The translations under genes were made by a program, and so were the position numbers. DNA of 24,000 bases from Bengtsoniella intestinalis (GTDB lineage: Bacteria; Bacillota; Clostridia; Oscillospirales; Oscillospiraceae). The notes under the pieces were generated by a model, which searched no databases, was not told the origin of the DNA, and saw only the letters and a list, made by a program, of their open reading frames with translations. Numbering within the stretch: the stretch's first letter is position 1; each line of letters starts with the position of its first letter. Positions 1 to 24,000 of this stretch are shown here, one piece after another. The stretch spans positions 1,666,622 through 1,690,621 of the forward strand of contig NZ_CP133584.1 in NCBI RefSeq assembly GCF_039719005.1, given 5' to 3'.

Positions 1-2584
1 ACGAGCCAACGTAGCTACCAGTTGCAACGGTACCCATGTTATAACCGTTCATCAGCACACTGCCGCTGCTCATATATCCCACAAGACCACCTGTGGTAGA
101 AGTGCTAGAGCCTGTTACAGTGCCAAGGTTATAGCTATTGTAAATCGCCCCAGAGGTTTGCCCCACCAAACCGCCAATGTTGGCTTTGCCACCATCGATG
201 ACAGAGATGGTTCCTTCATTAAAGGTGTTTTTCAAAACAGAAGAGTTGGAGGAGTTATTCCCCACAATGCCCCCTACATAGTTACTGCCGTTTACCGTGG
301 CATAGTTAGCGCTGTTGGTGATGGTGCCGTCACTATTTTCAGCGGTGATGCCACCTGCGGCGCCCAAGCTATCCACAATACCATTGTTATAAGCTTTGGT
401 GATGGCGGCATATTGGGTATACCCCACAATGCCACCTGCATAAGAGGCGGCATCCACAGTGCCGTAGTTCACAGCACCGTTGACAGAGCTACCACTGCTG
501 TTTAAATAGCCAATCAAACCGCCAGCCCGAGCGCCACCTGTTTTCACGGTGACGCTATTGCTTTCAGAGGTGCCGTTGGCAATATTGGTGTAAGTGCCTG
601 CGCCATAGCCTACCAAACCGCCTACATACGCATAAGAGGTTGCGGTGGCTTCCACAGTACCGTTTATCACCGTCACATTGGACACATTGGTGCCAAAATA
701 AACACGACCTGCCAATGCGCCTACATAGGAATCCCCTGTGACATTGACATTTTCTAAAGTTAAATCTTTGATATAAGAAGTGCTATCATATCCATAGCCC
801 ACTGCCGCAAATAAGCCAGCTTCTTCATCATTGGATAGCACAGTCAGGTTTTTAATGGTGTGCCCCGCACCGTCAAAGTTACCTTTAAAGGTATTGGGAA
901 TAGGGGTCCAATAATACCCATCCAGGTCAATGTCTGCGCCTAAGGTCAAGGTTTGGTTATAGTAGGTATCGCCAGACATGCCTTGCATGTAGGACACATA
1001 GGCCAATTCATCGGCGGTGGTGATGGTTTTATTGGAAAAAGCGGTAGGTGTCAACATTTTAATGTTGGCATCGGTGATGGCCGTGCTCCCCACAGACAGG
1101 GGAATGGCCACGGTTAGCTTGTTGTCTGCCGTGACAGACAAGGTGTAGCTACCAGGTGCTACGCTGGTGAAGGTGTATGCGCCGTCTTCATCCGTATAGG
1201 CAGCTTCTGTACCCAGTTGCACCAATGCACCTTCCAATTTGCCAGAAGAATCAGAGATGGTACCAGAAACATCAATCAGCGCCGCAAAGCTTGGGCTGGC
1301 AGCGTTGCCAATCCATGTGGCAGGGTTGTAGCCGTCCATAGACCAAGCGTTCAAAGCGTCAACCAAAGTGTCAGCCAATAGGGAGCTAGAACCATATTCT
1401 GTTAAATTACCACTAGAATCAAAGGTGCCACAGTCGCTTAAATTAGGGCTACTGTCACCGCTAGGCGACATATCTGCATCATTCCAATAGCAGTTTTGAA
1501 TCATTCCGCCACTACTTTGGGTGTCCACAAGAGCGACAGGGGTTTCATTTGTAGCCATAACCACTTCCCCTGCATTGTAGCTGTTGTAAACATTGCTGGC
1601 ACGACCAGCAAGCCCTGCCATATAGGGATCAGTTTCCAAAGTAAAGGTTGCTTCCACAGGTGTGGAAACGGAAACCTTCCCAGTGTTATAGCTGTTTGCC
1701 ACAGTGGTACCACTACCCATAAGGCCACCCATATAGGTGTATGCAATACTGTATTCTTCATTATCTGTGCCAGTCAGTGCCAAGGTCACAGTCCCCGTGT
1801 TGGCGCAGTTTTCCATGATATTCCCAAAGGCACCCGCCAGACCACCAGTGTAATTGCTTTTTACGCTGTCCAAAGACAGATTCATGGTAATCGCCCCATT
1901 GTTGGTGCAGTAGGACATATAATACCCACCATACCCACAGATACCGCCTACATACCGATCAGAGCTCATCCCTGTATTGTTGACGCTGGCATTGTTTTCC
2001 AGATTCATCAGGGTAGTTCCGTTGGACAAATCGGTATAATATTGTGCGTAGCCCATAATGCCACCCACATAACCAGGGGCAGAAATGGCGCCGCTGGACA
2101 CGGTGACACCAGAAACAGTGCTCCCCACCGCCACATAACCAGCCAACGCACCAGCATATTGCACTTCAGTACCTGTCAAGGTAATGCTCACATTGGAGAG
2201 GGTCAAATCCTTGATGGTACCCTTCACACTGGTGAACAGCCCAGCATAGGTGTTGCTACCAATGGAGGTATCTGTAATGATTAAGTTAGAAATGGTTTTC
2301 CCATTGCCGTCCAAATAGATGGATTTGTCACTGATGTTGGCAATGGGTGCCCATTCCTCTGACAGGGTAATATCGTCCGTCAGCTTGAAATAATAATATC
2401 CAGATTGGGAGACCATGGATGCCACAGATGCCAACGCTTCCAAGCCTGCTTGGTCTGCAATCTGGTATGGGTCGTCCACTGTACCAGAGCCATCCCATGT
2501 GTCATCCGCCGCCAACGCTACCGTGGGCAGCATGGTGAGCACCATGGCTAGGGTTACAAACAGTGCTAATATTCGTCTTTTCAT
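1..2584 (-). CDS. Secreted GLUG-repeat cell-surface protein (adhesin / IgA-protease-like passenger); N-terminal 861 codons, runs off the left edge
   Basis: It is missing from the ORF track because no stop lies in the window. Reading the reverse complement from the ATG (complement of 2582-2584), preceded by AGGAGGA, gives an uninterrupted frame: MKRRILALFVTLAMVLTMLPTVALAADDTWDGSGTVDDPYQI... (signal peptide). The frame contains two modules of the type 'ADELA..DIDL..W.PI..F.G.FDG.GHTI.NL', each followed by many GG[LI][VAM]G (GLUG-type) repeats. A beta-sandwich-like stretch (YTFTSVAPGSYTLSVTA) separates the two modules. Confidence 0.8.
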   Translation of the reverse strand, partial: MKRRILALFVTLAMVLTMLPTVALAADDTWDGSGTVDDPYQIADQAGLEALASVASMVSQSGYYYFKLTDDITLSEEWAPIANISDKSIYLDGNGKTISNLIITDTSIGSNTYAGLFTSVKGTIKDLTLSNVSITLTGTEVQYAGALAGYVAVGSTVSGVTVSSGAISAPGYVGGIMGYAQYYTDLSNGTTLMNLENNASVNNTGMSSDRYVGGICGYGGYYMSYCTNNGAITMNLSLDSVKSNYTGGLAGAFGNIMENCANTGTVTLALTGTDNEEYSIAYTYMGGLMGSGTTVANSYNTGKVSVSTPVEATFTLETDPYMAGLAGRASNVYNSYNAGEVVMATNETPVALVDTQSSGGMIQNCYWNDADMSPSGDSSPNLSDCGTFDSSGNLTEYGSSSLLADTLVDALNAWSMDGYNPATWIGNAASPSFAALIDVSGTISDSSGKLEGALVQLGTEAAYTDEDGAYTFTSVAPGSYTLSVTADNKLTVAIPLSVGSTAITDANIKMLTPTAFSNKTITTADELAYVSYMQGMSGDTYYNQTLTLGADIDLDGYYWTPIPNTFKGNFDGAGHTIKNLTVLSNDEEAGLFAAVGYGYDSTSYIKDLTLENVNVTGDSYVGALAGRVYFGTNVSNVTVINGTVEATATSYAYVGGLVGYGAGTYTNIANGTSESNSVTVKTGGARAGGLIGYLNSSGSSVNGAVNYGTVDAASYAGGIVGYTQYAAITKAYNNGIVDSLGAAGGITAENSDGTITNSANYATVNGSNYVGGIVGNNSSNSSVLKNTFNEGTISVIDGGKANIGGLVGQTSGAIYNSYNLGTVTGSSTSTTGGLVGYMSSGSVLMNGYNMGTVATGSYVGS

Positions 2585-2868
2585 TTTTTCTCCTCCTGTG
2601 GGTTCTGAAATTTATTTGCATAGTCGTGCAAGCATACCCACAGTATAAGAGATACTCGAAAAAATTGGTAGGGATTACCTACTGCTATAGGTGGACTATC
2701 CACAGATAAATAGTAGAACTTAGCTCAATGATTTCATGTAAAATCTTAGATTTATCTCATTATCAGTAGATTATCCACATTTTTCATAGTATACTACCTA
2801 TACAGCCCACTGCTGGTTTAGTATGATAGCCTAGTATAGTGTTGCCATCACGGGAGGGGAGTGTTTTC

Positions 2869-3600
2869 ATGTATCGTGTGTATTTGTTAGATGATGACAG
2901 GGTTATTTTGGAAGAATTGCGCCGTAACATCTCTTGGCTAGACAATGGCTTTGAAGTTGTTGGCAGTAGCCATTCTCCCACCATTGCTATGGATGAAATT
3001 GCCCAATTACAGCCCGATTTGGTGGTCTCTGACTTGAAAATGGAACCCTTCGACGGCATTGAGCTGATGCAAAAGCTAAAAGAGCAGGGCATCACCCCCT
3101 ATTTCTTGATGGTCAGCGCCTACGGTTCCTTTGAAAACTCACGCCGCTTTTTCTTAGAGGGTGGCTACGACTATCTACTCAAGCCCTTCGACCCCCAAGA
3201 GGTACAGCTTATCTTGGACAAGCTGTACAAAATCTTGTCTGAGGCTTCTAAGGGTGGCGCTTCTCTCAATAACTACAACCCAGCCTTTGGTGATTTGCTT
3301 GCCTATTTACAAGAAAATTACCACCTAAAGCATACCTTGGAATCTCTGGGCAAACAATTTGCCCTCAGCCCAAACTATATCTGCACCCTCTTTTCCAAAC
3401 ACTGTGACACCACCCTGACCCACTATGTTACCGACCTGCGGATGACGGCGGCCAAGCATGAAATTGAAAAGGGGCAACAGCCATTGAAAGCCATTGCCAG
3501 CCAGTGTGGTTACAACGATTATCGGTATTTCAATCGGGTGTTTAAGGAATATTGTGGCGTGTCACCTAGGAACTACAAGGAAACAGGCGGTGGCGCATGA
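2869..3600 (+). CDS. Two-component response regulator, receiver plus AraC-type HTH output (YesN-like)
   Basis: The ATG at 2869 is preceded by GGGAGGGGA, so the track start at 2839 is probably too early. The receiver signature is MYRVYLLDDD...DLVVSDLKM...LMVSAYG...DYLLKP. The C-terminal AraC HTH signature is LAISPNY-type ...GYNDYRYFNRVFKEYCGVSPRNY. Confidence 0.9.
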   Translation: MYRVYLLDDDRVILEELRRNISWLDNGFEVVGSSHSPTIAMDEIAQLQPDLVVSDLKMEPFDGIELMQKLKEQGITPYFLMVSAYGSFENSRRFFLEGGYDYLLKPFDPQEVQLILDKLYKILSEASKGGASLNNYNPAFGDLLAYLQENYHLKHTLESLGKQFALSPNYICTLFSKHCDTTLTHYVTDLRMTAAKHEIEKGQQPLKAIASQCGYNDYRYFNRVFKEYCGVSPRNYKETGGGA

Positions 3601-5171
3601 ATTATTTTTTCCGTTGGATTTTCATGAGTCTTGGCATACTGGTCTTTGGCATCGCCCTAATTTTCACATGGGGCATAGAGGACACCACGCCCCAAGAGGT
3701 CTTAACCATCGCCATCCCCTACCAAGAGGATATTTTTGATATCAATGATAGCACCTATGTAGCTTGGCTCAGTGAACAAATCGGCATGACGGTGGAATTT
3801 TCTTTTTTGCAATCCAACTACACCGACAGCTATATCAAGCAAATTTTAGCTGACCCCAATACGGCCTATGATGGGATATTTTTCACCAAAAGTACAGCAC
3901 CAACTCAAACGGAGCTAAGCGCCTATATCGCCACAGGGGGTATTGTGGCGATAGATACTTGGATTGACCAAGAAAGTGTCTATCTGGCAGAAACCCTGAA
4001 TACCTTTGATGATTACGATTTAAGGCAGGAAATCACCCATACCGATGGTCACATCTATTATATGCCTGCCTTAGATGCCTCCTCTGTGTCCAAATCCGCC
4101 CAAACCATGTGGGTCAACGTGGATTTATTGGAGGATGTGGGGCTACAGCTCCCCTCCACCACCGAGGACTTTGCCCAGATGCTGGCCGCCTTTGCGGACT
4201 ATGATGGAACCATGGCACCTATCATGGGCACCAGTGATCAGAGCTACTTCTTTCCCCTATACTTTTTGATGAATTCCTTCATCACCTGTGATAACCAAAA
4301 TCACTTTTTATATCTGGAAGGTAGTGAAGTTCTCTTTGCGCCCTCCAGTGATAACTGGAGGGCGGGATTACAGTACTGTAATCGGCTTTTTGCCCAAGGG
4401 CTGATACCCGATGCGGTGTTCAACTATTCCCAAGATGCCTTTCTTGCTATCTGCAATGACCCCGACAATCTGGTGGGTTGCTTTACCACCGACTCTATCG
4501 CCAGTGTGCTCTCAGAAAATTCCCCTGCCCTGCTCAGCCGCTATCTGGCGGTTTCGCCCTTGGACAGCGGATACAACACCCCAGTGGCTCTGGTATCTAC
4601 GCCACTGCCCAGTGTAGGTGGCGTTGTGCTGTCCACCTCTCAGTACCAAGATGAGGTGTTTGCCCTGATGGATTTGATGTGCAGTGAGGAGGGCTATCTC
4701 CGTGGTCATTACGGTGTCCCAGACGAGGATTGGACGGAGGCCGCCCCAGAGGATATCACCGTCAGCGGTGATAAGGCAGTCATTACGGTAACCCAATCGG
4801 TGGGTACCACCAGCGATACAGACAGCGCCCACGTCATTGGCCCCTACATCGCCAGCGAAACCTATGCCGATATGGTGGCATGGAAGGGCTATCAGGTGAA
4901 CCAAAGCGCCTATTTGGATGCCCGTGCCTATCGCACCTATGAGTATTACGCCCCAGAGGAGTCATTGCCTTACTTACAGCTATCCACCGATACAGTCCAA
5001 GAGTTGGATGCCTTTGTAGAGGAAGCTATGATTGCCTTTGTCACAGGGGAATGGGACATTGATAGCGACGAAGCCTGGCAAGCCTATTTAGATGCCCTAG
5101 CTACCTATTCCGTGGATGATTTGGTAGCACAGGGACAACTGTTCTATACAGAAAGCGAGGAAACCCCATGA
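3597..5171 (+). CDS. Large extracellular solute-binding protein (LplA/YesO-like, family 1), membrane-anchored by an N-terminal TM helix
   Basis: Its ATG overlaps the regulator stop (ATGA). The N-terminal hydrophobic helix is FRWIFMSLGILVFGIALIF, with no lipobox Cys. The size of about 520 aa and the composition fit the big sugar-binding SBPs that accompany YesM/YesN systems. Confidence 0.75.
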   Translation: MNYFFRWIFMSLGILVFGIALIFTWGIEDTTPQEVLTIAIPYQEDIFDINDSTYVAWLSEQIGMTVEFSFLQSNYTDSYIKQILADPNTAYDGIFFTKSTAPTQTELSAYIATGGIVAIDTWIDQESVYLAETLNTFDDYDLRQEITHTDGHIYYMPALDASSVSKSAQTMWVNVDLLEDVGLQLPSTTEDFAQMLAAFADYDGTMAPIMGTSDQSYFFPLYFLMNSFITCDNQNHFLYLEGSEVLFAPSSDNWRAGLQYCNRLFAQGLIPDAVFNYSQDAFLAICNDPDNLVGCFTTDSIASVLSENSPALLSRYLAVSPLDSGYNTPVALVSTPLPSVGGVVLSTSQYQDEVFALMDLMCSEEGYLRGHYGVPDEDWTEAAPEDITVSGDKAVITVTQSVGTTSDTDSAHVIGPYIASETYADMVAWKGYQVNQSAYLDARAYRTYEYYAPEESLPYLQLSTDTVQELDAFVEEAMIAFVTGEWDIDSDEAWQAYLDALATYSVDDLVAQGQLFYTESEETP

Positions 5172-6328
5172 AGCGTATGATGGCACTGATATTGGCCTGC
5201 GCCTGCTTGACTGGCTGTTCCACCACAGCCACCCTCTCCCCACAGGAGGAATATCTCAACGCATGGTATGAGGAAACGGATTTTTCAGGTACAGAAACCA
5301 TAGCGGAATTGTATGAAGCCGCCTTGCAGGAGGACACCTTGGTGGTGTACAGCATCACCACTCGTATCTATGATGTGGTGGAGTCCTTTCAGGCGGAATA
5401 TCCCGGTCTTACTGTGGAAATTTACGATACCCGTGCCCAAGATTTACTTGTGACCTTGCAAGAGGCCTACGACAATGAGGATTGGTTTTGTGATATTGTC
5501 ATTTGCTCCGATGACAACGGACAGCAATCCACAGAGCTGGCCGCCATTAAAATGGTGAACAAATATGTACCCGTTGACATTGAGCCCTATATCCTCCCCC
5601 AATGTAATGATGTCCTGCTGAATTTTGTCATAGAGGCAGAACAGCTTTTCTACAATCCCACCGTCTACGACAGTTGCCCCATTGATAATTGGTGGGCATT
5701 GACTGAGCCAGAGTGGGAGGGGAAAATTTATATGAATAGCCCTCTCCGCTCCCACCCTGCCTATGCCACTGTCCATGCCGTTATTGAGCGCAGTGATGAG
5801 ATGGCGGAACTGTATGAGGCATACTTTGGTGAACCCTTGGATATTCCAGAGGGTAGCTGTGCTGGTGAAATTTTCTGGGAGATGCTAGTGGCCAATGGGC
5901 TACAGTTTACCACCAGTTCCAATGAATTGGTGGAAATCATCGGTGGTGACGTGCCTACAAACGACGGCATGGCCTTTATGATTTCCAGCAAAATCCGCCG
6001 TTCCTCCATTGGGCTTGATGTCACCCCTGCCTATGGGGTGGCCCCTTGCGATGGTGTCTATTCCGCCAACAGCATTTCCATTGCAGGTGGCTCCGACAGC
6101 ACCGCTACGGCAAAGCTCTTTATCCGCTGGCTCCTAGGTGAAACCGATGGCACTGGCGAAGGATTGGAGGCCTATCAAACCGATGGCACATGGTCCGTTC
6201 GCACTGATGTCACCAGTCAATCTGAGATGGAACTGGATGAAATAGAGTTCTGGGACAACGACAAAGAAACCGTTTTAGCCATGGAAGATGAAGTTTTGGC
6301 ATTTTGGGCTACCTTGCAAACAGAGTAA
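5168..6328 (+). CDS. Lipoprotein, periplasmic-binding-protein fold (FbpA/PotD-like extracellular solute-binding protein)
   Basis: The start overlaps the upstream stop (ATGA). The lipobox is MKRMMALILACACLTGC|S. The pattern TLVVYS...F...YPGLTVE...(D)IV is typical of type II SBPs. Confidence 0.7.
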   Translation: MKRMMALILACACLTGCSTTATLSPQEEYLNAWYEETDFSGTETIAELYEAALQEDTLVVYSITTRIYDVVESFQAEYPGLTVEIYDTRAQDLLVTLQEAYDNEDWFCDIVICSDDNGQQSTELAAIKMVNKYVPVDIEPYILPQCNDVLLNFVIEAEQLFYNPTVYDSCPIDNWWALTEPEWEGKIYMNSPLRSHPAYATVHAVIERSDEMAELYEAYFGEPLDIPEGSCAGEIFWEMLVANGLQFTTSSNELVEIIGGDVPTNDGMAFMISSKIRRSSIGLDVTPAYGVAPCDGVYSANSISIAGGSDSTATAKLFIRWLLGETDGTGEGLEAYQTDGTWSVRTDVTSQSEMELDEIEFWDNDKETVLAMEDEVLAFWATLQTE

Positions 6329-6350
6329 CTGACAGAAGGAGGTTGAGACA

Positions 6351-8024
6351 GTGAAAGGCAGAGGACTATCCCTAAAATTGAAAATCAACCTTGTGCTGGG
6401 GCTACTGCTTGTGTCCATTTTGCTCTGCTGGGTCAGCTTCTACACCCGTGCCAACAACGCCATAGAAGAGAGTGCTGAAAATCTAGTCACCCAAGTTTCA
6501 GGACGTGTCAGTGATTTGGTTTACACCACTTTTTTATATCTGGAGCACACTGCTATGGTGCTCTCCACCAGTCAAACGGTGACGGAGCTGTTGGCAGAGG
6601 AGGACCCACTGGTCTATTACGCCCTCCGTGACCAAGTAGTGGCCTTGGCTGACTCCGTCTATCAGACCAATGGATTGGTGGACGACATTGTGCTCTACGA
6701 CACCCAAGGGAATTTTTGTCGTCTCCGTGGTGATTTGGGCAACACAGCCGCAACACGGATGAGTTACTTGGTGCCCTCTCAAACTCTGATGCAACACGGC
6801 ATTGTCACCTTAGAGGGAGACACCTATCTGAGCTATACCATAGAAGTGGTGGATCAGGGGCACTGTGTGGGCTATGTAGTGTTTCTCATGGAAACCACAC
6901 GCCTTCAAAATATTTTTGCAAGTTACGATACATCTGGATTATTGTCTGTAGACCTTGTGGCCGATGGTGCTTTACTCAGTGGTGAAACGGGGGTTTACAC
7001 CACCGCTGAGGTGATAGAAACAGCCAACACCTACTCCCTCACCTCCATCGGTTCCTCCCCGTTTTCTGTGTTGGTTTGGGACGATGGCGGACTCAATGAC
7101 CAGATTTTCGAGTATTTTGTTTTGATTGGTTTGGTCATCACCGCACTGCTTCTACTGCTGATGGGCGGTAGCTATCGCCTGCTCAATCGTTTGGTATTTA
7201 CCCCTATGTTACGCCTCATGTATAACGCCAAAGAGGTGGAGCAAGACCCCTCTCGCCTTCTTTTGGATATGACGGGACAACTGGAATTTGACCAGTTGGT
7301 CGCCCAATTCAACCACCTCATCGGCCAGCTAGAGGAACGGACCCAGGCGGCCTTCCAGCTAGAGCGCACCGTCCATGCCACAGAACTAGAACGGCAAACT
7401 GCCATTGTGGCCTCTTTGAAAAAGCAAATCAACGCCCACTTCACCGTCAATACCTTGGCAGTCATCCGTGGCTTAAACCGACAAGGTGAAACCGAAAAAG
7501 TTGCCAAACTCAGTGACGGTCTCGCCCATCTTCTCCGCTATGCCTACGATGGTGACGAGTCCATTTCCTGCTTGAGCGAAGTCATCATCCTTGAACGATA
7601 CGCCACCATGATGCAAATTCGTTACCCAGACAGATTTACAGCAGATTTCGATGTTGATTGCGACATCGAAGAGGTAAGTATGCCTCGTATGTTACTCCAG
7701 CCCATTTTAGAAAATGCCATTGTCCATGGCTTTGCCAATCAAACAGGATGTCACCTGACTCTGTGGGGGGAGAAAGTCCATAACACCCTTTGCTTTACCA
7801 TCACCGATGACGGCCATGGTATGCCAGTGGATAAATTAAAATCCCTGCAGGACACCATCAATGCTGTTACCCCTACGTCTCACAACCCAGATGGCCTAAA
7901 GCAAATTGCCTTAGCTAACATCCAAAAACGAGTGGTGACGGATTATGGCATGGGGTTCGGACTAACAATCGAGTCTCAAGAGGGAGAGGGTACTACGGTC
8001 ACACTGACACTCCCTTGTGGGTAA
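6351..8024 (+). CDS. Sensor histidine kinase, YesM/LytS-type (His_kinase plus HATPase_c), with two TM helices, an extracellular sensor domain and a HAMP domain
   Basis: The start is a GTG after AGGAGG. TM1 is LVLGLLLVSILLCWV and TM2 is FVLIGLVITALLLLLMG. The phosphoacceptor box is LKKQINAHFTVNTL. The ATPase N/G boxes are LQPILENAIVHG and ITDDGHGM...GFGL. Confidence 0.9.
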   Translation: MKGRGLSLKLKINLVLGLLLVSILLCWVSFYTRANNAIEESAENLVTQVSGRVSDLVYTTFLYLEHTAMVLSTSQTVTELLAEEDPLVYYALRDQVVALADSVYQTNGLVDDIVLYDTQGNFCRLRGDLGNTAATRMSYLVPSQTLMQHGIVTLEGDTYLSYTIEVVDQGHCVGYVVFLMETTRLQNIFASYDTSGLLSVDLVADGALLSGETGVYTTAEVIETANTYSLTSIGSSPFSVLVWDDGGLNDQIFEYFVLIGLVITALLLLLMGGSYRLLNRLVFTPMLRLMYNAKEVEQDPSRLLLDMTGQLEFDQLVAQFNHLIGQLEERTQAAFQLERTVHATELERQTAIVASLKKQINAHFTVNTLAVIRGLNRQGETEKVAKLSDGLAHLLRYAYDGDESISCLSEVIILERYATMMQIRYPDRFTADFDVDCDIEEVSMPRMLLQPILENAIVHGFANQTGCHLTLWGEKVHNTLCFTITDDGHGMPVDKLKSLQDTINAVTPTSHNPDGLKQIALANIQKRVVTDYGMGFGLTIESQEGEGTTVTLTLPCG

Positions 8025-8060
8025 ATGGACAAGTCTTCGTAGGAAAACTTATGATATATA

Positions 8061-8099
8061 CGAAAGAGGTGCCTATCCGTTGGATGGGCACCTCTTTCG
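8061..8099 (+). terminator. Rho-independent terminator after the two-component operon
   Basis: A 13-bp perfect stem, cgaaagaggtgcc / ggcacctctttcg, is followed by a T-rich tail (tgtgttgt). Confidence 0.65.
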
Positions 8100-8103
8100 T
8101 GTG

Positions 8104-8133
8104 TTGTAATTTTATAGCTCACTGTGTTATAAT
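8104..8133 (+). promoter_or_regulatory. Candidate sigma-A promoter for ireB
   Basis: TTGTAA, an 18-bp spacer, then TATAAT with an upstream TGt (extended -10). It lies 34 bp upstream of the ireB start. Confidence 0.4.
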
Positions 8134-8166
8134 AAAAGATAAGTATGGAAGTGAGGAGGGGTCATC

Positions 8167-8415
8167 TTGTCTGAATATATACAGAAATTGAACTATACGC
8201 AGGAGAATATCGGTGAAATCCGAGCTATATTACAGAACGTGTACCAGTCTCTCCTAGAAAAAGGGTATAGCCCTATCACCCAACTCGCAGGATATATCCT
8301 AACTGGCGATCCAACTTACATCACCAACTACAATCACGCTCGCCAGATTATCCAACGTGTAGATCGAGATATGCTGATGCAAGTATTACTACAGGATTAC
8401 TTGAAAGACAGTTAA
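8167..8415 (+). CDS. ireB: IreB-family regulatory phosphoprotein (UPF0297, B. subtilis YrzL-like)
   Basis: The start is a TTG after GAGGAGGGG. The 82-aa product carries the family signature ...V..AL.EKGYSPI.Q..GYILTGDP.YIT....AR..I....RD.L...LL..YL. Confidence 0.8.
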   Translation: MSEYIQKLNYTQENIGEIRAILQNVYQSLLEKGYSPITQLAGYILTGDPTYITNYNHARQIIQRVDRDMLMQVLLQDYLKDS

Positions 8416-8597
8416 AAGTCGTACCCAACGCTTTGCCAACCAATAAGTGGTGCAAAAGGGCGTGAAATGGTGTGCATTTTTAGTGCGAATATATATAATT
8501 ATGAGCGTACAATGAAATAAATGTCGAAAGCGGAAGTGTAGTTCCTGTAAAATATATGTGTTTTCCTTTATACTTCTTATAAAAAGGAGAAAACACT

Positions 8598-8813
8598 ATG
8601 CTAAAAGAAGCTTTAGCAGTCATACTTCGGCAAACACGGAAAGATAAAGGATGGACACAAGAGCAGGCAGCAGAAAAATGCGGCATTTCGGATAGAAGTA
8701 TTCGAGATGTGGAACACGGAAGTACCAATTTAAAGATAGACACCGTAGAGAAGATATGTAGCGGAATCGGCGTTATCGTCACTCTCCAAGGACTGGGTGA
8801 TAATGATGCATGA
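8598..8813 (+). CDS. XRE-family helix-turn-helix regulator (71 aa)
   Basis: The RBS is AAGGAG. The HTH_3 pattern is LRQTRKDKGWTQEQAAEKCGISDRSIRDVEHG. Confidence 0.8.
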   Translation: MLKEALAVILRQTRKDKGWTQEQAAEKCGISDRSIRDVEHGSTNLKIDTVEKICSGIGVIVTLQGLGDNDA

Positions 8814-9258
8814 TGTACCATTTATTTACCCCAGAATATATGATACGCTTTATGAGCTGGGGATTACTGCCAACTATGTTGGCTTTTTTCATACCTCTTT
8901 CGGCGTGTATTTGGCAGTTAACCAACCTGAGCGTATGCAGTATATTACAAAGTGGCTCTATCCAGATATTGCAAAGCAATATCATACCAACTGGAAATCG
9001 GTGGAGCGAAATATTCGTTCTGTGACTGCTATTGCCTGGAACACAAACCCGTTATTATTGCAAACTATGGCACGACACCCTCTAAGCAAAAGACCTTGTA
9101 ATTCCCAATTTATCGCTATCTTAGCCGCTCAATTTCCCTTGCCCTTATTCGGTGCCTGCGCTCTTTTGCCACAAGAGGGATTGACGGTATCTAACAAGGA
9201 ATACAGGCACCTAGTTGCGGTGGCTAGTGAAGCGGATAGACAAAAAATAAGCATCTAA
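8797..9258 (+). CDS. Standalone Spo0A C-terminal (DNA-binding) domain protein
   Basis: The stretch GITANYVGFFHTSFGVYLAV...ITKWLYPDIAKQYHTNWKSVERNIRSVTAIAW...KRPCNSQFIAILAAQF matches the Spo0A effector domain pattern (ITK.LYPDIAKK..TT.S.VERAIRHAIEVAW...KPTNSEFIA..A). There is no receiver domain. It overlaps the XRE gene by 17 nt. Confidence 0.75.
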   Translation: MIMMHDVPFIYPRIYDTLYELGITANYVGFFHTSFGVYLAVNQPERMQYITKWLYPDIAKQYHTNWKSVERNIRSVTAIAWNTNPLLLQTMARHPLSKRPCNSQFIAILAAQFPLPLFGACALLPQEGLTVSNKEYRHLVAVASEADRQKISI

Positions 9259-12041
9259 ATCTTATATTTCTTCTGGATATACCCCAAAAATGCCTCGATT
9301 TCATCCTGTGCGTTTTTGGGGATTTTCTTGTCCCAGAATACCGTTGGCACAGAAAATGCCGTGAGGCTATGGTTTGCCTTTAGGAAGTACACTTGCTCCT
9401 GTGAGAGTACCAATTTCCGAATGGCATAGCCATTATCTGTCCATGTGTGGGAGATGCAGTTGGGGGCGGTATCGTACCAGAAGTTGCTTTGTGTACTCTC
9501 CAAATACCCTAGCTGTTGCCCCAATAGGCGGCCTATCTCTTGAAAGGTCATCATAAAGCCTTGCCGATGTTCTTTGCGAAAATGTTCTCGCAATGCCCCA
9601 TAGTCGTGGGTTGGGAAGGTGGTGTTTTCTTCTGGCTGATAGTCGTTTAATTGCTCTAGCAGAGCGGACACATCTAGCCCTCTCACATGACTGGCATCAC
9701 GATACTCCACCGTATGCTCAGAGCATTTGATATGGATGTAAGCGGAGAATTTACCCAAAGGTTCCGTGTCTATGACAGTCAGCTGATGGCTTGGGAGCAT
9801 GGCCTTGCCACAGAGATAGCATTTGCCATCTTGGGACTTCCATAGTCGCTTATATTTGCCGCCTTTGTTGTTGACTGCACGGCGGTAATCCAAGGATTTT
9901 TTGTACTCGGTATCGAGGAAGTGATTGTAGTTGGTTTTCACTGGAAGGTATCGAATGGGCACGGTGTCTACGCAACGAATAACCTGTAAATGCCGTTTGT
10001 CCTCGGCAGAAAAAATGTATTCATCCTTGCTGATTTTGTACCAAAACTTCTTCTCCAACTTGGTCCAGTATTGTCGTGGAAACAAGGCTCTGACCTTTTG
10101 AATGAGCAGTGCTTGTATCACCACATCCAAATGACGAAAGGCATCGTGGGCATCGGTCATGCGGTGATAAGAGGTGTAGCCCACAATCATTTTGTTGAGA
10201 CCTATAATCAACTCCTCCACACTTCCAGTGTGTCGCTCAATGTAGTGCATCAGCTTTTCTTCAAAGCGCCGTAAATTGTCTTTGGATGGCTCTGCAATCA
10301 CCTTGCCATTACGAAGGTGATAGTACCGTCCTAAAAATGCAAAACCCTGTTGGATGGAGCGAATGGAGCTTTTCTCCTCGGAGAGTTTCAGTCCACGGAC
10401 AGATAGAAAATCGGCTACGATGGACTTGATTTCTTTGGCCTGTGCCTCGCTCTTGGCAAAGACTAAAATATCATCGGCAAAGCGAATGAGGTCGCCATAG
10501 GCATAGTTTTCCACAGGGGCACCGCCATAGAGCCTGCGTTGGATATAGGACTGCAACCCATCAAGCACCATGTTCCCGATAACAGGTGAGATGCCAGAGC
10601 CTTGGCTAATGCCCACTTCTTCCGCTGGGAACAGCTCGCCATTGAGGATTATCCCTGCATTGAGATACGCTTTTAATGGGGCTTTCAATGGCAAGTTCCG
10701 TAAAATCCAACGGTGAGAGATGGTATCGTAATAGCTTTTTACATCTGCACGGAGCACCCACAAGGGCACCTTGCTCCCCTCTAAGGTGCGACGAATATAA
10801 TGGTCTACATCAAACCCACTGCGCCCTTTTCGAAAGCCAAAGGATTTGCGGTCAGCCGTGGTCTCGGCCACTGGCTCTAGGGCATACCGCACGAGGGTCT
10901 GCATAGCTCTGTCTCGATAGGTGGGGATGTTAATTCTACGGTCTTTTTTTCCATCAAAAATCACCACACAGCGTAATGGCTGGCAGACGTAGCCCTCCAC
11001 CTTCAAGTCAAAGGTCGCTTGCATCTTTTGGCTGCTTGTCTCCCAACGCACCCCATCTGTGCCGACCTCCGATTCTGTTTCTGAAACGTGTCGCACTGCG
11101 AGGGCACGGGCTTCTGGAAGGTTAATGATTTCATCTTGCATCTGGTCTATCTGTGAGCGATTGCGCTCTCGCACCGCTCGTGCTACGGCCTGTTGCTTTT
11201 CAAAAAGAATACGTTCATAGCTAGGCCAGTCAATGCCATCCCAAAGGCGAGATAGCAGGGTTGCCGTCCATGTCATTTGCCGTGAAATGGAGGTGGTTAC
11301 TTCCAATGATATAGGGCAATGGTCTGAGCCGTGGATATGGGAGAGGATTTCTGTGTCTAACACCGTGGGGAGCAATCGTTGGGACACCAGAAAATAGTCC
11401 AATCGCCAGCCCCGATCTTCACGGCGCTTGAACAGACGGTATGACCACCAAGTATAGCCACGGGTTTCTGGGTTTTGTAGGCGGTATACATCCACCAAGC
11501 CCCAATGCAATAGCCGTTCAAATTTGGCACGCTCTATGGGTTGAAAGCCCACTGGATTTTTTTCATTGCGAAGATTTTCGGGGTAAATGTCAATGTAGGT
11601 ATGGGCAACATTGAAGTCACCACAGATTATCATGGGCTTATTCAATGCCTTTAGATATTTGAAAAAAGCATCGTCCCAATCGCTCCGATAGTTGTCACGA
11701 CTGAGCCGACCCTTGGACATGGGTTGGTAGACATTGATGAGATAAAAATCCTCAAATTCAAGGGTTAAAATTCGCCCCTCAATATCAAATTGCTCTAATC
11801 CTAAACCTTCACGGACAGAGATGGGGGGTACTCGTGATAGCACCAGCACCCCAGAGTAACCCCGTCTGCGTGAACTATTCCAGTAGGCCTCATAGCCCGA
11901 AATCTCTAGCTTGGCCTGCTTGCGAGTAGATTTGATTTCTTGGATGCAATACACATCGGCATCCAACTCTTGAATTTTTTCAACAAAGCCCTTTTTCATG
12001 CAGGCACGAAGGCCGTTGACGTTCCACGATATAATTTTCAT
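9255..12041 (-). CDS. Fusion protein: ExoIII/APE-type (EEP) endonuclease, then group II intron-like reverse transcriptase (RT0-7 plus thumb/X), then a degenerate HNH/Zn module, then a domain of unknown function
   Basis: - The ORF is 928 aa, with RBS AGGAGAG.
- aa 1-248 form an ExoIII fold with all catalytic positions present: WNVNG (N7), QE (E35), VYQP (Y105), GDFN (D142/N144), RLDY (D215), SDH (D240/H241).
- aa 270-575 carry the RT motifs: IDW...LAVRHV...GTDG (RT0), RRINIPTYRDRAMQ (1), FGFRKGRS (2a), LRADVKSYYDTISH (3), GISQGSGISPVIGN (4), IRFADDILVF (5, complement of 10470-10481), GLKLSEEKS (6), GFAFLGRYY (7).
- The thumb is LNKMIVGYTSYHR.
- aa 741-776 read CYLCG...IHIKCSEH.
- aa 810-928 are unassigned. 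Confidence 0.9.
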   Translation of the reverse strand: MKIISWNVNGLRACMKKGFVEKIQELDADVYCIQEIKSTRKQAKLEISGYEAYWNSSRRRGYSGVLVLSRVPPISVREGLGLEQFDIEGRILTLEFEDFYLINVYQPMSKGRLSRDNYRSDWDDAFFKYLKALNKPMIICGDFNVAHTYIDIYPENLRNEKNPVGFQPIERAKFERLLHWGLVDVYRLQNPETRGYTWWSYRLFKRREDRGWRLDYFLVSQRLLPTVLDTEILSHIHGSDHCPISLEVTTSISRQMTWTATLLSRLWDGIDWPSYERILFEKQQAVARAVRERNRSQIDQMQDEIINLPEARALAVRHVSETESEVGTDGVRWETSSQKMQATFDLKVEGYVCQPLRCVVIFDGKKDRRINIPTYRDRAMQTLVRYALEPVAETTADRKSFGFRKGRSGFDVDHYIRRTLEGSKVPLWVLRADVKSYYDTISHRWILRNLPLKAPLKAYLNAGIILNGELFPAEEVGISQGSGISPVIGNMVLDGLQSYIQRRLYGGAPVENYAYGDLIRFADDILVFAKSEAQAKEIKSIVADFLSVRGLKLSEEKSSIRSIQQGFAFLGRYYHLRNGKVIAEPSKDNLRRFEEKLMHYIERHTGSVEELIIGLNKMIVGYTSYHRMTDAHDAFRHLDVVIQALLIQKVRALFPRQYWTKLEKKFWYKISKDEYIFSAEDKRHLQVIRCVDTVPIRYLPVKTNYNHFLDTEYKKSLDYRRAVNNKGGKYKRLWKSQDGKCYLCGKAMLPSHQLTVIDTEPLGKFSAYIHIKCSEHTVEYRDASHVRGLDVSALLEQLNDYQPEENTTFPTHDYGALREHFRKEHRQGFMMTFQEIGRLLGQQLGYLESTQSNFWYDTAPNCISHTWTDNGYAIRKLVLSQEQVYFLKANHSLTAFSVPTVFWDKKIPKNAQDEIEAFLGYIQKKYKI

Positions 12042-12073
12042 GTAGGCTCTCCTATGTATGGTGTATAGTTCAG

Positions 12074-12103
12074 ATTATAGCATAAGAGTAGTACCTGTTC
12101 TAA
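12074..12103 (-). promoter_or_regulatory. Candidate dedicated promoter of the APE-RT gene
   Basis: On the minus strand: TTAGAA, an 18-bp spacer, then TGcTATAAT (extended -10). It sits in the 73-bp gap between the MBL gene stop and the RT start. Confidence 0.4.
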
Positions 12104-12114
12104 GTGGAGCTACA

Positions 12115-13383
12115 TCATGGGCAACAATTTCCGCATGGAGAGTAGCCATTTTCGATTAAAACCTCTCTGTCCTCCGTGGAGGTGGCATAATTCTTAGCGG
12201 ACATTTGGGATACGCTATAACAATCTGGGTAATGGAATTTGTGGCTACTGGTGTTCAGCACATAATAAAATTCGGAATCAGAATCGTCGTCGGTGGTATC
12301 TGTAATAGTGCCTGTTACAGTGGAGGTATTACTTGTTGGAGCGGTAAGCAGTTCATTGTCGCTGATGATTTTATCGGTGGTAACTGTCACGGTCTGCCCA
12401 TCGGAGGTGCAGATAATGTCACCTTGTAAATCCGTGCGATACAGGGTGACGTCAGCATCCCTCAGACGGCTCAATACGGCATCTGTGGGGTGCCCGTAGG
12501 AGTTACCCTCGCCACAGGAAATAACAGCGTACTGGGGCATGATTTCCCTCAAAAAGAGGTAGCTAGTAGATGTGTCACTGCCGTGGTGACCTACCTTTAG
12601 AACGGTGGAAGATAGGTCTGTTCCACTGTTCAATAACACCTGTTCAGCCTCATATTCTGCATCCCCCGTAAAGAGAAAAGAGGTCTCACCATAGGTGATT
12701 TTAAGCACGATAGATGTGTTGTTGGCATCGGTATCACTGTTGACTGCGAGAATGTCAATGTCAGCACTGCCCAATGTGTATTCGTCGCCTACGCTGGGTA
12801 CAGTGATACCGCCATTGAGGTCGGCATAATAGGCGAAATTCTCAAAGGCGTTGCTGTCATAGGTGGTCACTGGGCAGAGTATAGTATCAGCAGTTGCGTA
12901 GTTCAGTGCGCCGCTCAAACCGCCGATGTGGTCCTCGTGGGCGTGCGTCCCAACTACGATGGACAACTCGGTAATACCACGCTTGTCGAGGACGGAATAG
13001 ATTAAATTTGAGTCGGCCACATTGCCACCATCTATCAGCATATACTCCCCATCGCAGGAGACGAGAGCGGCATCAGCTTGTCCAACGTCCAAGAAGATAA
13101 TTTCAAAGGTGGAATCCTCCGATATGAGGGTTGTTGAAGTCTCCGTGTAGGTATTTGTGATACTGTCTATAGTCGGCTCAGTAGCGGTTTCTAAGGGCAG
13201 TTCAGCAGGGGTCTCTAAAGAAGGTGTAGGGGTTTCGAGTAAGATAATCTGTTCTACCCCTTGAGACACAGATGGGCTAGGTGTTTCAACATAATCGGCG
13301 GTGCTCTCACACCCAACCGAACAGCACAATATCATAAACATAGCTACAAATAACTGCAAGCCTTTTTTCCTTTTCATGGTCAA
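12115..13383 (-). CDS. Lipoprotein with a ComEC-like metallo-beta-lactamase fold domain and a C-terminal Cys/His zinc-ribbon-like tail
   Basis: The lipobox is FMILCCSVGC|E, followed by a Thr/Ser/Pro/Glu-rich linker. The MBL motifs are IIFLDVGQADA...LIDGG...GTHAHEDHIGG...GHHG...YGHP. The tail is HKFHYPDC...GYSPCGNCCP. Confidence 0.85.
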   Translation of the reverse strand: MTMKRKKGLQLFVAMFMILCCSVGCESTADYVETPSPSVSQGVEQIILLETPTPSLETPAELPLETATEPTIDSITNTYTETSTTLISEDSTFEIIFLDVGQADAALVSCDGEYMLIDGGNVADSNLIYSVLDKRGITELSIVVGTHAHEDHIGGLSGALNYATADTILCPVTTYDSNAFENFAYYADLNGGITVPSVGDEYTLGSADIDILAVNSDTDANNTSIVLKITYGETSFLFTGDAEYEAEQVLLNSGTDLSSTVLKVGHHGSDTSTSYLFLREIMPQYAVISCGEGNSYGHPTDAVLSRLRDADVTLYRTDLQGDIICTSDGQTVTVTTDKIISDNELLTAPTSNTSTVTGTITDTTDDDSDSEFYYVLNTSSHKFHYPDCYSVSQMSAKNYATSTEDREVLIENGYSPCGNCCP

Positions 13384-13426
13384 TCCTCCGTTTTTGATGA
13401 TTTCTAATTCTTATCTATATAAGCAA

Positions 13427-13463
13427 TATTGCCTATAACGCTTTAGCTTAATTATAGGCAATA
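13427..13463. promoter_or_regulatory. 12-bp perfect inverted repeat (candidate operator) in a divergent promoter region
   Basis: tattgcctataa (13427-13438) and ttataggcaata (13452-13463) are separated by 13 bp. The repeat lies between the MBL gene start (13383, minus) and the HTH gene start (13500, plus). Confidence 0.35.
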
Positions 13464-13499
13464 ATAGAGATATGTCAATGGGCGATGGAGGTGTATAGA

Positions 13500-13706
13500 A
13501 TGATTTCGTATGAGCCGCTTTGGCGAACAATGGAGCTAAAAAATGCAACAACGTACACATTACAAGTAAAAGGGAATATCAGTAGCTCCACCATACGTCG
13601 GTTAAAGGCATCGGAATCAGTATCCACCAACACGCTAGATGCCTTGTGTGCAATTCTAGATTGCAACCTTGAAGATGTGATTGCCTATTTGCCCGACGAG
13701 GCCTAA
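13500..13706 (+). CDS. Small helix-turn-helix DNA-binding protein (68 aa, XRE/YozG-like)
   Basis: The ATG at 13500 follows GGAGGTG, so the track start at 13485 is less likely. The HTH pattern is ...TYTLQVKGNISSSTIRRLKASESVSTNTLDALCAILDCNLEDVI. Confidence 0.75.
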   Translation: MISYEPLWRTMELKNATTYTLQVKGNISSSTIRRLKASESVSTNTLDALCAILDCNLEDVIAYLPDEA

Positions 13707-13953
13707 TGTAAAAAAGTGACAATATGAGCACACAACTAGCCTTGGATGTGAATACATCTGGGGCTAGTTCAATTTTACCGTGGAACATCGGCACAAATCG
13801 TTTTTGTGCAAAATTATTACCTTCACATCGTACCACAAAAATATCCAAAAATCAACACTAATAGTCAAGGTGTGTTTCTATTGGATTGTGTATAGCTCTA
13901 GTTTTATCATCTATACTATTAGTGATAGTCTTACACCAATAGGAGGTGCTAAA

Positions 13954-14277
13954 ATGGAGTTTGAAACCATCGGGAAAAACATTCGGCATTATCGCTTGGC
14001 AAAATCTATGCGCCAAGAGGACTTAGCTGAAAAAACGGGTCTAAGTCCTAACTATATCGGCGTGGTCGAACGTGGTGACAAGGTTCCTGCATTAGCAACT
14101 TTTATTAAGTTAGCAAACGCCCTTGATGTCTCTGCGGATATGCTACTTGCCGATGTCTTAAACACGGGATATATCGTAAAAGAATCGTTATTATCAGAAA
14201 AATTAGCACAGCTATCGCCCGATGATAGGTCTAAAATTTACGAGATTGTCGATACACTAATCAAACACAAAGCATAA
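13954..14277 (+). CDS. XRE-family transcriptional regulator (107 aa)
   Basis: The ATG at 13954 follows AGGAGGTG; the upstream 58 codons of the track ORF look like non-coding AT-rich sequence. The HTH is IRHYRLAKSMRQEDLAEKTGLSPNYIGVVERG. Confidence 0.85.
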   Translation: MEFETIGKNIRHYRLAKSMRQEDLAEKTGLSPNYIGVVERGDKVPALATFIKLANALDVSADMLLADVLNTGYIVKESLLSEKLAQLSPDDRSKIYEIVDTLIKHKA

Positions 14278-14282
14278 AAACC

Positions 14283-14310
14283 AGCAGACACGAGGCCCCT
14301 CGTGTCTGCT
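14283..14310. terminator. Bidirectional stem-loop between convergent genes
   Basis: The stem is agcagacacgagg / cctcgtgtctgct (13 bp). An A-run lies upstream and a T-containing tail downstream. Confidence 0.6.
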
Positions 14311-14343
14311 AGTTTCGTATTCATGTAAAAATACAGATAGATA

Positions 14344-14637
14344 TTAGAAATAGTTAGGGATCGCTATATCTGCAAAATCTTCCTGCCCCGTAATCACCAC
14401 ATTGTTATACCCCATGGAGCAATGAATAATGATGGCATCCCCATCTTCATCCCACCCTGCGAAGATTCCAACACGGCTATCATCAGCGTAGAACACCAAG
14501 TCGCCGGAGATGGCTTCTTCCCATGTGGTGGCGGTGCAGTAGGTGTGCTGCATGATAACGCCACCACCGTGGCCTATGATATATTCGCCGTCTGAGACGT
14601 TATAAAACACCCAATCTACAAACCCAGAACAGTCCAG
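14344..14637 (-). pseudogene. C-terminal fragment of an NlpC/P60 (C40) cell-wall peptidase, beginning exactly at the catalytic-Cys motif
   Basis: The sequence reads ...GLDCSGFVDWVFY...GDLVFY...VGIFAG...IIHC.... No signal peptide or N-terminal domains are present. The upstream part of the track ORF is integrase DNA read in another frame. Confidence 0.6.
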
Positions 14638-15088
14638 TCCGTAGGGCAGATACGGTGATATGACGTAGCTCCGACACACGGATTCCTGTGGCGCAGATGG
14701 TCTGGATTAGGAGTGCCAGCTTGCGATTCTTTTTCTTCTCTGCCGCTTGGATCAGCCGTTCATATTCTCGCTGGCTCAATTCCTTCTCAGGCTTTGAAAA
14801 GATTTCCCTCTGGATTTTTAGTTGCTTTACCTTGTATTGCGGAAAGCCCAGCCACTCCAAAAAACCATTGATCGCCGCCAACATGGAATTGACACTAGCA
14901 GGGGCATAGGCAGCGATAATATACTCCTTAAAGGCCAGCACCACCAGCTTGCTTAGCTCCTGCCCATGGGTGAACACAAGGAATGTTCGAAGGTCACGGA
15001 GATATTTTTGGATGGTATTCTGACTGCGTTCCTCCTCGTGGAGATGAATTTTGTATTGATTTAAGACTTCAAGATTGTAAGTTGTCAT
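14633..15088 (-). pseudogene. Truncated tyrosine recombinase (N-terminal about 152 aa only), paralog of the intact gene at 17457-18311
   Basis: It aligns residue for residue with the 284-aa recombinase up to ...ICATGIRVSELRHITVSALRTG. Homology then stops and the frame ends after 10 unrelated codons. The catalytic HxxR...Y region is missing. Confidence 0.75.
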
Positions 15089-15118
15089 GGGGATTTCCTC
15101 CTACAATATAAATTAAGG

Positions 15119-15350
15119 TTTAAGGCACGGCTGCCAGCCGTGTCTTTTGTCTTTTTGTTGCCTAAGCTGTTAGAATGGGAGAGAACAGGTCTGGCTCTGT
15201 TTTCCGAGGGCTTACACGCCCGCAAAGGAGTCCGCCAGCCGCCTCTCTCGTTCGCAGCATTCGATTTGCGCAGGTTGTGCCACCAAGACTGGTGCGTTCG
15301 TGTCACTCAGGAGATTGAACAAGCAGCGAAGAAAGCGGAATGCCTAATCA
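15119..15350 (+). ncRNA. Candidate IS110 bridge (guide) RNA region
   Basis: This is GC-rich structured non-coding DNA upstream of the transposase. It opens with the hairpin cacggctg-c-cagccgtg (15127-15143). It contains aaaggagtcc (15224-15233), which is perfectly complementary to ggactccttt at 16720-16729 near the predicted right junction. The track's N-terminal extension (15140-15370) has no RBS. Confidence 0.3.
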
Positions 15351-15370
15351 AAATACATGGAGGAAACAAT

Positions 15371-16588
15371 ATGAACGCAGTCGGAATCGATATTTCCAAA
15401 GAATTCAGCGTGGTAGCCGCCCTGCGGCCTATGGGTGAGGTGGCGCTCCCACCTCGTACTTACCAGCACGACAGCCACAGCATCGACGTACTGGCGCAGG
15501 AAATTCTTGCGTTGGGTGCGGACACCCGTGTCATCATGGAGGCCACTGGTCGTTACCACGAACCAGTCGCCCAGACACTGAGCCAGCACGGTATCTACGT
15601 CAGCATTCTCAACCCACTACTCATCAAGCAGAGCGGTGGTGGCTCCATCCGCAAGGTTAAAACCGACAAAGCCGATGCCCTAAAAATCGCAAAATACGGG
15701 CTTGACAATTGGGTGGATTTGCGAGAACATACACCTATGGAAACCATACGACAACAATTAAAGCTCTGCACACGGCAGTACAATTTGTACATGAAAACCA
15801 TTGTTTCATTGCAAAACAACCTAATTTCTCTCTCGGATAAGACCTTTCCAGGCGTCAACGAGCTGTTTTCTAGTCCTGAGCGCAAGGATGGTCATGTCAA
15901 GTGGATTGATTTTTTGGCTACATTTTGGCACTGTCACTGCATTGCAACCGTCAGCGAAAAGTCCTTCACAGACCGCTATCAAAAATGGTGCAAGCGAAAG
16001 GGGTACCATTTTCAACCCAAAAAGGCGGCTGAAATTTACGCAAAAACCCAGAAAATGATTGTCACTCTGCCCAAAAACGACTACGCAAAATTGTTGGTTG
16101 TGACGGCGGCCAAGCAACTCATAGCCTCCAAAGAAACCCTCTCTGAGATGAAAATCGAGATGAACCGCATGGCTAAAGAGTTGCCCGAGTACGACACCGT
16201 CATGGCGATGTACGGCGTAGGCGAGGCCACTGGCGTACAGCTGATGGCGGAGATTGGGGATGTGCGTCGCTTCGCCCACCGCAGCTCCATTGTGGCGTTT
16301 GCAGGGGTGGATCCGTCGGTCAACCAGTCAGGCAAGCAGACCTCTCAAGGCGGAAAGACCACCAAACGTGGCTCGCCCCACCTGCGCAAAACGCTGTTTC
16401 AGGTGGTGTCTACCTACGTCAAGAAGAAGCCTGAGGACGAGGCGGTGTACCAGTTCATAGACAAGAAACGTGCCGAGGGCAAGCCCTACTACGTCTACAT
16501 GACGGCCGCACAGAACAAGTTCCTGCGGATTTATTACGCTCGGGTCAAGGAGTGTATGCTGGCTCTGGAGACCGCCAGCGAGGGCTAA
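15371..16588 (+). CDS. IS110-family transposase/recombinase (DEDD RuvC-like N-domain plus Transposase_20 C-domain)
   Basis: The ATG at 15371 follows GGAGGA. Signature stretches are MNAVGIDISKEF...IMEATGRYH... and ...YGVGEATGVQLMAEIGDVRRF...AFAGVDPSVNQSGK. Confidence 0.9.
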   Translation: MNAVGIDISKEFSVVAALRPMGEVALPPRTYQHDSHSIDVLAQEILALGADTRVIMEATGRYHEPVAQTLSQHGIYVSILNPLLIKQSGGGSIRKVKTDKADALKIAKYGLDNWVDLREHTPMETIRQQLKLCTRQYNLYMKTIVSLQNNLISLSDKTFPGVNELFSSPERKDGHVKWIDFLATFWHCHCIATVSEKSFTDRYQKWCKRKGYHFQPKKAAEIYAKTQKMIVTLPKNDYAKLLVVTAAKQLIASKETLSEMKIEMNRMAKELPEYDTVMAMYGVGEATGVQLMAEIGDVRRFAHRSSIVAFAGVDPSVNQSGKQTSQGGKTTKRGSPHLRKTLFQVVSTYVKKKPEDEAVYQFIDKKRAEGKPYYVYMTAAQNKFLRIYYARVKECMLALETASEG

Positions 16589-16666
16589 GTGACGCTAATT
16601 TCATAGTTTTTCAGGTCAGTGATTACACCTTCTTTCTCTGGCCTGTTTTGTTATGCCTGCTTTGTC

Positions 16667-16692
16667 ATCTCACAATTTTTGTGAGATTTTTT
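16667..16692 (+). terminator. Stem-loop plus T-run downstream of the IS110 transposase
   Basis: The stem is atctcacaa / ttgtgagat with a ttt loop, followed by ttttt. Confidence 0.5.
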
Positions 16693-16780
16693 CATTTTAG
16701 GGCTTGACTTTTATTTACAGGACTCCTTTTATGGGTGTCTCTATTTTTAACAGGTTAGAAGGAAAAATTCTAGGGATAAT

Positions 16781-16812
16781 AAAAAATGCGTCTCACAGTG
16801 AGACGCATTTTT
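16781..16812. terminator. Bidirectional terminator
   Basis: aaaaaa-tgcgtctc-acagt-gagacgca-ttttt. It lies 115 nt downstream of the 77-aa minus-strand ORF. Confidence 0.6.
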
Positions 16813-16926
16813 GCTACGTTATAAAAGTTTGGGGGAGCAAACTGATTGTATGCAAGGATAGTTTGGGTTCGTGAAGAAATGTCAAGTCGAAGTAGTTGGA
16901 CAATCGCCCACTTTCAAACGGGCTAA

Positions 16927-17160
16927 TTAAAACGGGGTATCCTTAATAGAAATTTCGTATGCTGTGAGATTTTGTTGATACTCTAGTAAAACTTCTCGCA
17001 GTTTTTCAGGTGTCTGACACAGTATAGATTCAAATGGGCCTGCAGCTACATCTTCGATGAGCATGACAATATAGCCATCATCGCTTGATTGCACTTGGCA
17101 CATATCATCTTCAGCTAAATATGCTTCAAATTCGTTCAGAACTTGTTTGTATGTAAGCAT
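16927..17160 (-). CDS. Hypothetical small acidic protein (77 aa)
   Basis: The RBS AAAGGTGGGG lies 5-8 nt upstream of the ATG. I recognise no family. It lies directly downstream of the inverted-repeat-bounded segment. Confidence 0.5.
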   Translation of the reverse strand: MLTYKQVLNEFEAYLAEDDMCQVQSSDDGYIVMLIEDVAAGPFESILCQTPEKLREVLLEYQQNLTAYEISIKDTPF

Positions 17161-17176
17161 CGTGGCCCCACCTTTC

Positions 17177-17210
17177 GAGTTACCACATAACCTTTATTAT
17201 GTGGTAACTC
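17177..17210. repeat. Recombinase core-type site 1: 14-bp perfect arms around the 6-bp spacer ccttta
   Basis: gagttaccacataa | ccttta | ttatgtggtaactc. The stretch 17182-17207 is a 26-bp perfect inverted copy of 17430-17455. Confidence 0.7.
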
Positions 17211-17368
17211 GGCGTATTAGCTATACCGAAAAATCACTATCGAATCGAATAGAAACTGTACTTATAACTAAAAATACACAAATTTACCAGACCGATTTTT
17301 GATTAAACAAGAATCGGTCTATTTGTGTTGCCCTTAATAATATATAATGAACTAAATACGAATAAGAC

Positions 17369-17397
17369 TTGTGTTTTTCAATGAAAGCTGTTATAGT
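17369..17397 (+). promoter_or_regulatory. Candidate promoter inside the invertible segment
   Basis: TTGTGT, a 17-bp spacer, then TGtTATAGT (extended -10). It currently points toward the 3' end of the recombinase gene. After inversion it would point into the 77-aa ORF. Confidence 0.4.
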
Positions 17398-17429
17398 GAG
17401 CCAATAGACAGTTATAAATTGCAAATTTT

Positions 17430-17455
17430 TTACCACATAATAAAGGTTATGTGGT
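17430..17455. repeat. Recombinase core-type site 2: same arms, with the spacer reverse-complemented (taaagg)
   Basis: ttaccacataa | taaagg | ttatgtggt. It abuts the recombinase stop codon (17457-17459). Confidence 0.7.
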
Positions 17456-17456
17456 T

Positions 17457-18311
17457 TTATAAATTTCCGTAAAGTAGCTTCATACGCTCTAGCTGTTGCA
17501 TATGCTTCGTGCCTGTTTCCATGGTGTAAATACGGGTTGTGTTGATGCTGCTATGCCCTAAGATGTCGGCCAATCGGCTGATATCTTTTTCTATTTTATA
17601 ATAGGTGCGTGCAAATAGGTGCCGTAGATTATGGGGAAATACCTTGCTGTGGGCAACCTTGGCATCAGCACATAATTGCTTCATCATTTTCCAGATATTT
17701 GAGCGATCTAGCGGATTTCCCGATTTGGTCACAAACACCGCCCCCTGACATATGCCCATCTCTTTACAATATGATTTTAATGTTTTACAGAGTTCTTTCG
17801 GTAAGAAGACGATTCGATTTTTCCCCTTGCAACGTACAGTGGCACGACCCGCATGGAGTGCAGACACTGTGATATATTGCAACTCAGACACGCGAATTCC
17901 TGTGGCACAAATAGCTTGTATCAGTAAGGATAGTTTTCTGTTTTGCTGTTGCTCTGCCGTTTGCACAAGGCGCTCGTACTCCTTTTGACTTAACTCCTTT
18001 TCAGGGCGAGCAAAGATGGTGCGTTGAATTTTTAGCGGCTTAACTTTACAGAGCGGTAATGCCAACCACTCTAAAAAACCATTGATGGCTGCCAACATGG
18101 AATTGACACTGCTCGGGGCATAGTCTAGCAGCAAGTTCTCTTTGTAGACAAGCACCTCTGCTTTGATCAGTTCCCTATCATCTAAGAACTCCAAAAATTT
18201 TCTGACATCCCTCAGATACTTCTGTACGGTGTTTTGACTACGTTCTTCTTGGTAGAGATGGACTTCATAGTCGGTTAAATATTGCTGATTTACTGTCTTT
18301 GCTTGGATCAT
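17457..18311 (-). CDS. Tyrosine recombinase/integrase (XerC/D-like, 284 aa), intact
   Basis: The N-terminal SAM-like domain reads ERSQNTVQKYLRDVRKFLEF. The catalytic residues lie in ATGIRVSEL (R), ...HNLRHLFA (HxxR) and ...GHSSINTTRIY (H...Y). Confidence 0.9.
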   Translation of the reverse strand: MIQAKTVNQQYLTDYEVHLYQEERSQNTVQKYLRDVRKFLEFLDDRELIKAEVLVYKENLLLDYAPSSVNSMLAAINGFLEWLALPLCKVKPLKIQRTIFARPEKELSQKEYERLVQTAEQQQNRKLSLLIQAICATGIRVSELQYITVSALHAGRATVRCKGKNRIVFLPKELCKTLKSYCKEMGICQGAVFVTKSGNPLDRSNIWKMMKQLCADAKVAHSKVFPHNLRHLFARTYYKIEKDISRLADILGHSSINTTRIYTMETGTKHMQQLERMKLLYGNL

Positions 18312-18499
18312 ATGTGTTCCTCCTGACCGTTAGTATAATTGAATCCCGAGAGAATATCTAGTCGCTTGCATACCATAGTTTCTCGGTATACTAAATAATC
18401 GCCAAGTTGAGAGTAATTTACTCCAACTTGGCGATTTTATTTGGTCGGTTTTTGGTCTAGGGGGAGCAGTCATAGGATATTACCTCCGTTCGGCGGACG

Positions 18500-18541
18500 C
18501 AAAAAGAGCACCTGCCAACCTTTTAAGGTCAGAGGTGCTCT
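18500..18541 (-). terminator. Rho-independent terminator downstream of the EAL-encoding gene
   Basis: On the minus strand, the long imperfect hairpin agagcacct...aggtgctct is followed by TTTTT (plus-strand aaaaa at 18501-18505). Confidence 0.55.
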
Positions 18542-18629
18542 CGTTATTGATTTTTTCACATGCTCATGAGGCCGTGGTTGGTAGCCCCCTAGCGCATCCC
18601 AAAGAAAGGTATGCAGGTTCCATCTAGTG

Positions 18630-20923
18630 TCAATTTTGTTTTTCCAAAAATGCTAAAAAGTCTGACTGAGGCATGGGACGTGCAAAGCCATAGCCTTGGC
18701 CCACATCACAGCCTAAGTTGCGGAAAAACTCAATCTGCTGGTTGGTCTCCAAACCTTCGGCTACCGTTTCCAGTTGAAGTTCTTGTGCCATGCCAACGAT
18801 ATGTGCCACAATGGAGGCACCTTTTTTACTCTCCAGTGCGTCCACAATAAATTGGCGATCTATTTTCAGGGTGTCCAGAGGGATGTTTTTCAAGCGTCCC
18901 AGAGAGGAGATACCTACCCCAAAGTCGTCCATGGCGATGGTAAAACCGAGCTCTCGTAGCTGGCGAATCTTGTCGGTGGCCACTGCGAAATTTTTGATGA
19001 GAGCACTTTCGGTAATTTCTAGGTCAAGCTGACGGGGCGAGAGGCCATAGCTGTCCACAATACCAGCGACCTGCTGGACGAAATTATGCTTCATAATGGT
19101 GACACCCGAGAGGTTCACAGAGATGACAGGGAGATTGTCAGACTTGTGGCTTTGAATAAACTGGCACACCTCGCCTAGTACATAGTAATCTAAGGTTTCG
19201 ATGAATCCATTCTTTTCGAAAATGGGGATAAAGTCGTTGGGGGCACCAACTTCCCGTCACGCACCCAACGCACCAGTGCCTCGGCACCCACTGTTTGCTC
19301 TGTTTTCAGATGTACTTGGGGCTGATAATAAACCACAAACTCCTTGTTGGCCACACCAGTTTTCATGTGGGAGACAATCTCATTGGATTTGTCTCGCTCC
19401 TGAGACATCTGAGGTGTGAATCCGTGGATGGTAAGCTCCGCTGTCTCTTTGCCCAAATCCTTAGCCAGCTTAGCGCAGTTACACATATAGCTGATGGACA
19501 GGGTGGGGTCTGTAATATGATAGTAGCCAATGCTATGGCTGTAGTGGTAGTCACGTCCCAAGGGTTGGCTAAAGTCGGCAAAGCCAGACTCCATGAAATG
19601 GGCACCCTCTCCCAGATAGCCGACATGAATATCTAGGGTGGGGATTAAAATCCAAAATTGGTCTGCAAAGCTTCGAGCAATCACCAGTGCAGTGGTGGCC
19701 GTTTCACGGAGATATTCACCATAAGCCTTGAGCACAAGGGTGCCTGTGTTATAGCCGTAAAGCTCGTTGATGTATTTGAAATTATCAATATCGAGGCAAA
19801 AGATGGTGTACTGTTTCTGTGGCTTTTCATCCATGAGGTGGAGTAATTCTGTCTCAAAGTGGTGGAGGGTGGCCAGCCCAGTGACGCTGTCCACCGTCAA
19901 TGTCCTCTTCAAATTGCGTTTTTCCTTGCGGTTTGCCAGCGCTTGCATTACACCCACCGCAGCCACCACAATTAACACGATAATCATAGCTATCTGGAGG
20001 GCACGCATGGGATTTGCAGCAATGAGTTCAGCCAATGTAAAGTCGGGGGCGTATACATAAGTCGAGTGGTTAAGGATGGAGTAGGAGATGGCCGAAGTGT
20101 CCAGATACCCAATCATTTTGTTGAGAATATCAATTTTATCTTGAGAAAAATGACTGGGATAGGCGAAGGCACAGTAGTAATGGTCAGAGAGAAGGTCAAT
20201 GGTGTAGTTCTCGCTAGAGATTAGACCCTTTGATACATTATACCGTGCAGTGCTGAGCACCATACCTCTAATGGAGTCATCAGCAAATGCGGCATTTAAG
20301 TCATCAAATTGCGAAAAGACTATCACCTCAGCACCGTCGAACATAGCATCCAAATCATCTTGTGAACGATCATAGTAGGCCAGAATACCCACAGGGAGGT
20401 CAATGGTTGTCCCGAGGTTATCATTATGAATCATGACATAGGGCATATCGAAATAAGAGGGGCTAATTTGGGCGATATTCTCGATATCAGGACACTGCCG
20501 AGTAATGCAAAAATCCACATCGTTAATGGAGGCCCCCTCCACCCCAAGATTGACGTATTCTACATTTAACTCTAAGGCCTCAGCAATGGCAGAAAATACA
20601 TCCATCGCCGCACCCGCAAGCTCCTCGCCGTGGAGATAACTCATAGGCTGAAGGTCTGGCATATAGCCCACCAAATACACCTCTTGAGACTGCATGAAAG
20701 CAATTTCGTCTTCCGTTAAAATATCCTCTACCATCACCTCACTAGAGCTGACATCGACAGCCACCTCAACAGCTAAACCTATGGTGGAGAGTAAAAGCGC
20801 CATTATACACGTCATCGCAAAACAACGTAAAATATATCGTTTCATAGAATTCAATTGCTCACTTTTCCCAGTTCCTTGCACTTCTAAAACTGTACTTAAT
20901 CGTATCGTAATTATACTTTTCAC
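18630..20923 (-). pseudogene. Frameshifted membrane signalling protein: periplasmic SBP_bac_3-like sensor, TM helix, degenerate GGDEF domain, EAL phosphodiesterase domain
   Basis: - The 577-aa and 179-aa track ORFs are one gene.
- Reading through 19239-19243 (GGGGG, which is C5 on the coding strand) with one extra base restores ...GAEALVRWVRDGKLVPPNDFIPIFEKNGFIETLDYYVLGEVCQFIQSHK....
- The GGDEF site is SFADQF (degenerate).
- The EAL motifs are intact (EAL, DDFGVG, KIDRQF, AEGLET, QGY).
- The likely true start is the ATG at 20845 (MKRYILRCF...). Confidence 0.75.
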
Positions 20924-20952
20924 CTGATATTCCGCCTGATTTTAATCAAATA

Positions 20953-21088
20953 AAGGTGTAGGTTTCTTTGCGGTAAAAAAGGGTATAACTGCATACATTA
21001 TACGTCAAAATCAACCACAATTCAAGTGCCTTTCGCCATAATTCATAAATCTAAGATGCCCAAATTTTTTGCAAATAACCTACACCTT
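20953..21088. promoter_or_regulatory. 112-bp promoter-containing segment bounded by 12-bp perfect inverted repeats (candidate serine-recombinase invertible switch)
   Basis: aaggtgtaggtt (20953-20964) and aacctacacctt (21077-21088). The segment lies between the 5' end of the GGDEF-EAL gene and a serine recombinase gene stub. Confidence 0.4.
20997..21025 (-). promoter_or_regulatory. Near-consensus sigma-A promoter directed at the GGDEF-EAL gene
   Basis: On the minus strand: TTGAAT (complement of 21020-21025), a 17-bp spacer, then TATAAT (complement of 20997-21002). Confidence 0.55.
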
Positions 21089-21125
21089 CCTTTTGCTACA
21101 ATGGTGTTGCAAAGGAGGGTTTTTT

Positions 21126-21236
21126 ATGGGCAATATGTACGGTTATATGCGAGTATCAAGTGAAAAACAAAACGAGGACAGACAACGACGTGAGCTAGTA
21201 AAGTATGGGGTGACAGAACCAATGTCATTAAGATAA
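21126..21236 (+). pseudogene. N-terminal stub (36 codons) of a serine recombinase (resolvase/invertase family)
   Basis: The RBS is AAAGGAGGG. MGNMYGYMRVSSEKQNEDRQRRELVKYGV contains the YGY.RVSS..QN.DRQ catalytic-serine motif. Homology is lost after about aa 29 and a stop follows, consistent with disruption by the downstream IS. Confidence 0.7.
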
Positions 21237-21304
21237 GCCTGGGTGCTACAAGAAAAACACCCAGAACCTTTTAAAAAAAGCTTGACAATTACAAAAAAAT
21301 GTGC

Positions 21305-21340
21305 GGTCGCCTTCATTGACCAAAGTCAATGAAGGCGACC
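21305..21340. repeat. Perfect 16-bp stem / 4-nt loop hairpin upstream of the IS4-family transposase start
   Basis: ggtcgccttcattgac caaa gtcaatgaaggcgacc. A TTGACA hexamer lies at 21283-21288, just upstream. Confidence 0.5.
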
Positions 21341-21382
21341 CTTGTTATTGAGCATAACGCTGATAACAAAGGAGATGCACAC

Positions 21383-22112
21383 ATGACATTCACAACAAAA
21401 AACATAAAAAGAACACTAAAAAAATCCATAAAAGCCCTTTCGCAAAACGCTGTAAAATATGCTGAAAATCCAGAAAAAGACTTCACCCGAAATAGGAAGT
21501 TACCATTTGAAAAAGTAATTGAAACAACCTTATCTCTCACAGGAAAAACACTATATGGGGAATTATCCGAACAATTCGGCATACATTCATCCTCACCTAC
21601 AGTATCCGCTTTTGTGCAACAACGAAACAAAATCAAATCAACTGCCTTCGAGGATTTATTCCACCAATTTGTTGCCGAAACAAACCAACCCATCACCCAC
21701 CGTGGCTACCGCCTTTTGGCTGTGGATGGCTCTAGTTTGCACGTTCCCACCAACCCAAAGGAAGTGGATTCTTACCATCAAAAGGCCAATGACTCCAAGC
21801 CTTTTAACCTTTTGCACCTCAACGCCATGTACGATATTTTGCGCAAAACCTACGTGGATGCAACGGTTGAAAAGGGTGAAAACAAGGCCTTTGCCACCAT
21901 GGTGGCACGTAATCAATCAAAAGTACCCACCATTTACATTGCTGATAGAGGCTACGAATCGTACAATAATTTCGCTCATGTGCAAGAAAGAGGGCAAAAA
22001 TTCCTTGTCAGAGTGAAGGATTCTGCTTCACGCAACGGTATTTGTCACGGATTATCTTTGCCTGTTGGTGAGGAGTTTGACGTTTCACTGACGCTACACA
22101 TTTCACGCAAGC
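21383..22112 (+). pseudogene. IS4-family (DDE_Tnp_1) transposase, N-terminal part, interrupted by an IS3-family insertion
   Basis: The ATG at 21383 follows AAAGGAG. The protein reads MTFTTKNIKRTLKKS...LLAVDGSSLHVP...IYIADRGYESYNNF...FLVRVK...LTLHISRK, then hits the IS3 end. Confidence 0.8.
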
Positions 22113-22203
22113 TATAATGGACCCTAGAAACCAAACCAGCACTCGAAAAATTATCGTGAACGTGATACAATATCAAAAACGATAAACGAGAGGAGAACAT
22201 ATC

Positions 22204-22530
22204 ATGCCACGAAGCAGTTACAGCGCCGAATATAAGGCCAAGATCGTCCTAGAAGTCCTCCAGGGTGAGAAGGAATTAAACGTTATCGCTGCCGAGCAGG
22301 GGGTTAATCCCAACATGATTCGCAACTGGAAGAAGGAATTTATATCCAATGCCAGTCAGGTTTTCGATGAGAAAAAGCAGGTCAAAGAAGCACATCGGAA
22401 GGAGGTTGCCCTGAAAAAAGAGAAGGAGCAGATGCTCCGCACCATCGGCCAATTGACACTGGAGCGAGACTTTATTCAGGGTGCCTTTCGGGACTGCGGC
22501 ATCCCCGTCCCCAAGTTCCCTCAGGACTGA
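22204..22530 (+). CDS. IS3-family transposase OrfA (HTH plus leucine-zipper)
   Basis: The sequence is MPRSSYSAEYKAKIVLEVLQGEKELNVIAAEQGVNPNMIRNWKKEF..., with RBS GAGAGGAG. Confidence 0.85.
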   Translation: MPRSSYSAEYKAKIVLEVLQGEKELNVIAAEQGVNPNMIRNWKKEFISNASQVFDEKKQVKEAHRKEVALKKEKEQMLRTIGQLTLERDFIQGAFRDCGIPVPKFPQD

Positions 22531-23380
22531 CGCAGACCTGTCCATCCGCCGTCAATGTGAGCTGCTGGGTCTGCCCCGAGGGCAGGTCTACTACCAGCCT
22601 GTGGAGGTCGACCAGGAGGCCAAGCGCTGGCGGGAGCACATCATGGCACGCATCGACTACTGGCACACCCAAATGCCCTACATCGGCTCTCGAAAGCTGG
22701 TGACCAAGCTGGCCACCGACCAGATTTTTGTGGGTCGCAAGCTGGTTAGGCGACTGATGTGCGAGATGGGAATTCATGCTCTCTATCCCAAGGCAAATCT
22801 CTCAAAACGCAACTTTAAAGAGTCTATCGTACCATATTTGCTGAGAAATAAGGTTGTCTCGTTCCCGAATCAAGTGTGGTCAATCGACATCACTTACATC
22901 AAAATGCACCACGGGCACATGTATTTGACGGCGATTATCGACTGGTATAGCCGTCTGATTGTGGGCTGGAGTCTGTCCGATACGCTGGACACAGATAACG
23001 TCATCGCCGCTGTCCAGCGCGCAATTTCTAGCCACGGCACCCCCGCTTTTCTCAATTCTGACCAAGGATGTCAGTTCACAAGCTCCCAATATAAGGGGTT
23101 TTTGAAGGCAAATCACATTGTCCAAAGCATGGATGGTAAGTCCCGTTGGGCGGATAATATCATGATTGAGCGGTGGTTCCGTAGCCTGAAAACCGAGGAA
23201 ATTTACCTCAACGAGTATCAAAATCCTAGGGTATTGCGCCGTGGAATTGGAAATTATATCAAGCAGTACAACACCTTCAGACCCCATCAAGCACTGGGAA
23301 ATCAGACTCCAGAGGCCGTGTATGGGGCAGCCTTCACAACGCCAACCAACCACCTTGACAGTCTGGCACAGGCTGGTTGA
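22481..23380 (+). CDS. IS3-family transposase OrfB (rve integrase core, DDE)
   Basis: Signature stretches are ...LSIRRQCELLGL...VWSIDITYI...DWYSRLIVGW...LNSDQGCQFTS...ADNIMIERWFRSLKTEEIY...YNTFRPHQALG. The frame is +1 relative to OrfA. Confidence 0.85.
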   Translation: MPFGTAASPSPSSLRTDADLSIRRQCELLGLPRGQVYYQPVEVDQEAKRWREHIMARIDYWHTQMPYIGSRKLVTKLATDQIFVGRKLVRRLMCEMGIHALYPKANLSKRNFKESIVPYLLRNKVVSFPNQVWSIDITYIKMHHGHMYLTAIIDWYSRLIVGWSLSDTLDTDNVIAAVQRAISSHGTPAFLNSDQGCQFTSSQYKGFLKANHIVQSMDGKSRWADNIMIERWFRSLKTEEIYLNEYQNPRVLRRGIGNYIKQYNTFRPHQALGNQTPEAVYGAAFTTPTNHLDSLAQAG

Positions 23381-23589
23381 GGACTGGTGGCGACGGGAGG
23401 TCGTGGGTTGTAGGCGGAGGCCGTTCCCCTCGCCTTTCCCATTGTACCAGCCTGACCCAGTCGGTCAAGGCAACCCTTCGGGCGGCTACCCTGGAGGTAA
23501 CCACAACCAGGCTTGGCTCAGGAAGCAAAATAGGTTGTTGTGTTCACGATAAATTTTGAGGAAGTGGTCTTGACAGGGGGACCATTATA

Positions 23590-24000
23590 AGCAAACAGCG
23601 CAAGCCAAAAATCAAAACCTGAAATTTATCGCCCATAGTTCACCATTTGATTTTTTACCCTGCAAAACAAAGAAAAATGAAAAAATCGAGCCATATCCGT
23701 TACATATTCGCCTCGTTTGCTTTAAACTTTCTGAAAATTCTTACGAAACGGTTGCCACAAATTTGGATAAAAGTGAATTTGATTCTGCTGCCCTCAAGGA
23801 TTTGTACGCCAAGCGATGGGGTATCGAAACGTCCTTCCGCTCTTTGAAATTCACCGTCGGATTGCTGTATTTTCACAGCAAAAAGACGAAGCTTCTTCTT
23901 CAAGAAATCTTCGCCAAGTTGATTATATACAATTTTACACAGTTGATAACCTCGTGCATTGCTGTAAAAAAAGTTACCAGAAAGCGGGTTTATCAAATAA
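23590..24000 (+). pseudogene. IS4-family transposase, C-terminal part (continues past the right edge)
   Basis: Frame-0 reading gives QTAQAKNQNLKFIAHSSPFDFLP...IRLVCFKLSENSYETVATNLDKSEFDSAALKDLYAKRWGIETSFRSLKFTVGLLYFHSKK...IYNF. This includes the Y..RW.IE..F...K signature that carries the DDE glutamate. Confidence 0.8.

Follow-up and report, generated by a model that had tools for sequence, protein, structure and literature searches.

Exonuclease III coupled to a domesticated group II-like reverse transcriptase on mobile elements of gut Clostridia

In a 24,000-nucleotide stretch of the Bengtsoniella intestinalis chromosome (the window), we describe a 928-aa protein that joins a full-length exonuclease III (ExoIII) to a reverse transcriptase (RT) of group II intron type. 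ExoIII-RT adds a variant to the domesticated group II-like (G2L) RTs, and the fusion is one state of a two-gene xth and RT module that has been fused and split repeatedly. The module occurs in single copy and travels as a passenger of integrative and mobilisable elements, in gut Oscillospiraceae as well as in other Clostridia. Its substrate, template and biological role we can only infer, and its context leans towards repair or damage tolerance, or towards conflict systems carried by mobile elements.

Results

One reading frame joins a nuclease to a reverse transcriptase

The gene (9255..12041, minus strand, as for all features below) is one unbroken reading frame in the ORF list, with an ATG start and 928 codons plus stop, and its product is a 100% match to WP_409969855.1. 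The public name of that record, 'exodeoxyribonuclease III [Bengtsoniella intestinalis]', hides the RT. From N- to C-terminus the protein comprises ExoIII/Xth, RT0-RT7 with a FADD motif, a thumb (domain X), a DNA-binding region with an HNH-derived Zn-knuckle, and DUF7662. Pfam and NCBIfam searches supported the Exo_endo_phos, RVT_1 and GIIM assignments that the earlier note had left to be checked. The APE-type nuclease occupies aa 1-250 (11292..12041), where Exo_endo_phos matches aa 4-241 (E 5e-28) and the xth model TIGR00633 matches end-to-end over aa 1-250 at 264 bits against a cut-off of 99. It is followed by a short linker, aa 251-266 (11244..11291), which was placed by comparing the junctions of three relatives (L024, L025 and L026) with the window and has a pLDDT of 68 over aa 251-260; in split relatives, the stop/start overlap lies at this position.

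The RT begins with an RVT_N/RT0 N-terminal extension at aa 267-344 (11010..11243; PF13655, E 8e-11), continues with fingers and palm (RT1-RT7) at aa 366-571 (10329..10946; RVT_1, E 2e-26), which contain an invariant D433 and are matched by maturases in Foldseek, and ends in the thumb at aa 591-663 (10053..10271; GIIM, PF08388, E 2e-8). The FADD polymerase motif was read at aa 521-524 (10470..10481) from the sequence, and the earlier description of RT0-RT7 with FADD and a thumb/X domain is upheld. A D domain with a degenerate HNH (En) remnant follows at aa ~685-780 (9702..9989), carrying a CxxC...HxxC Zn-knuckle formed by C741, C744, H770 and C773 (nt 9723-9821).

The protein ends in a conserved extra C-terminal domain that was absent from the first reading. 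This DUF7662-like domain, aa ~812-890 (9372..9608), was delimited by alignment to homologues with PF24698 matches; Pfam returned no PF24698 match on the window protein itself. W855, W867 and G871 are conserved, the region is modelled at pLDDT 82-96 in the CTD model, and a search for a known fold matching it found none. In other proteins DUF7662 occurs as 6-10 tandem repeats, which could fit a sensor role. The final segment, aa 891-928 (9258..9371), is a C-terminal helix (909-926 in the model) with a '...KKYGL'-type tail conserved in the family consensus. Upstream of the gene lies a 73-nt intergenic region (12042..12114) in which inspection by eye picks out a ribosome-binding site (AGGAG) and a box resembling TATAAT; a consensus scan of the same region made no promoter call.

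The junction DNA (11200-11340) reads cleanly in frame, with neither a homopolymer run nor an internal ribosome-binding site, and the same fusion recurs in more than 118 independent sequences. On both grounds we rejected an assembly or frameshift artefact, and the single 928-aa ORF first reported stands.

Both catalytic centres are conserved

Conservation was assessed in 118 full-length homologues and in an 83-sequence alignment (38-54% identity). The ExoIII residues N7, E35, Y105, D142, N144, D215, D240 and H241, the RT residues D433 and D523/D524 ('RFADD') and the knuckle residues C741, C744, H770 and C773 are all at least 97% conserved in the former and invariant in the latter, where R520 is also invariant and A522 is at least 90% conserved. 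The initial reading that every canonical ExoIII position is present thus extends to the family, and in these alignments both centres, nuclease and RT, look intact.

The nuclease domain aligns end-to-end with the repair enzymes XthA, ExoA, Mth212 and APE1. Its PDB matches include H. pylori XthA (263 bits), ExoA (234) and APE1 (about 205), the Foldseek target TM-score is about 0.9, and free-standing bacterial xth genes share 45-51% identity with it. This likeness to repair enzymes points to generic AP-endonuclease and 3'-repair chemistry rather than a specialised target nickase.

The RT is a domesticated group II-like enzyme

Foldseek aligned the RT to the group II intron maturases 8fli_B and 6me0_C at 32-34% identity with target TM-scores of 0.87-0.92, and intron-encoded proteins (ltrA, T.el4h) are 32-35% identical over aa 249-792. 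For the Cys/His module, the CTD profile gave a match to the T.el4h RT in its D/En (HNH) region (6me0_C residues 445-546, E 1e-10). In alignment with HNH-bearing intron-encoded proteins, the catalytic His-His pair of the HNH is missing throughout the family; the earlier label of a decayed En domain is therefore correct, and ExoIII is left as the only nuclease.

At the RNA level, Rfam searches of the window at the gathering threshold, and of 7500-14500 at E up to 1, found no group II intron RNA, nor did searches of nine family loci; two introns run as positive controls (L187 and L188) gave group-II-D1D4-7 and Intron_gpII matches. The NCBIfam maturase model group_II_RT_mat (TIGR04416) reached 223 bits, below its 300-bit cut-off. 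A mobile group II intron was accordingly rejected, the ribozyme being absent in searches that scored the controls and TIGR04416 falling short of 300 bits. With intron-encoded proteins as its nearest RTs and no intron RNA, ExoIII-RT falls among the domesticated G2L RTs.

No RNA element and no sign of retrotransposition

In the 73-nt upstream region, no structured RNA was detected (fold z-score +0.49; Rfam empty). Intergenic gaps at family loci measure 12-230 nt, and a search across these loci for a shared upstream RNA structure found only terminator-like hairpins. Downstream in the window, ExoIII-RT faces a convergent gene that overlaps its stop codon, so there is no space for a 3' UTR. Exact variants sit in essentially one genomic context each: P0077 (74 collection blocks), P0064 (77 blocks, with one place where the upstream flank differs) and P0267 (91 blocks). 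Among the best 80 loci from species-representative genomes, no contig occurs twice. Because each variant looked up has essentially one context, the behaviour is not that of a retrotransposon.

These data bear on the idea of a prokaryotic retroelement that would use target-primed reverse transcription, with ExoIII nicking and the RT copying its own mRNA or another RNA, as in LINE ORF2p. The order endonuclease, RT and Cys-rich tail matches ORF2p, the two proteins align collinearly in Foldseek (about 890 columns, E about 1e-24), and RT0, thumb and D domains persist in the RT; FADD, moreover, is the motif form of non-LTR RTs. Against this, the single contexts, the absence of repeated contigs and the tight gene packing without a conserved flanking RNA are joined by low similarity to L1 ORF2p itself (8UW3/9HDR; 15-16% identity, whole-protein TM-scores of only 0.22-0.31), and the split two-gene forms described below argue against cis-acting ORF2-like logic. 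We consider such a retroelement very improbable. LINE-like retrotransposon behaviour was rejected on the near-single context per variant, the tight packing and the stop-codon overlap; membership of the RT in the non-LTR clade was rejected on pairwise identities only (15-16% to L1 ORF2p versus 32-35% to intron-encoded proteins).

The earlier note had stressed the LINE ORF2-like order. The shared order survives, in the primary structure and in the Foldseek comparison, but relatedness does not: the RT is only 15-16% identical to L1 ORF2p, and the nuclease is a bacterial xth. Free xth genes share 45-51% identity with that nuclease, which is of ExoA/APE1 type; the likeness to ORF2p is therefore a convergent domain order and not the product of descent.

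Fused and split forms of one module

ExoIII and RT parts are obligately linked: besides the more than 118 fusions, all seven examined RT-CTD genes that lack ExoIII have a separate xth directly upstream. Five of these seven junctions overlap as ATGA or GTGA and in two the RT-CTD gene lies 2-6 nt downstream; a ribosome-binding site was confirmed in the three overlapping junctions read at DNA level. A crude tree shows fused members interspersed with split ones. Because split forms exist, the N-terminal fusion is not universal in the family, and the nuclease itself is not always kept, as the ExoIII reading frame is broken in one widespread lineage.

A passenger of diverse mobile elements

The carriers are diverse: some are Tn916-like, one is a Mob_Pre element of roughly 33 kb, and others are contigs that resemble phages or plasmids. 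Neighbours that recur are XRE regulators, Y-family polymerases (IMS) and SLOG/DprA-like proteins, with RecD2 and YqaJ also nearby. Restriction-modification genes recur too, in about 5 of 18 loci: Type III, MmeI-type, and Type I/II methyltransferases. An IMS operon lies upstream in three of ~18 loci, two of the three being related elements. Two of the three, L006 and L024, share a conserved IMS gene and 142/148-aa partner protein, although their RTs are only 43% identical and one module is fused and the other split. No universal partner gene was found among the neighbours. The module usually looks like its own transcription unit, with an upstream gap that in some loci closes with a terminator-like hairpin.

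Such surroundings could suit a helper in the life cycle of the carrier, benefiting the element rather than the host, for example by completing or repairing the incoming single strand after conjugation or prophage induction, or by RNase-H-like removal of RNA from RT products through ExoIII. Within integrative elements, the module sits in regions concerned with lysogeny, regulation and DNA metabolism, adjoining serine/tyrosine recombinases, ParB-like, RecD2, YqaJ and SLOG/DprA-like proteins and a Mob_Pre relaxase, and its independent transcription unit would fit; E. coli ExoIII, too, has RNase H activity. The lack of a universal partner and the diversity of carriers speak against a helper, which in any case overlaps largely with a repair function and differs mainly in its beneficiary. 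We regard it as unlikely.

Anti-phage or anti-mobile-element defence is the main rival to repair. Here, a DRT-like RT would make DNA upon infection, ExoIII would make primers or nicks on invader DNA or process the cDNA, and DUF7662 would serve as sensor. Defence is a common theme of retrons, DRT1-10, Abi and CRISPR-associated RTs, all of which are linked to it (PMC8632793; PMC9226505). The module is cargo of integrative and mobilisable elements beside restriction-modification systems and toxin-antitoxin pairs; XRE regulators, its commonest neighbours, also match the PADLOC capH/control-protein models, and two loci contain M78 peptidases (capP). DRT10 cDNA is gated by a host exonuclease, so nuclease-RT interplay exists in defence. 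In the one syntenic pair compared, moreover, the RT has diverged beyond a neighbouring MBL gene (54% versus 79% amino-acid identity), which might reflect conflict-driven evolution. On the other side, the protein reached no PADLOC or NCBIfam defence model: Drt3a scored 48 bits against a cut-off of 200 and Drt2 27 against 390, and the best class-specific PADLOC RT match, to UG17, was a partial one of 82 bits, where the generic RT model reached 123 bits. No ncRNA turned up, and the 118 neighbouring proteins include neither SLATT nor nitrilase nor another effector. ExoIII is here an unmodified repair enzyme of the housekeeping type, and restriction-modification neighbours are as frequent as expected for any mobile-element cargo. 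Defence is a possible but doubtful explanation. Assignment to the DRT or UG/Abi classes was rejected, as models stayed below cut-off and both the partners and a structured upstream RNA are missing.

Discussion

We tentatively favour a role in repair or damage tolerance, in which ExoIII would make or clean a 3'-OH and the RT would extend it. The module would then be a self-contained nuclease-polymerase unit on a mobile element, in which a domesticated group II-like RT that had lost its ribozyme and HNH activity was partnered with an ExoA/APE1-type exonuclease III, fused to it or encoded just upstream. ExoIII may cut abasic sites, or trim 3' ends that are blocked, mismatched or flapped where DNA is nicked, gapped or broken, leaving a clean 3'-OH. 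From this end the RT could copy a DNA or RNA template by gap filling, strand displacement, lesion bypass or microhomology-mediated joining, with RT0-7, thumb, D domain and Zn-knuckle presumably kept for holding nucleic acid. DUF7662 probably recognises the substrate or a partner protein, and the net outcome would be repair or damage tolerance to the benefit of both carrier and host.

Precedents exist. Human APE2, of the ExoIII family, assists polymerase theta in microhomology-mediated joining, and bacterial PolX combines a gap-filling polymerase with AP-endonuclease/3'-exonuclease activity. Both G2L4 and group II RTs have polymerase-theta-like activities: they carry out translesion synthesis and repair double-strand breaks by a microhomology-mediated route (bioRxiv 10.1101/2022.03.14.484287). 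A PrimPol-G2L RT fusion (PPRT) contributes to an oxidative-damage response (PMC12439943). In weighing repair we counted in its favour the two conserved catalytic centres, the repair-type nuclease, the obligate ExoIII-RT linkage, the loss of the HNH nuclease, the IMS, SLOG/DprA-like, RecD2 and YqaJ neighbours and the lack of an evident dedicated template RNA. Counted against it were the restriction-modification neighbours, the limited IMS link, the lineage with broken ExoIII, the excess RT divergence, the tandem repeats of DUF7662 elsewhere, and the fact that most domesticated bacterial RTs of known function are anti-phage.

A distinctly unlikely reading has the xth and RT pair carry out lesion- or nick-primed reverse transcription: ExoIII would open the DNA at nicks or abasic sites, and the intron-derived RT would write RNA, either cellular transcripts or its own mRNA, into the carrier element or the chromosome. 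Were it true, the module would be an independently evolved prokaryotic counterpart of target-primed reverse transcription by LINE ORF2p, and a living model of the step proposed at the origin of APE-type retrotransposons, in which a host APE is recruited by a group II-type RT that has lost its own nuclease.

The literature searched gave no description of an ExoIII-RT pairing. Set against G2L4, G2L5, UG17/DRT10, other DRTs, retrons and intron-encoded proteins, the family matches none of these named classes, as had been suspected from the sequence. With ExoIII, ExoA and APE1 it shares a full-length nuclease, all catalytic residues and a score above the TIGR00633 cut-off, but here the enzyme is coupled covalently or translationally to a polymerase and carries a family-specific 'IDIYPEN' two-residue insertion in one loop. 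Group II intron-encoded proteins (T.el4h, 6ME0/8FLI; ltrA) have RT0-RT7, thumb/X and D domains in common with it, and an En (HNH) domain homologous to its Cys motif; ExoIII-RT differs in lacking the ribozyme and the HNH His pair, in adding ExoIII and DUF7662, and in falling below the TIGR04416 cut-off. Comparable to it are G2L4 and other G2L RTs and PPRT, all free-standing intron-type RTs without an intron and all coupled, or plausibly coupled, to DNA repair. As in PPRT, a G2L RT is fused N-terminally to another DNA enzyme, PrimPol there and ExoIII here. G2L4 is about 415-420 aa long, with YIDD and no extra domains, whereas ExoIII-RT has 928 aa, FADD, ExoIII and DUF7662; in G2L5, DN replaces DD at the active site and the N-terminus is extended by ~500 aa, in contrast to an invariant D523/D524 and a 250-aa ExoIII. 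DUF7662 is absent from G2L4, G2L5 and PPRT, and identity with G2L4 or G2L5 was rejected on size, active-site motif and accessory domains. DRT10 (UG17, formerly classed as G2L3) combines three parts, an RT of ~450 aa with an ncRNA and a SLATT effector, and these partners are absent here. L1 ORF2p, finally, has the same order of N-terminal ExoIII-family nuclease, RT and Cys-rich C-terminus, but the nuclease here is of bacterial ExoA/APE1 and not L1-EN type, and the module, which shows no copies, truncations or UTRs and also exists as two genes, is a prokaryotic one that resides on DNA mobile elements.

The fusion protein and its catalytic sites

A single unbroken ORF at 9255..12041 (-) of the window encodes ExoIII-RT-CTD, a protein of 928 aa in which Pfam recognises Exo_endo_phos (aa 4-241), RVT_N (aa 267-344), RVT_1 (aa 366-571) and GIIM (aa 591-663). 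Its N-terminus is a full-length exodeoxyribonuclease III by NCBIfam (TIGR00633, 264 bits, cut-off 99), and its middle part matches the NCBIfam group II intron RT/maturase model at 223 bits, under the cut-off of 300, bearing out the claim of an earlier note that a full ExoIII and a group II-type reverse transcriptase (RT) share one ORF. The identical protein is named 'exodeoxyribonuclease III [Bengtsoniella intestinalis]' in NCBI, the host belonging to the Oscillospiraceae, Clostridia. An AlphaFold2 model built from the family alignment has a mean pLDDT of 86 and a pTM of 0.67; in Foldseek comparisons with the PDB, the N-terminus resembles XthA, ExoA, Mth212 and APE1 (43-49% identity, target TM-score ~0.9) and the RT part the group II intron maturases 8fli_B and 6me0_C (32-34% identity, target TM-score 0.87-0.92).

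Across a 118-sequence alignment, every canonical ExoIII catalytic position listed in the earlier note (N7, E35, Y105, D142, N144, D215, D240, H241) is at least 97% conserved, as are the RT aspartates D433 and D523/D524 (motif RFADD) and a CxxC...HxxC set (C741, C744, H770, C773); all three sets also show little or no variation in an alignment of 83 sequences. Both catalytic centres are thus predicted to be intact. The level of conservation in the 118-sequence alignment is uniform over the whole fusion protein, and nuclease and RT are therefore both kept by purifying selection.

Fused and split forms of the ExoIII-RT pair

The main new result is that the fusion and operon states of this pair are interchangeable. 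A search of 1.84 billion representative proteins with the C-terminal part (CTD) alone gave 196 matches at E <=0.001, which fall, besides many short sequences that are probably fragments, into two length classes: a longer one of ~920-1070 aa with the ExoIII-RT-CTD architecture, and a shorter one of ~675-740 aa that reads RVT_N-RVT_1-GIIM-DUF7662, without ExoIII. Directly upstream of the shorter gene, in 7/7 cases inspected, lies a separate Exo_endo_phos gene of 238-266 aa. The two genes share a stop/start overlap of four bases at loci L024, L025, L026, L100 (protein P0124) and L104 (P0152), and are separated by 2 nt at L106 (P0179) and by 6 nt at L101-103 (P0165). In the DNA of L024-L026 the overlap is ATGA or GTGA, preceded by a GGAGG ribosome-binding site within conserved 'LEV' codons; at the corresponding spot the window has TTGGAAGTAACC... 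and the reading frame runs on.

A neighbour-joining tree of the RT-CTD part, for which two true intron-encoded proteins served as root, has fused and split forms mixed among each other; crude as it is, this tree suggests that the xth and RT genes have been fused or split several times. Since xth stands upstream of all seven split genes and the two forms interleave, ExoIII and this RT are an obligate pair, and such pairing argues strongly for action on a shared substrate. An assembly or frameshift artefact at the ExoIII-RT junction, which the earlier note had raised, is excluded by in-frame junction DNA and by at least 118 homologues built alike.

Family size, distribution and variants

We searched 5.8 billion proteins for homologues; among the 120 matches listed, 118 are at least 900 aa long, nearly all span the whole query and the architecture is the same at 38-54% identity, so that the fusion recurs in other genomes. 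The family comprises at least 118 clusters at 90% identity, is frequent in human and animal gut metagenomes and carries in public databases only the label 'exodeoxyribonuclease III' or 'group II intron RT/maturase'. No full-length copy was found in annotated phage and plasmid collections. In a scan of species-representative genomes, fused loci accounted for only 4 among the best 80, hosted by Oscillospiraceae or Eubacteriales assemblies or unclassified MAGs.

Several variants were seen. P0185 (1073 aa) has ExoIII separated from RVT_N by an insert of ~100 aa and ends in a basic tail, while the shortened P0231 (726 aa) runs from ExoIII and RVT_N through a truncated RVT_1 directly into DUF7662, without GIIM or the En remnant. 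The P0064 lineage (L011 ~5850-6100, also L012-L016), a Tn916-like element with an MmeI-type restriction-modification gene found in 77 collection blocks, has its ExoIII N-terminus (VRIISWNVNGL...GYSGT) in a different frame from the remainder; this frameshift inside the nuclease domain is real and leaves the called protein without N7 and E35. Among P0239, P0240 and P0242, found by the CTD search, one of the three gave a weak SUKH-1 hint.

The C-terminal region

The first third of a CTD profile covering the last 263 residues of the family aligns to the D/En region of the T.el4h intron RT (6me0_C 445-546, E 1e-10). Aligned with an Aneurinibacillus ltrA intron-encoded protein that has an intact HNH ('...DVHHKIRRVDGG...NLAYVHRYCH'), the family retains the zinc-binding Cys/His residues and an 'NLAYIHxxC' motif, and the catalytic His-His pair is absent, its position being mostly D-Q or D-E. 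The earlier reading of this Cys/His module as a decayed intron En/HNH domain is therefore correct, and the HNH of the family is predicted to be inactive. Downstream of the En remnant lies DUF7662 (PF24698), which the earlier note did not name and which Pfam detects in many homologues. It is predicted with confidence (pLDDT 82-96); comparison of its model with the PDB and BFVD gave no significant match, and nothing on the domain was found in the literature searched. Elsewhere DUF7662 occurs as 6-10 tandem repeats within large proteins.

Relation to group II introns and other reverse transcriptases

We considered whether the gene might be an xth gene with a group II intron inserted at its end. 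No ribozyme domains were present in the window or in nine family loci: at the gathering threshold Rfam had no match in the window, around the gene it had none at E up to 1, and in the nine loci it detected no intron RNA. Two genuine ltrA introns, run together with these loci as controls, gave group-II-D1D4-7 and Intron_gpII matches exactly flanking their ORFs. Conservation of one architecture at 38-54% identity also counts against intron insertion, and the family gene is not a group II intron.

True target-primed retrotransposition would fit the domain order shared with LINE ORF2p, and we nonetheless regard it as very improbable. Exact variants from 74, 77 and 91 collection blocks have, in each case, essentially a single genomic context (P0064 has one place with a different upstream side), and no contig recurs among the best 80 loci of the species-representative scan. 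Intergenic gaps around the gene are 12-230 nt in family loci, and in the window a convergent Spo0A_C gene (8797-9258 (+), a 153-aa stand-alone ORF) overlaps the RT stop codon by 4 nt. The family gene is not recognisably a retrotransposon. A second Spo0A_C gene was seen near the module (xth plus RT, fused or split) in L101.

A dedicated upstream ncRNA was likewise rejected: 12 upstream regions were folded and a common structure was absent, the three with z near -2 having strong hairpins that resemble terminators of the preceding gene. A scan for consensus promoters and terminators gave no signal above chance. The module comes without a ribozyme or recognisable ncRNA and is carried on mobile elements.

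Membership of G2L4 (~415-420 aa, YIDD motif), G2L5 (DD to DN, N-terminal extension of ~500 aa) or UG17/DRT10 (ncRNA, SLATT and RT) is ruled out by their differing size, motif and partners, and ExoIII-RT-CTD fits no other DRT model and no retron model; the earlier placement outside named bacterial RT classes holds for all of these. No description of a prokaryotic ExoIII-RT pairing was found in the full-text literature searched, subscription-only papers apart. The family falls within an already known kind, domesticated group II-like RTs that are fused to, or coupled with, an accessory enzyme; its pairing with ExoIII is not described in that literature.

Genomic setting

All contexts seen are mobile or variable DNA. 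The window gene is surrounded by XRE regulators, integrase fragments and IS110 and IS3-type elements. Other carriers are a Tn916-like element, where the gene has sigma/HTH genes on one side and an MmeI-type restriction-modification gene, Xis and integrase on the other; a ~33-kb element that encodes a Mob_Pre relaxase and RelB/YafQ and is frequent in Flavonifractor plautii-like samples; a phage- or plasmid-like 216-kb contig; and eight IMG/VR contigs with serine recombinases, ParB-like proteins, RecD2, YqaJ and SLOG/DprA-like genes. Within 8 kb either side of seven IMG/VR loci, the 25 PHROG families listed include only integrases, repressors and DNA-metabolism genes, and no capsid, tail or terminase; a phage origin of these contigs is thus not supported. 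A pemK cis-regulatory RNA (Rfam, 69 bits) lies on the carrier element at L020 5632-5712 (-). That the module is a helper for its carrier, a reading that overlaps with a role in repair, seems improbable to us.

A census of 118 neighbouring proteins at 18 loci revealed no universal partner gene. It counted XRE-type HTH (16 proteins), Sigma-70 region 4 (4), Y-family polymerase (IMS; 3), YpsA/SLOG (3, or 5 with two related loci), and integrases, restriction-modification methyltransferases, ResIII and M78 peptidases (2-3 each). In L006 (fused) and L024 (split), IMS and an unannotated 142/148-aa protein lie upstream of the module, the latter directly before it; between the two loci IMS is 65% and the 142/148-aa protein 55% identical, the RTs only 43%. 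IMS also lies upstream in a third locus, L022, the regions being on the same strand as the module (L006 3880-5831; L024 5107-7907; L022 4789-7900). An M78 peptidase gene precedes IMS in L006. In five IMG/VR contigs the gene immediately upstream of the module encodes a small YpsA/SLOG (DprA-like) protein (L020 7368-7829; L021 4691-5182; L023 7346-7834; L025 7382-7852; L027).

The window and L001, a 'Rikenellaceae' MAG locus, have in common the order HTH-HTH / MBL / RT, with the MBL-fold gene at 12115-13383 (-) and 2497-3702, respectively; the MBL proteins are 79% identical and the RTs only 54%. This upstream neighbour occurs in 2 of ~18 loci. By eye, the MBL protein appears to have a lipoprotein signal peptide and a Cys-rich C-terminal motif. 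The 'RT-associated MBL' (RTasMBL) hint was discarded as a generic MBL-fold match, the LmuA and Avs1a PADLOC models fitting equally well.

Further along the window, 14344-18311 resembles a decayed mobile element and includes an NlpC/P60 fragment, a truncated tyrosine recombinase (14600-15088) beside an IS110-family transposase (15140-16588), and a second, full recombinase (17457-18311) with homologues just downstream of the RT in L021 and L023. At 18630-20923 (-) a GGDEF-EAL signalling gene is seemingly in two pieces, the ORF 19190-20923 (-) holding SBP_bac_3, GGDEF and the first 50 residues of EAL, and the ORF 18630-19169 (-) the rest of EAL; it is likely a pseudogene or a sequencing error.

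Possible function

Mechanistically, ExoIII would make or clean a 3'-OH, by AP incision, removal of a 3'-block or flap trimming, and the RT would extend it. We tentatively favour a role in repair or damage tolerance, because the nuclease is of unmodified repair type, because Y-family polymerase cassettes recur upstream of the module, and because related RTs act in such processes: translesion synthesis and microhomology-mediated end joining are both performed by G2L4 and group II RTs, whose properties resemble those of polymerase theta (10.1101/2022.03.14.484287), and a fusion of PrimPol to a G2L RT takes part in the tolerance of oxidative damage (PMC12439943). The main rival is anti-phage defence, somewhat less probable in our estimate; it draws on base rates among bacterial RTs, on the restriction-modification and toxin-antitoxin neighbours, and on DUF7662 as an unexplained domain. 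Either repair or phage defence, if shown, would widen the range of functions of G2L RTs.

The family adds a well-populated class to the domesticated bacterial RTs, of interest as an unexpected pairing that is abundant in gut microbiomes and mislabelled in databases. A compact enzyme predicted to make or clean a 3'-OH and extend it could suit nick-primed DNA writing.

Comparison with known systems

Functional analogues of the pair, which also lend weight to a repair role, are APE2 aiding polymerase theta and PolX with a built-in AP-endonuclease. The likeness to LINE ORF2 proposed in the earlier note holds for domain order and stands as analogy only, a closer relation being contradicted by low identity and a bacterial-type nuclease. 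L1 ORF2p structures align collinearly over ~890 columns (Foldseek, E ~1e-24), with whole-protein TM-scores of 0.22-0.31, rmsd of 15-17 A and 15-16% identity. Against the PDB, the ExoIII domain matches bacterial and archaeal repair enzymes and APE1 at 205-263 bits, with no L1-EN chain at E <=1e-20, and xth genes that stand alone in Clostridia, Bacteroidales and Bacilli share 45-51% identity with it. Repair enzymes and APE1 are thus much nearer to the nuclease than L1-EN is, and the LINE-like architecture is therefore convergent. The nuclease looks like a bacterial ExoA-type xth gene taken up by an intron-type RT with a decayed HNH.

In the usual scenario for APE-type LINEs, an intron-type RT lost its nuclease and recruited a host AP endonuclease. 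The bacterial family may have followed the same order, an intron-type RT losing HNH activity and then recruiting a host AP endonuclease, which would have been a coupled gene first and fused afterwards. This would be the same recruitment, in bacteria, with operon and fusion states both extant. Because both intermediates survive, the step at the origin of LINEs is open to experiment, and the family offers a tractable parallel to the origin of APE-type retrotransposons.

Follow-up and report, generated by a model that had tools for sequence, protein, structure and literature searches.

The window, by which we mean the whole 24,000-nucleotide stretch that was analyzed, carries a reverse transcriptase (RT) gene whose product begins with an ExoIII/APE (Xth) nuclease domain (Table 1). 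This gene lies downstream of a gene for an MBL hydrolase on the same strand and runs toward a convergent gene pair. According to the original prediction, 73 bp separate the stop codon of the MBL gene from the start of the RT gene, and the stop codons TAG and TAA of the RT gene and its convergent neighbor overlap within CTAA; the coordinates of the gap are exact and both stops are located at that tetranucleotide. The same prediction placed a promoter and a ribosome-binding site (RBS) of the RT gene's own within the gap. The elements are present, namely TTAGAA at 12103-12098, an 18-nt spacer and TGc-TATAAT at 12082-12074, followed by AGGAGA at 12053-12048 with the ATG 6 nt further on, and judged by these bases an own promoter, weak at -35, is plausible. 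It was not called by a consensus scan because only half of its -35 element (3 of 6 bases) fits the consensus. The same scan picked up a perfect TTGACA-16-TATAAT in front of the MBL gene (13478-13451); within the 73-bp gap it detected no terminator. Given this strong promoter and the absence of a terminator, co-transcription of the MBL and RT genes is therefore equally possible, and to that extent the claim of a separate promoter has to be softened.

Homologous loci had also been proposed as a place to look for conserved non-coding blocks. When the window was compared with two relatives in unrelated contexts, the only conserved upstream bases were the -10-like block and the RBS. The -10-like block lies upstream of the transcript and travels with the gene, which suggests transfer at the DNA level. 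At the 3' end, RNAalifold over 18 loci predicted 0 pairs, so that no RNA structure is shared family-wide there.

Around the gene, broken genes of mobile elements form a mosaic; among them are a truncated recombinase, an NlpC/P60 fragment and IS elements. In PADLOC the MBL neighbor matches RTasMBL (4.9e-16); we considered it as a functional partner and rejected it, as no MBL gene recurs beside the homologs. The XRE and Spo0A_C pair is likewise not conserved beside homologs.

Table 1. Features of the RT gene and its surroundings, in positions of the window
Feature	Positions	Strand	Basis or remark
Whole ORF (P0001): Xth/APE, RT0, RT, X/thumb, degenerate HNH-Zn module, DUF7662	9255..12041	-	928 aa; family alignment
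ExoIII/APE nuclease domain, residues 1-248	11298..12041	-	TIGR00633, Pfam and PDB matches, invariant columns
RVT_N (RT0 / N-terminal extension), residues 267-344	11010..11243	-	Pfam-type domain match
RT fingers and palm (RVT_1), residues 366-571	10329..10946	-	Domain models and PDB matches
RT active-site motif F-A-D-D, residues 521-524	10470..10481	-	A-D-D invariant; 521 varies between F and Y among family members
Domain X / thumb (GIIM), residues 591-663	10053..10271	-	Domain match
Remnant of the intron-protein D and En region, residues about 665-790	9672..10049	-	Profile match to 6me0
C-terminal DUF7662, residues about 811-928	9258..9611	-	Small alpha/beta domain; weak winged-helix likeness
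3'-terminal patch, 69 nt, codons 905-927	9261..9329	-	66/69 identical to the otherwise 58%-identical paralog
CTAA with overlapping stop codons	9255..9258		RT-gene TAG (minus strand) and Spo0A_C-gene TAA (plus strand); zero 3' intergenic space
Intergenic gap	12042..12114	-	73 bp; promoter-like block and RBS; too short for ribozyme domains I-IV
MBL hydrolase gene, ComEC-C-terminal-like, upstream neighbor	12115..13383	-	TGA at 12117-12115
Convergent gene pair, XRE (8598-8813) and Spo0A_C (8797-9258)	8598..9258	+	Neighbor only

Domain architecture and family

The N-terminal domain is a complete EEP fold of the ExoIII/APE1 (Xth, ExoA) type, and the catalytic Asn, Glu, Tyr, Asp-x-Asn, Asp and Asp-His of these enzymes are all present. 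It scores 263.8 bits against the TIGR00633 xth model over residues 1-248 (cut-off 99), matches Pfam Exo_endo_phos at 5e-28 and, in the PDB, matches ExoA (8igi, 5e-76) and APE1 (about 1e-58). Across 25 family members the catalytic residues N7/N9, E35, Y105, D142, N144, D215, D240 and H241 are invariant or nearly so. The score against the LINE-type Pfam model Exo_endo_phos_2 is 24.3, below its cut-off of 27.4.

The central part resembles a group II intron-encoded protein (IEP). An RT0 or N-terminal extension is typical of group II and non-LTR RTs, and here it precedes an RT domain whose catalytic residues are likewise invariant in the family alignment. The best sequence match in the PDB is the T.el4h intron protein 6me0 (6.6e-78, residues 264-755), and this match spans RT0-RT7, X, D and the cysteine pairs of En; the score of 223 bits against TIGR04416 is under the equivalog cut-off of 300. 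A profile of the D/En region matches the corresponding region of 6me0 at 4.6e-12, and the zinc ligands C741, C744, H770 and C773 are invariant in the family. The catalytic His-His pair of the HNH module is gone: the EIHHILP of 6me0 is replaced by non-His residues in the profile alignment, and the family alignment contains no invariant His between C744 and Y768. Matches of this remnant to HNH-like folds are weak (Z 3.5-4).

PF24698 (DUF7662) is detected in the paralog from this genome and in homologs, and the region has a pLDDT of 80-94 in the structure model. Its structural likenesses to RepE, Pi, Stn1 and CtsR are weak (Z 4.6-5.5). For the C-terminal 269 residues, Foldseek returned nothing at E<=0.001, and the likenesses that VIA-align returned to winged-helix (Z<=5.5) and HNH (Z<=4) folds are weak and suggestive only. 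Elsewhere DUF7662 is fused to XRE, GmrSD_C, GNAT and CBS proteins. It is possibly a DNA-binding domain.

At least 118 clusters of proteins, 908-979 aa in length, have the four Pfam domains in common (E<1e-210), and dN/dS values of 0.03-0.07 in every domain indicate strong purifying selection. In the phylogenetic tree the Xth-linked RTs all group together (SH-aLRT 100) and are separated from 43 intron-type RTs, their clade being sister to the RTs of real introns. There are also split forms, in which an xth gene and an RT gene lie side by side, and shorter fused forms; together these forms show that the nuclease-RT pairing itself has been selected. Homologous loci were collected from metagenome and viral contigs, which we searched with an alignment that extends from the RT to the C terminus. 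A scan of genome contigs with the full-length alignment is dominated by stand-alone xth genes, with the family accounting for 3 of 80 loci. The distribution is patchy: out of 400 genomes sampled from the class, only 1 encodes a member. Plasmid and phage databases contained no record covering at least 80% of the RT-to-C-terminus query, all matches there being ordinary intron RTs, and intron RTs of plasmids and metagenomes are 32-39% identical. In the literature, our coverage of which is incomplete and leaves novelty unproven, we found no description of a bacterial Xth/APE-RT fusion and nothing on DUF7662. Xth-linked RTs constitute a large, conserved and apparently undescribed family.

Homologs are carried on conjugative or prophage-like elements, and four of the homologous loci come from IMG/VR. 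Their neighbors include serine and tyrosine recombinases, a TraG/VirB4-like ATPase, a ParB-like protein, RecD2 helicase, YqaJ exonuclease and XRE regulators. These element contexts are syntenic even where dS is saturated.

Intron RNA, flanks and copy number

A group II ribozyme had been predicted to be missing, and covariance scans agree. Across the window, 0 matches to the group II intron models of Rfam reached the gathering score, and between 7500 and 14500 there was none even at E<=10. Rfam likewise found no intron ribozyme at the paralogous locus (L002) or at 12 homologous loci, the latter spanning 143 kb in total. The controls were positive, as D1-D4 and/or domain V/VI were matched at four introns of the same genome (L004, L005, L006 and L008) and all 11 related introns that served as further controls were detected. 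Moreover, every one of the closest non-family RTs (35-39% identity) lies inside a detectable intron. The further expectation of a gene without poly-A, target-site duplication (TSD) or flanking repeats is also borne out; TSD and poly-A are absent around the gene, and the only repeats that flank it are imperfect pairs of 12-24 nt at chance level.

Two diverged copies of the gene, 55% identical in amino acid sequence, are present in this genome, and they are not each other's closest relatives in the tree. Multiple identical copies of a larger unit would have spoken against a domesticated RT, and a DNA search of the 3.83-Mb genome found no further copy and no fragments, only patches of 65-80% identity inside the coding region of the diverged paralog. 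The flanks measure 73 bp and 0 bp at the window copy and 93 bp and 53 bp at the paralog. Between these two copies homology ends at the stop codon, and between two homologs in unrelated contexts (L107 and L108) it ends at the limits of the ORF (-2/+1). The 3'-terminal patch shared by the two copies encloses a 12-bp hairpin (9282-9293 / 9310-9321) that is confined to the subclade of the window gene, and exchange of such a patch between co-resident copies is seen in two genomes.

A second genome of the Oscillospiraceae, G402, contains four full copies and two fragments. One pair is 92% identical, and its homology is limited to the stretch that begins at xth codon 15 and ends with the stop codon of the RT; the flanks are unrelated. 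One fragment is a pseudogene that is truncated at its 5' end and ends exactly at the stop codon; the other (L233) is truncated at both ends. TSDs are absent at the duplicate and at the 5'-truncated fragment.

Possible roles of the protein

The original view of a free-standing, domesticated RT is supported by the lack of a ribozyme in the window, at the paralog and at 12 homologous loci, by purifying selection and by the presence of only two diverged copies. We propose, with a probability of about 0.6, that the gene descends from a group II IEP, is free-standing and domesticated, and has a role in repair or end processing, being neither an intron nor a retrotransposon in this genome. Its ancestor would have been an RT-X-D-En intron protein that lost the ribozyme and the catalytic histidines of HNH and gained an ExoIII/APE nuclease N-terminally and DUF7662 C-terminally, and the family that resulted would be carried along by integrative, conjugative and prophage-like elements of Bacillota and Bacteroidota in the gut. 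The Xth domain may incise at an abasic site or nick, or trim a blocked 3' end, to leave a 3'-OH that the tethered RT would extend on a DNA or RNA template, while the Zn module and DUF7662 may keep the enzyme on the nucleic acid. The overall role would be incise-and-extend repair or end processing, for the host or for the carrying mobile element. No dedicated adjacent ncRNA would be needed, because both copies in this genome have flanks of 0-93 bp. Template and substrate are inferred, and so is the beneficiary, which would be the host or the mobile element. The templates named originally were the gene's own mRNA, an antisense transcript of the convergent neighbor and an RNA encoded elsewhere; the list lacked DNA. 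G2L4 and even a mobile group II RT have been described as DNA repair polymerases that are DNA-templated and read through abasic sites (bioRxiv 10.1101/2022.03.14.484287).

The mosaic of broken mobile-element genes around the gene and the degenerate HNH module could be read as signs of a decaying group II intron whose ribozyme was deleted and whose ORF survives by chance without function. This reading is already contradicted by the conservation data, and we grant it almost no probability: the ORF is intact over 928 codons, the catalytic residues of both nuclease and RT do not vary within the family, dN/dS is as low as given above and hundreds of homologs have the same added domains. A possible, if tentative, alternative is a single-gene anti-phage or anti-defense system of the DRT kind. 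Infection or entry of foreign DNA would lead the RT to make a DNA product, the Xth nuclease would be the effector or would process the invading DNA, and DUF7662 would be a sensor or DNA-binding module. Such a role is consistent with the presence of the family on mobile elements and IMG/VR contigs, with its patchy distribution, with the tail-to-tail position of the paralog and the R subunit of a type I restriction system, with fusions of DUF7662 elsewhere to GmrSD_C and DUF4268 restriction-type nucleases, and with a SLOG/YpsA gene, of a family linked to conflict systems, directly upstream at six distinct loci. However, no defense-specific model fits, since PADLOC's best match is its generic RT model and the NCBIfam scores for Drt3a (47.9 bits, cut-off 200), Drt2 (26.9, cut-off 390) and retron_St85 (31.8, cut-off 235) are all below cut-off; there is no space for an adjacent ncRNA at the RT gene; two short forms (L115 and L116) lie among housekeeping genes, for example rho, lon and an ABC transporter; and the YpsA partner is missing at both loci of this genome, which has three YpsA genes, none of them near either family copy. 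Mobile-element carriage, the restriction gene beside the paralog and the DUF7662-GmrSD-type fusions fit a role in phage conflict equally well.

The domain order of nuclease, RT and zinc knuckle, which is that of LINE ORF2p, raises the question whether the gene is a bacterial retroelement that, in the manner of an APE-type LINE, is autonomous and moves as a unit little larger than the ORF. The protein would bind the 3' end of its own mRNA, Xth would nick DNA and the mRNA would be copied by target-primed reverse transcription. Homology that stops at the ends of the ORF, the copies in G402 with their gene-sized duplicate and their 5'-truncated fragment ending at the stop codon, and the exchange of 3'-terminal patches among co-resident copies all point in this direction. 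Against it stand the small number and the divergence of the copies in the window's genome, the lack of TSD, poly-A and a 3' UTR, the -10-like block that moves with the gene, the persistence of syntenic element contexts through saturated dS, the split two-gene forms, the missing family-wide 3' RNA structure, the truncation of L233 at both ends and an RT that is of intron type and outside the non-LTR clade. We consider this retroelement improbable and a LINE-like lifestyle unlikely. The original statement that no LINE-like element is present holds for this genome; it does not extend to G402, where the gene-sized duplicates and the 5'-truncated fragment make a low-frequency mode of retroposition conceivable for the family. 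Gene-sized units of homology, 5'-truncated copies in G402 and exchange of 3'-terminal patches are left unexplained by a pure repair role. More speculatively, and with little probability in our estimation, the family could be a bacterial counterpart of APE-type LINEs, derived independently from a group II intron protein, in which a unit the size of the ORF now and then moves, or converts copies already resident, starting from the 3' end. A process of this kind would make clear why homology stops at the stop codon, why G402 has 5'-truncated copies and why the paralogs share a 3'-terminal patch. Should the retroelement reading prove correct, the family would represent the first target-primed retroelement of the APE type in bacteria.

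Comparison with known systems

Human LINE-1 ORF2p likewise combines in one polypeptide an N-terminal APE-family nuclease, RT0/N-terminal extension, RT, thumb and a Cys/His zinc module. The active-site motif of L1 is FADD, as in the window protein, and a nuclease that makes the primer for the RT is the logic of both. However, the RT of the family belongs to the intron lineage and its nuclease is of the canonical ExoA/Xth repair type (264 bits, TIGR00633), no LINE RT is among the PDB sequence matches listed, and the genome lacks the ORF1, UTR, poly-A, TSD and copy-number expansion of LINEs. The resemblance is most simply explained by convergence. The family offers a natural experiment, in which an intron protein exchanged its HNH nuclease for an APE nuclease, and the same swap has been inferred for early non-LTR retrotransposon evolution.

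The PrimPol-RT hybrid PPRT of Escherichia coli, which has been implicated in the DNA-damage response and phage defense (bioRxiv 10.1101/2025.09.07.674619), also has a group II intron-like RT with a DNA-metabolism enzyme fused N-terminally and a long C-terminal domain. Its N-terminal partner is a primase-polymerase, whereas that of the window protein is an AP endonuclease/3'-exonuclease, and the window protein is much shorter and has another C-terminal domain. Mobile group II IEPs (the T.el4h IEP 6me0, LtrA and the GsI-IIC RT) share RT0-7 and domain X (RVT_N, RVT_1, GIIM) with the family. Unlike them, the family has neither intron RNA nor room for it, and the window ORF does not lie in domain IV of a ribozyme with domains I-IV upstream and V-VI downstream; the family has lost the catalytic histidines of a functional HNH En, has added Xth and DUF7662, and the window gene is not multi-copy in this genome.

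Close counterparts are the free-standing group II-like (G2L) RTs as defined by Simon and Zimmerly (2008; PMC2602772), of which G2L4 of Pseudomonas aeruginosa is an example. As in that class, the closest relatives of the family are intron RTs and ribozyme structure is not associated with it; the RT, with RT0 and domain X, is nearest to IEPs, its gene lies on the chromosome or a mobile element and is present once or a few times, and an activity of the DNA-repair type is plausible. The family differs in its N-terminal ExoIII/APE domain and C-terminal DUF7662, neither of which is listed among the RT extensions in PMC2602772, and in its retained D/En remnant. Its motif is F/YADD, as against the YIDD of G2L4, the comparison being one of motifs; with G2L4 a repair enzyme, this active site speaks against the repair reading. 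Free-standing group II-like RTs are known already, with functions that are mostly open. Here a canonical AP endonuclease/3'-exonuclease is fused to such an RT or encoded beside it, and the family in which this occurs is large and strongly selected. This combination offers the testable hypothesis of nuclease-primed DNA synthesis, and a compact enzyme that nicks and then reverse transcribes would be of practical interest for templated genome writing.

A free-standing reverse transcriptase gene

The RT gene of the AP-endonuclease-reverse transcriptase fusion (Xth-RT) has neither a ribozyme nor adjacent space for a non-coding RNA. Rfam returned nothing at gathering score across the whole 24-kb window, and its intron models gave no match between 7500 and 14500 even at E<=10. 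The covariance scan proposed with the original prediction, run here with Rfam, thus found no intron domains around the RT gene. The test is valid because it detected four real introns elsewhere in this genome through D1-D4 and/or domain V/VI matches. Intron models were likewise unmatched at L002, the locus of a second, diverged copy (paralogue) in this genome, and at 12 homologous loci covering 143 kb. Furthermore, the repeat pairs flanking the RT gene are short and imperfect, as chance would produce, and TSDs or tails are absent. These results agree with the earlier view that the gene lacks both room for an intron ribozyme and retroelement termini. Apart from the gene itself, a DNA search of the 3.83-Mb genome recovered nothing but patches of 65-80% identity within one paralogue's coding region; a protein search found, besides ordinary intron RTs and a stand-alone xth gene, two members of the family (100% and 55% identity).

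The co-oriented upstream MBL gene ends with TGA at 12117-12115, leaving exactly the predicted gap of 73 bp (12042-12114), and the RT stop codon TAG does overlap the convergent gene's TAA in CTAA (9255-9258). The gap was also thought to carry the gene's own promoter and an RBS: both motifs are present, but a consensus scan did not list the promoter because TTAGAA agrees with the -35 consensus at 3/6 positions only. The only upstream bases conserved with L002 and L176 (the locus of the closest viral-contig homologue) are the -10-like block and the RBS, and the genes upstream of those two copies are unrelated. The same scan placed a promoter that fits the sigma-70 consensus perfectly (TTGACA-16-TATAAT; 13478-13451, minus strand) ahead of the MBL gene and listed no terminator in the gap between the MBL and RT genes; the RT gene may therefore also be transcribed from the MBL promoter by read-through. 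A 113-aa ORF at 8480-8821 (minus strand) looks spurious; it has no family match, and the XRE gene is the real one there.

Features of the Xth-RT gene, its protein and related loci (window coordinates unless a locus is named)
Feature	Location	Strand	Remark
Xth-RT ORF	9255..12041	-	928 residues
-35-like TTAGAA	12103-12098	-	inside 73-bp gap
TGcTATAAT	12082-12074	-	18-nt spacer after TTAGAA
RBS AGGAGA		-	6 nt before ATG of RT gene
XRE regulator, 71 aa	8598-8813	+	convergent partner of RT gene
Spo0A_C gene	8797-9258	+	convergent partner; XRE gene overlaps its start by 17 nt
ExoIII/APE nuclease	residues 1-248		complete; TIGR00633 264 bits vs cut-off 99
RVT_N + RVT_1 + maturase/thumb domain	residues 267-663		TIGR04416 223 bits
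DUF7662	last ~120 residues		small domain, confidently modelled
Split pair, L010	xth 461-1216; RT gene 1213-3294		4-nt overlap
YpsA/SLOG genes, 153-177 aa	L176 4582-5043; L109 4569-5057; L114 4604-5137; among others		
Shared 69-nt patch	9261-9329; L002 1501-1572	-; -	extreme 3' end of ORF
Copies and fragments in genome G402	L010 461-3294 and 7190-7470; L230 5042-7833; L231; L232; L233		

Conserved pairing of nuclease and reverse transcriptase

The nuclease domain has ExoA-type enzymes and human APE1 as its nearest structures. The T.el4h intron protein (6me0) matches residues 264-755 at 6.6e-78, and its D/En region is still recognised by a profile built from the 269 C-terminal residues (4.6e-12). 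In the profile alignment to 6me0 the intron protein's catalytic EIHHILP is replaced, and the zinc ligands C741, C744, H770 and C773 are invariant. Since a full APE domain is present and EIHHILP is replaced, an APE nuclease appears to have taken over DNA cleavage from the HNH one. The DUF7662 model has a weak winged-helix likeness (Z<=5.5), and in the ESM Atlas this domain also occurs in fusions with XRE regulators, GmrSD_C/DUF4268 nucleases, GNAT and CBS proteins.

This architecture is conserved, and selection maintains the nuclease-RT pairing. A search of 5.8 billion proteins yielded at least 118 clusters that span 908-979 residues and carry the same set of four Pfam domains (E<1e-210), the few named ones coming from a Rikenellaceae MAG and Enterocloster. 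The nuclease catalytic residues, [F/Y]ADD and the zinc ligands are invariant or nearly so in a 25-member alignment, and among members sharing element context all six segments compared have dN/dS of 0.03-0.07, dS being saturated. Split forms, with xth directly before or overlapping the RT gene, occur at L010, L100, L107, L108 and L112. Shorter forms, fused or split, lack DUF7662 and have housekeeping genes around them (L115 1722-4277, flanked by rho and lon; L116 553-3104, near an ABC transporter).

A tree of 80 RT-X regions sets 37/37 Xth-linked RTs, L115 and L116 within the same clade, apart from 43 intron-type RTs, whose scanned members carry real ribozymes; the dividing branch has SH-aLRT 100. 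The window protein falls in a subclade of five members. The sister of L002 is the homologous protein P0002 rather than the window copy, so this genome acquired its two copies separately. The L002 copy and the C-terminal part of a type I restriction R subunit (L002 98-1444, plus strand) are arranged tail-to-tail, and a 270-aa protein without a Pfam match (L002 4357-5169, minus strand) is encoded 93 bp upstream of the copy.

Genomic contexts

Among 400 sampled genomes of the same class, no full-length member was found besides this genome, and there was none in PLSDB plasmid or INPHARED phage records; full-length members occur on four IMG/VR contigs and about 20 metagenome contigs. At six distinct loci a YpsA/SLOG-DprA-like gene lies upstream of the Xth-RT gene on the same strand, at a distance of 80-170 bp (about 585 bp at L102); no YpsA gene is near either copy in this genome. 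Other recurrent neighbours are a divergent XRE regulator, a tyrosine integrase just downstream, large serine recombinases (some with DUF4368), a RecD2-type helicase, YqaJ exonuclease, ParB-like and DUF6551 proteins, and a TraG/VirB4-like ATPase. The window's MBL and Spo0A_C neighbours do not recur among homologous loci. From 8.4 kb on, the window is itself patched together from parts of mobile elements (XRE genes, an NlpC/P60 fragment, one truncated and one intact recombinase, IS110, and DDE and IS3-type transposases) without a marked GC shift.

Additionally, a pemK RNA motif (RF02913, 69 bits) lies at L176 2846-2926 (minus strand), ~2.3 kb upstream of the viral-contig homologue. A GGDEF-EAL protein appears to be divided between two window ORFs (18630-20923, minus strand): 19190-20923 stops early in the EAL domain and 18630-19169 is the remainder, which suggests a frameshift or nonsense mutation.

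Mobility, mechanism and known systems

We consider it improbable that the Xth-RT gene family is itself a retroelement, although three signals speak for it: the copies in genome G402, the L107-L108 pair and a 3'-terminal patch in the paralogues of this genome. Genome G402, an Oscillospiraceae MAG, holds four full copies and two fragments. L010 and L230 share 92% identity only between xth codon 15 and the stop, with unrelated flanks, and homology between L107 and L108 covers the gene pair alone (-2 to +1). The last ~50 nt of L230 match not its near-twin but the second L010 segment (7190-7470), a 5'-truncated pseudogene fragment that carries a frameshift and a stop and runs from the DUF7662 region to the stop codon. 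Against a retroelement, the fragment L233 is truncated at both ends, split two-gene forms exist, and syntenic contexts have persisted for long periods. The two paralogues of this genome, at 58% DNA identity and 45% at third positions of shared residues, have 66/69 nt in common over codons 905-927 (20/23 third positions), a patch with a 12-bp hairpin beyond which homology stops at the stop codon; P0002 departs at 4/23 patch residues. Either gene conversion produced this patch, or it is a 3' RNA element specific to the lineage. Further points against a retroelement are that a family-wide 3' structure was not found, that TSDs and tails are absent, and that the -10-like block is conserved upstream of the transcript.

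Rather than a retroelement, we propose an incise-and-extend enzyme. The Xth domain would create or clean a 3'-OH where the DNA has an abasic site, a nick or a blocked end, a step based on the established chemistry of ExoIII/APE enzymes, and the RT would then extend this 3'-OH on a DNA or RNA template. The proposal also builds on a published demonstration: G2L4, from Pseudomonas aeruginosa, is a DNA-repair polymerase that reads through abasic sites, as is a mobile group II RT with YADD (bioRxiv 10.1101/2022.03.14.484287). Either the host would benefit, or the element, conjugative or prophage, on which the gene travels. The main rival to incision and extension is a role in defence or counter-defence.

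Group II intron-like free-standing (G2L) RTs have been defined as RTs near intron RTs without a ribozyme (PMC2602772). By this definition Xth-RT is such an RT, and together with the Rfam nulls this bears out the original prediction of a free-standing gene. Its Xth fusion, degenerate En module and DUF7662 set it apart from the G2L RTs of that survey, which describes no such extensions (PMC2602772); full-text literature searches found no description of an Xth-RT fusion. The domain order of LINE ORF2p is mirrored by the Xth-RT protein, but because the RT of the latter is of intron lineage, this likeness is best read as convergent.

Follow-up and report, generated by a model that had tools for sequence, protein, structure and literature searches.

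A probable phase-variation switch with an adjacent Xer-like recombinase gene and a small-protein cargo in Bengtsoniella intestinalis

In this work, we analysed a stretch of 24,000 nucleotides from Bengtsoniella intestinalis (hereafter the window), in which genes for an Xer-like tyrosine recombinase and a small acidic protein are separated by two inverted copies of a palindromic site and the short segment that they enclose. The features of this locus, in window coordinates, are as follows.

16782..16812, unstranded: perfect 15-nt palindrome between A5 and T5, 115 nt downstream of the small open reading frame (ORF)
16927..17160, minus strand: cargo gene for an acidic orphan protein of 77 aa; ribosome-binding site AAAGGTGGGG upstream
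17176..17211, unstranded: site 1, the cargo-proximal core site, CGAGTTACCACATAA-CCTTTA-TTATGTGGTAACTCG, with its inverted-repeat arm at 17182-17207
17208..17429, unstranded: putative invertible segment of 222 bp, bounded by the inverted repeat
17289..17320, unstranded: conserved hairpin within the segment, 13 pairs, tail ATTTGTGTTG
17369..17397, plus strand: candidate outward promoter in the segment, TTGTGT-17-TGtTATAGT with an extended -10, aimed at the 3' end of the recombinase gene
17430..17455, unstranded: site 2, the recombinase-proximal core site, TT-ACCACATAA-TAAAGG-TTATGTGGT
17456..17467, plus strand: T-rich tail of the site 2 hairpin, TTTTATAAATTT, the final T of site 2 included
17457..18311, minus strand: Xer-like tyrosine recombinase of 284 aa, the presumed invertase (Pfam Phage_integrase, 1.6e-28, and Phage_int_SAM_1)
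18332..18360, minus strand: candidate recombinase promoter, TAGATA-17-TATACT, from a consensus scan

The first-pass annotation of this DNA had described an intact tyrosine recombinase at 17457-18311, and the 284-aa reading frame with its Phage_integrase (1.6e-28) and SAM_1 domains bears this out. The protein is 100% identical to the B. intestinalis protein P0001, and its best relatives of solved structure are XerA (4a8e, 3.9e-21) and XerD (1a0p). The alignment to XerA covers the motifs GIRVSE (Arg), KGKNR (Lys), HNLRH (His and Arg), GH and RIYT (Tyr), and the full Arg-Lys-His-Arg-His-Tyr catalytic set is visible. Its scores lie below the NCBIfam equivalog cut-offs for XerA (145.2 against 220), XerD (125.8 against 329.6), XerC (123.3 against 335) and XerS (75.5 against 267), and below those of the tyrosine-type DNA invertase models NF007371 (30.6 against 222) and NF007370 (29.9 against 221). 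At least five recombinase paralogues occur in one genome, and exact-protein look-ups with the window recombinase and two paralogues from the same genome returned no record. The candidate promoter that may drive the gene falls within a block conserved in an orthologous locus, L001, whose homology begins at window position 18369. Elsewhere in the window, a truncated remnant of a paralogous recombinase lies at 14630-15088, with no core site nearby, and the neighbourhood as a whole is decaying, with IS110 and IS4-type transposases and a split GGDEF-EAL gene besides this remnant.

The two sites form the 26-nt perfect inverted repeat that had been claimed for 17182-17207 and 17430-17455, without a single mismatch. 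Each copy is a complete palindromic core site of the form ACCACATAA-N6-TTATGTGGT, laid out as about 10-4/6-10 bp, and the two 6-bp spacers, CCTTTA and TAAAGG, are exact reverse complements, in agreement with the opposite spacer polarity proposed earlier. In site 1 the perfect arms measure 15 nt (17176-17190 and 17197-17211 around CCTTTA) rather than the 14 nt first given, whereas site 2 has palindromic arms of 9 nt and fits the consensus of the wider family described below, ACCACATAAT-N4-ATTATGTGGT. Site 2 does adjoin the recombinase stop codon, not touching it as had been stated but with one base between them; likewise, the small ORF does lie beyond site 1, 15-16 nt past its outer edge instead of 17 bp. 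Across the 24 kb, the pattern ACCACATAA-N6-TTATGTGGT with up to three mismatches occurs at these two places only, against 0.04 matches expected from shuffled sequences, none of 100 shuffles reaching two. The pattern has the hallmarks of a dif-type core (arms of about 11 bp, a 6-bp centre and CATAA...TTATG). Excisive attL/attR sites were considered and rejected, as the two sites are inverted and both lie on one side of the recombinase gene.

As RNA, both sites fold. Site 1 gives a hairpin of -26 kcal/mol with no U-run behind it; site 2, read on the plus strand, gives one of -11.6 kcal/mol that is followed by the T-rich tail. Hairpin and tail together look like an intrinsic terminator for segment transcripts that head towards the recombinase gene. 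The tail overlaps the stop codon and last codons of that gene, and the conservation of a T-run at this position may partly reflect recombinase coding.

The segment measures 222 bp between the repeats, or 250 bp between the site starts. Within it, the promoter motif claimed by the first-pass annotation is present on the plus strand as stated, with TTGTGT at 17369-17374, a 17-nt gap and TGt TATAGT ending at 17397, 35 nt from site 2. A simple consensus promoter scan passed over it, as only 3 of the 6 positions of the -35 hexamer fit the consensus; L001 keeps it as TTGAAA-17-TGtTATAGT. Its activity is predicted from sequence, and the ON/OFF assignment made below, which depends on a promoter with a weak -35, is likewise a prediction. 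A second conserved block near site 1, TTCGAT-18-TATAGC (with TATAGT or TATAAT as its -10 in L001 and a further related locus, L127), points at the cargo gene in the assembled orientation and could be a weak second promoter with a very poor -35 (2 of 6 matches). The segment also contains the hairpin at 17289..17320, conserved in L001 at 6991-7022, which a terminator scan calls terminator-like on the plus strand and whose folding energy is -17.7 kcal/mol on that strand (z -6.3) and -15.2 kcal/mol on the other. It is probably a terminator or insulator. Since it makes a poor terminator on the minus strand, transcription from the recombinase gene could still run on into the small ORF.

The 77-aa protein has four close homologues with 69-100% identity, whose genes differ mostly at third codon positions, and it matches nothing in Pfam, PHROGs, NCBIfam or PADLOC. 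AlphaFold models it as a helix, three strands and a helix (pLDDT 78.6), and a fold search of the PDB with this model gave nothing below an E value of 0.3. Remote relatives of about 98 aa come from mobile elements, where their neighbours are TnpV and a large serine recombinase, or a relaxase. No switch sites lie beside these relatives, and we set them aside as uninformative on the function of the 77-aa protein. One natural 143-aa protein appears to fuse two cargo families, its link to an 82-aa family being a weak match (33% identity, E 6e-4). The palindrome downstream of the small ORF is a possible bidirectional terminator; its membership in the switch is uncertain because conservation with L001, L127 and a third related contig, L128, does not extend to it. 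A plasmid collection searched with 16900-18400 gave no match.

The arrangement of recombinase, site, short segment, inverted site and cargo gene is not confined to the window; gut metagenomes and metagenome-assembled genomes contain 43 loci of this kind, with recombinase homologues of 43-87% identity. A scan of metagenomes with the DNA pattern was far more productive than a protein-based scan of species genomes, which gave four loci; a scan of viral contigs gave one, L006. The 3' end of the recombinase gene faces the site pair in 38 of the 43 loci and ends 6-170 bp from a site, and the segments are 158-394 bp long (median 228). Counting site pairs 100-600 bp apart and leaving out an unrelated array, L023, the spacers are reverse complements in 44 of 44 pairs, with 27 distinct spacers over the 43 loci, and the DNA sequence of the arms stays conserved even where the recombinases share just 43% identity. 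L001, whose recombinase is 87% identical, keeps the whole module, and there the spacers have changed jointly in both sites, from CCTTTA/TAAAGG to CCTTCA/TGAAGG. One contig carries two tandem modules with different spacers.

Transcription signals recur as well. Clear outward promoters of the sigma-70 type, many of them TTGACA-17-TGnTATAAT, were found in 12 family loci, nine facing the recombinase gene and three the cargo, with 25-38 nt and 25-75 nt, respectively, from the -10 to the faced site; the 35 nt of the window candidate are typical of the family. Of 31 non-redundant loci, 27 have a T-run (at least five of nine bases T) behind the recombinase-side site, and 2 have one behind the cargo-side site, towards the cargo. 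The cargo genes are diverse and placed directly after the distal site. As is typical of phase variation, their products include a ResIII/HA helicase, an MmeI-type methyltransferase, lipoproteins and regulators.

The most direct evidence for inversion comes from a family member found both ways round in independent assemblies, L043 and L084 against L089. Their flanks are 99.9-100% identical in the same orientation, whereas the inner 236 bp reach 99.2% identity when one copy is reverse-complemented and just 35% when it is not; this is a single natural case, from metagenome assemblies rather than from reads. Closer to the window, the Logan contig L128, identical in site 1 and the 5' leader, begins exactly at the inner edge of the repeat, and another contig, L007, likewise breaks exactly at a site edge, as expected if a sample holds both orientations. 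The window locus and L001 are each seen in one orientation, and flipping at the window locus is our inference from these relatives and from its own sequence.

Taken together, the layout, the spacer covariation, L001, the inversion within the family and the promoter geometry support the earlier reading of an invertible promoter under a tyrosine recombinase, and we conclude with good, if not full, confidence that the locus is a phase-variation switch (inverton) with an adjacent Xer-like recombinase. In the mechanism that we propose, a dimer of the recombinase would bind each of the two dif-like core sites, in which the arms ACCACATAA and TTATGTGGT surround a 6-bp overlap. Strand exchange between the sites would then invert the 222-bp segment rather than delete it, because the overlaps are antiparallel (CCTTTA and TAAAGG). 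The outward promoter would occupy one end of the segment, and the hairpin midway along it would serve as a terminator or insulator. In the assembled orientation, the promoter would fire at the recombinase gene and its transcripts would run into the site 2 hairpin and T-run, which would leave the 77-aa gene OFF. After inversion, the promoter would lie about 70 nt upstream of the 77-aa ORF, and transcription would read through site 1, which has no T-run, turning the gene ON.

The same promoter geometry could be read differently, with a segment that inverts but whose chief output is the level of recombinase, through convergent or antisense transcription, or a swap of a strong and a weak promoter that merely modulates the small ORF. 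The strong promoter faces the recombinase gene in most assembled family members (nine against three), that gene is itself always transcribed towards the switch, and the second -10-like block, also conserved, is directed at the cargo in the assembled orientation. Yet a T-run is conserved behind the proximal site (27 of 31 loci), which suggests that antisense transcripts are halted before they enter the recombinase gene, the -35 of the second block matches at only two of six positions, and the cargo genes, diverse as they are, sit directly after the distal site. We thus regard this explanation as unlikely.

Less probable again is a fossil switch, with the architecture of an inverton but locked in one orientation in this strain. 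It would account for the single orientation seen at both the window locus and L001, and would suit a neighbourhood in decay (truncated recombinase paralogue, IS110/IS4-type transposases, split GGDEF-EAL gene), but both sites are perfect, as is every base of the 26-nt repeat, the recombinase has kept an unbroken reading frame and its complete catalytic set, and the related contig L128 breaks exactly at the repeat edge. We give least credence to a reading without site-specific recombination, in which the palindromes serve solely as hairpins in RNA, to terminate transcription or stabilise mRNA, or else bound a small non-autonomous mobile element. Although both sites fold (-11.6 and -26 kcal/mol) and a T-run stands behind site 2, hairpin loops need no mutual reverse complementarity, which here extends to 44 of 44 pairs and 27 different loops; the arms are conserved as DNA across recombinases 43% identical; a precise inversion between sites is seen (L043/L084 against L089); and the window holds no further copy of any such element. 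Spacer covariation and the observed inversion led us to reject both terminator-only hairpins and MITE-like ends. A phase-variation switch with its own recombinase accordingly remains our preferred reading.

Among known systems, a similar overall plan is found in the fim switch of Escherichia coli (fimB/fimE-fimS-fimA), in which a tyrosine recombinase gene immediately upstream is likewise transcribed towards an invertible segment (about 300 bp in fim), a promoter in the segment drives the downstream gene with ON/OFF phase variation, and recombinase expression may, as in the orientational control of fimE, depend on the orientation of the switch. The inverted repeats of fimS are 9 bp long, with non-identical half-sites on their flanks, and the element needs IHF and Lrp. 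In the window, by contrast, either repeat amounts to a whole palindromic core site, and the recombinase falls outside the FimB/FimE family (30.6 bits against a cut-off of 222). In Cre/loxP and FLP/FRT, partner sites must match in their spacers, and inverted sites lead to inversion. The perfectly symmetric arms and a direction set only by the asymmetric central spacer are common to those systems and the present one, but their proteins and sites are unrelated in sequence, and their roles lie in plasmid and phage maintenance, in contrast to gene regulation here.

The recombinase itself is most similar to Xer proteins (XerA and XerD). The E. coli dif site, GGTGCGCATAATGTATATTATGTTAAAT, that is GCGCATAA-TGTATA-TTATGTTAA, shares with the core site the CATAAT...ATTATG and the same arm-6 bp-arm layout (PMC3025954). 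The Xer/dif systems of chromosome-dimer resolution (XerC/D, XerA, XerS, XerH) use a single site per replicon, at the terminus. Here, a pair of inverted sites, spaced by 250 bp, adjoins the gene, several recombinase paralogues occur in one genome, and the outcome would be inversion, not resolution. The RecV switches of Clostridioides difficile (cwpV, flgB, pdcB and others) are also Clostridia segments flipped by a tyrosine recombinase, and control surface and signalling genes (PMC5903667). There, however, a distant 'master' recombinase works on several unrelated repeats, mostly without an adjacent recombinase, whereas the switches of the window family each own a recombinase and have a common arm sequence.

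A close match in the literature is inverton group 139 (invertase group 35) of PhaseFinderDC, in which 32 of 33 invertons, from 17 strains, are from Clostridia, a tyrosine recombinase lies near almost every inverton and flipping was measured from reads (PMC11892184). Its members include an inverton of Clostridium sp. D5 at 3525576-3525832, with a 26-bp repeat and a 205-bp segment, and one of Intestinimonas butyriciproducens, of the Oscillospiraceae like the source of the window, at 1750639-1750893, with a 227-bp segment (PMC11892184). Host class, recombinase linkage and geometry, the features compared, agree with the window, and this kind of switch has probably already been catalogued as group 139. 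The dif-like cores, the spacer covariation and the terminator asymmetry are absent from the description of that group (PMC11892184). Literature searches with the arm sequences gave unrelated papers only, and keyword searches gave inverton surveys with no description of a ACCACATAA-N6-TTATGTGGT site. The earlier suggestion of new biology was overstated. Invertons that have a tyrosine recombinase beside them are already on record for gut Clostridia (PMC11892184; PMC5903667), and novelty is limited to the cargo gene and the anatomy of the sites.

A broader and distinctly more speculative possibility, which we put forward tentatively, is that the module is a self-contained, portable cassette with common arms, private spacers of 4-6 bp, a site that doubles as a terminator, and an orphan cargo that acts in trans. 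Recombinase and switch would then have spread together through gut Clostridia, private spacers would let many paralogous switches share a genome without cross-recombining, and the recombinase-side site would also terminate OFF-state transcripts. A small cytoplasmic protein of no known function is the only cargo here and in at least two other lineages, and such proteins might be regulators, anti-defence proteins or proteins that control mobile elements. Action in trans is suggested by the remote relatives of the cargo, which sit in mobilisable transposons; if it holds, flipping at a single locus would work as a global switch.

Far less is understood of phase variation in gut Clostridia than in Bacteroides or C. 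difficile, and this locus offers a clean, directly testable example of a widespread inverton family with a dedicated Xer-like recombinase and simple dif-like sites. The private-spacer rule would account for the coexistence of many switches in a single genome, and private spacers could provide orthogonal recombinase sites for engineering. Finally, the switch marks out small proteins of an unstudied family as targets of ON/OFF control.

A 26-nt perfect inverted repeat (17182-17207 and 17430-17455), its arms separated by 222 nt, lies between an intact tyrosine recombinase gene and a small ORF, and we consider it likely that this locus is a recombinase-driven invertible switch. The two repeat copies belong to palindromic core sites, site 1 next to the small ORF and site 2 next to the recombinase, whose 6-bp spacers are exact reverse complements of each other. 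When up to three mismatches are allowed, the core-site pattern occurs just twice in the window, at these two sites, with 0.04 occurrences expected from shuffles. The features are arranged as follows.

16927-17160, minus strand: small ORF (cargo), 77 aa
17176-17211: site 1, CGAGTTACCACATAA-CCTTTA-TTATGTGGTAACTCG, palindrome with 15-nt arms
17289-17320: inner hairpin, -17.7 kcal/mol on the plus strand, conserved and terminator-like
17369-17397: candidate promoter facing the recombinase, TTGTGT-17-TGtTATAGT, ending 35 nt from site 2
17430-17455: site 2, ACCACATAA-TAAAGG-TTATGTGGT, palindrome
17457-18311, minus strand: tyrosine recombinase, intact, 284 aa, Phage_integrase 1.6e-28

A single base separates the recombinase stop codon from site 2, and 15-16 nt separate site 1 from the downstream 77-aa ORF. 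The first-pass annotation had described this layout correctly overall, except that the arms are 15 nt rather than 14 nt long and the inner segment measures 222 bp.

Bengtsoniella intestinalis (Oscillospiraceae, Clostridia) has a protein 100% identical to the recombinase, and at least four other paralogues, about 70% identical, are encoded in its genome. The closest structural matches of the recombinase are Xer proteins (XerA, 4a8e; XerD, 1a0p); in model scoring it falls under every Xer equivalog cut-off and misses the FimB/FimE invertase models by far. At an ortholog locus on a MAG contig (L001), the recombinase is 87% identical, and a shared block of 81% nucleotide identity comprises the recombinase promoter region, the recombinase, both sites with the segment between them, and the small ORF. 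This block extends in the window from 18369 down to 16977, and the genes on either flank are unrelated. The L001 spacers read CCTTCA and TGAAGG, both sites having altered in concert relative to the window, as expected if recombination needs matching sites. A third relative (L127) shows a symmetric change of both arms, to TACTACATAA...TTATGTAGTA.

Scanning metagenome contigs for CCACATAA-N6-TTATGTGG returned at least 120 loci, supplemented by one viral contig and by loci from protein look-up. Among the matches listed, 44 site pairs in 43 loci lie 100-600 bp apart, and their spacers are reverse-complementary in 44/44 cases, with 27 different spacers in use; none of the family sites listed has a palindromic spacer, and non-complementary pairs are confined to an unrelated array (L023). 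In 38 of these 43 listed loci, the gene for a homologue of the window's recombinase (43-87% identity) stops 6-170 bp short of one site, in every one of the 38 with its 3′ end toward the site pair. The consensus of the listed family sites is ACCACATAAT-N4-ATTATGTGGT, and the listed segments are 158-394 bp long (median 228). On one contig (L129), two tandem modules carry different spacers (GTGCAA versus CGATGG), which fits a role of the spacer in insulating the switches of one genome from mutual recombination.

Several loci depart from this layout. L004 (1215-1271) has two recombinase-proximal sites in direct orientation, 33 bp apart and with the shared spacer TCCGCA, and a single distal site (TGCGGA); one proximal site could be a duplicate of the other, or the two could serve as alternative end-points of inversion. 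A switch with the spacers TAAACA/TGTTTA controls a ResIII/HA-type helicase in L028, L046 and L102; the L102 contig, the one of the three long enough to judge by, with more than 4 kb present on each side of the site pair, lacks a recombinase homologue, and a paralogue located elsewhere may act on this switch in trans. The array on metagenome contig Ga0222685_1000446 (L023, 1-10080) holds 16 sites matching the scanned pattern, all with different, unpaired spacers, which fall at small-ORF boundaries and resemble a gene-cassette array with dif-like separators; no recombinase homologue was found on that contig. Furthermore, at the single-site loci listed (within L007-L126, mostly soil and freshwater contigs), 78 perfect sites are unpaired and lack a recombinase homologue within 400 bp; 29 of them have a contig end within 150 bp. 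This palindrome may be a mark of repeats or of mobile-element ends in other taxa.

Inversion itself is visible in one family member, which is present in both orientations in nature. The flanks of contigs L043 and L084, from two metagenome assemblies, agree with those of L089, from a third, at 99.9-100% identity in the same orientation. The intervening 236 bp reach 99.2% identity when one copy is reverse-complemented and just 35% when it is not, and the breakpoints fall at the sites. Closer to the window, a Logan contig (L128) encoding a small-ORF homologue with 81% amino-acid identity, and with site 1 and the 5′ leader identical to those of the window, starts precisely at the inner boundary of the 26-bp repeat, and another contig (L007) ends one base past a recombinase-proximal site. 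Breaks at the repeat are the product expected from mixed orientations, because the repeats are shorter than the assembler k-mer. The window locus and L001 each appear in a single orientation in the assemblies seen. Taken together, the complementary spacers (44/44), the recombinase linkage (38/43) and the inversion between L043/L084 and L089 support the tyrosine-recombinase invertible promoter initially proposed.

A clear sigma-70 promoter, often TTGACA-17-TGnTATAAT, points outward from within the segment in 12 non-redundant loci among the matches listed, its -10 element ending 25-38 nt short of the faced site where the promoter looks toward the recombinase (nine loci) and 25-75 nt short of it where it looks toward the cargo (three loci). 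The window's candidate, which has an extended -10 and a weak -35 and is missed by a simple consensus scan, is kept in L001 as TTGAAA-17-TGtTATAGT. Among the non-redundant matches listed, a T-run follows the proximal site in the segment-to-recombinase direction in 27/31 loci, and follows the distal site in the segment-to-cargo direction in just 2/31. In the window, the site 2 hairpin (-11.6 kcal/mol) is followed by UUUUAUAAAUUU, and the site 1 hairpin (-26 kcal/mol), without a U-run, by the ribosome-binding site AAAGGUGGGG.

In the mechanism we propose, the recombinase would synapse sites 1 and 2 and invert the segment. In the assembled orientation, transcripts from the promoter would meet the terminator at site 2, leaving the small ORF OFF; once flipped, the promoter would read through site 1 from a position about 70 nt ahead of the ORF, turning it ON. 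We lean towards this assignment of the two states. Promoter-toward-recombinase is the state in most family assemblies, which fits OFF being the majority state. Conceivably, by analogy with the orientational control of fimE, the output of the switch could fall on recombinase expression, and a conserved block close to site 1 (TTCGAT-18-TATAGC) might act as a second, weak promoter.

The family's cargo is diverse and of types typical of phase variation: ResIII/HA-domain helicases, an MmeI-type methyltransferase, transglutaminase-like lipoproteins, an SPFH/zinc-ribbon protein, a YpsA-SLOG protein, and TetR and BTAD regulators. The window's cargo is an acidic protein of 77 aa. Its four close homologues, with differences concentrated at third codon positions, indicate that the ORF is a real gene; it has no family match in Pfam, PHROG, NCBIfam or PADLOC, and the fold predicted for it (helix, three strands, helix; pLDDT 78.6) matches nothing in the PDB. 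A profile search reached a broader family, unannotated and with members of about 98 aa, which occur in mobile elements beside either TnpV plus a large serine recombinase or a relaxase; switch sites are absent at those loci. A second small-cargo family (82-84 aa) is the sole cargo of other switches (L006, L031, L049, L059, L043 and L084), in two subgroups that share 26% identity (E 6e-11). A 143-aa protein (P0126) looks like a natural fusion of the two families. It is firmly linked to the 77-aa family (E 6.1e-15); at its N terminus it shows a weak match to L006-type members of the 82-aa family (33% identity, E 6e-4) and no alignment to L043-type proteins.

The surroundings of the switch look like a decaying mobile-element hotspot. 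A recombinase paralogue remnant (14344-15088, minus strand), 66% identical to the intact recombinase over residues 2-155, runs in frame into an NlpC/P60-like tail, and no core site was found near it. An IS110-family transposase and a DDE transposase (15140-16588 and 21329-22117, both plus strand) lie on either side of the region, and a GGDEF-EAL gene upstream of the recombinase (18630-20923, minus strand) is broken into two ORFs (19190-20923 and 18630-19169). Further away, a 928-aa protein (9255-12041, minus strand) fuses a complete exonuclease III/Xth domain (NCBIfam TIGR00633, 264 bits, cut-off 99) to a group-II-intron-like reverse transcriptase (RVT_N, RVT_1 and GIIM domains; PADLOC RT_UG17, 82 bits; NCBIfam group II intron reverse-transcriptase model, 223 bits, under the cut-off of 300), resembling the endonuclease-then-RT order of non-LTR retrotransposons. 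The adjoining gene (12115-13383, minus strand) encodes a metallo-beta-lactamase-fold protein with PADLOC 'RTasMBL' and LmuA matches. A defence-type RT system is a possible reading.

Promoter inversion by tyrosine recombinases is a classic mechanism, and the nearest mechanistic analogue of the window's switch is fimB/fimE-fimS-fimA. The inner part of the family core site is identical to that of E. coli dif (GGTGCGCATAATGTATATTATGTTAAAT; PMC3025954). Invertons in Clostridia have been reported by a read-based survey (PMC5903667), and inverton group 139, statistically tied to a tyrosine recombinase group, comprises 33 invertons, 32 of them in Clostridia, from 17 strains, with examples in Clostridium sp. 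D5 (26-bp repeat, 205-bp segment) and Intestinimonas butyriciproducens (PMC11892184). Its geometry agrees with that of the window's family, which may correspond to this group, and the switch type is already known from these surveys. In the literature searched, we found no description of dif-like site anatomy, of a rule by which loci have arms in common and each its own covarying spacer, of terminator asymmetry between the two sites, or of recurrent orphan small proteins as sole cargo; these four features seem new.
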